Source of the DNA: Clostridia bacterium
GTDB taxonomy: Bacteria > Bacillota > Clostridia > Oscillospirales > CAG-382
Direction of reading: 5' to 3'
NCBI GenBank assembly: GCA_017549365.1
Contig: JAFYUZ010000087.1
Span: 4,112-68,111 of the forward strand
DNA length: 64,000 nucleotides
This document shows positions 1 through 64,000 of the stretch, piece after piece. Positions within the stretch are counted from its first letter, which is position 1. Every line of letters begins with the position of its first letter. A program made the translations under genes and the position numbers. The notes beneath the pieces were generated by a model that made no database searches, was not told where the DNA came from, and saw nothing but the letters and a program-made list of their open reading frames with translations.

Positions 1-1637
1 ACAGAGGTGTAATCGGATTCTTCGGGAGCGAAGACGCCGTTCTGGGATGTAACGTCAATACCATAGTTGAGCTTGAAGCTTTCGTTGGTGGTAACGTCCA
101 TCATTTCGCCGTCAACGTCTCTTGTGTCGGTATACTGAACAGTATACTCTTCGGAGTGTTCAACGATGGTGAAGTTCTGGTCGCGCTTAACACCGAATGC
201 GGGAAGTCTCATAACTTCCTTGTTCTGGCCGGAGGTAGCGTAGAAGCCGTAGTCCTGACCGTAAACCTTACCTGTGATGACCTTGGTCTGAGTTCCGATG
301 TCCTCAAATCTGATGAGTGCGCCGGAGCCGTCGGGATAGAAGGTGTAACCTGTGTCGCCGTGTCTGCCCGCACCGAGGTAAGGAAGAATTCTGAGCTGAG
401 TGATGGTGAAGGTATCCTTGTTGTAGCTGATACTCTTCGCAGGGACTCTGATCTTGATTCCGTCTTCATCAAAGTAATATTCGATCGCCATCTTGAAGAG
501 AGGAGGATTGGTCTCGTTGCCCTGATATTCGAGCAAGAGGTGGTCCGACTGAAGATCTTCGTAGGTGTAATCGGTGTATTCCTTGATAAGGGTTTCCATC
601 TGATACTTAGGTCTTGTGGAGCCCTGTTCGTTGAATTCGTAGAAGTCGTACTTTTCGATGATAGGATACTGGATGAGAACGTTGTCTCTTGCAGAACCCT
701 TGTATGCATCAAGGTCTCTCAGAGTGTAGTAAGCAAGAAGCTTCTTGATGTCTCTTTCGACCTGATCCTCGATCTGCTCGGGGGTCATGTCTGTTGTGGG
801 AGCCTTGTTTGCAACAGTGAACTTTGCAAGGATCTCTTCTTCAAATCTTGTTCTTTCGATAAGGATAGGAAGAAGGATTCTGGTTTCCATACGACCAACG
901 GTGTATTCAACACGAACGCCGCCGCGGATACGGTCATAAGAAACCTGCATATTCTTGGCTGCATTTTCAAAGGTGTTGTAGGTGTTACCGTTCTGACCCT
1001 TTACGTAATCAAAAACGAACTGCGAAAGGAGCTTGCCCTTTGTTTCGCTGTTTGCCTTGGATGTACCGATGTCGTAAGGGTTGGTTGTAAGGATCTGGCC
1101 TGTTGCCTTGTCAAGGAAAGCAGCGGCGCCTGTAAGCTCATCGATAAACATGATCTGACCTGCGTTTTTGCCTTCGTTGTACTCATAAACGTATTTCATT
1201 GTTGTGGAAATATATTCATGAGGGCTCTGGAAGATGGTTGTCTTATATCTGTCGATATATGTTTTCATATCGTCAGCATAGGTTGCGGAATCTTCCGAGG
1301 GGAGATAATAGGTTTCGGTAGCCTTCTGGGTGTTGAAAAGAACTTTTCCTTCGCCGCCGGGCTGTTCGGAATAAACGAAATAAACATCTCCGAAGTTTTC
1401 GTTTTCCTTGTCTTTGATAACATAAAGGTCAACGCCGTAGGTTGCACAGACGTATTCAAATCCGAGCTCTTTAAGCTCTGCAACTGTCTGAGGAAGCTCT
1501 GCGGCAAGCTCTGCGATGGCAGCTTTTGCTTCATCGCTTTCTGCTTTTCCTGTCTCGTCTGCCATAACGGGCATGGCAACCACACCGAGAAGCATCATGA
1601 TTGAAAGGAAAAGCGATATTAATTTTTTAATATTCAT
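1..1637 (-). CDS. secreted protein, 3' end cut by window edge (first 545 codons present); possibly DUF5696-like
   Basis: Absent from the ORF track because it has no stop in the window. Hand translation from ATG 1635-1637 (minus) stays open to position 3: MNIKKLISLFLSIMMLLGVVAMPVMADETGKAESDEAK...RDVDGEMMDVTTNESFKLNYGIDVTSQNGVFAPEESDYTS. Signal-peptide-like N-terminus. RBS AGAGGTG lies 6 nt upstream. It starts 18 nt after the Yip1-fusion gene on the same strand. The family name is from memory of similar loci and is untested. Confidence 0.7.
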   Translation of the reverse strand, partial: MNIKKLISLFLSIMMLLGVVAMPVMADETGKAESDEAKAAIAELAAELPQTVAELKELGFEYVCATYGVDLYVIKDKENENFGDVYFVYSEQPGGEGKVLFNTQKATETYYLPSEDSATYADDMKTYIDRYKTTIFQSPHEYISTTMKYVYEYNEGKNAGQIMFIDELTGAAAFLDKATGQILTTNPYDIGTSKANSETKGKLLSQFVFDYVKGQNGNTYNTFENAAKNMQVSYDRIRGGVRVEYTVGRMETRILLPILIERTRFEEEILAKFTVANKAPTTDMTPEQIEDQVERDIKKLLAYYTLRDLDAYKGSARDNVLIQYPIIEKYDFYEFNEQGSTRPKYQMETLIKEYTDYTYEDLQSDHLLLEYQGNETNPPLFKMAIEYYFDEDGIKIRVPAKSISYNKDTFTITQLRILPYLGAGRHGDTGYTFYPDGSGALIRFEDIGTQTKVITGKVYGQDYGFYATSGQNKEVMRLPAFGVKRDQNFTIVEHSEEYTVQYTDTRDVDGEMMDVTTNESFKLNYGIDVTSQNGVFAPEESDYTS

Positions 1638-1655
1638 AAATCACACCTCTTTCAA

Positions 1656-3890
1656 TTAGGATACTCGGTAGGACAACTCGAGAACGATGTTGAAGATAAA
1701 CGAAACGATCTTTCCGACGAGGCTGGAGAAGAGAACTGCAATAAACATGATAAACGCCATACCGACGATCGAGCCGAGGGTTGTGAGTACGTTCTTACCA
1801 AGTGTGTAATCGTGTACTGTCATCATGCCAAAGAAGAGCAGGAATCCGCACCAGAAGAATGCGATGTTCGTCAGAAGAGAGAGGATCGAAACCTCAGACG
1901 CTGTTACGAAGTTGGAAGCAAAGGTGGAGATTATAATGAACAAGGGCAGCGGGAAGAGTGCATAACCTGTTGCAATATAAATATCCATGAGGCTTCCTTC
2001 GCCGTCAAACAGGGTTGTGAGACACCAGTTTGCAATAACCCAAAGCATAATGGGCAAAAGCAACGAGATGGCGGTCATAAAGAAGTTTGTCGAATCCTGA
2101 GAAGGATTAACGATATATCCGCGTCCGAAGGACTGATAGATAAATGCGATTATGTTGAGAATGATGATAAGGGTTGCACCCTTTGCCGAAGCACGCTTTT
2201 CGTGCTTGATATCCCAGAAACCGTCAAACGGATGGAATATTACATAGTAACCGTAGAGATATTCTCTCCAAAGGGTTCTCTTGACCGAAGAAGACTGACC
2301 TTCCTCGTTCTTCTTTGCCGCATACTTAAGGAAGAGCGAAAGGAGAACGCAGACGATAACGATGACTACGGGGATGAGAATGATGTACTTGGAAAGGGCT
2401 TCTTTACGGAGCTCGTGATAAGCGTCAGACCAGTTGGCTGTGTCGTATGCATATTCATACATATCCATAGCCTGTGCGAACTTGCCTTCACGATACAGAC
2501 ACTTACCGATACCAACGTACGAGAGGTCGAAGTTTGCATTCTTCTGAAGAATGTTTGTCCAGTCCTGCTCAGCGGCGTCGTACTTACGCTGGTTGTTGTT
2601 TCTCAGCGCACGCGATACGTCTTCGCCGTATTCGGTTCTCTTGTAGATTGTGATGTTGTTGCTTGTTTTGTCAAGAGCAAGGATGTTTGTGCCAAGGTAG
2701 TCAACCGCAACAACCGTCTGAAGGTTACCGAGCTGGTCGCCCTTGTCACCGAAGATGTAGAGAAGACGACCTTCGGAGTCGTAGGTGTAAAGCTTCTGTC
2801 TGGAGCTGTCGATGATGGTCCAGATACCTTCGTCCACCGGACCGAGGGCAACGTCCACGATCTTGGAGGGGCTTTCTGCGCCCTCGACCTTCGAAACGGG
2901 CTTGTATGCCGAAACACCGAGTGTTACTTCACCCGAGGGAGGATAGAAACCTGTACGCATCATAACGTCCTGTCCCGAGGGGTTAAGCATCTTTACAGGT
3001 GCCTTATCGCCCGAGCGGGATTTGCCGTTGATGGCGTTGAGAAGATCGCTGTCCGAGATGGCGTCGGTGGTAACATAAACGAAGCCGGCGTCGTCGATGG
3101 TGATGTTGTTGTATTCAACAGAAACGTTCTTTACAGACTTTCTTCTCTGTTCTGCTGTCTGGAATCGTCTCCAGAGAAGATCCCACCACGAAAGGCTGCC
3201 CGACTGTGCACCGAGGAAAGCCTGGAACACGCCGTCAGAAGTCATGGCGATGATACCCTGGTTGGAAGCGGAAGAAACAACGTAAAGTCTTCCGGAATCG
3301 TCAACCGCCACAGCGATGGGCTTAAAGGTTGTACCTTCGGCAAAAACGTCGCCTTCGGGTTCGCCGTGGGTCTTGACAAATTTGTATTCAACAAGACCGT
3401 GAACCTCATCCATTTCGGGATTGGGGTTGTTGGGAGCAAGGTCGAATGCTACGATACGGTTGTTGGAGGTATCGCAGATGTAAAGGATGTGAGTTTTGCT
3501 GACTGCAAGACCCTGGGGGTCTGCGATCTTGTCATGTACGCCCCACTCGTTGATATAGTCGGTGATGATACCTGTTACTTCATATTTCGAGTTGACGATG
3601 ATAACTCTCTTGTTGCCTGTATCCGAGATACAGATGAGGTAGTCGTTTTTACCTTCGTTGTTAACGAATTCGTGAACGACAAAATCCTTGGGTTCCTTAA
3701 GGCCGACCGAAAGGCCGAGCTTTTCGGAATCGATTACCGACTGGGGAACGTATGCCGCAGGAGAGGGCATATCTGTACCGTCGATATCATGGGTGTATGT
3801 GGAATAGGGAGTGATAGCATATACCGGAAGAGCGCCGACAAGCATGATAAGGCAAGCGATAAGGGCTAACACTGATTTGATTTTTCTCAT
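1656..3890 (-). CDS. NHL-repeat beta-propeller / TPR / Yip1-domain integral membrane fusion protein
   Basis: 744-aa ORF with ATG start and AGGAGG RBS. Signal peptide MRKIKSVLALIACLIMLVGALPVYA. NHL-like blades (NKRVIIVNSKYEV, SNNRIVAFDL, GRLYVVSSASNQGIIAM, QKLYTYDSEGRLLYIFG). The C-terminal ~230 aa are multi-TM with a Yip1-like start (YYVIFHPFDGFWDIKHEKRAS). Confidence 0.8.
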   Translation of the reverse strand: MRKIKSVLALIACLIMLVGALPVYAITPYSTYTHDIDGTDMPSPAAYVPQSVIDSEKLGLSVGLKEPKDFVVHEFVNNEGKNDYLICISDTGNKRVIIVNSKYEVTGIITDYINEWGVHDKIADPQGLAVSKTHILYICDTSNNRIVAFDLAPNNPNPEMDEVHGLVEYKFVKTHGEPEGDVFAEGTTFKPIAVAVDDSGRLYVVSSASNQGIIAMTSDGVFQAFLGAQSGSLSWWDLLWRRFQTAEQRRKSVKNVSVEYNNITIDDAGFVYVTTDAISDSDLLNAINGKSRSGDKAPVKMLNPSGQDVMMRTGFYPPSGEVTLGVSAYKPVSKVEGAESPSKIVDVALGPVDEGIWTIIDSSRQKLYTYDSEGRLLYIFGDKGDQLGNLQTVVAVDYLGTNILALDKTSNNITIYKRTEYGEDVSRALRNNNQRKYDAAEQDWTNILQKNANFDLSYVGIGKCLYREGKFAQAMDMYEYAYDTANWSDAYHELRKEALSKYIILIPVVIVIVCVLLSLFLKYAAKKNEEGQSSSVKRTLWREYLYGYYVIFHPFDGFWDIKHEKRASAKGATLIIILNIIAFIYQSFGRGYIVNPSQDSTNFFMTAISLLLPIMLWVIANWCLTTLFDGEGSLMDIYIATGYALFPLPLFIIISTFASNFVTASEVSILSLLTNIAFFWCGFLLFFGMMTVHDYTLGKNVLTTLGSIVGMAFIMFIAVLFSSLVGKIVSFIFNIVLELSYRVS

Positions 3891-3907
3891 TCTGTTTAAC
3901 CCTCCTT

Positions 3908-4783
3908 TTAGTCTTTAAGACCCGAGCTTGCCATTGTTTCGATGATGTTACTCTGAGAAACAACGAATACAAGGATCGGAACGAGCATCATGATAACTGT
4001 CGCTGCGGCAGATGCACCCGAACGGACGATACCGCCGGCAAGGATCTGCTGGATAGCGTAGTTAAATGTCTTAAGTTCTTCACTGTAAATGTAGATGGAA
4101 GTACCGCTGTTCCAAAGACCCTGGAACGAGTACACGATAAGTGTAAGCCAAGCGGGCTTAACCATCGGCATTACTATCTTCCAATAGATGGAAATTTCTC
4201 TTGCACCGTCAAGACGGGCAGATTCAAGAACCGAATCGGGAACCGAAGAGTCCATGAACTGACGCATGAGGTAAAGACCGAGGGTAGAACCGAACGCGGG
4301 GATGATGAGCGACCAGTATGTATCTACCCAACCGAGAGCCGACATGGTGATGTAGTTTGTGATCGCAGTAACCGTTGCATGGAACATGAGGGAGAGCTGG
4401 ATCATCTTGAACATTACGTGACGGCCGGGGAAGTTGATCTTTGTGAGCGAATAAGCTGCCATCGAAGCAAGGAAAAGGTGACCAAAGGTACCTGCGATGG
4501 AAACGAAAGCAGTGTTGAATATGTATCTCGAGAAAGGTACATACGATGTGCTCATAAGACGGAAGAGGTCTGAAAAATTCTTAAAGGTTGGGTTGCGCAC
4601 GAAGAAGCGCGGAGGGAACATCCAAAGTTCGTCAAGCGGCTTGAGTGCCTGACAGAATGCATAGAACATAGGCAGGAACATGAACGCGCCAAATACGAAC
4701 AGAAGAACGTTGATACCGATATCGCCACCGGCAGAACGGTTAAGGCGGTGAGCTTTGATTTTAAATTTGAAATTCTTTGCCAT
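3908..4783 (-). CDS. carbohydrate ABC transporter permease (MalG-like, CUT1)
   Basis: 291 aa and multi-TM. EAA-loop region ESARLDGAREISIYWKIVMPMVKP. It lies 1 nt from the upstream permease gene. Confidence 0.9.
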   Translation of the reverse strand: MAKNFKFKIKAHRLNRSAGGDIGINVLLFVFGAFMFLPMFYAFCQALKPLDELWMFPPRFFVRNPTFKNFSDLFRLMSTSYVPFSRYIFNTAFVSIAGTFGHLFLASMAAYSLTKINFPGRHVMFKMIQLSLMFHATVTAITNYITMSALGWVDTYWSLIIPAFGSTLGLYLMRQFMDSSVPDSVLESARLDGAREISIYWKIVMPMVKPAWLTLIVYSFQGLWNSGTSIYIYSEELKTFNYAIQQILAGGIVRSGASAAATVIMMLVPILVFVVSQSNIIETMASSGLKD

Positions 4784-4784
4784 C

Positions 4785-5741
4785 TTACTTACCTACCTTT
4801 GCCAGCATTCTGTTAACAAGCATATTCGCACCGATCATCATAAGGAAGAGAAGGGTTGCAATAGCCGAAGCGTATCCGACTTCCCAACGGGCTCCACCGT
4901 AGTCCTCCAGGTGGTGCATAAGTGTCCATGCACAATAGTCGGGAGACGGGAATCCGCAGAGAGCGGTAACAACGCCGCCGAAGCCGAACGAACCTGTGAT
5001 CGACATGATAGCGGCAAACATCATCTGGTTTTTCATAACGGGAAGTGTTACGTACCAGAGTTCCTGCCAACGGTTGCGGATACCGTCAACCGCAGCAGCC
5101 TCGTAGTAGCTCTTGTCAACAACCTGGAAACCGGCGATGAACGAAAGGAACGAGGTACCGAGCGAGGTCCACAGAGCAACGAGGATTACAAGAGGCATGA
5201 TGTAATCGGTGTCCTGGAACCACAGTATTGGTGAGTTGATAATTCCGAGATCCATGAGGATACCGTTTGCATAACCGTAAGAGTCAGACGAGAACATAAC
5301 TGTCCAGATAAGGTATACCTGACCCGAAATGGAAGGTGCGTAGAAAATAAGGGTTACGAGCGAACGGATCTTGGGAGTAAGTTCGTTGATAAACCAAGCG
5401 AACATAAGACACAGCAAATAGGATACAGGACCCGTCATTACCGCGAATATAAAGGTGTTCTTGATAGCGATAAGGAAGATATCGTCGTCAAGGAAGAGTC
5501 TTACATAGTTTTCGAAGAAAAGGATCTTCGGAGTTTCAAGCATGTTGAACGATGTAAAACTGAGAAGCAGGGAAAGTATAACAGGCGCAACTGTAAAGGT
5601 GAGGAAGACAAGGAAGTAGGGGGCAACCATGAGATAGCCGACCTTGTTTACAACCATCTGACGGCGGGTCCATTCCCACTTTGTCATATCTTTTCTCATC
5701 TTCGGAGCTGCCTGTGTTGTTTCAGCAGTCTTTGCAGACAT
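4785..5741 (-). CDS. sugar ABC transporter permease (MalF-like, CUT1)
   Basis: EAA loop YEAAAVDGIRNRWQELWYVTLPVMKN. The track start at 5750 is a GTG that sits inside the RBS. ATG at 5741 is preceded by AAGGAG with 8-nt spacing, so I moved the start. Confidence 0.88.
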   Translation of the reverse strand: MSAKTAETTQAAPKMRKDMTKWEWTRRQMVVNKVGYLMVAPYFLVFLTFTVAPVILSLLLSFTSFNMLETPKILFFENYVRLFLDDDIFLIAIKNTFIFAVMTGPVSYLLCLMFAWFINELTPKIRSLVTLIFYAPSISGQVYLIWTVMFSSDSYGYANGILMDLGIINSPILWFQDTDYIMPLVILVALWTSLGTSFLSFIAGFQVVDKSYYEAAAVDGIRNRWQELWYVTLPVMKNQMMFAAIMSITGSFGFGGVVTALCGFPSPDYCAWTLMHHLEDYGGARWEVGYASAIATLLFLMMIGANMLVNRMLAKVGK

Positions 5742-5763
5742 TAAATTCACTCCTTAAATGTTA

Positions 5764-8700
5764 TTATTTGGAATCGGGGGTTTTGGTTTCCGCCATGGCG
5801 GCTTCGTCCTTATCAGTGATAAGAACGTTGCCGTCTTCGTCGATGATGCCCATCTCGATGAGCTCATCTTCGATCGGGAAATCATATTCCTTACGTTTTC
5901 TTTCGATTTCCTTATTAATTTCGTCGATGTAGTAAAGACCTGCGTCAGAAGCAGCGTCGCCGTCATCAACAACATCAAGGAATGCGAAGTTTGTATATCT
6001 GCCGACAATGTAGTTACCGGGAGTCATAGGAGTTCCCATGAGATTGTCGAACTGTTCCTGGAGATTAACCTTTTCCTGAGCGGACCAGGGCTGACCGAGA
6101 AGTGCCTTCTTGTTTGCGGTGAAGTACTTACCTGCCGAGCCGAGGATAGCAACCTGTTCCTTACCAAAACGTTCCTGTGCGGGAGCGTCTACCCACCACT
6201 TGATGTATTCCCAAGCTTCCTGATCGTTCTTTGCGTCACGCATGATCATGATGGAGGATGCACCGGAGGGAGAAACAGCGCTGAAGTTTGTGATAACGGG
6301 GTTGCCGTTTTCGTCTGTTACGATCTTGCCGTCTTCGTCAGTTTCGTATGTATACGAGCCGGGAAGTCTGATGAATTCCCAAAGACCCTTGATCTCGGGA
6401 GCAAAGCAGAGAAGCTGGTTACACAGCGAGTAGTCTGCAATACCCATAGGCATTTCGCCGGTTCTGAAACGGTTTGCGAAGTCGTAGGAGATCGGCTGGC
6501 CGTAAAGCGAGAAATATTCGCACATCTGCTGGAACGAGTCGAGCGCGATGTTGGAATCAAGGTTTGTTGCATATCCGATGGATTTGATGTTGCCTTCGCC
6601 CTTGTAGTAAGGCTCGCCCTTCTGGTACATAAGGATCTGAGTCATACCCTGAGAAAGACCGATGGTCATATTCTTATCGGAAAGCTTCTGGATGATGCCC
6701 TTGAGGTCATCCCATGTCTCGGGAACTTCAAGTCCGAGTTCAACGAAGATGTCCTTGCGGTAGAAGAGCATCGAGAAGGACTGGGTTACGGGGATACCGT
6801 AGGTTGCCTTCTGGTTCATGCCGGTGGTGTCGTCGGGGTTGTAAACTTCAAGACCTGTCCATGCCGATTCGGAGAACCAGCTGTCGCCGTTTACCTCGCC
6901 GTTTTCGTCAAGGCCGCGGACAATGTCAAATCCCTTGTATTTATATTCCCATTTACCGGTTTCTTCATTATATATCTTTTCTGCGATGTTCTTAACTGCG
7001 TTTCTTACACCGAAGCCTGTGGGGTCGGCGTCTGTCGAAACGTCAGGACCGATGCCTGCAAGAGTTGCGGGAAGAAGTGTACCTGCAGCAACGAGCTTGT
7101 AGTTTACGGCGATGCCTGTTGCATCTGTAAAGTCGTCAACCATCTCACGCATGATCTGCGCCTGGTCACGGCCTGTGGTAAGCCAAACTTCAACGTTGCC
7201 TGTGATTTCTGCGGCTTCTTTTTCTTCCTGAGGCATTTCACCGTAGGAGTTGTAGTCTGTGAAGAAGGACATGATGAACGAGCCGATTTCAAAGCCCATG
7301 GACTGGAAGAAGTTTGCTTCTGCCTTGGGGAGCTTTTCGTCTACGCCCTGGATCACGATGTAGTCTACGTTAAGAGGCTGGTTTCTCGACTGAAGCAGCC
7401 ATGTACCGATACTACCGACGTAGGACTTGAGGATCGAGAGGTTATCTGCGATCTTTGTTTCGTCCTTACCCATAACTTCGAGAGTATAGGCAACCTTGTC
7501 AAGGATAACCGAATGTTCGCCCTTTTCGCCGATGATCTCTTCGAACTGTGCAAGCACTGTTCTCAAGTTTTCGGCTTCTTCACGCATACCGCGCAAAACT
7601 TCGGGGATAAGCTTCTGGAAACCGTAGTCGGTGAACGAGCTGGGTTCGGGACCTGTAATCATAAGGATCTGTCTGTAATAGTCGTTCATCTTTGTAAGGC
7701 TTTCGTCAACCTTACGGAGCTTGTCGGAAAGGTTACCGAGAACGCACTCGAATTCGAGAACGTAGGTCTTGCCCTTTTCGAAATAGAAGCGGAAGTTTGT
7801 GGTTCCGTCGTTAAGAGGCTTTGTTTCCCAGTCGTCAGAGTAGTTGAACTGGAGGTACTTTGCTTCTTCAAAGGGATATTCGCCGTTGATCTTAAGAGAA
7901 CGGGAAGCAAAGATACCTGCGTATGTCGCCTGCTTTGCACGGGGGATAATGTAATAGTAGCCCGATTCCTGACATGTAAACTCGTAGCTGATCCACTGAC
8001 CGGCGATCTGCCATTTTTCACCGCCGATGTTGTTTACCAATGTCTTGCTGGTGGAGCTGGGCTCTGTGATGGAAGAAGTCTTGTCGCTTATGGGGTAGAT
8101 GACCTGATCGGATGTGGCAAGAGGCTGTTCTGCCTGGATCTTGATGGTGTGCTCGGAAGTAACGTTGCTGGTCTTGCCGTCTGTCAGTTCGTAATAGCCC
8201 TTTTCACCGTCTGTGCCATGATAGTGAACAAGCTTGTCTTCAACAAAAACTTCGATGCCGCCAAAGAGAACGGGCTCGCGGGAGCCGTAGATCTCAAGGC
8301 TGTTTTCGCCCTCTTCAAAGTAGAAGAGGAAGCTGTCTGTATAGAAAGCGTTGGAGTCGCGCAGAACGTGTTCGCGCCAAGAGGGATCCTCGTATTTCTT
8401 GGATCTGATCTCGTTTCCGTGTTTGTCCTGACGGAAAGGTCTTTCCATATCGACACCACCGAACTTGATGGTTTCGATCTTTTCGGGGATCTCGTCTTTC
8501 CATACACGGGTGAAAGCGATGTTACGCGCTTCTGTGAAAGGAACTTCGTTGTTGATCTTTATGATACGCTCAATGGCTACCGTGTTGCCCTCAACGTGGC
8601 CCGCAACTTCGTTTTCGCCGTACTTTGCATCATATGCATCTTCGCTGAGATTCTCAAGAAGAGTACCCGTTTCGGTATCGTAAACGATGTGTACGAAGGG

Positions 8701-9141
8701 GTAGTACGACAAAGAGATGTTGTAAAAGCCTGCTTCGGGGACGTTGACCTTGTAGATGGCCGAGTCGCCGTCGCCGGTGAGAACGTATTCGGAAACGCCG
8801 TAAGCGGGACCGTTTTTGTCTGTCTGAGCAATAATGCCCTTGGGGTCGCTGATCTTAACAGCGCCTTCTGATCTTTGTTCGTCAAAATCAACGGCATTGA
8901 TCTTGATGGGGGCGGGTCTGTCGCTCTGCGCGAAGGGAAGAACGCCTTCGGCCGCATACTGAGCCAGATAGTCTTCGTAGGTAGTGGCGTTCAAAAGCTC
9001 TGCCATTTCGTCAAGGGAGTTCGACGGGGTTGCGCCCCAGACGTCGTCCTTTGCGAAAGCCGTAGGCGAGAACTGCAACATCGTAGCCGCAAACAACGAC
9101 ATCGCAATAAGCTTTTTGAAACCTCTTGCTTTCATGTTCAT
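5764..9141 (-). CDS. giant extracellular solute-binding protein (about 1125 aa) with N-terminal carbohydrate-binding-like modules
   Basis: Signal peptide ...MLQFSPTAFA/KDD with no lipobox Cys. The N-terminal ~500 aa contain two related beta-sandwich-like segments (AIYKVNVPEAGFYNISLSYYP; WISYEFTCQESGYYYIIPRAKQ...KGKTYVLEFE). The C-terminal ~570 aa look like a family-1 sugar SBP. Start set to ATG 9141 (AGGAGG 9 nt upstream); the track start at 9147 is TTG. Confidence 0.8.
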   Translation of the reverse strand: MNMKARGFKKLIAMSLFAATMLQFSPTAFAKDDVWGATPSNSLDEMAELLNATTYEDYLAQYAAEGVLPFAQSDRPAPIKINAVDFDEQRSEGAVKISDPKGIIAQTDKNGPAYGVSEYVLTGDGDSAIYKVNVPEAGFYNISLSYYPFVHIVYDTETGTLLENLSEDAYDAKYGENEVAGHVEGNTVAIERIIKINNEVPFTEARNIAFTRVWKDEIPEKIETIKFGGVDMERPFRQDKHGNEIRSKKYEDPSWREHVLRDSNAFYTDSFLFYFEEGENSLEIYGSREPVLFGGIEVFVEDKLVHYHGTDGEKGYYELTDGKTSNVTSEHTIKIQAEQPLATSDQVIYPISDKTSSITEPSSTSKTLVNNIGGEKWQIAGQWISYEFTCQESGYYYIIPRAKQATYAGIFASRSLKINGEYPFEEAKYLQFNYSDDWETKPLNDGTTNFRFYFEKGKTYVLEFECVLGNLSDKLRKVDESLTKMNDYYRQILMITGPEPSSFTDYGFQKLIPEVLRGMREEAENLRTVLAQFEEIIGEKGEHSVILDKVAYTLEVMGKDETKIADNLSILKSYVGSIGTWLLQSRNQPLNVDYIVIQGVDEKLPKAEANFFQSMGFEIGSFIMSFFTDYNSYGEMPQEEKEAAEITGNVEVWLTTGRDQAQIMREMVDDFTDATGIAVNYKLVAAGTLLPATLAGIGPDVSTDADPTGFGVRNAVKNIAEKIYNEETGKWEYKYKGFDIVRGLDENGEVNGDSWFSESAWTGLEVYNPDDTTGMNQKATYGIPVTQSFSMLFYRKDIFVELGLEVPETWDDLKGIIQKLSDKNMTIGLSQGMTQILMYQKGEPYYKGEGNIKSIGYATNLDSNIALDSFQQMCEYFSLYGQPISYDFANRFRTGEMPMGIADYSLCNQLLCFAPEIKGLWEFIRLPGSYTYETDEDGKIVTDENGNPVITNFSAVSPSGASSIMIMRDAKNDQEAWEYIKWWVDAPAQERFGKEQVAILGSAGKYFTANKKALLGQPWSAQEKVNLQEQFDNLMGTPMTPGNYIVGRYTNFAFLDVVDDGDAASDAGLYYIDEINKEIERKRKEYDFPIEDELIEMGIIDEDGNVLITDKDEAAMAETKTPDSK

Positions 9142-9810
9142 TCGCAAAATCCTCCTATGCTTTGCTTGTTAAGCAGCCTGCCACGTGCCGTATGGCACCC
9201 GACACAGGGCCTGCCGCTATAATCTTATTTTATAAAATCTTCGCAAATGCCTTGAAAACAGGGCATTTTTTCGCAAAATCCGCGTGCCAAGAAATTATAG
9301 AAGCAAGACAAGATCACGCGCTTTTCGGCGAATTTTCAGCGTATTTTCGGGCAGAAAACACCAAAAAAACACACAAAAAATCGAAAAAAGGGCGCAAAAA
9401 TGCCTTTGTTACAGAAATAGAATACCACACAACGCATTTTTTGTCAAGTGCAAGGGGATTCTGCGCCCCTTACCTTCCCTGCCCTTTTGCCCGCCGTCTT
9501 TCTCTCCTGTTTTTTACGAAAGAGTGTTCGATGTTTTTTATCTCTGAAAAAAGTTGCACAAATTCAAAATTTACAATTTAGTCAGTTTTTTCAAACTTGT
9601 CAAAAACCCTTGTTTTTCAAGGCTTTTTCGCACTTCATTTTTGATGTGTCAAGAGAAAATATATAATTTTGAATTTGGTTTATTTTATATTCAAAATTTA
9701 TAGTGCGCCCAAAATGTGTTGCCGTCTTAACAATTATCAGGTATTTTCTGCCATTTATTGCATTTTTTAGTTGTGCGTTTTGCACAAATTTCGGCACAAA
9801 ATTTCTACAC

Positions 9811-9850
9811 CATATAAAAAATGACGAAACGAGATTTTTCGTTTCGTCAT
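9811..9850 (-). terminator. intrinsic terminator of the ABC-F gene
   Basis: Stem ATGACGAAACG (9821-9831) pairs with CGTTTCGTCAT (9840-9850). The adjacent A-run on the plus strand gives a U-tract on the minus strand. It lies 25 nt past the stop at 9875. Confidence 0.75.
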
Positions 9851-9874
9851 TTCGCAAATAGTACTTTTTTGTTC

Positions 9875-11794
9875 TCAAAGCTCCTCGAGCTCCGCGGTTG
9901 CCTTGTCCCAGAGCTCGTAAAACTCGTCAAGTCTTGCCTGCACCTCGTCCTGCTCGCGGTACAATGCCTCGGTTTTCACATAGTCCGCCCCTGCCTGCGC
10001 CATTTCAATATCTATCTGCGCAAGTCTTTCTTCGCAGTCGGCAATCCCCTTTTCGGATTCGGCAAGCTGCTTTTCAGCTTTTCTGCGGCGGCTTTTTTCA
10101 AGCTTTGCCTTTTGGTAGTCGTTCTTTTCGTCTTTTTCGGTGTTATCCGCAAAAGAAGCGCCGGACGTTGCCGCGTGGGTGTTTTTGTAGTTGCAAAAAT
10201 CCTCGTAGCCGCCCTTGTAATCGAAATATCCGTCGGTTTTCAGCTCGAGTATGCGGGTTGCAAGCTTATTTATAAAATATCTGTCGTGAGATACGGCAAT
10301 GACCGTGCCGTTGTATCCGAGTATGGCATCCTCCAGCACCTCGCGGGTGGATGCATCAAGGTGGTTGGTCGGCTCGTCAAGAATAAGCAGATTCAGCTCG
10401 TCAAGCATCATCTTTGCAAAGGTAAGCCTTGCCTTTTCGCCACCCGAAAGCACTGAGACCTCTTTGAAAACGTCCTCGGCCTTAAAAAGAAAACGGGCAA
10501 GGGCGCCGCGGATCTCGGCCTGTTTTTTGTCGGGATATTCGCTCCAAAGCTCCTCGAGCACGGTGTTTTGGGGATTGAGTCCCTGGTGCTCCTGGTCGTA
10601 GTAGCCTATTTTTATCTTGTTGATGTATTCAAAAACTCCGCTGTCCTGCGAAAGCTTGCCGCACAGTATCTTGAGCATGGTGGATTTTCCCACGCCGTTT
10701 TCGCCGAAAAGAAACATTCTTTCTTTCGAATGAAGCACAAACGAAACGTCGGAAAAAAGCTGTTTTTCGCCGTACGCCTTTGACAGCGACGAGACCTCGA
10801 GAATGTTGTCGGACAAAAGCTCGCGCGAGCCTGCCGAAAAGTGCATCGAGATGCTTTCGGGCAGAGCTTTGGGTTTTTCAAGCTTGTCCATGCGCTCGAT
10901 GGCTTTCATTCGGCTTTCGGCGGCAATAATGTTGCGCTCGCGGTTCCATCTGCGCTGGTTTTCAATAAAAGCTTCCATGCGCTCTATCTCGCGGCGCTGG
11001 TTTTTGTAGTGCCGCTCGTCGATCTCGCGGTCTTTTTCCTTTTGCTTTACAAATCCGCTGTACGGAAGATTGTAAAGCTTTGCCTCGCAGTTTTCTATCT
11101 CGAGCGTTTTTGTGGTTACCTTGTCAAGAAAATATCTGTCGTGCGAGATAACGAGAAGTGTCTTTTTGTAACCTGCAAGAAAAGCTTCAAGCCACTCAAC
11201 CGACGGAATGTCCAGATGGTTGGTCGGCTCGTCAAGCATCAGGATGTCGGGCTCGGAAAGAAGAGTGCGCGCAAGGGCAAGCCTTGTTTTCTGTCCTCCC
11301 GAAAGGGTCTCGATGGAATCCTTTTGTCTTTCCTCGTCAAAGCCCAGAGCGCAAAGCATGCTGCGGATGCGACTTTTGTACTCGTATCCGCCGTTTTTGC
11401 GAAAGCTTTCTTCGAGTCGGGTGTATTCCCCCGCAAGGCGCATGTGCATGGCATTGTCGTTTTCGGCATCCATCTGCGCCTGCAACTCTTCAAGGCGCTT
11501 TTCGTCCCGGACAAGCTCGGGAAAAGCCATCAGCATTTCGGCATATATTGCCCCCGTCGAATCAAAAGAGGCGTTCTGCTCGAGGTATGCAACCTTAAGA
11601 TCCTTTGAAAAATTAACGCTTCCGCTGTCATTTCTGACCTCGCCCGCGATTATTTTGAAAAGCAATGATTTTCCCGCGCCGTTTACTCCCACAACACCCA
11701 CTCTGTCGCCGCCGTGGATGCCAAAGGTTATCTTATCAAGTATAACGTCGCCGCCAAACGCCATGCAGACGTCCGACAAATTCAAAACTATCAA
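9875..11794 (-). CDS. ABC-F family ATPase (two ABC domains, Uup-like coiled-coil tail)
   Basis: Two Walker A motifs (GVNGAGKS, GENGVGKS) and two signature motifs (LSGGQKTRLALARTLL, LSGGEKARLTFAKMML). Charged inter-domain linker, no TM segments, C-terminal coiled coil. TTG start with AAGGAG 7 nt upstream. Confidence 0.92.
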   Translation of the reverse strand: MIVLNLSDVCMAFGGDVILDKITFGIHGGDRVGVVGVNGAGKSLLFKIIAGEVRNDSGSVNFSKDLKVAYLEQNASFDSTGAIYAEMLMAFPELVRDEKRLEELQAQMDAENDNAMHMRLAGEYTRLEESFRKNGGYEYKSRIRSMLCALGFDEERQKDSIETLSGGQKTRLALARTLLSEPDILMLDEPTNHLDIPSVEWLEAFLAGYKKTLLVISHDRYFLDKVTTKTLEIENCEAKLYNLPYSGFVKQKEKDREIDERHYKNQRREIERMEAFIENQRRWNRERNIIAAESRMKAIERMDKLEKPKALPESISMHFSAGSRELLSDNILEVSSLSKAYGEKQLFSDVSFVLHSKERMFLFGENGVGKSTMLKILCGKLSQDSGVFEYINKIKIGYYDQEHQGLNPQNTVLEELWSEYPDKKQAEIRGALARFLFKAEDVFKEVSVLSGGEKARLTFAKMMLDELNLLILDEPTNHLDASTREVLEDAILGYNGTVIAVSHDRYFINKLATRILELKTDGYFDYKGGYEDFCNYKNTHAATSGASFADNTEKDEKNDYQKAKLEKSRRRKAEKQLAESEKGIADCEERLAQIDIEMAQAGADYVKTEALYREQDEVQARLDEFYELWDKATAELEEL

Positions 11795-11838
11795 TTACGT
11801 TCTCCTTTTTCAATTATTTCTGCGCACGGCAGAAAAAG

Positions 11839-12513
11839 TCAGTTGTATCTGTAATCCACTTCGGTTATAAGGACGTTGCCGTTCGCTTCGGTTACGGTCA
11901 CGGCAAGAGGTGCCGTGTCATAGCTCATGTCGGCACGGAAATCGCCCTCGTTGCGGTAGATGTTGTATTCCACGTAAAAAACGCTTTCTGTAACACCCGT
12001 TTCGGGGTCTGTTTCTTCGCGCCAAAGCTCGATCTTTATGTTATGAAGCCGCTGGGGCGGAAAATCAAGCTCGCCCGACGCATATCGCTCGATGGGGTTT
12101 GAAAAATCAAATTTTTTCGAGAAAAGGGCGGAATACGCCTTTTCGTCACCCCGCATCACGGCATCGATGTATCTGACCCAGAAAAGTCCGCGTTCGCCGT
12201 CAAGGGCAACGGCGTTTTCCGCCGTCAGATGTCCGCCCATGCCGTTTACAGAATAAAAGATGTTCTTGTCGCACTCGGCGTACCCCTCGAGCTGTTCGGG
12301 GGTAAGACCGCTGTAAAAAAGCTTGGTCTCCCCTTCTTTGCCATCCGCTTCGTTTTCGGTGTTTGCCGCCTCCTTCACATTCTTTTCCACAGAGGGAAGG
12401 ATCACCTCCGAAAGCAAAAGCAAAATCGCAAGAGCTGCCGCAACACCCAATATCAAAGCAAGAAGCTTGCCTTTTCTCGTAAGTTTTCGGGTTATTTTTT
12501 TATTCTTTTTCAC
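11839..12513 (-). CDS. hypothetical membrane-anchored protein
   Basis: 224 aa with a GTG start. Basic N-terminus plus one TM (LLALILGVAAALAILLLL), followed by a soluble domain. No family recognised. Confidence 0.6.
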   Translation of the reverse strand: MKKNKKITRKLTRKGKLLALILGVAAALAILLLLSEVILPSVEKNVKEAANTENEADGKEGETKLFYSGLTPEQLEGYAECDKNIFYSVNGMGGHLTAENAVALDGERGLFWVRYIDAVMRGDEKAYSALFSKKFDFSNPIERYASGELDFPPQRLHNIKIELWREETDPETGVTESVFYVEYNIYRNEGDFRADMSYDTAPLAVTVTEANGNVLITEVDYRYN

Positions 12514-12536
12514 AATAATTTCCCTTTCTGCCGCAA

Positions 12537-13454
12537 TCAGTCAATAAAGCGCGCCGCCGCCTTCACGGCTTTTCCCTCGCGGAAATCGCCGATCTTGCCG
12601 AGGGCAAAGAAAACTCCGTCGCTGTCATACAGCCGCACAAGGTCGTCTTTTTCAAATCTGTCGGGAGAAATGCCTGTTTTTTTAAGGTATATTTCGCATC
12701 CGTTTTTGCAAAGGCGCGAATAAAACGCCGAAAGCTTTATGACGGGACAGTGCGAAAACACCTTTTCGGGAGAGGCAAGCTTTTTTTCTATGCCGTCGGT
12801 GTCGCCCTTTTCAAAAAGCTCCTGCAACTGTTCGAGGGTGACGCAGTCTTCTTTTTTAAACTCGCCGCACGAAAGTCGCTCGAGGCTGAAAAGAGTGCCG
12901 CCGCAGCCGAGCGCTTGACCGATGTCCTCGCAAAGGGTTCTGATGTAGGTGCCCTTTGAGCACGATACCCGCACAAGAAAATCGCACTCGGATTCCTGCG
13001 ACACGATGCTTATGTCGTATATTTCTATCTCGCGTGCCTTGCGCTCGACCTCAACCCCCTCGCGGGCAAGATCGTAAAGTCTTTTGCCTCCGACCTTTAT
13101 TGCCGAATACATGGGAGGGGTCTGCATTATCTTACCTTTAAATTTTTCGCACACCGCGCAAAGCTCGTCTTTTGATATTTCCGCCTTTTTTTCGCTGACA
13201 ACGTTTCCCGTCACGTCGCCGGTGTCGGTGACAACGCCAAAGCGCATACCTGCAAGGTAAACCTTGTCATGGTTCATCAGATATTCCTGCGCCGCGGCGG
13301 CTTTTCCCACGAGAATGGGCAAAACTCCGCACGCCATCGGGTCCAGAGTTCCCGCGTGTCCCACGCGGCGGGTGTTGCAAAAGCGTTTTATCCTCGCCAC
13401 GGCATCGTGGGAGGTGTATCCTTGGGGTTTGTAAAGATTGATTATTCCGTCCAT
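12537..13454 (-). CDS. truB: tRNA pseudouridine(55) synthase
   Basis: Opens MDGIINLYKPQGYTSHD. Catalytic motif GHAGTLDPMACGVLPILVGKA. PUA-like C-terminus. Confidence 0.95.
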   Translation of the reverse strand: MDGIINLYKPQGYTSHDAVARIKRFCNTRRVGHAGTLDPMACGVLPILVGKAAAAQEYLMNHDKVYLAGMRFGVVTDTGDVTGNVVSEKKAEISKDELCAVCEKFKGKIMQTPPMYSAIKVGGKRLYDLAREGVEVERKAREIEIYDISIVSQESECDFLVRVSCSKGTYIRTLCEDIGQALGCGGTLFSLERLSCGEFKKEDCVTLEQLQELFEKGDTDGIEKKLASPEKVFSHCPVIKLSAFYSRLCKNGCEIYLKKTGISPDRFEKDDLVRLYDSDGVFFALGKIGDFREGKAVKAAARFID

Positions 13455-13551
13455 TGTTTCTCTTTCAAAAAAATGCGTTTGTTTTCGTATGCAAATACTC
13501 TGTTAGTATATATTATATATGCAAATTATGTTTTTGTCAAATGATAAACGC

Positions 13552-13587
13552 AAAAACCCGACGGATTCTCCGTCGGGTCTGTTTTTC
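13552..13587. terminator. orphan bidirectional hairpin terminator in the truB / BNR-gene intergenic region
   Basis: Stem ACCCGACGG (13556-13564) pairs with CCGTCGGGT (13570-13578). An A-run lies upstream and a T-run downstream. No annotated gene ends here. Confidence 0.4.
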
Positions 13588-13717
13588 TGCATATCGCCCT
13601 TTTTCGTCAATGCGTCAGGACCAAGTTCTGTCCATGAATTGTTGAAATCATTATATCACTATACTTTTCATATGTCAACAAACTTTTTGCTCAAGTCGGG
13701 GGGTATGCGGATTTGTA

Positions 13718-13746
13718 TTGACTTTTCGGTTTTTAAATGCTATAAT
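13718..13746 (+). promoter_or_regulatory. sigma-A type promoter for the BNR-repeat gene
   Basis: TTGACT (13718-13723), 17 nt spacer, TGcTATAAT with TATAAT at 13741-13746. Confidence 0.6.
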
Positions 13747-13778
13747 GTGGCGAAAACAAAAAAATGGAGGGGTCTTTT

Positions 13779-14816
13779 ATGATAAATAAATACACCGTCT
13801 GCCGCGACGATAACAAATACCACGCCTGGCCCGATCTTTTACTTACCAAAAAAGGAAAGCTTATTTGCATCTTCACCGAAGTCGAGCATCACGGCGACAG
13901 AAGAAATTCTCGCATAATGCTTACCGAAAGCCGCGACCGCGGCCGCAGTTGGAGCGAGAAAAAACCTCTTACCGACTATACCCACCCAAACACAGCCGAC
14001 GGATATTTCAACAATTCAAGAATTTCCGATCTCGGCGACCGTCTTGCCATCGTCTGCGACAGGATCGTAAATGGCACAGAACGAGAAGCCCGCGTTTCAA
14101 ATATTTACATATGGTACTCGTATGATGACGGCGAAAGCTGGACAGAACCGCAGATTCTTTACGACAGAGGTATTGTTCCCGACAAGCTTCAAAGACTTTC
14201 GAGCGGACGGCTTTTGCTTTCGGCACACAATGGCCCGAGAGACGCCCTTTCGCAGTATCTCTGGTACTCGGATGATGACGGAAAAACCTGGTCGGACAGA
14301 ATAACCGTGGCAAGCGACAAGCGCTATTCTCTGTGCGAGGTTTCAATTTTTGAGTGCAGTGACAAAACCCTTGTGGCATTTATGCGTGAAAACTCCTTTA
14401 AGGGAATCGAGTGCCTCAAAACCATATCGTACGACGGCGGCGAAAGCTGGAGCGAAGTGTACGGCACAAACATTCCCGGAGTACATCGTCCCGTTATCAC
14501 AAAGCTTTGCACAGGCACGCTTATGATGACCTATCGCTTTATGCACGGAAGATGCCGCAATGCCTGGCTTGCACAGAATGTTTTCATGGCATTCTTTGAC
14601 GAAGAAACGGCAAAAAACACCGAAAAGCAGACCTGCACAAGCATACTTTCGCTCGACTATGACAGAAACAGCCTTTCGGATTGCGGATATACCGGTGCCG
14701 TTCAGTTTGACGACGGAGAAATCTACGTCGTTTCGTATATCGTCGATGATGCTCCAAAGGCGCAGATTCGCGGATACAGCTTTTTTGAAAGCGATTTTAT
14801 CATAAACAACCATTAA
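13779..14816 (+). CDS. BNR/Asp-box repeat protein (sialidase-fold, exo-alpha-sialidase-like), no signal peptide
   Basis: Four Asp-boxes: SRDRGRSWS, SYDDGESWT, SDDDGKTWS, SYDGGESWS. Start moved to ATG 13779 (GGAGGGG 6 nt upstream). Confidence 0.85.
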   Translation: MINKYTVCRDDNKYHAWPDLLLTKKGKLICIFTEVEHHGDRRNSRIMLTESRDRGRSWSEKKPLTDYTHPNTADGYFNNSRISDLGDRLAIVCDRIVNGTEREARVSNIYIWYSYDDGESWTEPQILYDRGIVPDKLQRLSSGRLLLSAHNGPRDALSQYLWYSDDDGKTWSDRITVASDKRYSLCEVSIFECSDKTLVAFMRENSFKGIECLKTISYDGGESWSEVYGTNIPGVHRPVITKLCTGTLMMTYRFMHGRCRNAWLAQNVFMAFFDEETAKNTEKQTCTSILSLDYDRNSLSDCGYTGAVQFDDGEIYVVSYIVDDAPKAQIRGYSFFESDFIINNH

Positions 14817-14841
14817 GCTTTTCACCTGACAAAGAAAAAAG

Positions 14842-14875
14842 AAAGCCCGACTTTTGTCGGGCTTTTCTATTTGGT
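14842..14875. terminator. bidirectional intrinsic terminator (BNR gene and groEL converge)
   Basis: Stem AAAGCCCGAC pairs with GTCGGGCTTT around a TTTT loop. A-rich 5' flank and T-rich 3' flank. Confidence 0.8.
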
Positions 14876-14886
14876 TTGATATCAAA

Positions 14887-16518
<1,632 letters not shown>

Positions 16519-16534
16519 TTACCTCCTAAAAAAA

Positions 16535-16896
<362 letters not shown>

Positions 16897-16908
16897 ATCA
16901 CAATTCAT

Positions 16909-16937
16909 ATTTTATTCCTCGCGGCGCAAAAAATCAA
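16909..16937 (-). promoter_or_regulatory. groESL promoter
   Basis: On the minus strand: TTGATT (16932-16937), 17 nt spacer, TAAAAT (16909-16914), just upstream of CIRCE. Confidence 0.65.
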
Positions 16938-17020
16938 TACAAAATAAGGGTTATTTACAATATTTTAACATTTGTTTTTCTCACTCGTGCGCCGCGAGTG
17001 ACAATTTGCGACAATTGTTA

Positions 17021-18175
17021 TTATTCTTTGCCTTTTTCGTGTCGCGGGGTGTCATCTTTCTTAAAATATTGGTAATAATTGCAGCGGATCATACCGTTGT
17101 AAAGCCGTCTGACCTTGTCGGCGCGCTTGCCGTAGATATTTTCAAAATCCTCCTCGGAGGTGATGATATATATCTGCCAGGGTGAAAGCTTTGTAAAGAC
17201 CTTGCCCATCTTTTTGTAAAGCGCCTGGGCACTTTTTACGGTGTCCATTCTCTCGCCGTAGGGCGGATTGCAAACAATGGTGGTGCGCTTGTCGTCGCGG
17301 CGGATGGTAAGGGCGTCCTTGGTAAAGCAGTTTATGTATTCCCACATTCCTGCGCGGCGGATGTTGTCGCGGGCAATCTCCACCGTGTCGGGGTCGATAT
17401 CGCTGGCAATAGCGCGAAAAGGCGTGTCAAGCGTTCTTTCGCGGTCTGCCCTCTCGCGGGCTTCCTGCCACATTTTTTTGGGTATCCAGGGGTAATTTTC
17501 GGCGGCAAATTTGCGGTATCTGCCGGGGGCGGTGTTGGTCATGATAAGCGCCGCCTCAATGGCGATGGTGCCCGAACCGCAAAAAGGATCCCACAAGGTC
17601 ACCTCGGGCCTCGGACGCGAAAGCTTTACAAGTCCTGCCGCAAGAGTCTCTCTTATCGGGGCAATGTTTGCCTCGGGGCGGTATCCCCTTTTGTGCAAAG
17701 GTGCGCCGCTGGTGTCCATCATGATGGTAGCGCGGTTGTTGAGAATGAAAAATTCGATCTGATACTTTACTCCCGTTTCCTCAAACCACTCGGTCTTGTA
17801 TGTTTCCTTCAGCCTTTCGACCATGGCTTTCTTGACCATTTTCTGGCAGTCGGGGATACTGTAAAGGTCGGATTTTATCGAATGTCCCTTTACGGGGAAA
17901 GCGTCCTTTTCGCCGATAAAGCGTTCCCACGGGATCTTTTTTACCCCGTCGAAAAGCTCGGTAAAGCTTCTTGCCTCAAAGCTTGCCATCTCAATAAGCA
18001 CACGCTCCGCACAGCGCAGACAGATGTTTGATCTTACAATAGCCTCCATCGGACCTTCAAAGTAAACTCTGCCGTCGATGGTGTCGCGCCGCTTGTATCC
18101 AAGCGCGTCTATTTCTTCGCCCACCAGCTTTTCAAGACCGAAAAGGCAGGTGGCAACAAGTCTTACGTTACCCAC
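17021..18175 (-). CDS. THUMP-domain class I SAM-dependent RNA methyltransferase (RlmL/YpsC-like)
   Basis: N-terminal THUMP-like region. SAM motif DPFCGSGTIAIEA and catalytic NPPYGER. GTG start with AGGAG 7 nt upstream. Confidence 0.88.
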   Translation of the reverse strand: MGNVRLVATCLFGLEKLVGEEIDALGYKRRDTIDGRVYFEGPMEAIVRSNICLRCAERVLIEMASFEARSFTELFDGVKKIPWERFIGEKDAFPVKGHSIKSDLYSIPDCQKMVKKAMVERLKETYKTEWFEETGVKYQIEFFILNNRATIMMDTSGAPLHKRGYRPEANIAPIRETLAAGLVKLSRPRPEVTLWDPFCGSGTIAIEAALIMTNTAPGRYRKFAAENYPWIPKKMWQEARERADRERTLDTPFRAIASDIDPDTVEIARDNIRRAGMWEYINCFTKDALTIRRDDKRTTIVCNPPYGERMDTVKSAQALYKKMGKVFTKLSPWQIYIITSEEDFENIYGKRADKVRRLYNGMIRCNYYQYFKKDDTPRHEKGKE

Positions 18176-18193
18176 GTTTTGTCTCCTAAAAAA

Positions 18194-18658
18194 TCAGTTT
18201 TCTTTCTTGACGTCCGAGAATACTCCTTCGTATTCCTTGTTTTCGGTTTCGCCGTTTTTATTTTCTGCCGAAAGTCTGCCAAAAAGCGCCGCAAAAAGCG
18301 CAACCAGAGCAAATATCACGGCATACACCGTGGATATCATAAAGAAATGGGACGGCAAAACGTTCGACGCTGTGCTTGCGAGCATTTTGAACCACAAAAA
18401 GAGCGCGGCATACGAAAGGACGAAATCAATGATATATCTGAAAATGGCAGGCAATTTTTTAAACGCGCCCACCGCGGCAATACAAACTCCCGAAATTGCC
18501 GCAAAAACAAGCGTGCAATTGAGAACGCCTATATCTATCCAGTGCATATTTTCCATTCCCTGCGTCATAAAAACAAGCATAAACACCGACGTCACGGCGG
18601 TGAAAATGGCGGTGGTATAGAAAAATGCGTTTTTCAGAATGTCAATAACCTTTTTCAT
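18194..18658 (-). CDS. hypothetical integral membrane protein (4 TM)
   Basis: 154 aa with an ATG start and AGGAGG RBS. Hydrophobic throughout. No family recognised. Confidence 0.6.
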   Translation of the reverse strand: MKKVIDILKNAFFYTTAIFTAVTSVFMLVFMTQGMENMHWIDIGVLNCTLVFAAISGVCIAAVGAFKKLPAIFRYIIDFVLSYAALFLWFKMLASTASNVLPSHFFMISTVYAVIFALVALFAALFGRLSAENKNGETENKEYEGVFSDVKKEN

Positions 18659-18815
18659 TTTTTGCCTCCTGTGTTTTTCGCAAAATTATTTCAATATATA
18701 TGTTACCACAAACCGCATCCAAAGTCAACTGTTTTTGATTTTTGCGATTTTGCTATTGCTTTTAAAGAAGAAAAGCTATATAATCAGGGTATATATTTTA
18801 CAAAAGAGGTTGAGC

Positions 18816-20039
18816 ATGAAATACATAAAAGAAACTCTTGAAACTCCGATATACGGCGAATACGATGTGGTTATCGTCGGTGCCGGCCCCGCAGGCTGCG
18901 GTGCCGCCATCGGTTGTGCACGCTCGGGGCTTCGCACCCTTCTTATCGAAAAATTCAACTGCCCCGGCGGCGCATGGACCACGGGATTTATGAACCCGTT
19001 TTTTGACACCGAAAACAAGACGGGCTTTGTGAAAGAGCTGGTGGACGCCCTTAAAGAAAAAGGTCAGTGGGGCGGCTTCTGGAACATCAGCTTCAATTAC
19101 GAATACATGAAGCGCATACTCGAAGAAAAACTTGCCGAAGCAGGGGTGGAAACGCTCTACAACACCACCTTTTCAAGGGCGATATCCGATAAATTTCAGG
19201 TTTCGGGTATCATTGCCGAAAACATAGAGGGCAGATTTGCCGTTATGGCAAAATACGTTATCGACTGTACAGGCGACGGCAACGTGGCGGCAAGCGCAGG
19301 TTGCAAGTACGAGCTTGGCGAGGACGGCGATTACAAAGAATGTCAGGCAATGACCCTTATGTTCCTTGTGGCAAACATCCCCGAAAAGTACAAAGACGGC
19401 CTCATGCTTTTTGAAAAGCTCGACGCCGTCTATAAAAAGGCAGGGCTTGAATTGCCCTTTAAGGTGCCGTATCTGATCCCCGTGCCGGGCACCCATTTCG
19501 GCGTTATTCAGTTTACACATATGTACGAATACGATCCCTTGTCGGCAAGGGCGCTGACAGATGCAACAATCGAGGGCAGACGTCAGCTGATCGAAGCCTT
19601 TGAGGCGCTGACCAAATATGACGAAGAGTTCAAGCATCTTGAGCTTATCACCTCGTCAAGCGTTCTTGGCGTGCGCGAATCGAGAAGGATCGTGGGCGAA
19701 TACACCCTGACATTGCGTGACATTCTTGACGGTGCGCAATTCACCGATGCCGTGGCAAAGGTATCTTTTGGTGCAGATCTTCACACAAAATCCAACAAAG
19801 GGCAAAACTGCTTTGCCGTAAAGCCCTACACCGTTCCCCTGCGTGCCATGATCCCCGAAAACTTCTACGGCTTGCTTGTGGCAGGCAGATGCATCTCGGG
19901 CACGCGCGAGGCTATGGCATCCTACCGCGTCACGGGAAACTGCTGTCAGATGGGCGAAAACCTCGGCTATGCCGTGGCAATGGCAATAAAATCCGGCGTT
20001 GATATCCGCGAGGTGCGCGACGGCTTTGCCCACTTCTGA
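18816..20039 (+). CDS. FAD-dependent oxidoreductase
   Basis: Dinucleotide-binding motif DVVIVGAGPAGCGAAIGCAR near the N-terminus. Start moved to ATG 18816 (AAGAGG RBS). The track extension from 18639 overlaps the neighbouring gene. Confidence 0.85.
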   Translation: MKYIKETLETPIYGEYDVVIVGAGPAGCGAAIGCARSGLRTLLIEKFNCPGGAWTTGFMNPFFDTENKTGFVKELVDALKEKGQWGGFWNISFNYEYMKRILEEKLAEAGVETLYNTTFSRAISDKFQVSGIIAENIEGRFAVMAKYVIDCTGDGNVAASAGCKYELGEDGDYKECQAMTLMFLVANIPEKYKDGLMLFEKLDAVYKKAGLELPFKVPYLIPVPGTHFGVIQFTHMYEYDPLSARALTDATIEGRRQLIEAFEALTKYDEEFKHLELITSSSVLGVRESRRIVGEYTLTLRDILDGAQFTDAVAKVSFGADLHTKSNKGQNCFAVKPYTVPLRAMIPENFYGLLVAGRCISGTREAMASYRVTGNCCQMGENLGYAVAMAIKSGVDIREVRDGFAHF

Positions 20040-20044
20040 TACTT

Positions 20045-21238
20045 TTATGTATTAAGCTTTATTTTGATGTTTTCGCGTTTTCTTTCGGGCAATGTCGATG
20101 CAGAGCCTGTCGACCGTATGAGCTTGTCGATGAATTTCGGCAGATTGTTGCCCGAGGCGGAATTGAAAAGAGAAATGGCGTCATTCATGACCTTTCTGGT
20201 ATCGGGGTCGAGTTTTTTCACCTCGTGCAGGACGGTCATGATGTTTTTTCCGTTGAAAAATTTGCGAATATCGTCTATTCCCGTGGCGTTTACCAGAGTG
20301 AAAATGCCGTTGACCAGCTTTTCACGCATGTCGTCTGTCATTGACGAAAGCCATTTCGTTATGGTGTCGTCAATATACACCGAGCTTGTGGTGATCCTTT
20401 CCACCTCAACATATCCGTCCCTTTCGATCTCCCAGGTAAAGGGGTTGTGCTGAAAGGGCATGGAGTTTGAATAGCTTCGTATAACAACGAAACGGTCGGT
20501 GTTTTCAAAAAGTATTCCCACAATAGACGAGGAAGGCACCACGTTTTCTATGCGAGACGCGATCTTTCTGAAGCCTGCACTCATCAGCACCTCTTCGGGA
20601 AAGCCCGGGCCGTCAAGGTTGCGCACGGCGGCAACAGAGTCGGAGGTGTCGCCGTCGCAAAAGGCGGCGGAATATGCGGCAAGGTTTCCTCCCTTGGAAT
20701 GACCGCAGACAAAAAGCCTTTGCAAAGGATACGCCCTGTGCGCCCTTTCAAGATAGCGCACGGCATCAAGCTGGGCAGGCACGGCACGTGAAAACGCCAT
20801 GTTAAAATCCTCTTTCCAGCCCACAAGGGTGGAGTCTGTGCCGCGAAATGCCACAACGCAGGCGCAATTGCCGGGGTCCTCGTGGTCGGGGATAAGAAAG
20901 GTTACGGCAGAAAACTGCTCTTGTCTTTTTTCGCTTAATATATCTGTAAAACCGCAGATCGGAAGATCAAAAAAGCGCGGGCTTTTCAATATCTCTCGCA
21001 GCAAAAGCACGTTTTCGGCAAGGCTGATGACGTATCTGCCGCCGCCTGCCTCGATGTTTTCAAGCACTTTTTTTGCCGCCTGACCAAGGGTTGTTTTTGC
21101 ATCAAAGCTTTCGTCCACAATGCCTTCAAAGGGAAGATAAGAAAGCTGGGCAAAAACAAGATAATCCGCCTCGCAAATGGGAAAGGCTTTGAAAGAAATA
21201 TCTCCGCGCCATTTCACGTATTCTATCATATTCTGCAT
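20045..21238 (-). CDS. Mbeg1-like / DUF2974 alpha/beta-hydrolase (lipase-like)
   Basis: Nucleophile elbow VCGHSKGGNLAAY. N-terminal MQNMIEYVKWRGDISF resembles the DUF2974 family opening as I remember it. Confidence 0.7.
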   Translation of the reverse strand: MQNMIEYVKWRGDISFKAFPICEADYLVFAQLSYLPFEGIVDESFDAKTTLGQAAKKVLENIEAGGGRYVISLAENVLLLREILKSPRFFDLPICGFTDILSEKRQEQFSAVTFLIPDHEDPGNCACVVAFRGTDSTLVGWKEDFNMAFSRAVPAQLDAVRYLERAHRAYPLQRLFVCGHSKGGNLAAYSAAFCDGDTSDSVAAVRNLDGPGFPEEVLMSAGFRKIASRIENVVPSSSIVGILFENTDRFVVIRSYSNSMPFQHNPFTWEIERDGYVEVERITTSSVYIDDTITKWLSSMTDDMREKLVNGIFTLVNATGIDDIRKFFNGKNIMTVLHEVKKLDPDTRKVMNDAISLFNSASGNNLPKFIDKLIRSTGSASTLPERKRENIKIKLNT

Positions 21239-21357
21239 ATCACAACACTCCTTTCACACATTATATGCCCATGGGGCTTTTTTGGATAAACACAAAGCGA
21301 TCCTGTCAGAACGTGCCGACGGATCGCTTTTTTCGTGTCTTTTAAGTTTGCTTTTTG

Positions 21358-22515
21358 TTATGCCGCGGCAGATTCTTCGGAAGCGTCAGCTTCTGTTTCG
21401 GAAGATTCCTCTGCTGTATCATCTTTGGGTTCTTCTGCCTTTTCTTCGGTTGCAGGCTTCTTGGATGCAAGATATTCGTTAATGATCTCTTCGTTGATCT
21501 CTTCAAAAGAGCCGAGATATTCGATCTTTGCTTCGTCGATGGCTTTCTGAACCATTTCGCTGTAAAGCAGGTTGCAAATATAGTTTACTGCACCGGTTCT
21601 GAGCTCTTCGTCTTCAAGAATGTATCTGTCATCCATGGGATATCTCTTGATAATGTGATATCCGAACTGAGATTCGACGATTTCGCTGATCTCGTCCAAT
21701 TCAAGTTCGTAGGAAGCCTTTTCAAAGGGCTCGACCATGGTGCCGTAGGTGAAGTAATATCCGAGCTCGGGGTCCATTCCGTCCTCGCTGATCTCTTTTA
21801 CAAGCTCTTCAAACGATTCGCCCGCCTTTGCTCTTTCAAGAACGCGGTCGGCACGGCTTCTTGCCTCTGCCTTCTGGGAATCGTCAAGACCTTCGGTCTT
21901 TACAAGGATATGCTTTACACGAACGTAGTTTTCATGGATATAGTCAAGGATCTCCTGATCTTCGGGCTTGCATTCTTCGATAAATACAGCCGAAAACTTT
22001 TCGTTGTAGAGATAGTGAGCAATTCTGTCGATATATACCTTTTCGGTCATGTGGAACATATCAAGCTCTTCAAAGTACTGTTCGAGCTCGCCGCCGAAGT
22101 TTTCAATGGTCTGATCGCGCAGAGCGTAAACCTGCTGATAGTCGGAATCGGAAAGGGTAACGCCGTAATCTTCAAAGATCTCGATAAGAGAGTTCCAGTA
22201 CTTCAGCTCGTCCTCGGCTGCCGCTTCCCATACCGAGCGGTCATCTCCGCCGAGATAGTCTGCCACCTGATAAAGCATGCAACGATAAAGAGCGGCAGAA
22301 TATTCGTTGTCGTTCACCTTTATGATGTTTGTCTTGTCGTAATCGGTAAGAACGATCTCGGGAGCGACAAAATCGGATGCGCCCTCAACGTTCTGTTCGG
22401 TCTGTGTGTTGCCGTCGGAATTTTCATCGCCTGCGTTTTCATTCTTTTTGCATCCTGTGATGAAAGATGTGCCAAGCATCAGAAGAGCAAGCGCAAGAGC
22501 AAGTTTCTTTTTCAT
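21358..22515 (-). CDS. PrsA-like lipoprotein peptidyl-prolyl isomerase (parvulin type) with acidic tail
   Basis: Lipobox LMLGTSFITGC. PpiC-type core HILVKTEG...FGYHIIKR. C-terminal E/A/T-rich low-complexity tail. Confidence 0.8.
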   Translation of the reverse strand: MKKKLALALALLMLGTSFITGCKKNENAGDENSDGNTQTEQNVEGASDFVAPEIVLTDYDKTNIIKVNDNEYSAALYRCMLYQVADYLGGDDRSVWEAAAEDELKYWNSLIEIFEDYGVTLSDSDYQQVYALRDQTIENFGGELEQYFEELDMFHMTEKVYIDRIAHYLYNEKFSAVFIEECKPEDQEILDYIHENYVRVKHILVKTEGLDDSQKAEARSRADRVLERAKAGESFEELVKEISEDGMDPELGYYFTYGTMVEPFEKASYELELDEISEIVESQFGYHIIKRYPMDDRYILEDEELRTGAVNYICNLLYSEMVQKAIDEAKIEYLGSFEEINEEIINEYLASKKPATEEKAEEPKDDTAEESSETEADASEESAAA

Positions 22516-22690
22516 TATTGATACCTTTTTACCTTTCGATATTTTGTTTGGTACGGCAAAAAAAGCCGTCTACAACATGGTAGTATAAAACGGGAATGTG
22601 ACATCCGTGTGAAATCGGACAATTTTTTTAGTATTTTTTGCATTTTTTGCAAAAATATTTTATCTTTTTCCGAAAAATTCGTCCGAAAGC

Positions 22691-22719
22691 TTTACAAGAG
22701 GGCAAAAAAGAGATATAAT
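22691..22719 (+). promoter_or_regulatory. sigma-A type promoter for the Lrp-aminotransferase pair
   Basis: TTTACA (22691-22696), 17 nt spacer, TATAAT (22714-22719). Confidence 0.55.
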
Positions 22720-22831
22720 ATATTATTAAACCGACATGCAAAAGTTCAAAGAGGTCACAATGCAAGAAAGAACTCCCGCAGATGCGCAGCGAAATGAAAA
22801 TTTGAAATAACGACGAAAGGAATATACAAAA

Positions 22832-23308
22832 ATGACATTACTCGAACTGCTTGAAAACGACAGCCGCCTCACCGCCAAGGAGCTTTCTGCAATTCTTCAG
22901 AAAGAAGTGGGCGATATAAAGAAAGAAATAACAGAGCTTGAAGAACAGGGTATAATACTCGGATACAAGACCATTGTAGACTGGGACAAGACCGACAGAG
23001 AATACGTAACCGCCCTTATCGAAATAAAGGTCATCCCCCAGAGAGACCGCGGTTTTGACGAGATCGCAGGCAAGATCTGCCGCTATCCCGAGGTAAAATC
23101 GGTGTATCTTATGTCGGGCGGATTTGACATTGCCGTGCTGGTAGAGGGCAGAACCATGCGTGAAGTGGCGCTGTTTGTTGCCGAAAAGCTTGCGCTTATC
23201 GAATCTGTCACATCCACAGCCACCCACTTTGTGCTTCGCCGCTACAAGGACAAGGGCGTTATCTACAAGGCTCCCGACAAGGACGAAAGAGGAGAGGGCA
23301 TCATATGA
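22832..23308 (+). CDS. Lrp/AsnC family transcriptional regulator
   Basis: HTH region LLELLENDSRLTAKELSAILQKEVGDIKKEITELEEQGIILGY followed by an AsnC-type ligand domain. Confidence 0.9.
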   Translation: MTLLELLENDSRLTAKELSAILQKEVGDIKKEITELEEQGIILGYKTIVDWDKTDREYVTALIEIKVIPQRDRGFDEIAGKICRYPEVKSVYLMSGGFDIAVLVEGRTMREVALFVAEKLALIESVTSTATHFVLRRYKDKGVIYKAPDKDERGEGII

Positions 23309-24471
23309 TAGATTATTCAAAGATGCTTTCCGACAAGATCGTAAACATCAAGCCCTCGGGCATCAGAAAATTTTTCGATCTGCTCAACGAGGCAAAGGAT
23401 GTTGTCGGTCTCACCGTCGGACAGCCCGACTTCCCCACCCCCTGGCACATCAGCGAAAAAGCCATAAAAAGCATTGAGGGCAACAAGACCTTCTATACCC
23501 CCAACAGCGGACTCGTCCAATTGCGTGAGGCAATATGCTCGTACCTTTACCGAAGATTTGACCTTAAATACGAGCCGTCAAACGAGGTGATCGTAACGGT
23601 CGGCGGAAGCGAGGCGCTTGACGTTTCGTTGCGTGCTCTCATAAACCCCGGCGACGAGGTTATTTTGCCCCTGCCGGCGTTCGTTTGCTACGAGCCGATA
23701 ATCGAACTTTGCGGCGGAAAGCCCGTTATCATCAACACCAAGGTCGAAAACAAATTCAGACTGACAGCCGCAGAGCTGAAAGCCGCCATCACCGACAAAA
23801 CAAAGCTTCTCGTGCTACCCTTCCCCAACAACCCCACGGGAGCGATCCTTGACGAAAAGGACCTTGCAGAGATTGCAGAAGTTCTTCGTCCCACAAACAT
23901 CGCCGTCCTTTCGGACGAGATATATGCCGAGCTCACCTACGGCAGACGCCACATTTCGATCGCGTCGTTCGAGGGTATGCGCGAGCGCACCATCATCGCA
24001 TCCGGCTTTTCCAAGGCCTACGCCATGACAGGCTGGCGACTCGGATATATCGCGGGGCCCAAGGAAATAACCGAGCAGATATACAAGATCCACCAGTACG
24101 GCATCATGTGTGCCCCCACCGCCAGCCAGTTTGCGGGAATCGAGGCAATGGAGGCGGGAGATGAGGATATCGAATACATGAAGTCGCAGTACAACCGCCG
24201 CAGAATGATGCTGCTTGACGGACTTCGCACTCTGGGCTTTGAATGTTTTGAGCCCGAGGGAGCTTTCTATCTTTTCCCCAAGGTGACCGACGACAGAATG
24301 ACGTCAGATGTCTTCTGCGAAAAGCTTTTGCACGAGGGCGGAGTTGCCATTGTCCCCGGCACCGCATTCGGAGATTGCGGCGAGGGCTTTGCACGTATTT
24401 CTTACGCATATTCGATGCAGCACATCGAGCAGGCGCTTGAAAGAATGGAAAAATTCCTCAAAAACCTGTGA
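23305..24471 (+). CDS. PLP-dependent aminotransferase, class I/II (aspartate aminotransferase-like)
   Basis: PLP-lysine region SGFSKAYAMTGWRLGY, plus NPTG and DEIY motifs. The start overlaps the Lrp stop (ATGA). Confidence 0.92.
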   Translation: MIDYSKMLSDKIVNIKPSGIRKFFDLLNEAKDVVGLTVGQPDFPTPWHISEKAIKSIEGNKTFYTPNSGLVQLREAICSYLYRRFDLKYEPSNEVIVTVGGSEALDVSLRALINPGDEVILPLPAFVCYEPIIELCGGKPVIINTKVENKFRLTAAELKAAITDKTKLLVLPFPNNPTGAILDEKDLAEIAEVLRPTNIAVLSDEIYAELTYGRRHISIASFEGMRERTIIASGFSKAYAMTGWRLGYIAGPKEITEQIYKIHQYGIMCAPTASQFAGIEAMEAGDEDIEYMKSQYNRRRMMLLDGLRTLGFECFEPEGAFYLFPKVTDDRMTSDVFCEKLLHEGGVAIVPGTAFGDCGEGFARISYAYSMQHIEQALERMEKFLKNL

Positions 24472-24516
24472 TTTCCCGTTGCACGCTTTGTACACAAACA
24501 TACCGAACAACAAAAC

Positions 24517-24556
24517 AACTCCCATTGTACCGCGGTACAATGGGAGTTTTGATTTT
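24517..24556. terminator. bidirectional intrinsic terminator (aminotransferase and EF-G paralogue converge)
   Basis: Perfect palindrome AACTCCCATTGTACC-GC-GGTACAATGGGAGTT followed by TTTTGATTTTTG. The 5' flank is A-rich. Confidence 0.85.
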
Positions 24557-24563
24557 TGTTTGA

Positions 24564-26615
24564 TTATTCTTCTGCTGTTGCGTTTTCTGCAATGATCTTC
24601 TGTGCAAGCGGTCCCGGAACTTCTTCGTATCTTTCAAAAGCATATTCGAAGTCGCCTCTGCCCTGAGTCATGGCGCGCAGGGTGATGGAATAGGTGGTCA
24701 TTTCGGACTGGGGAACTTCTGCCTCGATGATGGTGAGGTCAGCATTGTCGCCCTTGCCTGTGCCGAGAATTCTGCCGCGGCGCTTGCTTACGTCGCCGAT
24801 AACGTCGCCCATGTAATCATCGGGAACAGAAACGGTAAGCTTGCCAACCGGTTCGAGGATGGCGGGATTTGCGTTTTTAAGCTCTTTGTATGCAAGACCT
24901 GCCGCAAGTTTGAACGCCATTTCGGACGAGTCAACGTCGTGGTACGAACCGTCAAAGAGGTCTGCACAAAGGCCAACCATCGGGAAGCCTGCCAAAACGC
25001 CCTTGAGCATACATTCGGAAAGTCCCTTTTCAACTGCGGGATGGAAGTTCTTGGGAACCGAGCCGCCAAAGGTGCTTTCGGAGAACACAAGTCCGTCTTC
25101 ACCGGGAGCAAAGTGGATCTTTACGTGGCCGTACTGACCCTTACCGCCCGACTGCTTCTTGTGCTTACCTTCTGCGTCGATCTTCTTCTTTATGGTTTCG
25201 CGGTATGCGATCTTGGGTTCGGAATACTGAACCGAAGTGCCAAAACGTGTCTTGAGCTTTGCGGTTACGATATCAAGGTGCTGTTCGCCAAGGCCGTAAA
25301 CGAGCATCTGCTTTGTTTCGGCATTGTTTTCATAGCGGAGGGTAAGGTCTTCTTCGAGAAGCTTGGAAATACCGCCCGAGATCTTGTCTTCGTCGCCCTT
25401 TGTGGCAGGAACGATACCCATGCCGTAGTAGGGAGTCTTGTACTTGATCTTCTTGTACTGTGTGGTCGAGCCAGAAGTGAGGGTGTCGTTGGTGTTGGTG
25501 TCCGAAAGCTTTGCGGTCATACCGATGTCGCCGCAGGCAAGCTCGTCAACTTCGGTCTGCTTCTTGCCCTTAAGGGTGTAGATATGCGAGAACTTTTCGT
25601 TGTCACCGGTGGTGAGGTTTTTGAGAACAGCGTCACGCTTGAGAGTGCCGTTCATAACCTTGAAGTAGGACATTTTTCCTACGAAGGGGTCGGCAACCGT
25701 CTTGAAAACAAAGATTGCGGGATCTCCTTCGGGATCGATCTTGACATATTCGTCGTCAAGGTCACGCTCGTGCTTCTTGCCGAAGGGATTCGGGAAGGAG
25801 TTGGAGATAACGTAAAGCAGGGATGTAATACCGTCAAGAGTTGCGGCAGAGCCTACCATAACGGGAGCGATGCTTCTGTCGTTGATACCCTTGCACAGAG
25901 CTTCTGTCATTTCGGCTTCGGTAAATTCTTCTTCTGCAAAGAACTTTTCCATAAGCTCGTCGGAGGTGGAAGCAAGAGATTCCATAAGAAGCGATCTTGC
26001 CTCGGCGATGTTGTCAGAGAACTTGGGATCGATGGCAATTTCCTTTGCCTCGGTGCCGTTGTATGCATACGCCTTGTTCTTGATGAGGTTTACGATACCG
26101 ACGGTCTTTCTGTTTTCAAAGATCGGGATGGTAACGGGGCAGATGGTCTTGCCGAATTTTTCACGCATGGCGTCGATTGTTGCCGAGAAGTTGGCGTTTT
26201 CGTCGTCGATCTTGTTGATAAAGAATGCCTTGGGCACGGTTGCCTCTGTGGCATATTCCCACGCGATCTCACAGCCTGCGTCCACACCGCTCTTGGCATC
26301 CATGACGATAAGAGCACAGCCCGAAACACGCAGACCCTGCATGACCTCGCCCGAAAAATCAAGATAACCGGGAGTGTCGATGATATTTATCTTTTTGTCG
26401 TTATAATAAGCGGGAGCGATAGCAGTGGAGATAGAAAATTTGCGCTTTATTTCCTCAGGGTCATAGTCACAGATGGTTGTTCCGTCTGCTGTCTTTCCAA
26501 GTCTGTCTGTCCCCTTCGAAATATACAGCATTGCTTCGGCAACCGAAGTTTTGCCGTTTCCTCCGTGTCCCAGCAAGCATATGTTGCGGATGTTTTCAGT
26601 TTTTGTAGTTGCCAT
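24564..26615 (-). CDS. EF-G-like translational GTPase paralogue with non-canonical G motifs
   Basis: 683 aa, collinear with EF-G domains I-V. G1 GHGGNGKTS, G3 DTPGYLDF (Tyr where the catalytic His normally sits), G4 NKID. Confidence 0.9.
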   Translation of the reverse strand: MATTKTENIRNICLLGHGGNGKTSVAEAMLYISKGTDRLGKTADGTTICDYDPEEIKRKFSISTAIAPAYYNDKKINIIDTPGYLDFSGEVMQGLRVSGCALIVMDAKSGVDAGCEIAWEYATEATVPKAFFINKIDDENANFSATIDAMREKFGKTICPVTIPIFENRKTVGIVNLIKNKAYAYNGTEAKEIAIDPKFSDNIAEARSLLMESLASTSDELMEKFFAEEEFTEAEMTEALCKGINDRSIAPVMVGSAATLDGITSLLYVISNSFPNPFGKKHERDLDDEYVKIDPEGDPAIFVFKTVADPFVGKMSYFKVMNGTLKRDAVLKNLTTGDNEKFSHIYTLKGKKQTEVDELACGDIGMTAKLSDTNTNDTLTSGSTTQYKKIKYKTPYYGMGIVPATKGDEDKISGGISKLLEEDLTLRYENNAETKQMLVYGLGEQHLDIVTAKLKTRFGTSVQYSEPKIAYRETIKKKIDAEGKHKKQSGGKGQYGHVKIHFAPGEDGLVFSESTFGGSVPKNFHPAVEKGLSECMLKGVLAGFPMVGLCADLFDGSYHDVDSSEMAFKLAAGLAYKELKNANPAILEPVGKLTVSVPDDYMGDVIGDVSKRRGRILGTGKGDNADLTIIEAEVPQSEMTTYSITLRAMTQGRGDFEYAFERYEEVPGPLAQKIIAENATAEE

Positions 26616-26906
26616 TGTTGTTAGACTCCTTTCCGGAATTGTACTTGCCCGTACAAAGCGATGTATTTATGTCAGAGATCTTTTTTGAAAAATGTCCGTC
26701 ACCAATTCATTTTGCACTGTATGGGTTCGGCTTTAAAAAATAAAATTGCCGTTGGATATATTATAAATCACTTTGCAAAATTATGCAATATGTAATAATA
26801 ATCATAATATTCTTTTTTATTTTGTGCATAATCCACAAATATTTGTGAAAAAAATCGTTTTCATCCCAATTCAATTAACATCGGCGCAAAAAAAGTCGTT
26901 CTTTCG

Positions 26907-26935
26907 TTGACATCCGACAAGTTTTATGTTATAAA
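26907..26935 (+). promoter_or_regulatory. sigma-A type promoter for the beta-helix gene pair
   Basis: TTGACA (26907-26912), 17 nt spacer, TGtTATAAA (-10 at 26930-26935). Confidence 0.55.
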
Positions 26936-26978
26936 TATGTTGATGATGCCAAAGACAAGCAAAAGGAGACCTGCTTTT

Positions 26979-28418
26979 ATGAACGATACAAAATTTGATC
27001 TCGACTCGCTTTTTGAAAGCCGCAAACACGAGATACTGACCACAAACTCCTCGTTCTTTTCAAAAGGACCGATCTATTACGTTTCGCCCGACGGCGACGA
27101 CGAAAACGACGGCAAAAGCCGCAACACCCCCTGGAAAACCTTGAAAAAAGTTTCGTCGGCACCTCTTGTGCGCGGCTCGGTGGTTCTTTTCGAGCGAAAC
27201 CGCACCTTCCGCGGAGTTCTTAACTGTTGCGAGGGGGTTATATATTCTGCCTACGGCAAGGGTGCAAAGCCCCGTCTTTTTGCCTCGCCCGAAAACGCGG
27301 CGTATCCCGCGGCGTGGGAAAAACTTGTGGGCACCGAAAATATATGGAAATACACCAAAGAAATAACCGACTGCGGAACTTTGGTTTTTGACGGCGGAGC
27401 ATACCATTCGATAAAGGAGATCCCATCATATATTGACGGAAAATACATTGTCCGCGGCGCCGACATTCCCTTTGACGTAAAAAAAGACATACGCTACGAT
27501 CTTGGCATCTTCTGCGATTGTGCAAAGGTTATGCGCCGCGACCTTCCCCTGCCCGATATGTATAACCGCGAAAACACGGGAACACTCTATTTGAGATGCG
27601 ACAAAGGCAACCCCGGACTTCTCTTCTCGAGCATCGAGCTTTGTGTGAGAGAAAACGGAGTTATTCCCAAAAACGGCGTTACGATAGATAACCTTTGCAT
27701 AAAATACGCCGGTTGTCACGGCATTGGCGGCGGAAACGTAAAAGGTCTTACAGTCCGCCATTGTGAGATCGGACGCATCGGAGGATGCGTGCAGTTTTAT
27801 AATCCCGACGGACGTGTGACAAGATACGGCAACGGAGTTGAAATATACGTTTCGTGCGCGGAGTATACTGTGGAAAACTGCTATCTTTACGAAATATACG
27901 ATGCCGCCATCACCCATCAATTCAAGGGAAAAAGCCCGTCCCCCTGCACCATGACAAACGTTGTTTACAAAAACAACCTCATCGAAAACTGCGTTTATTC
28001 GATCGAATATTTCCTTGACCAGGACGATTGCGACGAGCAGATCATGTCGGATATCCTTATCGAGAATAACTTTATGCGCTGTGCGGGCTATGGTTTTGGC
28101 ACCCAGCGCCCCGACGGCACAACGCCCGCCCACATAAAGGGCTGGGACCACAAAAACCCTGCAAGAAATTTCGTTATCAAAAACAACATCTTCGACCGCT
28201 CGGGACACATGATGATCCACGCAGGCTTTGCGGACGAAGCCTTTAAGCCGCAGTTTGTCGGCAACACCTACGTCCAGAATCGCGGCGGCGAATTTTTGAG
28301 AGTGGGAAAAAACCCCACCTCCATGATATACTTTGACGGAAACGCAAAAGAAAACGTGAAAAACATTCTTGGCGACACCATTGCAACCGTGGTTTTTTAT
28401 AAAGGAGAAGACAGATGA
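26979..28418 (+). CDS. right-handed parallel beta-helix (pectin-lyase-fold) protein, no signal peptide
   Basis: Cap motif IYYVSPDGDDENDGKSRNTPWKTLKKV, then coil-like repeats (NLCIKYAGCHGIGG, VRHCEIGRIGG, NCYLYEIYDAAIT). Start moved to ATG 26979 (AAAGGAG RBS). Confidence 0.75.
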   Translation: MNDTKFDLDSLFESRKHEILTTNSSFFSKGPIYYVSPDGDDENDGKSRNTPWKTLKKVSSAPLVRGSVVLFERNRTFRGVLNCCEGVIYSAYGKGAKPRLFASPENAAYPAAWEKLVGTENIWKYTKEITDCGTLVFDGGAYHSIKEIPSYIDGKYIVRGADIPFDVKKDIRYDLGIFCDCAKVMRRDLPLPDMYNRENTGTLYLRCDKGNPGLLFSSIELCVRENGVIPKNGVTIDNLCIKYAGCHGIGGGNVKGLTVRHCEIGRIGGCVQFYNPDGRVTRYGNGVEIYVSCAEYTVENCYLYEIYDAAITHQFKGKSPSPCTMTNVVYKNNLIENCVYSIEYFLDQDDCDEQIMSDILIENNFMRCAGYGFGTQRPDGTTPAHIKGWDHKNPARNFVIKNNIFDRSGHMMIHAGFADEAFKPQFVGNTYVQNRGGEFLRVGKNPTSMIYFDGNAKENVKNILGDTIATVVFYKGEDR

Positions 28419-30097
28419 TATACCGCATTTCCGATTTTGAAAATTCCCACAAAAGCCTTGTTGCGGCAATAAATTTTGCCGTGCAGGCGTTGGACGAGGG
28501 CGACACCCTTGAGCTTGAGGACAAGGTGTACGACATTTTCCCCGACGGTGCTTTTAAAAAATACTATTGCATCTCAAACAACGACAAGGGCGAAAAACAG
28601 ATTGCCTTTCCCGTTATCGGCAAAAAGAACGTGACGATCGACGGACGCGGGTCAAAGCTTGTTTTCCACGGCGATATTCTGCCCTTTGTCATAGACGAAA
28701 GCGAAAACGTAAAGGTAAAGAACTTTTCAATAGACTATTCCTCGCCAAAGTACGCGCAGGGAAAGGTGATAGAAGCAAGCCTTAAAAGAACCGTGCTTGA
28801 ATATGACGGCGACGAGTTCAATTGCCGCGTGGTGGACGGAAACCTTTCGTTTTTCAGCAAGACCGACGGCTGGGAAAACACAGTCGAGCAATGCCTGACA
28901 CTGGAGTTTGACGCCGACAAAAAAGCCCCCGATCCTTTTGCTCCCACCTATTTTATCTACACGGGCAAGCCCAAGGACCACGGTTTTCTCGGCAGAATGT
29001 TCAAGGATATAAAGGCGCGCGAGCTTTCGGAAAACGTTATTGAGCTGTGCGGCAATTTCACCCGTGAGCACAAGGTGGGCAATTATCTGATAAGCACCCA
29101 CTGCGGACGCCATTATCCCGGCATTTTCGTTGCCGATTCAAAGGACGTTGACCTTTACGGCATTGATCTTTTGCACACCTACGCCATGGGCGTTATCTGC
29201 CAGACCAGCGAAAACATCTCTCTTGAAAAAATAGTTGCGCAGGCAAAGAAGGATACGCCCAGAATGCTTTGCGTAAACGCCGATGCCACCCATTTTGTCA
29301 ACTGCCGCGGAAAAATATCCTTTAAAAACTGCAAGTTTGTCAATATGATGGACGATGCCTGCAATATCCACGGAATATATCTGAAAGATCCCAAAAAAGT
29401 GGACGAAAACGCCTTTGTGGCAGGCTTTGGACATTTTCAGCAGGTGGGCATCAATATCTTCCGCAAGGGCGACGAGGTGCTTATCACAAATCCCAAAAAT
29501 ATGAAAGAAAAGCAAGTTTATACGGTTGAAAGATCGGTTCTTCTTTCGGAAAACGAGATAAAAGTTTTTGTAAAAGAGCCGCTTTGTGACATTCCCGCAG
29601 GATACGTTGCCGAAAACCTTTCGTCCGCCCCCGATATTCACGTATGCTCCTGCGAGACGGGCAACAACCGTCCGCGAGGTTTCCTGCTTGCCACCCGCGG
29701 AAAAACGCTGGTGGAGGACAGCACCTTTTACAATATGTACGCAGGCGTTGTGGCAGGTTGCGAAATGCGCAACTGGTACGAAAGCGGACCTGCCGCCGAC
29801 ATCACTGTGCGCAACTGTAATTTCAAAAACAGTGCGTATGCAGGCGGTTTTGCCATGACCGTCGTGCCAAATCTCTACTCTCCCGAAAACGCAGGCAGTA
29901 TCAACGGCAGAGTGCTTGTTGAAAACAACAGATTTGAACTGCACGAAAAACGATTCCTGTGCGTTCGCAACACCGCCGAAGTCACCTTCAGAAACAACGA
30001 ATATATCTGCAACACCTCGCTTCCCTCACACCCTGTCGGAAACCCCGACGGCATCGATGTTTTGTGGTGCGAAAAGACAGATATTGAAAAAATATAA
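28415..30097 (+). CDS. right-handed parallel beta-helix protein (possibly glycosidase-like), no signal peptide
   Basis: 560 aa, ATGA overlap with the upstream gene. Repetitive coils (CNIHGIY, VCSCETGNNRPRGFL, VRNCNFKNSAY, VENNRFE). Any resemblance to GH110-type enzymes is only an impression. Confidence 0.65.
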   Translation: MIYRISDFENSHKSLVAAINFAVQALDEGDTLELEDKVYDIFPDGAFKKYYCISNNDKGEKQIAFPVIGKKNVTIDGRGSKLVFHGDILPFVIDESENVKVKNFSIDYSSPKYAQGKVIEASLKRTVLEYDGDEFNCRVVDGNLSFFSKTDGWENTVEQCLTLEFDADKKAPDPFAPTYFIYTGKPKDHGFLGRMFKDIKARELSENVIELCGNFTREHKVGNYLISTHCGRHYPGIFVADSKDVDLYGIDLLHTYAMGVICQTSENISLEKIVAQAKKDTPRMLCVNADATHFVNCRGKISFKNCKFVNMMDDACNIHGIYLKDPKKVDENAFVAGFGHFQQVGINIFRKGDEVLITNPKNMKEKQVYTVERSVLLSENEIKVFVKEPLCDIPAGYVAENLSSAPDIHVCSCETGNNRPRGFLLATRGKTLVEDSTFYNMYAGVVAGCEMRNWYESGPAADITVRNCNFKNSAYAGGFAMTVVPNLYSPENAGSINGRVLVENNRFELHEKRFLCVRNTAEVTFRNNEYICNTSLPSHPVGNPDGIDVLWCEKTDIEKI

Positions 30098-30144
30098 CAA
30101 AAAACCATTGCAATGCCATGTAAGCTTTGCAATGGTTTTGCTTT

Positions 30145-30285
30145 TTATTCAATAATCTCCCGTATGGCACTTTCGGCGTCCTTTACCTCCTTGTGAAAGG
30201 CGGCGGCAGGCACGCGCAGAGCACCCGAGCCGAGTATTATCATCTGCTCGGCGGCATCGGAGGTGGCAACCCTTACGCGGTGTTA
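30145..30285 (-). other. in-frame TAA (30283-30285) plus 45 further in-frame codons encoding the missing C-terminal part of the NYN/Rae1 domain
   Basis: Same frame as the 30283-32715 CDS: ...VSHELSK * HRVRVATSDAAEQMIILGSGALRVPAAAFHKEVKDAESAIREIIE * (second stop at 30145-30147). The VATSD...EQ...G.GALR string matches the conserved YacP/Rae1 C-terminal half as I recall it. Confidence 0.8.
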
Positions 30286-32715
30286 TTTTGAAAGCTCGTG
30301 GGATACCTTTTGAATGTACGAATCGGCAGTCTCTGCCTCTTTGGTATAAACAACGCTGATATTGCGGAAATTTTCGATGCTTCCGGGGTTTTTCTTCACT
30401 CTGTACGCATCAAAAACAAGGATTATTTTGGTGCCGCAAAAACCCTGGTAGTTGCACAGACGATGTATCAGGGTGGTGCGGGCAAGATCAAGGCTTTGGG
30501 ATGCCTGCTTTTTCAGCTCGTCCCAGGCAAAAATGATGTTGTAGCCGTCAACAAGAAGATATTCTTCGCCGTCAAAGATCTGCGGCTTTGCCTTGGGCGC
30601 TTTTGGCTTTTCGACAATGCTTTTTGGCGCTTCGTGCCGCACTTTTCCGCCGTCCCTTTTGCGTATCGGGCCGTAGGTCCGCTCGAATATCGCCATAAGC
30701 TCGGTGTCGCTTGCAACGCTTGCAAGATAGTTTTCGGCACGGCGCTTTATTTCAAGCTGTTGCTCGATCGCCTCGTTGTCGCGGTTCAGCACGCTTTCTA
30801 TGTGCATATAGTTTTCGACCTCGTCCCATTTGACAAGAAAACCTGCCCCGTGGGCGCAAAAAACCGAATCACAGGAGTTTTCAAGGTCGGCGTCTGCATC
30901 ATAGCCTATTTCTTCAATCACCTTTTGCGCGTCGGCACATTCCTCATATCCGCGAAGGGTGCAGATTATTCTGCCCTTTCCGTGCGAAAAATCCGCAAGC
31001 TCAAGGCCGTAATGCTGGATCTTTGAAACGGGCGCGTGCCCTGTGACGGTGGTCATTTCGCCGTCCGATTCGGGGGGATTCATGACAGCACCAAAGCGCT
31101 GCATATCAGTCATGACTCTGCCCGTCATGCTGTCGGGCACGGTTATTTCGTAGTTGTAATAAGGCTCGAGAAGCACGCTTTTTGCGCGGCGCAGTCCGTG
31201 ACGCACGGCACGATAGGTCGCCTCGCGGAAATCTCCCCCTTCGGTATGCTTTTTGTGGGCTCTGCCTGCCACAAGGGTTATTTTCATATCGGTTATGGGA
31301 GCGCCCGTCAAAACACCCACGTGGGTCTTTTCTTCAAGGTGGGTGAGGATCAATCTTTGCCACGAGCGCAAAAGCTCGTCGGTGGAGCAATCTGTGCAGA
31401 ACGAAAGCCCCGTTCCGCGCTCGGCAGGCTCAAGTATCAGATGCACCTCGGCATAGTGGCGCAAGGGCTCGTAATGTCCCACGCCCTCCACCGTGTCGGC
31501 AATCGTTTCGCGATATACCACCCGTCCCGCATCAAACGAAACGTCCATCAAAAGACGGGTGCTTATGAGATTTTTTATTATTTCAAGCTGTATCTGACCC
31601 ATCAACAGAAGCTTTATTTCCGAAAGGCGTCTGTCAAAGGTTATGCGAAGGGTGGGTTCTTCCTCCTCCAAAAGCTTAAGCTTTGAATACGCCGTCACGG
31701 GGTCTGCCTTTTCGGGCAGGATAACGCGATAGTTGAAAACAGGCTCAAGCACCGGCACGGGAAGCTCTTTTTCAAAGCCGAGGGTGTCACCTGCCGCGGC
31801 CATTGAAAGACCGGTTACGGCACATACCGTGCCTGCGGGCACTTCTGTTACCGATTCAAACTTTGCACCCGAATATATTCTGATACCGTCGATCTTTTCG
31901 TTCCATTCCTCGCCTGCCGCTGTTTTTCCCGAAAGGCTGTCGCGCACACAAAGTGCGCCGCCCGTAACCTTGAGATGCACAAGACGCTTGCCGTTTTCGT
32001 CGCGGGATATCTTGTATATTCTTGCGCCAAAGCTGTCGGGATATTGGGGCTGTTTCATGTATTCGCAGATGCCCGAAAGAAGTCGGTCTGCCCCCTGATT
32101 TTTCAGCGCCGAACCGAAATAGCAGGGAAAAAGCTTTGCCGACGATACGGCGGACGAAATATCCTCCTGCGAAAGAGAACCCGTTTCAAGATATTTTTCC
32201 ATCAAAGCTTCGTCGCACATAGAAACGTCGTCGAAAGAAGAAAGTCGGTCTTCTTCGATGCAGGAGGACGAAAGCCTCTTTGTGATGCCGCGCATCAGGG
32301 TTTCGCGGTCGGCAGACGGCACGTCCATTTTGTTCACGAAGATAAAGGTGGGTATAGAGTGCTTGCGTAAAAGCCGCCACAAGGTCTCGGTGTGGCTTTG
32401 CACCCCGTCAATGCCGCTGATGACAAGGATCGCCGCATCAAGCACGCAAAGGGTGCGCTCGGTTTCAGAGGAAAAATCCACGTGTCCCGGGGTGTCGAGC
32501 AGGGTGAACTCAAAATCGTTGCCGTAAAGAATTGCCTGCTTTGAAAAAATGGTGATGCCGCGGTCACGCTCGAGCTCGTGGGTGTCAAGAAAAGTGTCGG
32601 CGTGGTCAACTCTGCCGAATTTTCTTATGTTCCCCGTGGTGTAAAGAAGTGCTTCGGAAAGTGTGGTCTTTCCCGAGTCTACGTGGGCAAGTATTCCCAC
32701 CGTCAGCTTTTTCAC
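30283..32715 (-). CDS. TetM/EF-G-like translational GTPase fused to an N-terminal portion of a Rae1/YacP NYN ribonuclease domain (ends at a premature-looking TAA)
   Basis: G1 AHVDSGKTT, switch I RGITI, G3 DTPGHVDF, G4 NKMD. About 640 aa are collinear with ribosomal-protection-type factors. A basic linker follows, then residues 717-810 (nt 30286-30567): EEYLLVDGYNIIFAW...KIILVFDAYR...VVYTKEAETADSYI (NYN_YacP-like). GTG start with AGGAGG 6 nt upstream. Confidence 0.85.
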   Translation of the reverse strand: MKKLTVGILAHVDSGKTTLSEALLYTTGNIRKFGRVDHADTFLDTHELERDRGITIFSKQAILYGNDFEFTLLDTPGHVDFSSETERTLCVLDAAILVISGIDGVQSHTETLWRLLRKHSIPTFIFVNKMDVPSADRETLMRGITKRLSSSCIEEDRLSSFDDVSMCDEALMEKYLETGSLSQEDISSAVSSAKLFPCYFGSALKNQGADRLLSGICEYMKQPQYPDSFGARIYKISRDENGKRLVHLKVTGGALCVRDSLSGKTAAGEEWNEKIDGIRIYSGAKFESVTEVPAGTVCAVTGLSMAAAGDTLGFEKELPVPVLEPVFNYRVILPEKADPVTAYSKLKLLEEEEPTLRITFDRRLSEIKLLLMGQIQLEIIKNLISTRLLMDVSFDAGRVVYRETIADTVEGVGHYEPLRHYAEVHLILEPAERGTGLSFCTDCSTDELLRSWQRLILTHLEEKTHVGVLTGAPITDMKITLVAGRAHKKHTEGGDFREATYRAVRHGLRRAKSVLLEPYYNYEITVPDSMTGRVMTDMQRFGAVMNPPESDGEMTTVTGHAPVSKIQHYGLELADFSHGKGRIICTLRGYEECADAQKVIEEIGYDADADLENSCDSVFCAHGAGFLVKWDEVENYMHIESVLNRDNEAIEQQLEIKRRAENYLASVASDTELMAIFERTYGPIRKRDGGKVRHEAPKSIVEKPKAPKAKPQIFDGEEYLLVDGYNIIFAWDELKKQASQSLDLARTTLIHRLCNYQGFCGTKIILVFDAYRVKKNPGSIENFRNISVVYTKEAETADSYIQKVSHELSK

Positions 32716-32800
32716 GTTTTTCCTCCTTTCTTTGCGTTAAATTTTACATGATGAAAAAAAGATGCTTTCACAACGCAAGATCAAAGCTTTTGCTTTTTTG

Positions 32801-34072
32801 TCAGATCTTGAACAAATACATCTGACCTGCCGCCGCCCAAAGGTTGATGGTGTAGCGGTCTTTGTCGCAAAGCTCTGCGTTGTTTTCCCGTCTCGGATCG
32901 AAATTGTGAGAATCGTTGTTGGGGTAGACGTCATATACTCTCCAACTGTTACCATATCCCTTTATTTCATACGGATCACATTTTTTACGGTTAAATGTGA
33001 TATTGAAATTATTGTCGTTTACAGTTGTGGAATTGTTCACCACCGCCACATATTTATCACCGTTTGCAGATGTGAAAAAGCTTACGATCATGTCGGTGTT
33101 TTTCAGAGATCTCACATCGAGAATAATATCGCTGATCCCTTGTTTGAATGGCGGATATCCTCCCCACGAGCGTCCCACGTGGTAGCATTCATCAAGTCGC
33201 AGATCTTTGAAAATGTCGGCCGTGGAGGCAAGAAAATAGCGGGAAACACTTTTGAATTTGTAAAAATGCGGAGTTTTTTCGCCGAAAATATCAATGGCGG
33301 CGCCATGGGTGTTGGTTGCAAACGGGATGTCGTCCAAGGTGAACCAGATTATACCCGTGCATCCGCCCGCAAGGGCTGTGTTGAACTGCCAGCGCACTGC
33401 CCCCTCGTCGGGGACGGCATAATCCCAGTGACCTATTGCCAAAAGGCAGGTCCAAAGCGGGATCCCGAGAGTTTGTGCAAGCTCGTTATATATGCGCATA
33501 TCGTGAAAATATGTGTGTATGCCTTCTTCTGTACCTCGCATCTGATTATAGCGGTCGTATGAAAGCACCGGGGCATTATATCTTTCTTTCATAAACGACA
33601 GATAGTTTTCCTGCGTTTCAAAGCCCATATACGGTGGATCTGATTCGTCCCACAGGGGAAGCAGATTCAAGAAGGGCAAAAGCTCGGGCGCTTGCTCGCG
33701 CTGTATCCTGAAAGCTGTTATCACATCCTCCATATCTTTTTTCCATGGCTCGTCACCGATGAAAAATCCAAGAGTTGCAGGATGCTTGCCAAAATCTTTG
33801 TAGACGGCGTTGAATTTTTCGCGGTATGCTTCGGGATCTTCCGATGCGCCTTTCCACAAAAGTCGTTTGTCCTGAATGATTACTTTGATATCGTGTTTGT
33901 GGCATTCGTCAAGGAGTCTTATAAAAGCGTCCTTGTTGGTTTCGTTTTCGTTCCATCCGTCGTCACAGATATTGACGGTAAGGCCGATCTCCTTCCAAAG
34001 CTTTACTTCGTCGATCTGTTTTTCGTCAAATCCTTTTACCGGCCACGCCAAGATCGGAAATTTGTTTAACAT
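32801..34072 (-). CDS. hypothetical TIM-barrel glycoside-hydrolase-like protein, no signal peptide
   Basis: 423 aa. Start moved to ATG 34072 (AAGGAG RBS). Alternating beta/alpha pattern with GFFIGDEPW and LNLLPLW segments reminiscent of GH42-like barrels. Function not established. Confidence 0.55.
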   Translation of the reverse strand: MLNKFPILAWPVKGFDEKQIDEVKLWKEIGLTVNICDDGWNENETNKDAFIRLLDECHKHDIKVIIQDKRLLWKGASEDPEAYREKFNAVYKDFGKHPATLGFFIGDEPWKKDMEDVITAFRIQREQAPELLPFLNLLPLWDESDPPYMGFETQENYLSFMKERYNAPVLSYDRYNQMRGTEEGIHTYFHDMRIYNELAQTLGIPLWTCLLAIGHWDYAVPDEGAVRWQFNTALAGGCTGIIWFTLDDIPFATNTHGAAIDIFGEKTPHFYKFKSVSRYFLASTADIFKDLRLDECYHVGRSWGGYPPFKQGISDIILDVRSLKNTDMIVSFFTSANGDKYVAVVNNSTTVNDNNFNITFNRKKCDPYEIKGYGNSWRVYDVYPNNDSHNFDPRRENNAELCDKDRYTINLWAAAGQMYLFKI

Positions 34073-34263
34073 GATAATACTCCTTTTCGTTTGTTTCTCT
34101 ATACTATAACAGAAAAACACCGTTTTTTCAACACCAAATTAAAAAACATTTCAAAGGTATGTGTATTTTCTTGACATTGACGACAAATGTATATATAATT
34201 TAATAAAGCATACCCACAAAGACGGGTTTTTACAAAATTGTATCAGAATAAGGAGAGCTTATT

Positions 34264-35526
34264 ATGAGTATCTATTACGTATCTGCACAAGGATGTGACA
34301 CAAACGACGGCCTTACGCCCGAAAGCGCATGGCAGACAATCGGCAAAATGATGGAATCGGTATCGGGCGGCGATACGATAAAGCTTCGTTGCGGCGACAC
34401 TTTTTACGGCAACATCCATCTTCCCACGGGTATTTCCGAGGATGAACCCACCGTGCTCACAAGCTATGGCGAGGGTGAAAAACCCACCGTTTCCCAGTAC
34501 AAAATGCCCGTTCACGGCGCATGGGAAAGACACATTGACGGCGTGTGGAAGCTTGACCTTACCGATACCTCAAAATTTACGGGCAACACAAAGGATATCG
34601 ATACAAACGTCGGCTTTATGAAGGTTAACGGCGAATATAAATACCGCAAGAGATTTCACCTTGCCGACCTTGCATACCCCTGGGATTTCTACTGCGACGA
34701 TCAGTACGTTTACGTTTTGTCCAACACCCGTCCCGACGAGATAACAGACGATGTAAAGATCGCCTGCAACATCCGTTGCATCAGCATGAGCAGCAACCTC
34801 AAGGTTGAAAACATCATCTGCCGCGGCGCAGGCGCCCACGGCATTTCGGGAACGTCGGTCAACTGCCACATCAGCAACTGCGAATTCCACGAGCTGGGCG
34901 GATCGCGCCTGGGCGGAATCGAACGCCGCGGCAGATTCAATACCGTCCGCTACGGCAACGGCGTTGAGTTTTGGTCCAACTCGACAAACGGCTCGGTGGA
35001 AAACTGCAGATTTTCCGAAATTTACGACGTTGCCATCACCATCCAGGGCAACCGAGTTGTAAGAAACTGGGACAACATGATCTTCCGCAACAACGTTATC
35101 TGGAACTGCACCCAGGGCTTTGAGATCTGGGCATCCACAGAGCTCGACGAGCCCGTGGGCATCACCAACAGCTATTTTGAAAACAACGTGGTCGTTGACT
35201 GCGGATATTGCTGGGGTTATGAAGCACGCCCCAACAAGGGTTGCTCGTCCCACCTTATGATCTACAACATCGGCGTGCCGCTTTGCGATATAACCATCCG
35301 CAACAACGTTTTCACACGCGCTCAGACATCTTTTATGTACAAGAGCGGAAAGGTAACCTCTTTCCCCAAGGATTGCAAGATATACGACAACGTTATCGTC
35401 CGCCACGAGGGACAGGAGCTGGGCAACCGCGCCGCCTGCACTTATGAAGAAAACATGGTGTTTGAAGAAATGATCCTTTCGCAAAACCAGGTATTCAACA
35501 CCCCCAAGTACAGAAACGAAAACTGA
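34264..35526 (+). CDS. right-handed parallel beta-helix protein, paralogous in its cap to 26979-28418
   Basis: MSIYYVSAQGCDTNDGLTPESAWQTIGKM cap. Coils NIICRGAGAHGISG, ISNCEFHELGG, VENCRFSEIYDVAIT, FRNNVIWNC. AAGGAG RBS. Confidence 0.75.
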   Translation: MSIYYVSAQGCDTNDGLTPESAWQTIGKMMESVSGGDTIKLRCGDTFYGNIHLPTGISEDEPTVLTSYGEGEKPTVSQYKMPVHGAWERHIDGVWKLDLTDTSKFTGNTKDIDTNVGFMKVNGEYKYRKRFHLADLAYPWDFYCDDQYVYVLSNTRPDEITDDVKIACNIRCISMSSNLKVENIICRGAGAHGISGTSVNCHISNCEFHELGGSRLGGIERRGRFNTVRYGNGVEFWSNSTNGSVENCRFSEIYDVAITIQGNRVVRNWDNMIFRNNVIWNCTQGFEIWASTELDEPVGITNSYFENNVVVDCGYCWGYEARPNKGCSSHLMIYNIGVPLCDITIRNNVFTRAQTSFMYKSGKVTSFPKDCKIYDNVIVRHEGQELGNRAACTYEENMVFEEMILSQNQVFNTPKYRNEN

Positions 35527-35529
35527 CAA

Positions 35530-36243
35530 ATGACAGAGTTTTCAAGAAGCAGACTTCTGCTCGGCGACAAAATCGAAAATCTTTACCGCGCCCACGTTGC
35601 CGTATTCGGCATCGGGGGCGTGGGCTCGTATGTGGTTGAAGCTCTTGCTCGCACGGGGGTCGGAAAGCTTTCGCTTTTCGACAACGACACCGTGAGCACA
35701 TCGAACATAAACCGCCAGCTGGTGGCACTGCATTCGACGGTCGGAAAGCCGAAAACTGCGGTGGCAAAAGAGCGCATTGCGGATATAAACCCCAAAGCAG
35801 AAGTGTTTGAATATCCTGTGTTTTTCACGGCGGAAAACGCGGACAGTATTGACTTTTCGCAGTTTGACTATGTGGTGGACGCCATCGATACCGTTTCGTC
35901 AAAAATACTTCTTGCACAGATATGTCAGGAAAAAAATATCCCGATAATAAGCTCGATGGGCACGGGCAACAAGCTCGATCCCACACAGTTTGAGATCTGC
36001 GATATTTCAAAAACCAGCGTCTGCCCTCTTGCACGCGTTATGCGCAGAGAGCTTAAAGTCCGCGGCATCAAAAAGCTGAAGGTGCTTTATTCAAAAGAAG
36101 AGCCGATATCCCCACAATATGACGAAAACAGCGAGGAAAAGGGAAACTTGGGAAGAAAAGCTCCGGGAAGCATATCTTTCGTTCCCTCCTGCGCAGGGCT
36201 TATCATCGCGGGCGAGGTTATAAAAGACATTTGCAAACAATAA
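35530..36243 (+). CDS. tcdA: tRNA threonylcarbamoyladenosine dehydratase (ThiF/E1-like)
   Basis: VAVFGIGGVGSYVVEALARTGVGKLSLFDNDTVSTSNINRQ. The length (237 aa) and C-terminal region are typical of TcdA/CsdL. Confidence 0.85.
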   Translation: MTEFSRSRLLLGDKIENLYRAHVAVFGIGGVGSYVVEALARTGVGKLSLFDNDTVSTSNINRQLVALHSTVGKPKTAVAKERIADINPKAEVFEYPVFFTAENADSIDFSQFDYVVDAIDTVSSKILLAQICQEKNIPIISSMGTGNKLDPTQFEICDISKTSVCPLARVMRRELKVRGIKKLKVLYSKEEPISPQYDENSEEKGNLGRKAPGSISFVPSCAGLIIAGEVIKDICKQ

Positions 36244-36254
36244 CGGGAGAAAAA

Positions 36255-36776
36255 ATGGAACTTTGGGATATATACGATATAAACCATATTAAAAAGGGCA
36301 AAACAGTGGTGCGCGGAGATCGCATTGAAGAGGGCGATTACCGCATTATGGTGCATATCTGCATCTTCAATTCCGAGGGCAAAATGCTTATTCAGCACCG
36401 CACCCCCACAAAAGATTGCTGGCCGGGACTTTGGGATCTTTCGGCAGGCGGAAGCGCAGTTTCGGGCGATACCTCCGGCAAAGCCGCCGAAAGAGAAGCC
36501 TTTGAGGAAATAGGCGTAAAGCTTGATCTCGAAAATACTCTGCCCAATATGAGTGTCAACTTCAATCGCGGATTTGACGATATTTATCTTGTTGAAAAAG
36601 ACATTGATATCAACAGCCTTGTGTTGCAAAAAGAAGAGGTCACCGAGGTGAAATGGGCGGATGCCGACGAGATATGCCGCCTTATCGACGAAAAAGTTTT
36701 TATTCCGTATCACAAAAATCTTATCCGACTCTTTTTTGATATGCGCAAAAGCTACGGCGCAATAAAACACGGGTAA
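36255..36776 (+). CDS. NUDIX hydrolase
   Basis: Nudix box GGSAVSGDTSGKAAEREAFEEIGV. Start moved to ATG 36255. Confidence 0.85.
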   Translation: MELWDIYDINHIKKGKTVVRGDRIEEGDYRIMVHICIFNSEGKMLIQHRTPTKDCWPGLWDLSAGGSAVSGDTSGKAAEREAFEEIGVKLDLENTLPNMSVNFNRGFDDIYLVEKDIDINSLVLQKEEVTEVKWADADEICRLIDEKVFIPYHKNLIRLFFDMRKSYGAIKHG

Positions 36777-36801
36777 GATCCTGTTTTTCATCCATATGCT
36801 C

Positions 36802-36830
36802 TTGACATTCCCAACTTTTTGTGATAAAAT
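36802..36830 (+). promoter_or_regulatory. promoter of the monocistronic tRNA-Thr gene
   Basis: TTGACA (36802-36807), 17 nt spacer, TAAAAT (36825-36830). The tRNA begins 11 nt later. Confidence 0.65.
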
Positions 36831-36840
36831 ACAAGAGCTT

Positions 36841-36915
36841 GCTGGTGTGGCGCAGGGGTAGCGCAACTGATTCGTAATCAGTAGGCCGAGAGTTCAAATC
36901 TCTCCACCAGCTCCA
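36841..36915 (+). tRNA. tRNA-Thr (anticodon CGU), CCA encoded
   Basis: Manual cloverleaf: acceptor GCTGGTG/CACCAGC, D stem GCGC/GCGC, anticodon stem ACTGA/TCAGT with loop TTCGTAA, T arm GAGAG-TTCAAAT-CTCTC, discriminator T, then CCA. Confidence 0.93.
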
Positions 36916-36920
36916 ACAAA

Positions 36921-36959
36921 AAAGTCACTTTTGTCTGCCAAGACAAAAGTGACTTTTTT
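36921..36959 (+). terminator. intrinsic terminator after tRNA-Thr
   Basis: 16-bp stem AAAGTCACTTTTGTCT pairs with AGACAAAAGTGACTTT around a GCCA loop, followed by a T-run. Confidence 0.9.
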
Positions 36960-36960
36960 A

Positions 36961-37136
36961 AATGATGTTTGCCTACGGCAAATGATGTTGGGCTTCGCCA
37001 ATGATGACGGCTACGCCTAATGATGTGTGCCTGACGGCACATTGAGGCAAACATCGCATCATTGCGGAACGAAGTGGAGCAACATCATTTTGAGCGAAGT
37101 GAAAAACATCATATCGCCACAAGGCGATGCATCATT
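36961..37136. repeat. array of eight AATGATG heptamers (4 direct, then 4 inverted)
   Basis: AATGATG at 36961, 36981, 37000 and 37019 (spacing 20, 19, 19 nt). The complement CATCAT(T/A) at 37057, 37083, 37107 and 37130 (spacing 26, 24, 23 nt). Short GC hairpins sit between units (TTTGCC-TAC-GGCAAA, GTGCC-TGAC-GGCAC, ATCGCC-ACAA-GGCGAT). Confidence 0.85.
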
Positions 37137-37228
37137 TGAAGATATACAAGGCTTGCGCCTTGATTTTAGTTAGACTTTGTGGTATAATCTGATCGATAAA
37201 TAAGAATTTGATGAAGGAGTGTGATTTT

Positions 37229-37387
37229 ATGAAAAAGGTTCTTCAAGTAATTTGCTGTGCAGTAGGTAGTGGAATGATTGGTTTCTTTGCTAATCAGTTG
37301 GATACGGTTGTTGGTAGTGTGTGTTTCACACTTGGCATCGTTCTGCTTGTTGCTTCAATCAGTATAATGAGCAAAAAGGACAATTGA
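37229..37387 (+). CDS. small (52 aa) two-TM membrane protein
   Basis: Below the track length cut-off. GAAGGAG RBS 9 nt upstream of the ATG. MKKVLQVICCAVGSGMIGFFANQLDTVVGSVCFTLGIVLLVASISIMSKKDN. Promoter TTGATT-17-TGGTATAAT lies upstream (about 37160-37188). Confidence 0.55.
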   Translation: MKKVLQVICCAVGSGMIGFFANQLDTVVGSVCFTLGIVLLVASISIMSKKDN

Positions 37388-37394
37388 CCAATTC

Positions 37395-37486
37395 CAATTT
37401 GTCGAGTAGTTAATAGAGCAAAATCACACACCTTTTTACTGTTCTTTCGCAACAAAAAATGCACAGCTTCTGCTGTGCGTTTTTTG
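37395..37486 (+). repeat. 92-bp repeat module copy A (conserved 65-nt core plus intrinsic terminator)
   Basis: CAATTTGTCGAGTAGTTAATAGAGCAAAATCACACACCTTTTTACTGTTCTTTCGCAACAAAAAA, then hairpin GCACAGC-TTCT-GCTGTGC and a T-run. See copy B. Confidence 0.85.
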
Positions 37487-37560
37487 TTATATGCGGAGAT
37501 TTGAACTCCAAGGGGGCTTTTAGGTGCAAAACTCTGCCAATAAAACTTTGCAAAAAGTTA

Positions 37561-37609
37561 TTGACAAGTTCACTTGGCAATGTTATAATAATGACAAGAA
37601 AACTTGTCA
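37561..37609 (+). promoter_or_regulatory. consensus promoter overlapped by two palindromic operators
   Basis: TTGACA (37561-37566), 17 nt spacer, TGtTATAAT (TATAAT at 37584-37589). Palindrome 1 TTGACAAGT-TC-ACTTGGCAA (37561-37580) covers the -35. Palindrome 2 TGACAAG-AAAA-CTTGTCA (37592-37609) sits between the -10 and the RBS. Confidence 0.7.
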
Positions 37610-37622
37610 AAGGAGATTTGTT

Positions 37623-37952
37623 ATGAACAAAGATGAAGTTTTGAAGATAAGCCAGCAGGAAAACAAAGGAAAACTTGATGAGCGAGAGTTAGCAGTATTT
37701 GGTAAAGCATCGCGAGTCGGTATGCTTGTCGGTGGATTGCTTTGTGTTGCTTTAATCCTTGTTAGCGAATTTGTTTTGAATATGCCAGAACTCGCATTGG
37801 TTGGGTGGATGGTGTATTTTGCTATGCAAGGTAGTAGCAATATTGTTTTATTTAAGTATTTGAAAACTCCCTCTAAGCTAATCTATGGCATTATCGAAAT
37901 TGCTTTTGCTGTTGCATTCGCTGTTGCGATTGTATTTAAGGCGGTGGCATAA
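37623..37952 (+). CDS. small membrane protein (DUF6442-like) partnered with an XRE regulator
   Basis: MNKDEVLKISQQENKGKLDERELAV... followed by 3 TM segments. AGGAG RBS 7 nt upstream. The family name is from memory. Confidence 0.7.
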   Translation: MNKDEVLKISQQENKGKLDERELAVFGKASRVGMLVGGLLCVALILVSEFVLNMPELALVGWMVYFAMQGSSNIVLFKYLKTPSKLIYGIIEIAFAVAFAVAIVFKAVA

Positions 37953-37954
37953 AT

Positions 37955-38161
37955 ATGGATGATAAATTGATATTAAAAAACAGTCTGAAAGATGCTCGCA
38001 GTGAAAAAGGATTATCTCAACAACAATTAGCAGAAATGGTAGGCGTTTCGCGAAACACAATCAGTTCAATTGAAACTGGACAGTTTAATCCGACCGCAAA
38101 GCTTGCATTAGTTTTGTGCATAGCATTGGATAAAAAATTTGAAGATTTATTTTTCTTTTAA
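37955..38161 (+). CDS. XRE-family helix-turn-helix transcriptional regulator (68 aa)
   Basis: LKDARSEKGLSQQQLAEMVGVSRNTISSIETGQFNPTAKLALVLCIAL. It starts 2 nt after the upstream gene. Confidence 0.88.
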   Translation: MDDKLILKNSLKDARSEKGLSQQQLAEMVGVSRNTISSIETGQFNPTAKLALVLCIALDKKFEDLFFF

Positions 38162-38169
38162 TTAAATTT

Positions 38170-38262
38170 CAATTTGTCGAGTGGTTAATAGAGCAAAATC
38201 ACACACCTTTTTACTGTTCTTTCGCAACAAAAAAGCGCAGCTTTATGCTGCGCTTTTTTTGT
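38170..38262 (+). repeat. 92-bp repeat module copy B
   Basis: The 65-nt core is identical to copy A except for one base (TGGT vs TAGT). It is followed by a different but equivalent terminator hairpin, AGCGCAGC-TTTAT-GCTGCGCT, and a T-run. Confidence 0.85.
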
Positions 38263-38290
38263 TTAAGTGTTTAAGCCCAAAAACTTTGCC

Positions 38291-38863
38291 TCAATATTTT
38301 TTGCGTCCTTTTTTCAAAAGGTTTAATCCAAGCAAAAAAACCGCAAGGGTAACGGCGGTGCCTGTTGCGACGTTCATAATGCATATTTCCGTTTCTGTCA
38401 TTCCTTCAAAAGAAACAAGCATGGAGCGTTGCAGGGCAAATACCGAAACCACGGCATCCGCAAAAGATATGCTTCTTAAAGCCGTCAATTTTGCCGAGCC
38501 GTTTTTTCTTGTCTTTATCCAATTTACGGTTGCAATAGTGATCTTGGTAAAAGTGTACGCGGCAATTGCGATCATAACTATGATATGAAACACAACACCC
38601 CTGTCTTTTACTGTTGCGAGTATCACCGTCCCGACAAGAGGCAACGTCAGCAACATAAGCATTGTTCCCGCAAAGCGAAGTATGAAACGTTTTTCCCCTT
38701 TGTGTTTCAGCGCCACAAATCGAACGGCGCTTAATATCACGTAATAAACCCCTATGGTGAAAAACCAAAACGACTCGGTTATTATACCCGAAACCACGTG
38801 ATACAAACCATACGCGAGATTGAACAAAAAACTTCCAAGGGCAAACTTTTGCGTTCTATTCAT
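38291..38863 (-). CDS. hypothetical integral membrane protein (about 6 TM)
   Basis: ORF 38291-38887. ATG 38863 is preferred because the GTG at 38887 abuts its putative RBS. It overlaps the TetR gene stop by 8 nt, which suggests one operon. Confidence 0.6.
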   Translation of the reverse strand: MNRTQKFALGSFLFNLAYGLYHVVSGIITESFWFFTIGVYYVILSAVRFVALKHKGEKRFILRFAGTMLMLLTLPLVGTVILATVKDRGVVFHIIVMIAIAAYTFTKITIATVNWIKTRKNGSAKLTALRSISFADAVVSVFALQRSMLVSFEGMTETEICIMNVATGTAVTLAVFLLGLNLLKKGRKKY

Positions 38864-39440
38864 TCGGTCTCTCTTTTCCGTAAACACACACCTTGATTAT
38901 TTCGGCCAATTCCTCACAAGTTTTGTCACATCCGTTTTTCAGCCATTCAAAAACTATTGCGCTTATTCCGTTAAGATAATACATCATTACATACTGTCTG
39001 TCTTTTGGCGGATAATCAAATCTTTCCAGAACAGGATCAAATATATTATCAAACATTTTCTTGTACACCGCTTCAAAACCAAAGGTTTTGTTATTCAGCA
39101 CCGCAGTTTTAAAAATTTCCTTGCGGTCTCTGATATACGTGAGATACGGCACGAGATATTCGTTGCAAATAAAAAACAGATCTTTATTTTTGCATTCGGA
39201 TAAATCAACCAATCTTATTGAAAAATACGATAAAAAATCATCCAGCAAATATCTTACCGTTTCGTTCAAAAGATCGCCAATCGTTTCATAATGCAAATAA
39301 AAGGTAGAGCGGTTTACGCCGGCAGTCTCACATATTTCTCTTACGCTGACATATTCAAACGACTTTTTTTGCAACAAGGAGATCAACGCGGTATCCATTT
39401 TAACAGCAGTATTAAAATATTTGCTTTCGGATCTGTTCAT
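38856..39440 (-). CDS. TetR/AcrR family transcriptional regulator
   Basis: N-terminal HTH FEYVSVREICETAGVNRSTFYLHYETIGDLL. AAGGAG RBS 7 nt upstream. Confidence 0.9.
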   Translation of the reverse strand: MNRSESKYFNTAVKMDTALISLLQKKSFEYVSVREICETAGVNRSTFYLHYETIGDLLNETVRYLLDDFLSYFSIRLVDLSECKNKDLFFICNEYLVPYLTYIRDRKEIFKTAVLNNKTFGFEAVYKKMFDNIFDPVLERFDYPPKDRQYVMMYYLNGISAIVFEWLKNGCDKTCEELAEIIKVCVYGKERPNE

Positions 39441-39460
39441 ATCACCGCTCCTTGTGCTTT

Positions 39461-39814
39461 TTATTTTTCGTCTGCTATCTCGCTGGCAAGCTGTACGATC
39501 TCATAGCCGTATTTTGCCTTGCCCTTTTCAAGCATTTTTTTGTAGATAGGATAATTCACGGCACAACCGATCATGCCGATAATACCAATAATGATTCCCA
39601 GCACCATGCCGAGCATACCACTGCCGATAACACGCATTGCCAAGCACATTCCGGTGCCAAACACAAGCGCTGATACAATGCCGAATGTGTAAGTGAAAAT
39701 TGTTGCAGGAAGCTTTGCACGGCTGTCAAGTTTTTTCAAGGCAACGATCTTTGAGTTACCCTTGGGCGCATAGTCCTTTGCAATCGATTCTGCTAAAATT
39801 TTGTCTGTGTTCAT
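39461..39814 (-). CDS. small membrane protein (2 TM)
   Basis: 117 aa. A hydrophilic N-terminus, then FTYTFGIVSALVFGTGMCLAM and MVLGIIIGIIGMIGCAV. It lies upstream of the TetR gene on the same strand. Confidence 0.6.
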   Translation of the reverse strand: MNTDKILAESIAKDYAPKGNSKIVALKKLDSRAKLPATIFTYTFGIVSALVFGTGMCLAMRVIGSGMLGMVLGIIIGIIGMIGCAVNYPIYKKMLEKGKAKYGYEIVQLASEIADEK

Positions 39815-39968
39815 AATAAATGAAACCTCCTTTTTGTTTTACAATGCTATTTTATCAGCATCGGGAGGAAAAATGAACAACACGTTTTTGTGAAAATGTT
39901 GATTTCAATTTTTTATTTCAAATACGGTCAAAGCACAAGAGCAGAGGAAAAACCTCCGCTCTCATTTT

Positions 39969-40769
39969 CTAGTTTTGAAAGTTCCATTTCTTTAATATCT
40001 GATGCTCTATGAATTTTGCAACGCCATCTGCATCGTTGCTTTCTATGACATAATCGGCAACAGATATGACCTCGTCTATTCCGTTGGAAACAGCAATTCC
40101 CAGCCCACACATTTTCATCGGTTCAATATCGTCCTGGTCGTCTCCGAAATAGGCAGTTTCATCAGAAGAACAGTTGCAGATATTAAGCATTGCCTTTATG
40201 CCATTCCATTTTGTTGCTGATGTGCTCATGATTTGCAATAGATAACCGTGTGCGATAGTATAATACAAATCTTCAGTCAATTCTTTTTGAACTATCGACA
40301 GATCTTCCTCTCTGTCAAGGTGAACAAGTATTTTTAGTACCCCTTCTTTGTCAGCAATACCAATTAAATCGTCGGTAATAACTGTATCATAATCCTCGAT
40401 CGGAAGATTTGAATATGCACAATCTCCTGTTTCGAGAGTAATTCGCAGATTCGGGTAGTGTTTCAACGCATTTATCAAACGCTCGGCACTTTTTAGGTAT
40501 ATCCCACAATCTGTTCGTCGGTTTCCGCAAATCACTCTTGCACCATTGGAAACGACTATTGCATCAAAATCTATCAATTCACAATATTGCTTTGTTGCAC
40601 GGAAAGGTCTTGCTGTGGCAACCATGATTTTGATTCCACATTTCTTACAACATTTAAGAACTTTAACGGTATATGCAGACATTGTTTTATCTGTGTGCAG
40701 CAAAGTTCTGTCCAGATCTACGATGACAGTTTTAACGTTTGCAGTACTCAGCATTTGCATCACATCCAT
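39969..40769 (-). CDS. Cof-type HAD-IIB family hydrolase
   Basis: Motif I VIVDLDRTLL and motif IV YFGDDQDDIEPM. Start uncertain (ATG at 40769, ATG at 40754 or TTG at 40781). Confidence 0.85.
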   Translation of the reverse strand: MDVMQMLSTANVKTVIVDLDRTLLHTDKTMSAYTVKVLKCCKKCGIKIMVATARPFRATKQYCELIDFDAIVVSNGARVICGNRRTDCGIYLKSAERLINALKHYPNLRITLETGDCAYSNLPIEDYDTVITDDLIGIADKEGVLKILVHLDREEDLSIVQKELTEDLYYTIAHGYLLQIMSTSATKWNGIKAMLNICNCSSDETAYFGDDQDDIEPMKMCGLGIAVSNGIDEVISVADYVIESNDADGVAKFIEHQILKKWNFQN

Positions 40770-40796
40770 TTCACAAATCAACCTTTATGTGTTTTC

Positions 40797-41279
40797 TCAT
40801 TCACGATATATAAAATGCTGTGCTCCATCATTATCTATACGATCCATAAGCTCAACAACATTAGTGGGATAGATTTCTATATTCTTCAATTCTGTCAGGG
40901 GAACCCAATGAAACTCCATATTGAAATTCCCACCCTCTATTTGTTCTTTTCCTGTGAAAACACCTTCCCACGGGATATTATCGGAGGTTATTTCCACAAT
41001 ATAATACAAACAAATCTGATGACATTGTTTGTTGCCCCATGGAAAAAACACTTCTCCTACCCATTTCAAGTCGCCCACCGAAATTTTCACACCGATTTCT
41101 TCAAAAAACTCTCTTGAAAGAGTCTGTTCATTCGTTTCACCAAAGGTCACCTGACCACCCGGAAAAGCAAAGGCTGTGTCATTGATGGGTTTTTGCAACA
41201 GAACTTTGCCTTTATGTATGCATATCCCCGCAACTCTGTATGAAAACACATATTCATCTGTGTGGAATAAAATATCCAT
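40797..41279 (-). CDS. NUDIX hydrolase
   Basis: Nudix box FPGGQVTFGETNEQTLSREFFEEIGV. GAGGGGA RBS. Confidence 0.88.
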   Translation of the reverse strand: MDILFHTDEYVFSYRVAGICIHKGKVLLQKPINDTAFAFPGGQVTFGETNEQTLSREFFEEIGVKISVGDLKWVGEVFFPWGNKQCHQICLYYIVEITSDNIPWEGVFTGKEQIEGGNFNMEFHWVPLTELKNIEIYPTNVVELMDRIDNDGAQHFIYRE

Positions 41280-41329
41280 GCTGTTCCCCTCACTGTCTGC
41301 CTTATGTTTTCCATCGCGCTAATCTTGAT

Positions 41330-41902
41330 TTATATCCGGGTTATGTTAAAAACTCGCATATATTCATCAATCGCCGCAAGATCCCTTGCCTGCAGAAATC
41401 TTTTTTGATTCGTTTCATGGCAGATATCTTTAATCAAATGAATCATTTCGCCGAGCGAACACCATTTCAGTGTTGTGCCAAGCTCGGCTTCTTCTTTTGT
41501 CAAGTGTGGAACTGTATACTTTGTTTTTGTATGTATCACAAAAAAATACGACAAAGTTGTAATGTCGGCATGGTATCTGTTTTCGGAAACAACCCCCAAA
41601 CGTTTTATATCATCACATATACAGCCTGTTTCCTCATACACTTCTCTTGTTATTGCCGCCGTTTCATCTTCCCTGTCTTCAATTCCGCCACCCGGCAAAG
41701 AGTAAATGTCGGTTTTTTCTTCGTACATTACCGCATATTTTCCGTCTTCATTTATCAAAATAGCTCTTGCTTTTTTCCTTGGCTCCTTATTGCTCAATCC
41801 ATCGGTGCCAAGTACATTCTTGTCGGTAAGTTCTGCAATAATTTTCCAATCAATAACCATGCTATCCTCTTTCTCTTTGCTTGTGCCGGATCTATAGCTC
41901 AC
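41330..41902 (-). CDS. NUDIX hydrolase
   Basis: Nudix box LPGGGIEDREDETAAITREVYEETGC. The GTG at 41902 overlaps the upstream stop (GTGA). An alternative ATG at 41860 has an AAGAGGA RBS. Confidence 0.85.
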   Translation of the reverse strand: MSYRSGTSKEKEDSMVIDWKIIAELTDKNVLGTDGLSNKEPRKKARAILINEDGKYAVMYEEKTDIYSLPGGGIEDREDETAAITREVYEETGCICDDIKRLGVVSENRYHADITTLSYFFVIHTKTKYTVPHLTKEEAELGTTLKWCSLGEMIHLIKDICHETNQKRFLQARDLAAIDEYMRVFNITRI

Positions 41903-42393
41903 GCACTCTCTTGCTGTGCAAGCATTTTGTCAAGCGCTCTGACAAAATCCTTGTATCCCTTTGGAAAATTTTCCGAGCCATCTGCCTTAATGGTTTTATC
42001 GCCGTTCACACAGGCAGAAAAACGGAACATTTCCCCATCATGCACGTTCTTTGGATGTTTGCCGTGAAATCCGTCCCAGCGGATAACTCCGCAGTTATTT
42101 ACAAGCTCAACAAATTCCGCCGTGTCAACAACCGCACTTGCCTCGGGTACAAGACTTGTTTTATTGTCGGCATACACTTCGCGATAACGCAAAATTTTTG
42201 TTTTTTCACCATCGACTTCGATCTTATATTCGGTGCCGCCGCGCATTACGAGGCGGACAAGCGACATCGACTCGATCGACGAAACCGTCTTTTTTTGTCC
42301 TGCCGTGCAACCAAACAATCCAAAAAGCGAAACGAATACTACCACAGACAGGAACAGTGGAATTTTTTTGCGTATTGTCATATGTTTTTTCAT
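41899..42393 (-). CDS. hypothetical lipoprotein
   Basis: Lipobox LFGLFGCTAG. Start set to ATG 42393 (GAGGTG 5 nt upstream). Confidence 0.65.
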   Translation of the reverse strand: MKKHMTIRKKIPLFLSVVVFVSLFGLFGCTAGQKKTVSSIESMSLVRLVMRGGTEYKIEVDGEKTKILRYREVYADNKTSLVPEASAVVDTAEFVELVNNCGVIRWDGFHGKHPKNVHDGEMFRFSACVNGDKTIKADGSENFPKGYKDFVRALDKMLAQQESA

Positions 42394-42476
42394 TTTGGCA
42401 CCTCGCAAATATTTATTTTGGTCTGTCCGAAATTTTCCGTGTGATATTCAGCAAAATTTGCGCTTTGCACAAGCTA

Positions 42477-43385
42477 TTATACCTCCTGCGTCAGCTTTTT
42501 CAGTCTTCTGTTGACACAAGATTTTGTAACGGGCGGATCGTGAAGCTCGGCAAGCTGTGAAAGGGAGGCTTCGGGGTTTTCGATGCGCAGACGCGCCGTT
42601 TCAAGAAGATCGTCCGAAAGGCTTTCTGCGCCACCCGTGGCAAAGAGCTTGTTTATCGCCTCGATCTGCTTTGATGCGCTTTGTATCTGCTTTGTCATAT
42701 TCGCCATTTCGCAGTTGTTCAGGCGGTTGAGATTGTTGCGGATATCCTTGGCAATAAGGGTGTTGTTATATTCAAAATTCTCTTTTGTCGCACCGATAAG
42801 ACCGAGAAAATCCACGATCTTTTCGCTTTCTTTATAGTAGATGACGTAGTGCGAACTGCGCTTTGTGTACTTTGCCTCAAACGACATCCCCTTCAAGAAA
42901 AACAGCAATTCTCTTGACAGGTTGAAATAGGATACGTTAAATTCAAGGTGATAGCTTTTTCTCGGCGAGCTGACGTTTCCGCACGAAAGAAAAACGCCCT
43001 TTATAAATTCGGTTTTGCAGTTTTCGCACTTAAAAATCTCCGAAAGAATGGTGTAGCTTGTGGTCAGCTCTTTTTTGTCATAGCCGAAAAAGGCAAGGAT
43101 CTTTGAGCAGATTTCCTCGTCTTTAATATCAATTTTCCCTTGATTGGAAAGAGTTTCGCGAAAGGGAGAAACGTCCACATCCACCAGCGACTTCAAAAGT
43201 CCTGCCGCGTGGTCGAGAATATGCTCGTTTTCGCCGACTATTCTGATCTCACCCATGCCAAACACCTGACCGAAAAGAAGCATGCCCAAAAGATGCGCAC
43301 GCTTACAGCATTTTTTCGACGGCTTTGCCGCAAGCACGGCGTTTTTTGTGCTTTGGTTAAAGGTGGAGGTATCGTTTGTGCTCAT
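42477..43385 (-). CDS. whiA: DNA-binding protein WhiA
   Basis: Degenerate LAGLIDADG-like core (FIKGVFLSCGNVSSPRKSYHLEF) plus C-terminal HTH (RIENPEASLSQLAELHDPPVTKSCVNRRLKKL). ATGA overlap with murB. Confidence 0.9.
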   Translation of the reverse strand: MSTNDTSTFNQSTKNAVLAAKPSKKCCKRAHLLGMLLFGQVFGMGEIRIVGENEHILDHAAGLLKSLVDVDVSPFRETLSNQGKIDIKDEEICSKILAFFGYDKKELTTSYTILSEIFKCENCKTEFIKGVFLSCGNVSSPRKSYHLEFNVSYFNLSRELLFFLKGMSFEAKYTKRSSHYVIYYKESEKIVDFLGLIGATKENFEYNNTLIAKDIRNNLNRLNNCEMANMTKQIQSASKQIEAINKLFATGGAESLSDDLLETARLRIENPEASLSQLAELHDPPVTKSCVNRRLKKLTQEV

Positions 43386-44278
43386 TTTTGGTTTTCCTCA
43401 ATTATCTCGATCTCGGGGCAAAGGGTCACCCCGAATTTTTCATATACTTTTTCGGTAACGCTTGCCATAAGCGTGCGGACGTCGTTTGACGTTGCGCCGC
43501 CGCAATTTATGACAAAACCCGCGTGTTTTTCCGATATCTGCGCTCCGCCGACGGCAAAGCCCTTGAGACCGCAGTCCTCAATAAGCTTTCCTGCAAAATG
43601 TCCCTGCGGACGCTTGAAAGCAGAGCCGCAGGAGGGGTATTCGAGCGGTTGTTTTTCGCGGCGCGCCGTCATATTCTTGCGGCAGACCGCCTCTATCTCT
43701 TCCCTGTCCCCTTTTGCAAGCTCAAAGCTTGCGCCAAGAACGACAATCTTTTTGTTTTCCATGAAAATACTGTGGCGATAAGAAAAATTGCACTCCTCGC
43801 GTGAAAGCTCCAATGTCTTTTTGTTTTCGGCATCATAGCAGAGCACGCTTTTTATCACCTGCGACATTTCGCCGCCGTAGGCGCCTGCGTTCATAAAAAC
43901 GCCGCCCCCCACGCTTCCGGGGATGCCAAAGGCAAATTCAAGCCCCGAAAGAGCCTCTTTTGATGCAAAATTTGAAAGAGACGTCATCTGCGCACCGCAG
44001 GAAGCAAAAATTTCGGTGTCCGAAAGCTTTTTGATCTCGGATATTCTGGTGGTGAAAATCACAGTCAGTTGCGAAGCATCGTCGGGGAAAAGAAGATTGC
44101 TGGAATTTCCGACGACAAGAACGCCCGTCTCATCCCTTAAAGCATCAACAAGAGCGCAAAGCTCGTTTGCACTTTCGGGGAAAAAGGCATATTTTGCCTT
44201 GCCTCCCGTGCGCATTGACGAAACCGACGAAAGGTCGAAATTTTCCTTTGTAATATGTTCGAATAAGCGAAGATCCAT
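43382..44278 (-). CDS. murB: UDP-N-acetylmuramate dehydrogenase
   Basis: FAD-binding region MRTGGKAKYAF...VVGNSSNLLF, GIPGSVGGGVFMNAGAYGGE, C-terminal GSAFKRP. Confidence 0.95.
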   Translation of the reverse strand: MDLRLFEHITKENFDLSSVSSMRTGGKAKYAFFPESANELCALVDALRDETGVLVVGNSSNLLFPDDASQLTVIFTTRISEIKKLSDTEIFASCGAQMTSLSNFASKEALSGLEFAFGIPGSVGGGVFMNAGAYGGEMSQVIKSVLCYDAENKKTLELSREECNFSYRHSIFMENKKIVVLGASFELAKGDREEIEAVCRKNMTARREKQPLEYPSCGSAFKRPQGHFAGKLIEDCGLKGFAVGGAQISEKHAGFVINCGGATSNDVRTLMASVTEKVYEKFGVTLCPEIEIIEENQK

Positions 44279-44306
44279 AAAAAATCCTCTCCTGTTATCT
44301 CAAAAA

Positions 44307-45425
44307 TTAAGCCAAAAAGAGCTTTGAAAGAATTTTCTTTGCAAGGGTGGCATCTGCGGTGCCGTAGCATTTTTTAAGGCTTGCATTGTTTTCGTATCTC
44401 GGCAAAAGCTCATCTATCTGCTCTGCCGAAAGGCTCACCCCGCAAGAAACCTGCTTTTCGGGAAGATTTTCCACAACAAGCGCACAAAGTTTTTCCTTTG
44501 AAACGCCGACCGAAGCAAAAAATCTGTCGCACAGCTCCTTTGCGTTTGCGGCGTTGTATTCGATAAATTCGGGAAAGTACGCGCCGCAGGCGTTGCCGTG
44601 GGCGACACCGTGGTTTTCGGTGAGAAAATATCCGAAGGCGTGTGGAAAAGCCGTGCCCGTAACGCTTATGGCAAGACCGCCGTAGATAGAGGCACAATAA
44701 AGCTTTTCGCGGTCTTCATACGAAAGCGTATCGTCGGTTGCCGTTTTTTCAAGCATTTCGCAAAGGATCTGCACGCCTCTTACGGCAAAGCAACACGAAA
44801 GCTCGTTTGCCGTGCGGTTGAAATAGCTTTCAACACAGTGGCAAAGGGCGTCGATGGCTGTGGATCTTGTGAAATCGGGCGAAAGCGAAAGAGTATACTT
44901 TGCATCGCCGAACGAAAGCTTGGGGAAAGTTGTGATTGCGCGGAAGCTTTTTTTCATTCCCGACGAATTTGTTATGACAGATACGGGTGTGACCTCGCTT
45001 CCCGTGCCTGCCGTTGTTCCCACACATACGATGGGCAGGGGATTTTTTTCCCACACCGAGGAAAACATGGTCTTTTCGTCCATATTTTTGTCTGTGGCAA
45101 GCACAGCCACCGCCTTTGCGGCGTCCAGCGGCGAGCCGCCGCCGATGCCGACCACAAACTGTGCGCCGAAATCTATGGCAAGAAGCGATGCTTTTTTGCA
45201 GGAAGCGTATGACGGGTTTTGCTCGATGCCGTCAAAAACGCACCATTCGATACCGACAGAACCCAATGCCTTTGTCATATCATCAAGGGCGCCGCTTTTC
45301 TTTGCAGAGCTTTTTCCCGTGACGATAATGCACTTTTTTCCGTATTCCGCAAGAAATGCGGCGTTTTTTATAACACAGTCACTGCCCGTAACCATTCTTG
45401 TGGGCAAAACAAAATTCATTTCCAT
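44307..45425 (-). CDS. iron-containing alcohol dehydrogenase family protein
   Basis: GIGGGSPLDAAKAVAV nucleotide-binding motif and the histidine-rich metal region (ALCHCVESY, AFPHAFGY...HGVAHG). Confidence 0.9.
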   Translation of the reverse strand: MEMNFVLPTRMVTGSDCVIKNAAFLAEYGKKCIIVTGKSSAKKSGALDDMTKALGSVGIEWCVFDGIEQNPSYASCKKASLLAIDFGAQFVVGIGGGSPLDAAKAVAVLATDKNMDEKTMFSSVWEKNPLPIVCVGTTAGTGSEVTPVSVITNSSGMKKSFRAITTFPKLSFGDAKYTLSLSPDFTRSTAIDALCHCVESYFNRTANELSCCFAVRGVQILCEMLEKTATDDTLSYEDREKLYCASIYGGLAISVTGTAFPHAFGYFLTENHGVAHGNACGAYFPEFIEYNAANAKELCDRFFASVGVSKEKLCALVVENLPEKQVSCGVSLSAEQIDELLPRYENNASLKKCYGTADATLAKKILSKLFLA

Positions 45426-45556
45426 AAAAAAATTCTCCGTTTATTTATCTTTTCTCTTGAAAAAACACTAATCTCATTGTACAATACTATTATATACTAT
45501 CATTTTCAAAAAAACAATAGCGCAATATGCGAATAAACGAAAAAGGAGAAAAAATC

Positions 45557-45904
45557 ATGATTAAAAAGAGTGCATCCTTCAATACAGACCTGCGCGAAAA
45601 TATGCGCGGCGGCGACGGAGTTATTGAAGTTACCAATTTTATCACAGAAGAAGAGCTCAACAACAAGGGCAGACTTTTCGGAAAGCTCGTTATAAAGCCG
45701 GGCTGCGGCATCGGATATCATGTGCACGAGCACGATGCAGAGCTTTTTTACGTTGTAAAGGGATGTGCCGTATATTCCGACAACGGCGAAGAAAAAACTC
45801 TTTGTGCAGGCGATCTTGCCATCTGCCCCTGCGGCACGGGACATTCGATAAAGAACGAAGGAACAGAGGACGTAGAGCTTATTGCCCTTATCGTTTTTGA
45901 ATGA
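45557..45904 (+). CDS. cupin domain protein
   Basis: GYHVHEHDAELFYVVKG...GDLAICPCGTGHSIKN (cupin motifs 1 and 2). Start at ATG 45557 with an AAGGAG RBS. Confidence 0.85.
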   Translation: MIKKSASFNTDLRENMRGGDGVIEVTNFITEEELNNKGRLFGKLVIKPGCGIGYHVHEHDAELFYVVKGCAVYSDNGEEKTLCAGDLAICPCGTGHSIKNEGTEDVELIALIVFE

Positions 45905-45998
45905 TCTGTCACAAACATTGCATCATTACCAAAAGCTATTGAAAAGTGCAGATATACACTATATAATAACACTATAAAACTTTTAGGAGAAAAAACCA

Positions 45999-47297
45999 AT
46001 GGCAACAGTAAAAGCATTTTCGGCATTAAGATTTACAGACAAGGCAGGCGATATTTCCAAAAACGTATGTCCCCCTTATGACATCATCTCCCCTGCGCAG
46101 AGAGAAGAATACATAAAAGTCAGCGAAAACAACATCATCCGTCTCGAGCTTCCCATAGGCGAAAACGCCTATGCCGATGCAGGTGCGCTTTACAAAAAGC
46201 TCCGTGCCGACGGCATTCTTGAAAACGATGCCACAAAGGGTATTTACGTTTACGAGGAAGAATTTGAAGTTTACGGCGAAGTAAAGAAGATAAAGGGCAT
46301 TTTTGCAAGAGTAAAGCTTTGCGAATTTTCCGAAAACGTCGTTCTCCCCCACGAAGAAACTCTCTCGAAGGCAAAGACCGACCGCTTCAACCTTATGAGC
46401 GCAACCTACTGCAACTTCAGCCCCATCTATTCGATGTACACCGACGCCGACCGCAAGATCTCCGGCAAAGTGGCAGACCTTACAAACGGCAAGGCAGATA
46501 TCGAATTTACCTGTGAGGACGGAGTTACCCAGCGCCTTTGGAAGATCGAAAAGGGCGCCGACACCGACTTTATCGAAAAAGCCTTTGAAGACAAACAGCT
46601 CTTCATCGCCGACGGCCACCACAGATATGAAACCGCCCTCAACTTCAAAAAGAAGCTTATTGAAGACGGCATAATCAAGTGCGACGGCTGTGCAGGCAAC
46701 TACGTTATGATGATGCTTATCGATATGGAAAACGAAGGCCTTGTGGTATTCCCCACCCACAGAATGATAAAGGGACTTGAAAAGTTCGACGAGGAAGAAG
46801 CCATCTCGAAGATCTCGGAATTTTTCGACGTGTGCGAGATTGCACGCGGTGACATTGACGCAAAGCTTGCGGAAAACGTTGACAAAAAATCCTATGTTTT
46901 CTGCACCAAGAGCGGAAAATTCTATCTTCTCACCCTCAAGGACGGGGATGCGGCAAAGGCAGAGCTTGATGCCCTTAATCCCGGAAAGTCGGATGCCTAC
47001 AAGGGACTTGACGTAACAGTTCTTCACTCGCTCATTCTCGAAAAGCTCTTCGGTATCGACAAGGAAAACATGGCAAACCAGATCAACCTTAAATACACAA
47101 GAGACACAGACGAAGCCTGCGACTGCGTGAAAAACGACGAGTTCAACTGCTCGTTCATCCTCAACGCCACAAAGGTGCACGAGATCAAGGACGTGGCTCT
47201 TGCCGGCGAAAAAATGCCTCAGAAATCCACCTATTTCTATCCGAAGCTTATCACAGGTCTTGTTATGAACGAGCTTGTTCCTGTTGAAAAGATCTGA
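45999..47297 (+). CDS. DUF1015 family protein
   Basis: N-terminal VKAFSALRF...VCPPYDIISP and the central FIADGHHRYETAL motif, both typical of DUF1015 as I recall it. Confidence 0.8.
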   Translation: MATVKAFSALRFTDKAGDISKNVCPPYDIISPAQREEYIKVSENNIIRLELPIGENAYADAGALYKKLRADGILENDATKGIYVYEEEFEVYGEVKKIKGIFARVKLCEFSENVVLPHEETLSKAKTDRFNLMSATYCNFSPIYSMYTDADRKISGKVADLTNGKADIEFTCEDGVTQRLWKIEKGADTDFIEKAFEDKQLFIADGHHRYETALNFKKKLIEDGIIKCDGCAGNYVMMMLIDMENEGLVVFPTHRMIKGLEKFDEEEAISKISEFFDVCEIARGDIDAKLAENVDKKSYVFCTKSGKFYLLTLKDGDAAKAELDALNPGKSDAYKGLDVTVLHSLILEKLFGIDKENMANQINLKYTRDTDEACDCVKNDEFNCSFILNATKVHEIKDVALAGEKMPQKSTYFYPKLITGLVMNELVPVEKI

Positions 47298-47312
47298 CAA
47301 GGAGGACATACG

Positions 47313-48173
47313 ATGTATACTTCCGTAAGCTCATATTCTTTTTCCCAGTATCTGAGAGACAAAAGAATGAACCTTTTCGACTGCGTTGAAAAGGCGGCAC
47401 AGATGGGATTTTGCGCCATCGAATTTATTGATCTCCCCACCGACGAGGGAATGACCGAGGAAGAATATGCAAAAAAGCTTGCCGAAAAGGCAAACGAATG
47501 CGGCATCAAGATCTCGGCATACACAGTGGGCGCATCCCTTATCAAAAACACCGACGAGGAAACGCGCGCCGAGATCGAAAGAGTGAAAAGAAAGATCGAC
47601 GTTGCAAAAATCCTCGGCGCTCCCGTTATGCGCCACGATGCATATTTTTCCCAGACCAAATACCGCAGTTTTGACCTTGCCCTGCCCGAGCTTGCCGCAA
47701 ATATCCGCGAACTTGCAGAATACGGCAAATCGGTGGGTGTGAAAACCATGATCGAAAACCACGGCTATGTCTGCCAGGACAGCGAAAGAGTTGAGCGCAT
47801 CTTCAACGCCGTAAACCACGAAAACTTCGGTCTGCTTGTGGACATGGGCAACTTTATGTGTGCCGACGACGTGCCCTATCTTGCGGTGTCCCGTCTTGCG
47901 CCCTATGCTTTCCACGTGCACGCAAAGGATTTTTCAAACTACGGCTATCACAAAACTCCCCTTTCACCCTACCTCACATCACGCGGGGGCGCAAAGCTTG
48001 TTGCCAACGTTTGCGGTATGGGCGACGTTGACGTGGAGCGTTGTCTTGCCATCCTTAAAAAGGCGGGCTACGACGGTTGCGTTACCATCGAATACGAAGG
48101 CACAATGGACTGCATCGCAGGAATTGAAATGGGCCTTGCAAACCTTAACGAAGCTATCAAGCGCATCGGCTGA
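47313..48173 (+). CDS. sugar phosphate isomerase/epimerase (xylose isomerase-like TIM barrel)
   Basis: 286 aa. IENHGY and DMGNF metal-ligand-type motifs. AAGGAGG RBS. Confidence 0.8.
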   Translation: MYTSVSSYSFSQYLRDKRMNLFDCVEKAAQMGFCAIEFIDLPTDEGMTEEEYAKKLAEKANECGIKISAYTVGASLIKNTDEETRAEIERVKRKIDVAKILGAPVMRHDAYFSQTKYRSFDLALPELAANIRELAEYGKSVGVKTMIENHGYVCQDSERVERIFNAVNHENFGLLVDMGNFMCADDVPYLAVSRLAPYAFHVHAKDFSNYGYHKTPLSPYLTSRGGAKLVANVCGMGDVDVERCLAILKKAGYDGCVTIEYEGTMDCIAGIEMGLANLNEAIKRIG

Positions 48174-48177
48174 TACA

Positions 48178-48206
48178 TAAAAAAGCACCCCTTGGGTGCT
48201 TTTTTA
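48178..48206. terminator. bidirectional intrinsic terminator (isomerase and AraC genes converge)
   Basis: AAAAAGCACCC-CTT-GGGTGCTTTTTT. Confidence 0.8.
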
Positions 48207-48208
48207 TT

Positions 48209-49105
48209 TCAGTTTTCCTTTTTAAGGTATTTGAGCGGCGTCATTCCGGTCTCTCTTTTGAAGCAATATATAAAATATTCATAGCTCGAATACGAAAGCA
48301 TCCGTGCCGTTTCTTCTGCATCATAACCCTGATCGAGAAGCTCGGTGGCGCGCCTGATCTTTATTTTGCTGAAATAAGCCATAATGCCACAATCGGAATT
48401 TTGAGCAAAGATCTTTTTCATAAGGCTTACGCTCATGTTGCATTTTTGAGACAACTCGGAAAGGGTAAGCTTTTTTTCATAATTTCTGTTCAATACTCCG
48501 ACGATTTCCAGATATCTCGGATCGATTCTTTTTTCACGGTCTGTCTCTGCGGAGATCACAAGATCGCACAACAGACCTTCGAAAATGCTGATGCCCTTTT
48601 GAAGATTTTTTTCGCTGCCGTAGCCGCTGTAATACTTCGATAAGGCCTGTACCGCCGTTTTGAAAAGGCTGATTTGCGATGGAAGCAGATTGAAAATCTT
48701 GTCGGCAAAAAAATCCACATCCTCACCGACAAGCTCAAACGATGCCACCATAAATTCGAGTTCTGCATCCCCTTGCTGATAAGTTTTGTGAAACTCCATC
48801 GGCTTGTGCGCAACCATCATTCCCTCGGTGAGCAGATGCTCTTTGTCGTCCGAAAGCTCGAGTGCGCACCCCTTTACCACCAGGGTAAACTCCCAAAAAT
48901 CGTGCTTGTCACCAACCGAGCCATAGCCCACAGGGCGAATCTTGTCGCAGGCATAAAGAAAAGTTTTGATCTCAATATACTTCCTTGGTTTTATGATCCT
49001 CAACCGCCACCGAAGATCCTTGAGAAAGCGTTCGATTTCTTTGGGATCCGAGCTGTCGTTCGGATTGTGGGCGATAAGTTGCAGGTCTCGCTTGTCATAA
49101 ATCAT
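48209..49105 (-). CDS. AraC family transcriptional regulator (cupin sensor plus AraC HTH)
   Basis: C-terminal LTLSELSQKCNMSVSLMKKIF...ETARMLSYSSYEYFIYCFKRETGMTPLKY. ATG 49105 is preferred; ATG 49177 has no RBS and sits directly after a TGTTATAAT box. It is divergent from the giant gene. Confidence 0.85.
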   Translation of the reverse strand: MIYDKRDLQLIAHNPNDSSDPKEIERFLKDLRWRLRIIKPRKYIEIKTFLYACDKIRPVGYGSVGDKHDFWEFTLVVKGCALELSDDKEHLLTEGMMVAHKPMEFHKTYQQGDAELEFMVASFELVGEDVDFFADKIFNLLPSQISLFKTAVQALSKYYSGYGSEKNLQKGISIFEGLLCDLVISAETDREKRIDPRYLEIVGVLNRNYEKKLTLSELSQKCNMSVSLMKKIFAQNSDCGIMAYFSKIKIRRATELLDQGYDAEETARMLSYSSYEYFIYCFKRETGMTPLKYLKKEN

Positions 49106-49234
49106 AATTTCCCGCCTTTTGTGTCCGATTTCTATGTAAAAATAGCTGATTAGGGCTTGAAAATATAAATCGGACATGGTATTCTGTAATTATTATAACA
49201 TTATCTTTTATCAAAATCAATAGGAGGAAAAGAT

Positions 49235-52200
49235 ATGAAAAAAATACTTTCTCTTATTCTTTCGGTCTTTATGCTGCTGCCTGCGGCAGTGGTATATCCG
49301 ACAAGTGTGGGCGCTTCGGAAAATACGGCATACGTCAGCACCGACGGCGTCATCACAGGCTTTGACGGCACAGTTTACACCTCGATATCCTCGGCTCTTT
49401 CTGCTCTTTCCGCAGGAGATGCAACCATCTATCTCGAAGGTGTTGACACCCTGCCCGTAACACCCGACCTTTCAAAGCACGCGGGCAAAACGCTGAAAAT
49501 TGTCGGTTACAACAATTCGGCAAACGGCAATGTTGTTCAATTCAAAAACGCCACAAAATCTTTTATCCCCACGGGCGGTGCAAACATCGTTTTTGACAAC
49601 ATCACCGTAAAGCACGCCGACGGCTCGACGACCGAAGACTGGATATTCCCCTCGGACGGCAGCATCACCTTCGGTGAAAACTGCCTTTACGAGCACGGCT
49701 ACCGTGCCGACAAAAATCTTAATCTTAAAATGCACATCGGTTCGTACTATGCAAAAAACGGCGGAACGATAAACTTTGATTCCCCCGACGTTCAGTATGC
49801 AGAGACCGGCTCGATCGCAGGCTATCTTGGCGGTACGACATCAAGCTTTACCACCGAGGGTGACGTGGTCTACAACTTCAATGCGGGAATCTTTGACGGA
49901 GTTTACGGAGGCATGCGCAACAGCACCACAGGATTTGCCACCCTTAACGGCGACGTTTATTACAACTTCAACGGCGCTGATCTTTCATCAAATGCCACCT
50001 TTGCCATGGGAAACCTCAAAAACGGCGTTCTCAACGGAAACATTCTCTTTACTTTTAACGGCGGCAAAATAAACCGCACGCTTTATATGGGCTCGTCGGG
50101 CAATATCACCGATTCGTACACCGCCTTCGGAAATATGGCGGCGATCATCAACGCCGACAGCATCAAAAGCGACGGCAACTCCTTCACTCTCAAAATTGTT
50201 GACGGAAAACTGCCCACAAATCGCGGCAAGCTTTTCGTTATCATAAACCACGCCGAAGATCTTGCCTCAAACAGCAATGCGCAGATAACCGTTTCGGCAA
50301 CCGCCATCGACTATTATCTTTCGGTAAAAGGCGGAAAACTTTCTCCCGTATTTGCAAAATCCGCCTCGGGTACTGTGGGAAGATTCCTCGGATTCAATTC
50401 TGTCCCCGACACCGAAGGTCTTGTTCCTGCCATCGGCGGAACAGCTCTTACCAAAAATTCGTCGGGCTATTACACCGTGACAAGCTCGGCTTCTCTTCAG
50501 GAAATAACCTTTATCGAAGAGAAAAATCAGGAAGAACAGCCTGTTGAGGGCGCGGTCTACGTCAGCACCGACGGTGTCATTTCGGGCTTTGACGGCACAG
50601 TTTACACCTCGATATCCTCGGCTCTTTCTGCCCTTCCCGCAGGAGATGCAACCATCTATCTCGAAGGTGTCGACACCCTGCCCGTAACACCCGACCTTTC
50701 AAAGCACGCGGGCAAAACGCTGAAAATTGTCGGTTACAACAATTCGGCAAACGGCAACGTTGTTCAATTCAAAAACGCCACAAAATCCTTTGTCCCCACG
50801 GGCGGTGCAAACATTGTTTTTGACAACATCACCGTAAAGCACGCCGACGGCTCGACGACCGAAGACTGGATATTCCCCTCGGACGGCAGCATCACCTTCG
50901 GCAAAAACTGCCTTTACGAGCACGGCTACCGCGCCGACAAAAAGCTTGATCTTAAAATGTATATCGGCTCGTATTATGCCAAAAACGGCGGAACGATAAA
51001 CTTTGATTCTCCCGACGTTCAGTATGCAGAGACAGGCTCGATCGCAGGCTATCTTAGCGGTACGACATCAAGCTTTACCACCGAGGGCGACGTGGTTTAC
51101 AACTTCAACGCAGGCACATTTGATAACATCTACGGCGGTATGCGAAACGGCACGTCGGGATTTGCCACCCTTAACGGCGACGTTTATTACAACTTCAACG
51201 GCGCCACCCTTTCTTCGGGCAAGACGCTTGCCACAGGCAATATTTCTAACGGCATCATCAACGGCAACATCTTCTTCACCTTCAACGGCGGCAACGTAAA
51301 CCGCACCTTAAAGCTCGGCTCGACAAGCGGTGTAAACAACGAATATTGCGCCTTTGGCAACACCGTGGTTGTGATAAACCGCGACAAGATCGCCATTGAC
51401 GGCGCACCCTTTACCCTTGCGGTATCCGATGGTCAGCTTCCCGACAAAAACCACGGCAAGATTTTCGTCATCATCAACCACATCGAAAAGGACGGCGGTA
51501 ACATCACTGTAAACTCCGCTTCGCTTGATTATTACGTTCAGGCAAACGGCGGCAGCGTGACCCCCGTTTTTGAAAAGACACAAAACGGCAAGGTCGGCGA
51601 ATTTCTCGGCTTTGATATCGTTTCCGACACAGAAGGTCTTGTTCCTGCCATCTTTGGCAAAATGCTTTCAAAGAACGAAAACGGATATTACCACATAGAT
51701 CCTTCGGTTTCGCTTCAGACTGTGGAATTTGCAAAAGAAGAAGACTTGATCTCAAACGTAACCCTGAAATCGGGAATTTCGGGTCAGGCGGATATTTCGG
51801 CACGGTATTCCAACGGAAAGCCCTATACCATCCCCGAATGTCCCTTTACCCCCGCAAGCGGCAAGGTATTTGCCTGCTGGACGTATGACGGAAAAGACTT
51901 TTTCCCGGGCGACGTCATTGAAATCACCCAAAGCATGACCTTCGACGCAAAATACACAGACAAAGATTCGCCCTACGTTTTCTACGTCAACACAGAAAGC
52001 GGTGCGGACAGCGCAGACGGTCTTTCGGCAGCTTCGGCGTTCAAAACTCTCTCGGCGGCTGTGACTGCCATAAATTCCGCAGGTGTCAGTGAGGGCAGAA
52101 TCCACCTTGTCGGTATTTCCGACTATGAAAACATTCCCAAGCACACAAAAAAGATCACTCTTATCGGCGGCGCCATCACGGCGGATGCCACCGTGGTCCT

Positions 52201-55200
52201 TTCGGGCGACACTGTGTTTGACGGCGTAAAGCTTGCAAGAAACACAATCTACACCGCAGGAAACACCGTACACTTTGCGGAAAATTCTAACGAGGTTATA
52301 AATGTAAAGCTTGTGCTTTCTGCCCCCGACAAGGCAAGCGCAAACAACGGCGCCATTCTTGACGGCGGTCATTTTGCCCACGTTATACTCACTGAAAATA
52401 CAAACACCGAAAACACATATCTTTCGGTCTCCCCCACCTGCAAGACTATAAAAAAGCTCACCCTCGGCGGCACGCAGGGCACTGCCAAAAACCTTGCTTT
52501 TTCGCTGAACAGTCCCGCGGTTTCGGTATGGAGCACAGGTGAAAAGGCGGCATCGGGCGATATTCTCTTTTACCTTGCAACCGAAGACAAAGAAATAAAA
52601 TTCGCACTTTCCAAGGACGATCTTGACGCCGACAAATTCATCTTTGTCAAAAACGGCACAGAAAACGAAATTCCCCTTTCCCGTGACAGCGCATTTGCCG
52701 CTCCCGACGGAAAACATATCTACGCCATGGGACAAGCGCACATCTTCTATCCCGTAGGCGGAAAAATGACGATAACCGAAGCGGGCGAATACGATATCCG
52801 CACCTCTCTCGGTGACGGCGCAGATTATTACGCCTATCCCACAGTTTCCGAAGGCAAATACTTTGACAAATGGGAAAATGCAGGAAACGGACATCTTAAA
52901 GCGATCTTTACAGACCAAGAAAAGCTTCTTTCCTACTACGTTTCGGAAAAGGGCAGCGACGAAAACAGCGGAACTTCGGCAAAAGCGCCCTTCGCGTCGC
53001 TCACCGCGGCGGTAAACGCCCTTGACGGCAAGGACGGCAGAGTGGTTATTATGGACACCGCCTACTGGTCAGAGTCCTCCTCGGTCTGCAACGTCCCCGT
53101 CCACGCAGGCACCATCACCTTCGAAGGTCTTTCGGAAGACAAGGTTGACAGTCAGATAATCGACTATTCAAGAAGCGTTTCCGCCAACGGAACCACAGCA
53201 AGCTTAAAGCTTCAGGGCAACAGTATTTTCAAAAACATTTCTTTCCGCGCCCACCACTACAAATCGATGTACACAGGCGACCACGATCTGCGCCTTGAGG
53301 GCAAAATCGGATATATAAAGGGCACGTCGGGAAATCCCGCCTACACCCTCTTTGCAGGCGCGTATGCGGCAAAAGCGCAGGACACAAGCATCTACCTTGG
53401 CGCAGATCTTACCATCGGCACCCTTAACATCGGCCACAACACCGCATCGGTGATAAACGGCGATGCAAGAATAATCATCGACGGCACAAACGTTCAAAAA
53501 ATGGTGCTTTGCGGAACGGGCGCCACCCTCAATAACGTGGACATCATCTACGTAAAGGGTTCGGTGGGAAGCTTTACCACCACAACAAGCACAGCGGCAA
53601 AAATAAGCGGCGATCTCACTCTTGTAAAGAGCAACGGAGCAGCACTTTCGATTGACAACGCGGCAAATCTTGCCCCTGCAAACACCTATGAATACACCTG
53701 CGACACAGGAATTTTCCTTGTGCCGACAGGCAACAGCAAGACCCTCTTCAAGGTGCTTTCGGACGTCACTGCAAAGTCGGTGAACAAATCCACGGGCAAA
53801 GTATACTATTCATCAAAGGGCGGATATATCGGCCTTCCCGTGGGCTCGTACAACATAACAAAGTCTGATGCTGACTATTACACCAACGACGGCGATACCA
53901 TAACAATACTTAAGGAAACCTCCCTTGACTTTGACGAATATCTTTATCGCAACGAGCACGACGGAATTTTTGCAGGCTGGTGCTATGAAGGCAAGACCAC
54001 AGGTCCCGCAAGCGGCGAAACCCTTGCCGCAGGCACCGTGCTTAAAGCAAACTACGTAAACTACGATCCCGCAGGCAAAGAATTCGGCATAATCGGTCTG
54101 CAAATACGTATTCCCGACGAAAACGCCCCCCAAGGTCTCAGATTTATCGTGAACAAGGACAACACCTTCGACGAAAAATTCAACATCACCGAGTACGGCG
54201 CAGTTATTTTCCCCAAGGTGTATCTGGGAAGTGCACAGCTTGTTCTGGGCGGAAAATACGAATACAAGGGCAACACCTTCTATTCAAGACACATTCGGGC
54301 AAGAAACATTTTTGACACAACCGACAACGGTCTTCTTTACACCCTCTGCCTTATCGGCATAGATCCCGAAAACTACAACACTTTCTATACCACAAGGGCA
54401 TACGCTATCTGTAAGGATGCCAACGGACACGAATTTACCGTATATTCCGATCCCGTATCCTCAAGCCTTGTAAACATAACAAGAAACAACGTCCCCCACA
54501 ACGATAAAGACAAGGAGGTCTTTGAAAACATTATGAAAGAGTGGAAAGACACATATTTCAGCGGAGGCACGACCCCTGCGGCAAACTCGCACTATCCCGT
54601 CGCATACACCGTTAACGAAACGGGCGTTTCTGTCCGCGAGCTCACTGTTGACAGCGGCAAAAACGACGGCAAGACAGTTCAGATCTCGATGATAACAGAC
54701 GCACATCTCAACTCCAACAACGAGGGTCACACCGAAGCCCTTGACAAGGCTCTTAAATGCGCAAGCTTTGCAGATCAGATCGTTCTTTGCGGCGACAACG
54801 TGGAATCGATCTCGTCGGATGCAAACGTAGAGCTTTTCAAGACCCACGTTCTCGATCTTTATCCCGATGTTATCGCTCTGCTCGGAAACCACGAATATTT
54901 CTATCCCGGTTCGGGCAGTATGGATGACATAAAGAAAAAGGTAGACGCCATCTGGCCGCATAATCCCGATTATTATTCGAGACTTGTCGGCGACAAGGTG
55001 CTTGTGGTTTCGGCAGACAATGCGCGTTGTATCGAATACGGTAACTGGGTATATTATTTCACCGAAGAAAAGGTTGACCTTTTGAAAGCCGACATCGAAT
55101 ATGCCCGCAAGAACGGATACACCATCCTCTTCTTCTGCCACGTGGGACTTAACTCGCTTGACAAATCGCTCCGTGCAAACGGCGAGATCTACGAGCTTAT

Positions 55201-55390
55201 CACAAGCAACGCCGACGTTATCAAGGGTTGCTTCTCGGGTCACGGTCACGTTGACAACAGCGCAACTTTGCAGGGCTCGTACATTGACGAAAACGGCAAC
55301 AAGGTTTCGGCAACCATCCCCTATCATTGGTTGCGCGGATGTGCCGAGGACGAATACAAGGGACACGTTCTTTACATCAACGTAAAATAA
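49235..55390 (+). CDS. 2051-aa secreted multi-module protein: four beta-helix-like modules, Listeria/Bacteroides-type (Flg_new-like) repeats, C-terminal metallophosphoesterase
   Basis: TAGGAGG RBS and signal peptide MKKILSLILSVFMLLPAAVVYPTSVGA. Module caps: YVSTDG...SISSALSAL (twice), FYVNTESGADSADGLSAASAFKTLSAAV, YYVSEKGSDENSGTSAKAPFASLTAAV. Repeats such as FTPASGKVFACWTYDGKDFFPGDVI. No LPXTG, SLH or dockerin motif seen. Confidence 0.85.
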   Translation: MKKILSLILSVFMLLPAAVVYPTSVGASENTAYVSTDGVITGFDGTVYTSISSALSALSAGDATIYLEGVDTLPVTPDLSKHAGKTLKIVGYNNSANGNVVQFKNATKSFIPTGGANIVFDNITVKHADGSTTEDWIFPSDGSITFGENCLYEHGYRADKNLNLKMHIGSYYAKNGGTINFDSPDVQYAETGSIAGYLGGTTSSFTTEGDVVYNFNAGIFDGVYGGMRNSTTGFATLNGDVYYNFNGADLSSNATFAMGNLKNGVLNGNILFTFNGGKINRTLYMGSSGNITDSYTAFGNMAAIINADSIKSDGNSFTLKIVDGKLPTNRGKLFVIINHAEDLASNSNAQITVSATAIDYYLSVKGGKLSPVFAKSASGTVGRFLGFNSVPDTEGLVPAIGGTALTKNSSGYYTVTSSASLQEITFIEEKNQEEQPVEGAVYVSTDGVISGFDGTVYTSISSALSALPAGDATIYLEGVDTLPVTPDLSKHAGKTLKIVGYNNSANGNVVQFKNATKSFVPTGGANIVFDNITVKHADGSTTEDWIFPSDGSITFGKNCLYEHGYRADKKLDLKMYIGSYYAKNGGTINFDSPDVQYAETGSIAGYLSGTTSSFTTEGDVVYNFNAGTFDNIYGGMRNGTSGFATLNGDVYYNFNGATLSSGKTLATGNISNGIINGNIFFTFNGGNVNRTLKLGSTSGVNNEYCAFGNTVVVINRDKIAIDGAPFTLAVSDGQLPDKNHGKIFVIINHIEKDGGNITVNSASLDYYVQANGGSVTPVFEKTQNGKVGEFLGFDIVSDTEGLVPAIFGKMLSKNENGYYHIDPSVSLQTVEFAKEEDLISNVTLKSGISGQADISARYSNGKPYTIPECPFTPASGKVFACWTYDGKDFFPGDVIEITQSMTFDAKYTDKDSPYVFYVNTESGADSADGLSAASAFKTLSAAVTAINSAGVSEGRIHLVGISDYENIPKHTKKITLIGGAITADATVVLSGDTVFDGVKLARNTIYTAGNTVHFAENSNEVINVKLVLSAPDKASANNGAILDGGHFAHVILTENTNTENTYLSVSPTCKTIKKLTLGGTQGTAKNLAFSLNSPAVSVWSTGEKAASGDILFYLATEDKEIKFALSKDDLDADKFIFVKNGTENEIPLSRDSAFAAPDGKHIYAMGQAHIFYPVGGKMTITEAGEYDIRTSLGDGADYYAYPTVSEGKYFDKWENAGNGHLKAIFTDQEKLLSYYVSEKGSDENSGTSAKAPFASLTAAVNALDGKDGRVVIMDTAYWSESSSVCNVPVHAGTITFEGLSEDKVDSQIIDYSRSVSANGTTASLKLQGNSIFKNISFRAHHYKSMYTGDHDLRLEGKIGYIKGTSGNPAYTLFAGAYAAKAQDTSIYLGADLTIGTLNIGHNTASVINGDARIIIDGTNVQKMVLCGTGATLNNVDIIYVKGSVGSFTTTTSTAAKISGDLTLVKSNGAALSIDNAANLAPANTYEYTCDTGIFLVPTGNSKTLFKVLSDVTAKSVNKSTGKVYYSSKGGYIGLPVGSYNITKSDADYYTNDGDTITILKETSLDFDEYLYRNEHDGIFAGWCYEGKTTGPASGETLAAGTVLKANYVNYDPAGKEFGIIGLQIRIPDENAPQGLRFIVNKDNTFDEKFNITEYGAVIFPKVYLGSAQLVLGGKYEYKGNTFYSRHIRARNIFDTTDNGLLYTLCLIGIDPENYNTFYTTRAYAICKDANGHEFTVYSDPVSSSLVNITRNNVPHNDKDKEVFENIMKEWKDTYFSGGTTPAANSHYPVAYTVNETGVSVRELTVDSGKNDGKTVQISMITDAHLNSNNEGHTEALDKALKCASFADQIVLCGDNVESISSDANVELFKTHVLDLYPDVIALLGNHEYFYPGSGSMDDIKKKVDAIWPHNPDYYSRLVGDKVLVVSADNARCIEYGNWVYYFTEEKVDLLKADIEYARKNGYTILFFCHVGLNSLDKSLRANGEIYELITSNADVIKGCFSGHGHVDNSATLQGSYIDENGNKVSATIPYHWLRGCAEDEYKGHVLYINVK
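49331..50557 (+). repeat. intragenic tandem repeat unit 1 (409 codons)
   Basis: It begins at the TAC of YVSTDG. The period to unit 2 is exactly 1227 nt. The first ~645 nt are nearly identical to unit 2. Confidence 0.9.
50558..51750 (+). repeat. intragenic tandem repeat unit 2
   Basis: By my count, 13 substitutions in the first ~216 aligned residues versus unit 1. Identity then drops to roughly half for the remaining ~180 residues. Confidence 0.9.
54676..55387 (+). other. calcineurin-like metallophosphoesterase domain of the giant protein
   Basis: Ordered motifs ITDAH, CGDN, GNHE, FFCHVG, GHGH. Confidence 0.85.
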
Positions 55391-55401
55391 ACAAAAAAAT
55401 C

Positions 55402-55430
55402 AAAAAAGCGGCTTTGTGCCGCTTTTTTGT
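55402..55430 (+). terminator. intrinsic terminator after the giant gene
   Basis: AAAAAAGCGGC-TTTGT-GCCGCTTTTTT. Confidence 0.85.
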
Positions 55431-55487
55431 TGCAATGATTTTCCGTTCGTGATATAATATATTCAACATCGGGAAAGGATAAGTATT

Positions 55488-56606
55488 ATGGCTCTGCTTG
55501 ATATCGAAAAACTTATCAAAAACATAGAAAAATGCGCAAAAATCGACCTTGACGAAAACAACCTTTTCGGCTCGGCATACGCTGTGTCGCAGGACGGAAA
55601 AAACGTTTACAAAGGCTTTTTCGGTCATCGCGACAAAGATGGCACGCCGATTGACGAAAAGACGGTCTTTCGTCTTGCCTCTATGACAAAGCCCGTAACA
55701 GGCTTTGCCGCCCTCATCCTTATCGACAGGGGGCTTATTTCGCTTGACGACCCTGTAAAAAAATACCTGCCGCAGTTTGACGGCATCCGCATTGTCGATG
55801 CCGACGGCCGCGACCTTGGAAAAGCGCAGAACGATGCAAAAATTTTGCATCTTCTCACCCACACCTCGGGACTTGGCAGTATAAAATACGTAAAAACTTC
55901 CGACAAAGACCGCGAAACTCTTGACGATACGGTAACAAGGTTTGCATCGGCAGGGCTTGATTTCGAGCCTTTTACACACCAGGCATACAGCGCCGTTGCC
56001 GCCTTTGATGCCATGGCACTTGTGATCGAAAAGGTAACTCGACGCAACTACGGAGAATTTTTGAAAAACGAAATATTCATTCCCTGCGGCATGGTCGACA
56101 CCACCTTTGTGCCAAGCGGTGAACAATGGGACAGAATGGCCGCCATGCACGCAAAGGTGCTTGGGAAAAGTCGTGTGGGTCACACCGACGAAGGTTGCGT
56201 TTTCGAAAACTATCCTGCCGCCCACAATCTTGCGGGGGCTGGACTTGTTTCGACCCTTGACGATTATGAAAAATTTGCCACCATGCTTCTTGAAAAGGGA
56301 AAAGCAGGCGGAAAAGCACTTGTGTCAAAGAAAAGCTTCGAGCTTTATTCTGCCGCCCACGTGCCGCCGCACATAATGAACAGACCTGAGAGCTGGGGGC
56401 TTGGCGTGCGGGTTATTGCATCCGAAGAATACGGCACGCTTCCCGTGGGCACCTTTGGCTGGAGCGGTGCTTACGGCACTCATTTCTGGGTCGATCCGAA
56501 AAACCGCATCACGGCGGTATTTATGAAAAATTCGCGTTTTGACGGTGGCTCGGGAAATAGGTCTGCCGTGCGTTTTGAACACGCGGTAGCAGATGCGCTG
56601 ATATAA
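55488..56606 (+). CDS. serine hydrolase, beta-lactamase/transpeptidase-like fold, cytoplasmic
   Basis: S-x-x-K motif ASMTKPVTG. 372 aa, no signal peptide. Confidence 0.85.
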   Translation: MALLDIEKLIKNIEKCAKIDLDENNLFGSAYAVSQDGKNVYKGFFGHRDKDGTPIDEKTVFRLASMTKPVTGFAALILIDRGLISLDDPVKKYLPQFDGIRIVDADGRDLGKAQNDAKILHLLTHTSGLGSIKYVKTSDKDRETLDDTVTRFASAGLDFEPFTHQAYSAVAAFDAMALVIEKVTRRNYGEFLKNEIFIPCGMVDTTFVPSGEQWDRMAAMHAKVLGKSRVGHTDEGCVFENYPAAHNLAGAGLVSTLDDYEKFATMLLEKGKAGGKALVSKKSFELYSAAHVPPHIMNRPESWGLGVRVIASEEYGTLPVGTFGWSGAYGTHFWVDPKNRITAVFMKNSRFDGGSGNRSAVRFEHAVADALI

Positions 56607-56640
56607 CACAAAAGCAAAAACGGGGCCCCGTTAAAAACAA

Positions 56641-57300
56641 TCATTTTGCCACAAGCTTGCAGCTTTCGTCAATCCACCTTTTTATCTCGGAAATATCAAG
56701 CTCGTCATCAAGAAGCAAGGTGATCCAGTGCTTTTTGTTCATGTGATAGGCAGGAAAAAAGCACCTGCCGTCGATCGCGCTTTCGATCTTTTTCGGATCT
56801 GCCTTTACGTTCATTATTTTCACGGGTCTGTCGATGGGCAGACCTATTTTTTTGGCATTTACCGAAAGAAAAGCGGCGTACCATTTTTTGTTGTCGTTGC
56901 GCCTTACTATGGCGTTTTCGTCGTCCCACGGAAACTCAAGGGGAGTGCCGTATTTTTCAAGCAGATATTCGCGTATTTCAAGAAGCTGTCCGCAAAATTT
57001 CTTTTGTCCGTCAAAGCATTTTTCCAAAACGTCGGATATGATCTTTTCGTATTCTTCACGCACCTGCCCCACAAACGCGCCATCAGCATCGGGGATCTTG
57101 TGAAGAATATATTCGTCGCCGAAATCGGTATCGAAGATCCGACAAAAGAGTGCGCCGTCCTTTTTTAATGTAAGCTCAAGCCTCAATTGCACCGAGGCAA
57201 TAAGAGTTTTGAAAACAAGATCGTCTACCTGTCGGCAAAAGCCGTATTTTTCAAAATTTTCGGGTAGGGGGATCTTTTTGCCGTAATCAATAACGTCCAT
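56641..57300 (-). CDS. MmcQ/YjbR family protein with N-terminal extension
   Basis: The C-terminal half (KKWYAAFLSV...FFPAYHMNKKHWITLLLDD) looks like the YjbR fold family. Confidence 0.7.
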   Translation of the reverse strand: MDVIDYGKKIPLPENFEKYGFCRQVDDLVFKTLIASVQLRLELTLKKDGALFCRIFDTDFGDEYILHKIPDADGAFVGQVREEYEKIISDVLEKCFDGQKKFCGQLLEIREYLLEKYGTPLEFPWDDENAIVRRNDNKKWYAAFLSVNAKKIGLPIDRPVKIMNVKADPKKIESAIDGRCFFPAYHMNKKHWITLLLDDELDISEIKRWIDESCKLVAK

Positions 57301-57393
57301 TCTACCTCCGAAAAACTGTCTGATTTACTTTTGATTATATCAGACGTTTGCATATAAATCAACAGAAAAAATTCCGGCAATGCCGGAACTTTT

Positions 57394-57630
57394 TTAATCA
57401 TCAATATCCACGATCTTCGAAACAGGAACGTTAAGCACCTCTGCAATAGTAAAAAGCGTTTTCAGTGAGGGGCAAAAATAGCAGTTCGGTGCTTCAAGCT
57501 GAGAAATATATCCCGCAGAAAGCGCACACGCTTCGGCAAGCTCTTCCTGTGTCATACCCTGAAGTTTTCTGTAATATGAGATTTTAAGACCGATCTTCAT
57601 AAGATTCATTTTGTACTGACTTGGCAACAC
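57394..57630 (-). CDS. XRE-family helix-turn-helix transcriptional regulator
   Basis: IGLKISYYRKLQGMTQEELAEACALSAGYISQLE. The GTG at 57630 has GGAGG 9 nt upstream. ATG 57609 is an alternative. Confidence 0.85.
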   Translation of the reverse strand: MLPSQYKMNLMKIGLKISYYRKLQGMTQEELAEACALSAGYISQLEAPNCYFCPSLKTLFTIAEVLNVPVSKIVDIDD

Positions 57631-57797
57631 CCTTGATCGCCTCCGTTTGCTTTATATATGCCTAAAATTGATTATATTGTTATTATATTATATTTACAAA
57701 CGAAGTATTATATGATAAAATATAAGTATTTCTATATTTATAGTAATTATTAGGTTATATATAGTAATTAAACGTTTTTAACAGAGGTTTTTTAGAA

Positions 57798-57965
57798 ATG
57801 AAACTTTTGATAGTCGGATCGAGAAGCATAAAAGAATTTGACCTGTCACCCCATATTCCCGAAGAAACAGAAGTTATCCTTTCGGGCGGAGCTATGGGCA
57901 TAGACCGTCTCGCCGAAGAATACGCCGACAAGCACCGTCTTTCAAAAATCATTCTCCGTCCGCAT
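57798..57965 (+). pseudogene. 5' remnant (56 codons) of a SLOG/DUF2493-like gene
   Basis: MKLLIVGSRSIKEFDLSPHIPEETEVILSGGAMGIDRLAEEYADKHRLSKIILRPH has the GSR...SGGAxGxD...A pattern. From about 57966 the frame only reads the antisense of the DUF4298 gene, so the expected C-terminal half is absent. Confidence 0.45.
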
Positions 57966-58251
57966 TCTGCAGGCTTGAAACCGAGCACAAAAGATCATAC
58001 ACCCCGTCCTGCGACAAAACGCCGCGTTTCAGCCATCCCGGGAACTCTCCCCTTTCGTCGCGTTCATAATCGCGTATCCACACGCCGTCGTAATACTTTT
58101 TCAGTATTTCCAACCTTTTACAAAGCCACGCATCTTTTTTCAGAGCCTGCGGGTCTTTTGTCATGGCATTTTTTACGGCATCAAAATGCTTTTCCATCAT
58201 AAAAACGCGCAAAATTGCCGCCTTGCGCTCAAAATATTTCTTCACAAGCAA
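57949..58251 (-). CDS. DUF4298 family protein
   Basis: LKKYYDGVWIRDYERDERGEFPGWLKRGVLSQDGVYDLL matches the family's YY..W..D...DE.G..P..LKRGVLS.D.Y.LL signature as I remember it. Confidence 0.7.
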   Translation of the reverse strand: MLVKKYFERKAAILRVFMMEKHFDAVKNAMTKDPQALKKDAWLCKRLEILKKYYDGVWIRDYERDERGEFPGWLKRGVLSQDGVYDLLCSVSSLQNADGE

Positions 58252-58712
58252 AAAAGAGAGTTCGGCGCATATTTGGTACTGCCGACATATTCATTAAAAC
58301 AAAGTCCCGTTTTGCCCGAAACAGCGCTTTCGATCAGCCTTTTTGTAAGGCCGGGAACGTCGTCCATTTCAAGAGCTTCGTTTATATCCACCCACAAAAC
58401 CTCACTGTTTTCGTCGTTGTCGGAGGTGGCAACGCCGCAAACGTATTCGGCACGAAAAGCCACATACCAATCGTTGGTGTTAAATCTTATGCCGATTATA
58501 TCCTTCGGCTCTACCGTTATACCCGTTTCTTCCAAAAATTCACGAACCACGGCGTCCCGCGGACTTTCGCCGACGTTTATGTAACCGCCGGGGATAATAA
58601 GCTTTCCTTTGCCTCCGCCGTAGGTGTGGCGGGCAAGCAAGACCTTGCCTTCTTTTATCACAACTGCGGTGACGCTTTTGCCCCAATCGGTGTTTGCTTT
58701 TTCGTTTATCAT
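58242..58712 (-). CDS. NUDIX hydrolase
   Basis: Nudix box IPGGYINVGESPRDAVVREFLEETGI. Start moved to ATG 58712 (GAGGGA RBS). Confidence 0.85.
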   Translation of the reverse strand: MINEKANTDWGKSVTAVVIKEGKVLLARHTYGGGKGKLIIPGGYINVGESPRDAVVREFLEETGITVEPKDIIGIRFNTNDWYVAFRAEYVCGVATSDNDENSEVLWVDINEALEMDDVPGLTKRLIESAVSGKTGLCFNEYVGSTKYAPNSLFCL

Positions 58713-58826
58713 AGTTTTCCCTCGTTTTATGTGTTTCGACACCATTATACCACACAAACAAAAAATAGTAAACACCTTTTGCAAAGATGCAAAAAAAGAA
58801 CACCGATTTTGTCGGTGTTCTTTTGG

Positions 58827-59150
58827 TCATTGGAATATAAAAGAATAAAGATCGCAATCCGAAAGGAATATTTCAAGTCTTACGTTCTTTCCCGAAAGAG
58901 CTGAAAGATCCTTTTCAAAATCAACGGGACGATCGACACTGTCGCCAAACAGGTTGCGGCTGTCATAGCCTTCGATGGCTTTTCCGTTTTCATCGCATAT
59001 TTTTATACGCAAAGAACCGAAAGCAGATGTTTTAAAATTTACCGAAAGCTTGTTTCCGTCAAATTTAAACGGCTTTGTCAGCACACTACCTCCCGATTTT
59101 TTCGCGTTCCACGAGTAAAAACCGTCAAGGCGCAAGGTATATCGAGTGAG
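58827..59150 (-). repeat. near-identical 3' segment shared with paralogue B (60349-60672)
   Basis: About 320 nt align at an offset of 1522 nt with only scattered substitutions. Upstream of this block the two genes are clearly more diverged. Confidence 0.85.
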
Positions 59151-60314
59151 CATCATTTTACCAATGCCGCCTTTTCCGACGCCTGCATAAAACGAAAGCT
59201 CGTTGGGTTCGCCGTCATAAACAGATTCGGTTTCGGCAACGCCCCAGGCGACATAACAATCGCCGTAAAACCAGTTTTTGCCGTTTTCTGGACCGGGAGT
59301 GATAAATCCCTCCTGCGATCTGCAAAAATAATATCCGTCGGCCGAATGCATAAAGACACAGTCGGTAACAGCCGTGCCAAAGCGTATGTTTCTTGCCATC
59401 ACCTCTTCGCGCACGCCCCCGGGATTGGGCAGATATTTGCAGTTGTGGATGTCGTCCCTGCGATCGTTGTATCGGGTGGGAAGACCGATAAAAACGTCAC
59501 CTCTGTGGTATTTTTTGATGCCGTTGGTGTAAAGCTGAAGATTGTCCTCGCCGTCGTCATAGGTTAGTCTTTTGGGTTTTGTCCAATGTATCATATCTTC
59601 GGATTCGCAGGTTCTGATATCACGGAATGCCTGAGCTCTCAAAACTTCGTTGTTGACATCAAAATCCGAACCGTCTTCCATGTGGAATGAACGCAGATAG
59701 AGTCTGTATTTTTTCTTTTCGGTATCATAAGTAAGAGTGTTGAGGGTGTCAAAAGCTCCGTATATATCAAGCACTCGGACAAATTCAAAGCTGTAACCGT
59801 CACGGCTCTTGTAATAATGAAGCGAAAGCGGCTGACCTTCGATGTAAGGAAAGAAAAGTGCTTTAAATCTCTCATCGTCGGGACAGTCGGGATTTTCGTC
59901 ATAATATACCGAAAAGCTGTCGATGTATTCATCACTCATGAAAACAATATTGTTGTCATACGAGCCGAGCATCTCATACTGTCCGACCTTCGGACGGTAA
60001 AAGTTTATGCCGTCATCACTTTCGACAACGCATATAACCCCCTTGTGAAGCTCGGCCTTTTGCTCTTTCGTATAGTTTTCCTCGAGGTTTTGGTCGTGGT
60101 CTGTCGTCATTCCCTGGCTGCGGTAATACAATCTGAATTTTTCCCCGACTTTAACCAGCGAAAGATAGCAGAAATACACCCTTTCCCACGGCGCATCGGC
60201 AACAAAGGCGATATTTTGTCTTTGGGGATTGTGAAGTCTTATTTCCACATTTTCATTTTTGTCAATAAGGGTGTCGTCCCACATCAACTGTCGTGTTTTC
60301 CCGATATCAATCAT
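58827..60314 (-). CDS. paralogue A of an uncharacterised propeller-like plus beta-sandwich protein family (putative glycosidase)
   Basis: 495 aa, no signal peptide. MIDIGKTRQLMWDDTLID...FRLYYRS...FRDIRTCESEDMIHW...RYTLRLDGFYSW...LRIKICDENGKAIEG...VRLEIFLSDCDLYSFIF. Function inferred only from its overall resemblance to 5-bladed propeller hydrolases. Confidence 0.6.
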   Translation of the reverse strand: MIDIGKTRQLMWDDTLIDKNENVEIRLHNPQRQNIAFVADAPWERVYFCYLSLVKVGEKFRLYYRSQGMTTDHDQNLEENYTKEQKAELHKGVICVVESDDGINFYRPKVGQYEMLGSYDNNIVFMSDEYIDSFSVYYDENPDCPDDERFKALFFPYIEGQPLSLHYYKSRDGYSFEFVRVLDIYGAFDTLNTLTYDTEKKKYRLYLRSFHMEDGSDFDVNNEVLRAQAFRDIRTCESEDMIHWTKPKRLTYDDGEDNLQLYTNGIKKYHRGDVFIGLPTRYNDRRDDIHNCKYLPNPGGVREEVMARNIRFGTAVTDCVFMHSADGYYFCRSQEGFITPGPENGKNWFYGDCYVAWGVAETESVYDGEPNELSFYAGVGKGGIGKMMLTRYTLRLDGFYSWNAKKSGGSVLTKPFKFDGNKLSVNFKTSAFGSLRIKICDENGKAIEGYDSRNLFGDSVDRPVDFEKDLSALSGKNVRLEIFLSDCDLYSFIFQ

Positions 60315-60348
60315 TTTTCTCCTCCTTTATCAATCATTTTTCTTCTCA

Positions 60349-61824
60349 TTATTCGAATATAAAAGAATAAAGATCGCAATCCGAAAGGAATATTTCAAGG
60401 CGAACCGTCTTTCCCGAAAGAGCTGAAAGATCTTTTTCAAAATCAACGGGACGGTCTACGCTGTCGCCAAACAGGTTGCGGCTGTCATAGCCTTCGATAG
60501 CTTTTCCGTTTTCATCGCATATTTTTATATGCAAAGAACCGAAAGCAGACGTTTTAAAATTTACCGAAAGCTTGTTTCCGTCAAATTTAAACGGCTTTGT
60601 CAGCACACTACCTCCCGATTTTTTCGCGTTCCACGAGTAAAAACCGTCAAGGCGCAGGGTATAGCGTGTCAGAGTCTTGCCTCCGACCTTTCCTTTGCCT
60701 GATCCCATGTACAAAGAAAGCTCGTTTGGTTCGCCGGGGAAAGCGGACGGCGTTTCGAAAAGTCCGCGTGCCGCATAGCAATCTCCGTAGAACCAGTTAT
60801 ATCCATTTTCGGGACCCGGAGAAACAAGCGCTTCCCCGCAACGATAAAAGCTATATCCGTCATAAGAGTGCATTACTATGCAGTCTGTCATGGCAGTGCC
60901 TTCACGCTGTTCTATGGCAATAAGCTCATCGCGCTCTCCCCCGGGATTGGGAAGGTATTTGAGATTATGTATATCATCCTTGCGATCGTTGTATCTCGTT
61001 GCCATACCATAAAAAACATCGGCGCGGTGATACTTTGTGACACCATTGGTGTAAAGCTGAAGGTTGTCTTCGCCGTCAAAGTATGTTATTTTTAAAGGTC
61101 CGCCCTCCCACACTTTCATATCGACCGATTCACTGGTTCTGATATCGCGGAAAGCATGACCGCGAAGGCGGCCGATATTGACATCAAAGTCAGAGCCGTC
61201 CTCCATGTGGAACGAGCGGTAATACGCTCTGTACTTTTTTATTTTTTCGTCATATACCACAAGATTGAGAGAGTCAAAAGCGCCGATAAGATCAAGCACT
61301 CCGACGTACTCAAAACGGTATCCGTCACAGCTCTTGTAATAATGAAGCGCGGCGCCCTTTGACATGCCGTGACTTGAAAGCGCCTTAAACTTTTCGTCTG
61401 CCGGGCAATTCGGGTTTTCATCGTAATACACCGAAAAGCTGTCAAGATAATGATCGCCCATATAAACGATATTGTTGTCGTTCGAACCGAAAACAGTATA
61501 ATTTCCGATTTTTGGACGGGTGAAGTTTATGCCGTCGCGGCTTTCTATCACACAAACAATACCGTTTTTAAGATTGCCCAGGTTATCGGCTTGTTCAAAA
61601 TCATTTTGTGTGGCTCTTATGACCGATGCCCTGTAATATATTCTGTATGTGTCACCAACCTTTACAGTGGACATATAACCAAAATAGCTTTTTTCCCACG
61701 GCGCATCGGCAACAAAGGCAACATTTTGCCTTTGGGGATTGTGAAGTCTTATTTCGACATTTTCGCTTTTGTCGATGAGGGTGTCGTCCCACATCAGCTG
61801 TCGCTTTTTTCCGACATCAAGCAT
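60349..61824 (-). CDS. paralogue B of the same family
   Basis: MLDVGKKRQLMWDDTLID... ATG 61824 with an AAGGAG RBS. It overlaps the PnuC-like stop by 8 nt. Confidence 0.6.
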   Translation of the reverse strand: MLDVGKKRQLMWDDTLIDKSENVEIRLHNPQRQNVAFVADAPWEKSYFGYMSTVKVGDTYRIYYRASVIRATQNDFEQADNLGNLKNGIVCVIESRDGINFTRPKIGNYTVFGSNDNNIVYMGDHYLDSFSVYYDENPNCPADEKFKALSSHGMSKGAALHYYKSCDGYRFEYVGVLDLIGAFDSLNLVVYDEKIKKYRAYYRSFHMEDGSDFDVNIGRLRGHAFRDIRTSESVDMKVWEGGPLKITYFDGEDNLQLYTNGVTKYHRADVFYGMATRYNDRKDDIHNLKYLPNPGGERDELIAIEQREGTAMTDCIVMHSYDGYSFYRCGEALVSPGPENGYNWFYGDCYAARGLFETPSAFPGEPNELSLYMGSGKGKVGGKTLTRYTLRLDGFYSWNAKKSGGSVLTKPFKFDGNKLSVNFKTSAFGSLHIKICDENGKAIEGYDSRNLFGDSVDRPVDFEKDLSALSGKTVRLEIFLSDCDLYSFIFE

Positions 61825-62536
61825 TTTTCTGCTCCTTTTCAAGACTTTGTTCTTTGTATATTTTGGTCACGGTTATTGCGGTAAGAGCTACGCAGATAAC
61901 GTTGTAAATGCTCTGGGTGACATAGGTGGCGTGACCGGGAGTACCCGAAACCATGATCTCAATGGCAAGATATGCGCTGAGAAAACAGTTGATAAGGTTG
62001 AGATACGGAAACTCAATGTAGGACAAAAGCTGGAGAATGGTAACGTAAGTACCGAAAGCAGAGGTGGTTACGTCAAGCAGAGGGAAATCCGATTCAAAAA
62101 TTGGAAGCTCAACGGTGAGCACCCAGAATATTCCCCACAGTGCCGCAAAAACCACGGGAGAAAGCAGCCATTCTTTCTTTCCCATTTTTTTGAACATGGT
62201 AGAATTACCATAAGGCTTGCGGCTCCAGTTGATAAAACCGATAAGCTGAAGCGGAAAAGATATGGCAAGGGCAGAAATGCCTGCGGCGGGAATTTTTACG
62301 ATAAAGAAATACACAACGGCATATACCACCGAGTTCAGCGAACCCAAAAGCAAAGCGTATCTGTTTCCGAAGGTCTGCATTATCATAACGGCAACAGAAA
62401 CGTAAAGGGGCAGGACCTTGAAGATCGGTTCGCTGTATATGATCGAAAAGGTTGTGATGAGAACAAGGGTTATTGATACAAGCACAAGCTTGTAAAGGGG
62501 CAGATTAAATAATGTTTTTTTGTTTAAAAAATTCAT
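61817..62536 (-). CDS. PnuC-like (nicotinamide riboside transporter family) membrane protein
   Basis: 239 aa, about 7 TM. The FPLQLIGFINWSRK segment resembles the PnuC W-x-x-W region. The assignment is tentative. Confidence 0.55.
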   Translation of the reverse strand: MNFLNKKTLFNLPLYKLVLVSITLVLITTFSIIYSEPIFKVLPLYVSVAVMIMQTFGNRYALLLGSLNSVVYAVVYFFIVKIPAAGISALAISFPLQLIGFINWSRKPYGNSTMFKKMGKKEWLLSPVVFAALWGIFWVLTVELPIFESDFPLLDVTTSAFGTYVTILQLLSYIEFPYLNLINCFLSAYLAIEIMVSGTPGHATYVTQSIYNVICVALTAITVTKIYKEQSLEKEQKNA

Positions 62537-62548
62537 TTCGTTCCTCTT

Positions 62549-63994
62549 TTATTCAGAAAAAGTCATAGAGTAAAGCTGAGCATCGCACATGGAAAACTCG
62601 AAGCACACCTTTTTGCCGCAAAGCTCGCCAAGCGGTTTTTCAAAATCCACGATTCTTGAAACCGTGTCGCCGAAAAGTTCGCAGGTGGTAAAACCGTCAA
62701 TGGGTTTTCCATCCTCGTCAAGAATGCGGATGATAATATATCCGCGTGCGGAGGTTGAAAAGTTTATGGAAAGAATGCTTCCCTCAAAGGTCACGGGCTT
62801 TGTCACAAGCTTTTTCTCGTCATAGCCTGCCTTGTACGAGGCAAAGCCGTCGCGGCGCCATACAAAGCGCTCAAGCTTGACTGTGGGCGACACGCCCCAA
62901 TGGTGCTTCCAGACGTAAGTGGAAAGCTCGTCGGGATATCCCTCGTAACGTCCGGGGGTGGGAATAACTCCGCCAACGGCGGGATAACAGTCGCCGTAAA
63001 GCCAGTTGTAGCGGTATTCATATCCCGGGACAAGGCAAGCTTCGTCAAAGCGGTGCCAGTTGTAATTGTCGGTGGATGTCATGAAAAGGCAGTCGGTGAG
63101 GGTGAGTCCAAATCTCGGCTCTGCAAACTGCGCATCATACATACGCCACTTTCTCTGTGCCTTACCGCAAAGGCGCTCGAAAGAATCGTTCCATTCTTTT
63201 CTTTCAACGTATCTTACAGGAAAACCGATGTAGTATCTGTCATCGTAAACGTAGGGGAAAACGTTGTTGACATAAAGGGGATAATCCTCTTTGTTGCCCA
63301 CAAAGTTGATCTCTTTTGCCTGTGACCAGTTGACAAGGTCAGTCGACTCCATAACCGAAATACCTCTTACAGATTCCTCGTTCAAAGTATCGCGGCATTT
63401 TGTATGGGCAGAGTGATAATCACGCATATAGCAGAAATATTTCTTTGCATGGCGGTTCCAGATCAGAACGTTTTGGGTGTCGTAGGCAAGCCCTGTTGAG
63501 ATAACGCCAATCTCCTTAAAGCGAATACCGTCGGGAGCAGCAAGAAGCACAAGCTCGTTTCCGTCAAGCTCCTTGTTGTAGCGCGACATGGTTGCCTTGT
63601 ATTTCTGCTCGGGCGGACAATCGGGGTTTTCATCCTTGGTCACGGTGAAATTGTCGGGTATCTCGGGCATTATTATGTTGTTGTCATAGCTTCCCTCGTA
63701 CTCGTAAAGTCCAACGTTAACGGGCTTAAAGGTGATGCCGCCATCGTGGCTTTCGGCATAGCAAACGCGGATGGGTCCGTTTGACGGAAAAGACCACGCC
63801 TCGTAATAAAGGCGAATAAAACCCTCTTCTCTGATAATCGACAAAAAGTCAAGGCAGTTGCCGTCCCACGGCTGGTCAAAATCAATGCTTATGCCCGCAC
63901 AGTCGGGCTTGTTCACCGAAAGAGTGGCAGAAGTTTTTTCGTTATCGGTGATCTCGTCTGTCCAAAAAGGGAAAAGACCTGTCAGATTTTTCAT
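62549..63994 (-). CDS. paralogue C (more divergent) of the propeller-like family
   Basis: 481 aa. Shares FIRLYYEAW, NWSQAKEI, LTLTDCLFMTSTDNYNWHRF, WLYGDCYPA and RFVWRRDGFASY...IIIRILDEDGKPIDG...CFEFSMCDAQLYSMTF with A and B. Confidence 0.6.
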   Translation of the reverse strand: MKNLTGLFPFWTDEITDNEKTSATLSVNKPDCAGISIDFDQPWDGNCLDFLSIIREEGFIRLYYEAWSFPSNGPIRVCYAESHDGGITFKPVNVGLYEYEGSYDNNIIMPEIPDNFTVTKDENPDCPPEQKYKATMSRYNKELDGNELVLLAAPDGIRFKEIGVISTGLAYDTQNVLIWNRHAKKYFCYMRDYHSAHTKCRDTLNEESVRGISVMESTDLVNWSQAKEINFVGNKEDYPLYVNNVFPYVYDDRYYIGFPVRYVERKEWNDSFERLCGKAQRKWRMYDAQFAEPRFGLTLTDCLFMTSTDNYNWHRFDEACLVPGYEYRYNWLYGDCYPAVGGVIPTPGRYEGYPDELSTYVWKHHWGVSPTVKLERFVWRRDGFASYKAGYDEKKLVTKPVTFEGSILSINFSTSARGYIIIRILDEDGKPIDGFTTCELFGDTVSRIVDFEKPLGELCGKKVCFEFSMCDAQLYSMTFSE

Positions 63995-64000
63995 AAGTTT

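Follow-up and report, generated by a model that had tools for sequence, protein, structure and literature searches.

The 64,000-nt stretch of DNA analyzed here (hereafter, the window), from a member of the Clostridia (contig JAFYUZ010000087.1), encodes a protein in which a five-domain translational GTPase of the EF-G/Tet type is covalently joined to a putative Rae1/YacP-type NYN ribonuclease. Judged by sequence, the gene belongs to a known family of clostridial TetM-like GTPase/NYN_YacP fusions, for which a function can be proposed from homology. We consider it somewhat more probable than its alternatives (probability of roughly 0.55) that this chromosomal, stand-alone clostridial fusion docks on the ribosome in a GTP-dependent manner and delivers its nuclease there, most likely to mRNA on stalled or collided ribosomes. 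The result specific to the window is modest, namely, a member of a known family with a point nonsense change. The broader interest of the family stems from work published in 2025-2026, which established Rae1 as a central nuclease of Gram-positive bacteria in the rescue of ribosomes that have stalled or collided; a natural fusion of this nuclease to an EF-G/TetM-like body provides a handle on how Rae1 finds the ribosome and is positioned on it, and such fusions are widespread among the Clostridia that dominate gut and rumen (Ruminococcus, Faecalibacterium, Oscillospiraceae).

Domain architecture and boundaries of the fusion gene

The fusion gene occupies positions 30145..32715 of the window on the reverse strand, with a full frame of 856 codons, whereas the open reading frame (ORF) as written covers 30283..32715 (reverse strand), starts with GTG at 32715 and encodes 810 aa. 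In the direction of transcription, the following features were delineated:

32722..32727, reverse strand: Shine-Dalgarno sequence AGGAGG, separated from the GTG by 6 nt (identified by inspection of the sequence)
32041..32715, reverse strand: G domain, aa 1-225 (Pfam GTP_EFTU, E 6.6e-50)
31531..32040, reverse strand: domains II and III, aa 226-395 (weak Pfam matches; collinear with TetM/TetO and EF-G)
31180..31530, reverse strand: domain IV, aa 396-512 (Pfam EFG_IV, E 3.6e-20)
30928..31179, reverse strand: domain V, aa 513-596 (Pfam EFG_C, E 3.3e-16, match extending to aa 595)
30664..30927, reverse strand: family-specific folded extension, aa 597-684 (conserved in 30 homologues; secondary structure from the AF2 model)
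30568..30663, reverse strand: Lys-, Arg- and Pro-rich disordered tether, aa 685-716 (with EKPKAPKAKPQ)
30148..30567, reverse strand: Rae1/YacP-type NYN domain, aa 717-856 of the intact frame (Pfam NYN_YacP; interrupted at codon 811)
30283..30285, reverse strand: premature TAA, codon 811 (single A-to-T change in an A7 run; TCAAAAAAACAC in relatives, TCAAAATAACAC here)
30145..30147, reverse strand: native stop TAA of the 856-codon frame (same end position in 856-aa homologues)
30087..30142, reverse strand: intrinsic-terminator-like hairpin followed by a U-run, directly 3' of the native stop

Past the premature TAA, the frame continues for 45 further codons before the second TAA, and the terminator-like hairpin that follows has a predicted folding energy of -22.4 kcal/mol (z-score -4.9), a stability that no sequence among 200 shuffles reached. 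Its own Shine-Dalgarno sequence and start codon at one end and the terminator past the native stop at the other mark this as a stand-alone gene. The 85-nt spacer upstream of it contains nothing notable, and a search across the whole window for an RNA leader or attenuator like that of tet(M) yielded a single Rfam match, to a tRNA. The sequence-only reading of this DNA had divided the C-terminal part of the frame into the last 94 residues of the ORF (aa 717-810) and the next 45 codons, which is exact, and the motifs that it quoted (AHVDSGKTT, RGITI, DTPGHVDF, NKMD, EKPKAPKAKPQ, LLVDGYN, VFDAY and ETAD) are all present, as is, beyond the stop, the remainder of its YacP pattern, VATSD..EQ..GSGALR.

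The Pfam matches of the fusion protein are far beyond chance expectation. GTP_EFTU, EFG_IV, EFG_C and NYN_YacP were matched when the 810-aa and 856-aa forms were searched; EF-G_D2 (E 2.2e-5) and EFG_III (E 2e-5) each fell slightly below the Pfam gathering score, and domains II and III are confidently modelled by AF2. The GTP_EFTU match spans aa 4-221, and the G domain carries G1 (AHVDSGKTT), switch I (RGITI), G3 (DTPGH, with the catalytic His78) and G4 (NKMD), with the G1-G4 motifs and His78 invariant among 30 homologues. Domain IV, with 43% invariant columns in the homologue alignment, is the best-conserved region of the protein, and its tip, with the loops GHYEPLRHYAEV and AGRAHKKHTEGGDFR, is both family-specific and very strongly conserved. 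The complete set of G1, switch I Thr, G3 DxxGH and G4 NKxD, combined with EF-G-type domains II-V, places the protein within the translational GTPase superfamily, and the best Foldseek matches of the GTPase part are EF-G structures, on and off the ribosome (E 1e-53). The body of the protein is thus a five-domain Tet-clade/EF-G-type translational GTPase with all GTPase motifs. The resemblance to EF-G and ribosomal protection factors proposed from the sequence is borne out, except that homology ends at about aa 595 rather than about aa 640.

The region that follows is peculiar to the family. The extension (aa 597-684) consists of a beta-hairpin motif, NxxDSVFCxHGAGFxVKWDEV, and two helices that include ELMxIFERTYG; searches of Pfam, PDB sequences and Foldseek returned no match for its fold, and when modelled apart from the GTPase body, it is predicted with low confidence. 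An unfused homologue of 644 aa from Ligilactobacillus salivarius has the first half of this extension in common with the fusion. The basic linker noted in the sequence-only reading lies within the next segment, aa 685-716, for which AF2 gives pLDDT values below 50 over aa 685-711. Among the homologues, this tether has no invariant columns, ranges in length from 31 to 41 aa and contains 6-12 Lys and Arg residues, and keeps its length and basic character despite the lack of any invariant position.

The C-terminal domain matches NYN_YacP (PF05991; gathering score 24.6 bits) even in the ORF as written (aa 720-810, E 4.3e-31, 108.6 bits, profile positions 1-92 of 166), and when the stop is bridged, the match extends to profile positions 1-136 (E 8.5e-48, 162.9 bits), in agreement with the original proposal of a whole NYN domain at 30148-30567. 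The sequence match to Bacillus subtilis Rae1 (PDB 5mq8) has an E-value of 1.4e-24, and the AF2 model of an intact relative matches Rae1 chain 5mq9_B in Foldseek with E 2.6e-11, a target TM-score of 0.71 and an rmsd of 2.1 Å over 136 columns, the runner-up being nine orders of magnitude weaker. The GYN motif that directly follows the first conserved Asp, a trait of NYN_YacP (Matelska 2017; PMC5499597), is found in LLVDGYN (aa 720-726), with D723, G724, Y725 and N726 invariant in the 30 homologues. The active-site aspartates D723, D769 (FDA), D798 (ETAD) and D820 (TSD) are likewise invariant in these homologues and present in the extended frame of the window; overall, 32% of the NYN columns are invariant, so that conservation points to selection on the GTPase and the nuclease modules alike. 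The sequence and the model both point to an NYN domain of the Rae1 type.

Compared with Rae1 of B. subtilis (PDB 5MQ8/5MQ9), the NYN domain of the fusion is ~40-44% identical and has the same fold, the D-GYN motif and the four Asp; like Rae1, the fusion presumably acts on ribosome-bound RNA. Whereas Rae1 is a free protein of ~170 aa, the NYN domain of the fusion is tethered to a GTPase body of 684 aa, and the gltX-cysS-mrnC-yacO operon context usual for Rae1 is absent around the fusion gene. The fusion also ends at profile position 136-137, as does the homologue in locus L085, and thus lacks the last ~30 positions of the profile (~137-166), which correspond to the C-terminal basic helices predicted for stand-alone NYN_YacP proteins (PMC5499597).

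A premature stop in the nuclease domain

The nuclease as encoded in the window is incomplete because the TAA at codon 811 precedes the fourth catalytic Asp: the stop removes the aspartate of the TSD motif (D820) along with the last 45 residues, so that the 810-aa ORF holds three of the four active-site aspartates. In a codon-by-codon comparison, codon 811 is AAA (Lys) in the close relatives L002 (98.4% nucleotide identity) and L001 (92.2%), and P0001-P0006 all have Lys at this position. The premature TAA is shared by none of the relatives compared and sets the window copy apart from the other members of the family. Most of the nucleotide differences to close relatives are synonymous (30/40 and 169/201), including 12 of the 13 located downstream of the premature stop, which suggests that the gene evolved under constraint, the portion beyond the stop included. 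The stop is either a very recent nonsense mutation, yielding a nuclease-defective allele, or a base-call error. Programmed read-through or recoding at the TAA was considered and rejected because the relatives have a sense Lys codon, the A7 run is disrupted by the substitution and there is no evident signal for recoding.

A fusion family widespread in Clostridia

With a Tet-clade GTPase and NYN_YacP in one polypeptide, and a single frame apart from the point nonsense, the window gene can be assigned by sequence comparison to a family of clostridial fusions that was described by Atkinson 2015 (BMC Genomics; PMC4342817) and by Matelska et al. 2017 (NAR; PMC5499597). The domain order and taxonomic group are the same, and there is no difference at the family level. 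Both papers report the architecture alone and no function, and our full-text literature searches found no experimental study of any member. The earlier statement that there is no characterized example thus holds with respect to function, whereas the fusion itself was on record.

Full-length members, at 56-99% identity to the window protein, have the same set of Pfam domains and lengths of 845-895 aa; in near-identical relatives, the intact protein has 856 aa. At E<=1e-30, the family comprises ~225 representative clusters (50% identity), and it is found in at least 80 species-level genomes of Oscillospiraceae, Ruminococcus, Faecalibacterium, Intestinimonas, Monoglobus, Lachnospiraceae and Ruminiclostridium, all Clostridia but for one bin labelled Alloprevotella. 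In all 82 related loci that were fetched, the fusion is one uninterrupted ORF of ~840-920 aa.

Proposed function

Invariance of the GTPase motifs and of the acidic residues of the nuclease across the 30 homologues makes a nuclease that docks on the ribosome a reasonable reading, as the sequence-only account had it; that account also had the covalent fusion and the Rae1-type NYN domain right, whereas the family had not gone unnoticed, the frame is broken in the window copy, the A-site premise is outdated and an abortive anti-phage role finds no support. In 2025, the view that Rae1 cleaves mRNA in the A site was revised: the cut is translation dependent and falls 12 nt upstream of the codon in the A site of the stalled ribosome (PMC12407103), at the tail of ribosomes that have stalled or collided, and tmRNA tagging on collided ribosomes depends on Rae1 (PMC13622287).

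Under the favored scenario, the body in its GTP form would dock at the factor-binding site of the ribosome, with domain IV reaching the decoding center, as with EF-G and TetM, and would carry the tethered nuclease to RNA bound there. Of the possible targets, mRNA on ribosomes that have stalled or collided, the site of action of Rae1 in B. subtilis, is the most likely; the truncated message would become a substrate for tmRNA rescue, and GTP hydrolysis would release the factor. The GTPase body would thereby substitute for whatever ribosome-targeting element stand-alone Rae1 uses. A functional analogy, with no homology claimed, would be to SmrB of Escherichia coli and Cue2 of yeast, nucleases that are recruited to stalled or collided ribosomes, cut mRNA and feed rescue (PMC12407103, PMC13622287); however, both lack a GTPase module, and their nuclease fold is SMR, unrelated to NYN.

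A more specific version, which we put forward tentatively as somewhat short of an even chance, is that the intact protein acts on its own as a 'no-go decay' factor gated by GTP, in which the EF-G-like body recognizes the stalled or collided ribosome through its unique domain IV tip and licenses the tethered Rae1 nuclease to cut the mRNA for tmRNA rescue, taking over from or complementing free Rae1 in these Clostridia. Should this be the case, the nuclease would be fixed at a defined place on the ribosome, the binding site of Rae1 would become tractable by cryo-EM, and the strain represented by the window would carry a natural nuclease-truncated allele.

A different target, rRNA or tRNA (16S/23S rRNA or A-site tRNA), with a role in ribosome maturation, decommissioning or stress shut-off, appears unlikely. 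NYN_YacP was first proposed to function in rRNA/tRNA processing, on the basis of an operon shared with mrnC and yacO (PMC5499597); moreover, the factor site is ringed by rRNA, and a tether of 31-41 aa is short enough to favor close targets. No sequence feature indicates rRNA specifically, however, and the 40-44% identity and common fold with Rae1 speak against such a target.

Relationship to tetracycline resistance proteins

In many database records, the fusion is annotated in a way that implies a tetracycline ribosomal protection protein of the TetM/TetO type, here with an accessory nuclease. Like Tet(M) and Tet(O), the fusion has a five-domain body without the large G' insertion of EF-G, is collinear with them in one stretch over aa 1-591 and carries a C-terminal extension after domain V, albeit a far longer one with a nuclease added. 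Atkinson 2015 placed the fusion proteins in the Tet subfamily (PMC4342817), some homologues are named 'TetM/TetW/TetO/TetS family' in RefSeq, and tet_protect is the top NCBIfam model for the fusion. Nevertheless, the score is 423.2 bits against a cut-off of 775, compared with 850.6 for the Tet(O) control in the same test, and identity to TetO is just 29%. Loop III of domain IV (L505-Y-Y-S508-P-V-S), which displaces tetracycline and is functionally the most important element of Tet(M) (PMC4750697), is not conserved, GRAHKKHTEGG of the fusion being aligned to GLYYSPVSTPA of TetO, and loop I differs too. In addition, unlike Tet(M)/Tet(O), the gene is chromosomal, off mobile elements and vertically widespread in gut Clostridia. 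Taken together, these features render a role in tetracycline protection improbable. Many fusion genes are labelled tetracycline-resistance determinants yet fail these defining tests and can inflate resistome counts.

The fusion also falls short of EF-G: TIGR00484 scores 296 bits against a cut-off of 659, and loops I (QSGGxGQY) and III (SYHDVDSS) of EF-G are both absent, so that domain IV differs from those of EF-G and TetM alike. The unfused 'Tet-like' GTPase of Lactobacillales, exemplified by that of L. salivarius (WP_172824497.1, 644 aa), which is 44-46% identical over aa 1-647, has the same pattern at the tip of domain IV as the fusion (HT-GGDFR, GHFEPLRHY) and the same hairpin motif, DSVFCAHGAG, and likewise falls below the tet_protect cut-off (375 bits). 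It ends just past the hairpin motif, without the helices, the tether and the NYN domain.

Genomic neighborhoods

To characterize the genomic context, ORFs were called in the 82 related loci and grouped into families by BLASTP of all against all. The survey suggested by the sequence-only reading recovered the same fusion in all of these loci but no conserved neighbor or operon partner: no family occurs in more than 8 of the 82 loci, the commonest being a TrmO tRNA methyltransferase and a MATE-like transporter (8 loci each), with rubrerythrin in 5. Housekeeping or carbohydrate genes flank the fusion gene, and the setting is chromosomal rather than a mobile element. The 64-kb window contains no second NYN gene. 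As to carriage by phages or plasmids, the matches in phage collections are UNVERIFIED faecal scaffolds rich in housekeeping genes, and the two full-length 'plasmid' matches lie on replicons of 252-518 kb from Agathobacter and Monoglobus; both kinds of carriage were rejected.

These observations bear on the proposal that the protein is an anti-phage abortive-infection or toxin-like device, in which RNA cleavage would shut down translation upon infection. A ribosome-targeted nuclease could in principle halt translation; furthermore, in L001, a small HTH_3 gene is inserted beside the fusion gene, and HTH neighbors were noted by Matelska 2017 (PMC5499597). However, neither the fusion protein nor three of its neighbors had a match in PADLOC-DB 2.0, no immunity or antitoxin partner is conserved across the 82 loci, and the housekeeping setting extends to the putative phage records, making such a role very improbable. 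Finally, the comparative data refute the notion that the GTPase/NYN junction or the entire fusion is an assembly artefact, for which we found no support, the in-frame stop being the sole irregularity: the same contiguous ORF recurs in 82 independently assembled loci, including those of the isolates Ruminococcus flavefaciens ND2009 and Intestinimonas butyriciproducens An565, and an 11.9-kb alignment of the window with L002 has 98.3% identity and no more than 7 gaps.

Gene layout and domain architecture

The fusion gene, at 30145-32715 on the minus strand of the window, encodes an EF-G/TetM-like translational GTPase joined to a Rae1/YacP-type NYN nuclease and carries an in-frame TAA at codon 811. 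Its layout and that of the intact protein, the latter combined from an alignment of 30 full-length homologues (56-88% identity to the reference) and an AlphaFold model (mean pLDDT 77.9), are as follows.

Features of the fusion gene and its product
GTG 32715 to TAA 30283..30285, minus strand: fusion ORF as encoded, 810 aa
6 nt upstream of the GTG start, minus strand: Shine-Dalgarno AGGAGG, read from the sequence
30145..30147, minus strand: second TAA, same frame, 45 sense codons beyond the first
aa 1-225: G domain, with G1-G4 and the catalytic His78 of DTPGH invariant in the 30-homologue alignment
up to aa 596: domains II, III, IV and V
aa 597-684: conserved folded extension, with the hairpin motif NxxDSVFCxHGAGFxVKWDEV and two helices including ELMxIFERTYG
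aa 685-716: disordered segment (pLDDT <50 for 685-711)
aa 717-856 of the intact frame: NYN domain

Directly 3' of the second TAA lies a hairpin followed by a U-run (-22.4 kcal/mol, z-score -4.9, better than 200 of 200 shuffles), and the transcription unit therefore appears designed for the 856-codon frame; Rfam returned no RNA elements near the gene. The motifs quoted in the sequence-only reading were each recovered in place, and its domain assignment was borne out by Pfam for both the 810-aa and the read-through product. The window protein matches GTP_EFTU (E 6.6e-50), EFG_IV (E 3.6e-20) and EFG_C (E 3.3e-16, up to aa 595), with EF-G_D2 and EFG_III (each ~2e-5) slightly below their gathering scores. 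NYN_YacP is matched by the ORF as encoded at aa 720-810 (E 4.3e-31, profile positions 1-92 of 166) and, with the stop bridged, out to profile position 136 (E 8.5e-48). Invariant columns make up 43% of domain IV, 32% of the NYN domain and 24% of the G domain. The linker has none (0%), yet its length (31-41 aa) and Lys/Arg/Pro-rich composition are kept, a pattern that looks like the one expected for a flexible tether joining two constrained modules.

A large, previously described family

With aa 597-810 as query, covering the extension and the N-terminal two thirds of the NYN domain, 2270 representative clusters were retrieved at E<=1e-3, of which 225 remained at E<=1e-30; most of the matches listed are 830-1000 aa fusions or fragments thereof. 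A genome scan yielded at least 600 stretches, the best 80 of which all span the fusion-specific extension and come from Oscillospiraceae, Ruminococcus (including R. flavefaciens ND2009), Faecalibacterium, Intestinimonas butyriciproducens, Monoglobus, Lachnospiraceae, Acutalibacteraceae and Ruminiclostridium. The family is thus large. It was already described in PMC4342817 and by Matelska et al. (PMC5499597), and a full-text literature search found no experimental characterisation. With near-identical proteins already in public databases, the fusion is a member of a described, experimentally untouched family rather than a new discovery. One full-length fusion gene lies on a contig of 6.7 kb (L066, CAVEPP010000094.1) whose bin is labelled Alloprevotella sp. 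(Bacteroidota), an assignment that is probably a binning error, because every other match among the best 80 is from Clostridia.

The nuclease module and its probable substrate

Assignment of the nuclease module to the Rae1/YacP type was upheld by both sequence and structure comparison. Residues 719-852 of the fusion match residues 3-136 of Bacillus subtilis Rae1 (5mq8; E 1.4e-24), and a Foldseek search with the model of the module points to the same fold in 5mq9 (E 2.6e-11, TM 0.71, rmsd 2.1 A, 41% identity), the runner-up being at about 1e-2. The hallmarks of NYN_YacP, a D-GYN motif and at least four Asp (PMC5499597), are present in the fusion frame as D723-G-Y-N, D769, D798 and D820, all invariant among the 30 homologues. 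Unlike stand-alone Rae1, the fusion reaches only to profile position ~136 of 166 and so lacks the last ~30 positions, for which Matelska et al. predicted two C-terminal basic helices (PMC5499597).

The premise of the sequence-only reading, that Rae1 cleaves mRNA in the ribosomal A site, is dated; a 2026 preprint connects Rae1 with collided ribosomes and tmRNA tagging (PMC13622287). Because of what Rae1 does, the most probable substrate of the fusion would be mRNA on stalled or collided ribosomes. Cleavage of rRNA or tRNA instead appears unlikely. A test of the fusion proteins for rRNA RNase ability was proposed in PMC4342817.

The GTPase module is distinct from TetM and EF-G

The best-scoring NCBIfam model for the GTPase module is that of tetracycline protection proteins (tet_protect), but at 423 bits the match falls well short of the cut-off of 775, which the positive control, Tet(O) of pTet, passes at 851 bits; EF-G models reach 296-341 bits against cut-offs of 583-659. 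In direct alignment, loop III at the tip of domain IV, the tetracycline-displacing element of Tet protection proteins (PMC4750697), reads GRAHKKHTEGGDFR in the fusion, compared with GLYYSPVSTPADFR in Tet(O) and GSYHDVDSSEMAFK in EF-G. Loop I is also family-specific (GHYEPLRHYAEV), and identity to Tet(O) is only 29%. By these sequence measures, the module is neither TetM nor EF-G and tetracycline protection is an improbable function, so that the family stands as a warning on "TetM family" resistance annotations.

The nearest unfused relative found is a 644-aa protein of Ligilactobacillus salivarius (44-46% identity over aa 1-647), which has the fusion's domain IV pattern and its DSVFCAHGAG hairpin but ends after that hairpin, and is also under the Tet cut-off. 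The nuclease therefore seems to be a later addition to an existing, uncharacterised Tet-like GTPase lineage. The 644-aa protein is annotated as TetM/W/O/S family and encoded on the L. salivarius megaplasmid NZ_LT604075.1 (L084, 3531..5920), where a "putative metal homeostasis protein" and rpsN, the gene for ribosomal protein S14, are its divergent neighbours.

Proposed mechanism

Judged from its homology to EF-G and TetM, the body in its GTP form would occupy the factor-binding site with domain IV extending to the decoding centre, and the unique tip of that domain is so extremely conserved as to suggest that it recognises a specific state of the ribosome. The tether, ~110-140 A when fully extended by our estimate from its 31-41 residues, would allow the NYN domain access to ribosome-bound RNA. 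On a trailing ribosome, the factor would keep the nuclease near the mRNA entry side of that ribosome, facing the tail of the stalled one, the place at which Rae1 cuts, and would be released once GTP is hydrolysed. The missing Rae1 C-terminal tail is consistent with the GTPase body providing the targeting. We assign a probability of roughly 55% to this mechanism as a whole, that is, GTP-dependent docking with a tethered NYN domain cutting mRNA on stalled or collided ribosomes. Pfam and the intact ORFs of relatives confirm the fusion reported from sequence, and the accompanying interpretation, a device for surveillance, stress shut-off or anti-phage action, is supported in part only. For experiments on Rae1-type ribosome surveillance, the family is an attractive entry point.

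Genomic neighborhood

The fusion gene is flanked by beta-helix and GLAA-B-type glycosidase-like genes, by ThiF and NUDIX genes, by a second EF-G paralogue and by a gene for a 439-aa protein whose sole match, to Melibiase_C, is below threshold; WhiA and MurB are located farther along the window, so the setting is ordinary chromosome.

Other features of the window
24564..26615, minus strand: second EF-G paralogue, 683 aa, not part of any str operon, at a distance of 3.5 kb from the fusion gene
36841..36915, plus strand: tRNA-Thr(CGT)

The paralogue scores above the cut-off of the "elongation factor G" subfamily model NF009381 (838 vs 583 bits) and below that of the EF-G equivalog TIGR00484 (577 vs 659 bits), and has an equivalent relative position in the related contig L001. 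After the tRNA gene, 37000..42400 is low in GC (0.39-0.42 vs about 0.48 elsewhere). The products of this stretch are DUF6442, a TetR regulator, a HAD hydrolase and two NUDIX proteins; neither an integrase nor phage genes turned up in it.

Across 82 loci (the close relatives L001 and L002 plus the best 80 of at least 600), no neighbor is conserved, and the most recurrent families, TrmO tRNA methyltransferase and a MATE-like transporter, occur in 8. In six of the eight loci that carry it, TrmO (e.g., L057 10320..11021; TrmO_N 2.4e-43) shares the strand of the fusion gene and lies one or two genes downstream of it; it is one of the two commonest neighbors, yet far from conserved. L001, at 92% nucleotide identity, has an insertion of ~0.9 kb immediately after the fusion gene (8133..9041), absent from the window and L002, that encodes an HTH_3 protein of 67 aa and contains an ORF of 180 aa weakly matching DUF4282, reminiscent of the HTH neighbors mentioned by Matelska et al. 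(PMC5499597).

The anti-phage role envisaged from sequence did not hold up: PADLOC found no defence-protein match for the fusion protein or three neighbors, no neighbor family recurs in more than 8 of the 82 loci, and genuine phage carriage was rejected, which makes a defence role very improbable. The two "Bacteriophage sp." records matching the fusion-specific C-terminal query in full (MT835563.1, our L085, and MT835514.1) are UNVERIFIED human-faecal scaffolds, and MT835563, which carries an entire 875-aa fusion among housekeeping genes for NAD(P)H-hydrate dehydratase, Sir2 and DAP epimerase, looks like a bacterial contig.

A point nonsense change in a genuine fusion

Protein searches retrieved over 120 clusters, 843-895 aa long and with an identical Pfam set; six of them show 97-99% identity to the window protein, are exactly 856 aa long and have Lys in place of the TAA. 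At the DNA level, the gene was compared with those of L002 (98.4% identity; 40 differences, 30 synonymous) and L001 (92.2%; 201 differences, 169 synonymous), contigs encoding near-identical intact proteins. The stop is a single A-to-T change within an A7 run (TCAAAAAAACAC in the relatives, TCAAAATAACAC in the window). The 135 nt downstream are the same as in L002 and differ from L001 at 13 positions, 12 of them synonymous; this segment was therefore, on codon-level comparison, coding until very recently. The window copy, cut off by this nonsense change, is the sole interrupted one among the window, L001, L002 and the best 80 of at least 600 stretches, and its product as encoded is missing the aspartate of TSD and the final 45 residues of the nuclease. 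Either the codon arose by a real mutation not long ago or it reflects a base error, the former being more likely given general error rates.

An artefactual fusion, the chimeric junction that the sequence-only reading named as a refutation, can be dismissed: the ORF is unbroken wherever the contig permits in L001, L002 and 80 species-level genomes (the best 80 stretches), and an 11.9-kb alignment of the window with L002, at 98.3% identity, contains just 7 gaps, so there is no indication of poor assembly. In P0088, an 844-aa homologue from an ENA metagenome, the N-terminal 700 residues are ~57-59% identical to the window protein and the NYN domain is nearly identical, a mismatch between modules that suggests inter-lineage recombination or a metagenome assembly chimera.

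Follow-up and report, generated by a model that had tools for sequence, protein, structure and literature searches.

A private in-frame stop codon, probably a recent nonsense mutation, in the nuclease domain of a Tet-like GTPase-NYN_YacP fusion gene from a Clostridia bacterium

Structure of the interrupted gene

In the 64,000-nucleotide stretch of Clostridia bacterium DNA that we analysed (hereafter the window), the ORF list shows a minus-strand ORF at 30283-32715 with a GTG start, whose translation gives 810 amino acids ending in QKVSHELSK. Its 810 codons occupy 30286..32715, and the TAA that closes them is codon 811, at 30283..30285, where the minus strand reads CAC GAG CTT TCA AAA TAA CAC CGC GTA AGG GTT GCC ACC TCC GAT. 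Past this TAA the same frame stays open for another 45 codons, HRVRVATSDAAEQMIILGSGALRVPAAAFHKEVKDAESAIREIIE, until a second TAA at 30145..30147 on the same strand. These 45 codons (30148..30282, minus strand) were identified by Pfam, alignment and structural model as the remnant of a C-terminus, aa 812-856 of an 856-aa protein, and the second TAA was identified as the ancestral stop of the 856-aa gene from the ends of colinear conspecific genes.

Directly after the ancestral stop, RNA folding revealed an intrinsic-terminator-like hairpin with a U-tract (30087..30142, minus strand). The hairpin has a folding energy of -22.4 kcal/mol (z = -4.54, with none of 200 shuffled sequences equally stable) and is followed by UUUUUUGUUAUAUUUUUU; it was missed by a simple terminator scan and detected by direct folding. 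Since this terminator-like hairpin comes after the ancestral stop, the 45-codon tail would still lie within the transcript.

An open extension of this length is unremarkable on its own, as 17 of the 50 likely ORFs of the window stay open for 45 or more codons past their stops. The significance of the tail comes from its homology and its contiguous profile coordinates, and not from the open frame. An earlier note on this DNA had described the tail as having neither a start codon nor an RBS of its own. We likewise found no obvious Shine-Dalgarno sequence, but an in-frame ATG is present at 30243 (32-aa ORF). It is the sole in-frame start and falls downstream of the T-S-D motif described below; independent translation of the tail was rejected on this ground.

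Annotation of the 810-aa ORF revealed a translational GTPase G domain (aa 4-221), EF-G-like domains II-V (aa 231-595), a linker and a partial NYN_YacP domain (aa 720-810), with Pfam matches to GTP_EFTU (6.6e-50), EF-G_D2, EFG_III, EFG_IV, EFG_C and NYN_YacP. The ORF has the layout of a single-ORF fusion, with GTP_EFTU, EF-G domains II-V and a C-terminal NYN_YacP, of which the private stop is the sole interruption. The match to the NYN_YacP profile (PF05991) covers positions 1-92 of 166 before the stop and positions 96-136 in the tail, and it scores 108.6 bits in the shortened ORF, 162.7 bits in the joined sequence (profile 1-136) and 38 bits in the tail alone (E = 2.1e-9), all three passing the curated cut-off of 24.6 bits. 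The sequence, the ORF and the Pfam coordinates bear out what the earlier note had claimed, namely that a TAA truncates the NYN domain before T-S-D and is followed by 45 conserved codons.

The D-G-Y-N motif, invariant across the family alignment, is present as LLVD723-G-Y-N. In the alignment to Rae1 and the AlphaFold model of an intact orthologue (P0001), strands S1-S3 with Asp723, Asp769 and Asp798 lie ahead of the stop, while strands S4 (813-818) and S5 (832-836), the C-terminal helix and the T-S-D motif with Asp820 (30256-30264, minus strand) lie beyond it. T-S-D aligns with T102-S103-D104 of Rae1, and the domain identities and the role of T-S-D as an active-site element had been read correctly from the start, as judged by Pfam, alignment and model.

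The NYN_YacP active site is predicted to require at least four conserved Asp residues (PMC5499597), and D7 and D81 are the catalytic residues of Rae1 that have been used experimentally, with a documented D7N D81N mutant (PMC10351889). All relatives, and a hypothetical read-through product, hold the four Asp in one polypeptide; the 810-aa product lacks D820, which comes after the TAA, and also lacks the complete PIN-like core of five parallel strands (S1-S5) seen in the model of P0001. Going by the alignment and the model, the 810-aa product would keep the GTPase/EF-G-like body and carry a crippled nuclease domain, and the allele would represent a nuclease loss of function. The truncation may destabilise the C-terminus as well.

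Codon 811 in related genes

Close relatives were retrieved through a homologous-protein search, followed by the contigs encoding those proteins. They comprise six conspecific copies from six independent metagenome assemblies (L081-L086, 92.2-98.6% nucleotide identity) and two further relatives, L167 and L168, with 86% and 84% amino acid identity, respectively. Each of the six conspecific proteins (98-99% identity) is 856 aa long, encoded by a gene of 2571 nt that is colinear with the window and ends in TAA at the ancestral-stop position, except for TAG in L082. Both of the more divergent relatives are 856 aa long too (810+1+45).

The earlier note had proposed to ask whether orthologues carry a sense codon at this position, and they do. 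All eight close relatives have Lys at codon 811, as AAA in seven (L081-L086 and L168) and as AAG in L167, and the column holds a sense codon in all 160 distant family loci listed (80/80 from GTDB species and 80/80 from metagenomes), where the residue is mostly K, S, N or D and T-S-D is kept. No shortened relative was present among the best 120 homologous proteins, and intact orthologues span 843-895 aa. The altered base is position 30285 of the plus strand, A in the window and T in the relatives, which on the coding strand is a single A>T transversion from AAA (Lys) to TAA. Codon 811 falls within a run of seven A in the relatives (TC-AAAAAAA-C), which is broken by the T of the window. The codon comparison thus showed the stop to be a single A>T change that only this sequence carries, with Lys as the ancestral codon.

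The best identity in the scan of genome contigs was 59% among the matches listed. The protein scan of metagenome contigs, which supplied the 80 metagenome loci, did not go beyond 66% identity to the family members it listed and included no conspecifics. The exact DNA pattern across the stop, with NNN at the codon, had no match in the metagenome contigs; it does occur in the JGI contig that L082 comes from, so this collection lacks the species. The exact 810-aa product has no record among 15 billion proteins, and no second assembly carrying the TAA allele was found among homologous proteins and metagenome contigs; the allele is thus without independent confirmation.

Among the intact genes, dN/dS is 0.02-0.06 in the tail and 0.04-0.11 in the remainder of the gene. 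The suggestion that the downstream 45 codons be checked for purifying selection has therefore a clear answer, which is strong constraint in intact genes, and codon comparisons showed the gene to be one of 856 aa under purifying selection in all relatives. In the window, the tail has no nucleotide difference from the four closest conspecifics. It is the undecayed remainder of the ancestral ORF and seems conserved only for want of time to decay.

Origin of the stop codon

We consider it probable that the TAA is a recent strain-private nonsense mutation, K811* (AAA>TAA), in a gene that is otherwise conserved and under selective constraint and that encodes a Tet(M)/EF-G-like GTPase with a fused YacP/Rae1-type NYN domain. 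AAA would have become TAA at codon 811 lately in this strain, translation would end there with an 810-aa protein, and the NYN domain would be left without S4, S5, the C-terminal helix and its fourth conserved Asp (D820 of T-S-D). Full-length protein, if any, would arise only through background misreading of UAA.

The alternative is a sequencing, assembly or consensus error, with the organism having AAA (Lys) at 811 and making a normal 856-aa fusion, which we regard as unlikely, though not negligibly so. The difference is a single base that is seen only here, the TAA allele occurs in no other public assembly, and the base lies within an A7 homopolymer, which some platforms and polishers handle poorly. 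Homopolymer errors, however, are usually errors of length rather than substitutions. The perfectly intact tail is what an artefact would also leave, and sporadic in-frame stops are present in other assemblies of the family, including the 1046-bp contig L116, these being either errors or polymorphisms.

In the 11.7 kb that run colinear with the conspecific sequences, 58 substitutions are private to the window, of which 34 are synonymous, 22 missense, 1 intergenic and 1 nonsense. There is not a single private indel, and the ratio of private missense to synonymous changes is inside the range of the other assemblies. Such a spectrum without indels is in keeping with genuine divergence of the strain and with a clean consensus, and it argues against error, as random errors would be about three quarters non-synonymous. 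At ordinary consensus quality, the number of stop-creating errors to be expected in about 12 kb is smaller than one by orders of magnitude, while real private changes are plentiful. With so many genuine private changes, a consensus error at a stop-creating position is a much rarer expectation than one nonsense change in a dispensable accessory gene. These points favour a real recent nonsense mutation over a consensus error.

The gene itself has acquired 6 synonymous and 3 missense changes on the branch of the window, which suggests that there was no long-term relaxation and that the stop is young. The tail shows zero private changes in 135 nt, but about 0.7 would be expected at 0.5% private divergence, so this zero is uninformative as to artefact or real mutation.

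A different possibility is that the TAA is both real and selected, in which case a costly ribosome-directed nuclease would be adaptively switched off, the EF-G/Tet-like GTPase kept, and a trace of full-length enzyme supplied by background misreading of the weak TAA-C signal. We hold this to be improbable; if true, the GTPase-Rae1 fusion, itself uncharacterised, would have a naturally occurring separation-of-function allele.

Read-through, reassignment and other recoding

The nonsense mutation, the sequence error and a read-through yielding two isoforms had all been put forward in the earlier note. The first two are in keeping with the sense codon in all relatives; the last finds no support. 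In functional (regulated or selected) read-through, the TAA would be retained to yield mainly a GTPase-only isoform, with a potentially toxic full-length nuclease at trace levels. The +4 base is C, which has been linked to inefficient termination (PMC5289835), the tail is intact, in frame and within the transcript, upstream of the terminator, and some low background of misreading occurs at every nonsense codon. Yet UAA, which both release factors recognise, is the stop least prone to read-through among the three (PMC5289835), and TAA terminates 20 of the 50 likely ORFs of the window.

More tellingly, column 811 holds a stop in none of the 168 relatives listed, hence nothing has been selected to work in this way; the stop is not conserved, and the extension is constrained only in the way of normal coding sequence within an unbroken ORF. 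The flanks are identical in the relatives with AAA and hence were not shaped for read-through. The stop is of the least leaky type, albeit with C at +4, and no stimulatory RNA structure was found 3′ of it, as the 91 nt from the stop onward are less stable than shuffled sequences (z = +1.08); the window has no suppressor tRNA, its sole tRNA being tRNA-Thr(CGT). We therefore regard functional read-through as very improbable. We also found no Rfam element and no second NYN copy within the window. Slippage by -1 on the A-run was set aside as irrelevant, with the tail in the zero frame and the run interrupted by the T of the window.

A genome-wide reassignment or ochre suppression of TAA, by which it would be read as an amino acid, has nothing in its favour except the in-frame position of the stop, and we consider it effectively refuted, with hardly any probability left to it. 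The 50 likely ORFs end in TAA (20), TGA (26) or TAG (4), in accordance with the earlier remark that TAA is a normal stop in this window, and those ending in TAA include the interrupted gene itself at its ancestral end. Moreover, the only tRNA in the window is the tRNA-Thr(CGT), and the conspecifics have AAA at 811. By sequence comparison, this is evidently either a recent knockout mutation of an ordinary kind or a wrongly called base, rather than programmed recoding.

Relation to known proteins

Fusions of a Tet-like translational GTPase to a YacP-like NYN RNase were noted in Clostridia by Atkinson 2015 (PMC4342817) and Matelska et al. 2017 (PMC5499597), so that the architecture is already known, in the literature since 2015-2017. 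The window gene shares with them the G domain, EF-G domains II-V, linker and C-terminal NYN_YacP, and its relatives are in Oscillospiraceae, Ruminococcus and other Clostridia; it differs in the private stop at codon 811 and the resulting incomplete NYN domain. Our literature search found no experimental study of the function of the fusion.

The NYN domain of the window aligns to residues 3-136 of B. subtilis Rae1/YacP (PDB 5MQ8, 5MQ9) with E = 2.5e-26, and has D-G-Y-N and the equivalents of D7, D81 and T-S-D104. However, Rae1 stands alone as a protein of about 170 aa, the domain in the window being tethered to an EF-G-like GTPase, and in the window allele the equivalent of Rae1 ~93-136, from the loop before S4, is beyond the stop. 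Ribosome-dependent endonucleolytic cleavage of mRNA is known only for the stand-alone B. subtilis Rae1 (PMC10351889, PMC12407103), which cuts at stalled or collided ribosomes (PMC12407103, PMC13622287), and the fusion is of some interest for this reason.

For the GTPase body, the best-scoring NCBIfam family is that of Tet(M)/Tet(O)/Tet(W), with all EF-G-like domains present, but Tet proteins have no nuclease domain. The score of 423.2 bits to NF012153 (tet_protect) is far under the 775-bit equivalog cut-off, which marks the protein as a paralogue rather than a true Tet protection protein.

With ordinary nonsense polymorphisms and young unitary pseudogenes, the locus shares a single-base stop, intact conspecifics and an undecayed remnant downstream; nothing sets it apart except that the stop happens to fall between the GTPase and what makes the nuclease catalytically complete. 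The discovery value is very small: through a single private base difference, a Lys codon reads as a stop. Should the allele be real, the strain would be a natural nuclease-truncated variant of an experimentally uncharacterised Tet-like GTPase-Rae1 fusion. For annotation, the locus should be flagged as an 856-aa gene that is disrupted or possibly mis-called, and not as an 810-aa GTPase with an orphan fragment.

In further support of a real nonsense mutation, private in-frame stops recur in this population, with the conspecific L081 carrying AGA>TGA (R206*) in the neighbouring gene.

A premature stop codon within a GTPase-NYN_YacP fusion gene

On the minus strand, the ORF at 30283..32715 starts with GTG and encodes 810 aa ending in ...QKVSHELSK at a TAA (30283-30285), after which the frame stays open for 45 further codons, HRVRVATSDAAEQMIILGSGALRVPAAAFHKEVKDAESAIREIIE, up to a second TAA at 30145-30147 (minus-strand reading: ...CAC GAG CTT TCA AAA TAA CAC CGC GTA AGG GTT GCC ACC TCC GAT...). 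Translation confirmed this arrangement, which the earlier note had described; its statement that the tail has no start codon did not hold, as an in-frame ATG is found at 30243, though situated after the T-S-D motif. Open extensions of at least 45 codons are commonplace, being found in 17 of the 50 likely ORFs of the window, and what carries the signal is the homology of the tail. By RNA folding, a strong hairpin (-22.4 kcal/mol, z=-4.5) with a U-tract lies beyond the second TAA; this is where the ancestral gene ended, and it leaves the tail inside the transcript.

Pfam annotation of the 810-aa ORF revealed GTP_EFTU, EF-G domains II, III, IV and C, and positions 1-92 of the 166 of NYN_YacP (PF05991), while the tail by itself matched positions 96-136 (E=2.1e-9) and is thus the missing part of the domain, as had been proposed. 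The joined sequence scored 162.7 bits for NYN_YacP versus 108.6 for the truncated one. Against B. subtilis YacP/Rae1 (PDB 5MQ8/5MQ9), the NYN part aligned over residues 3-136 (E=2.5e-26), with D723, D798 and D820 (of T-S-D) equivalent to D7, D81 and D104. The G motifs AHVDSGKT, DTPGH and NKMD are present in the translation. The top family for the GTPase body was tetracycline ribosomal-protection, at 423 bits, far under its cut-off of 775; this score makes it a Tet/EF-G paralogue rather than a Tet protein. Fusions of this Tet-like-NYN_YacP type were already reported in Clostridia, without functional data (PMC4342817; PMC5499597), and our literature search found no experimental work on them. The window-private missense changes in this gene are A51D (32564), which adjoins the switch-I RGITI motif, M62I (32530) and S441T (31395).

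Codon 811 in related sequences

Among the matches listed with the fusion, 80 species-level genomes (Oscillospiraceae, Ruminococcus and other Clostridia; best identity 59%) all carry a sense codon at the stop column (K 24, N 18, D 10, H 7, Q 7, and others) and run on through T-S-D to a C-terminus. The same column is sense in 80 additional metagenome loci, with T-S-D in 80/80. A large protein collection held six proteins 98-99% identical to the window ORF, each of exactly 856 aa (810+1+45), and no truncated relative was found among the best 120 proteins. Their genes, on the conspecific contigs L081-L086 from six independent assemblies, align colinearly with that of the window along 2571 nt at 92.2-98.6% identity, and codon 811 is AAA in all of them; it is AAG in a relative at 86% protein identity and AAA in one at 84%. 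Since every relative compared has a sense codon here, the point of a check suggested in the earlier note, the TAA is a single A>T substitution in the coding strand (position 30285 of the + strand), private to the window sequence.

Codons 809-811 (30283-30291 in the window) contain an A7 run (TC-AAAAAAA-C) in L081-L086 and the 84% relative; the T of the window breaks it. The run forms an in-frame A_AAA_AAA slippery-type heptamer; as it is absent as a conserved feature in distant relatives, it is probably incidental.

The second suggested check, purifying selection on the 45 codons, gave a dN/dS of 0.02-0.06 among intact genes, a constraint equal to that on the rest of the gene (0.04-0.11). The window tail showed zero differences to its four closest relatives; it is just the part of the ancestral ORF beyond the stop, still undecayed. 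The fusion gene gained 6 synonymous and 3 missense changes on the branch leading to the window, so that long relaxation has left no sign and the stop is young.

Nonsense mutation or base error

The conspecific contigs share 11.7 kb of colinear sequence with the window, at about 98.3-98.6% identity. This segment holds 58 window-private substitutions, of which 34 are synonymous, 22 missense, 1 intergenic and 1 nonsense, and no private indels; such a spectrum is that of real strain divergence and resembles what the other assemblies show for their own private changes. Two points count against a real mutation: the changed base lies inside a homopolymer, and the TAA allele has no independent confirmation. 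Random errors would be mostly non-synonymous, and long-read errors would bring indels. Because genuine private changes are so many, a single nonsense change falling in an accessory gene is far likelier than a stop-creating consensus error. Judged from the assembled sequences, the recent nonsense mutation raised in the earlier note is thus the probable reading, whereas its sequencing or assembly error is unlikely and its read-through was rejected.

How often nonsense alleles or errors turn up sporadically in this species' assemblies is indicated by L081, where the neighbouring 479-aa beta-helix gene (L081:8463-9902) has a private in-frame stop (AGA>TGA, R206*); the gene is intact in the window (26979-28418) and in L083. 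An unrelated in-frame stop within the NYN domain (L*NYQGY, Cys in others) was seen in L116, a 1046-bp metagenome contig of a distant family member, the sole case among 160 loci.

Read-through and recoding

No stop was found at the codon-811 column in the genome, metagenome, conspecific or 84-86% sets, and therefore nothing was selected there to operate by read-through. UAA, which both release factors read, is the least leaky of the stops, and C at +4, the weakest context, does no more than shift an already low background level (PMC5289835). The fold of the 91 nt that begin with the stop is less stable than that of shuffled sequence (z=+1.08), and the flanking sequence is identical in relatives carrying AAA. 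Programmed read-through was rejected on these grounds, leaving unsupported the suggestion that it keeps the nuclease at trace levels and yields two isoforms. Trace amounts of the full-length protein would still arise by background misreading, which occurs at every nonsense codon. A code change was also rejected, in agreement with the earlier note, as TAA ends 20 of 50 likely genes (TGA 26, TAG 4) and the only tRNA gene in the window is Thr(CGT). The codon-811 TAA is no recoding signal and no new kind of element, and we regard it as an ordinary premature stop, private to this strain, in a fusion gene whose type is known, a base error being less likely.

Predicted consequence for the protein

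In the AlphaFold model of the intact orthologue P0001 (56-sequence alignment, mean pLDDT 80), S1 (718-723, with D723), S2 (763-768, with D769), S3 (786-790) and the D798 helix lie before codon 811, and S4 (813-818), T-S-D820, S5 (832-836) and the C-terminal helix after it. The 810-aa product would retain an intact GTPase, while its nuclease domain would lack two of the five core strands as well as one catalytic Asp. The active site predicted for NYN_YacP has at least four Asp (PMC5499597), and Rae1 has been inactivated by mutating D7 and D81 (PMC10351889). From the model, the truncated domain is most likely inactive and possibly unstable. The allele has mild value in two respects only: it may be a natural nuclease-truncated form of a GTPase-Rae1 fusion that is functionally uncharacterised, and it is a caution for annotation.

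Other genes in the neighbourhood

At 3.5 kb from the fusion gene there is a second translational GTPase (683 aa, 24564-26615, minus strand) with a complete set of EF-G domains, a neighbour shared with L082 and L083. Another class of ribosome-associated factor is represented by an ABC-F-type ATPase (639 aa, 9875-11794, minus strand; two ABC_tran, ABC_tran_Xtn and ABC_tran_CTD). In the 92%-identical strain L082, a 0.9-kb insertion (L082:7617-8495), missing in the window, separates the fusion gene from a GLAA-like gene and holds an HTH_3 gene (67 aa) and a 180-aa ORF; HTH genes beside TetM-NYN fusions were noted by Matelska et al. 2017 (PMC5499597).

The 1127-aa ORF (5764-9147, minus strand) has an SBP_bac_1/8 solute-binding-protein domain in its C-terminal third only, its N-terminal ~660 aa being without domain assignment, and the 2051-aa ORF (49235-55390, plus strand) has a C-terminal calcineurin-like phosphoesterase (aa 1820-2006) as its sole Pfam match. 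No Pfam match at 1e-5 was obtained for the ORFs of 420-565 aa at 14854-16551, 58827-60314, 60349-61842, 32801-34120 and 34264-35526. The last, of 420 aa, is followed in the same frame, after a TGA and one codon, by a ThiF-family gene of 237 aa (34264-36243 together, plus strand); as every conspecific contig shows this same layout, the two are likely adjacent genes rather than a split gene.
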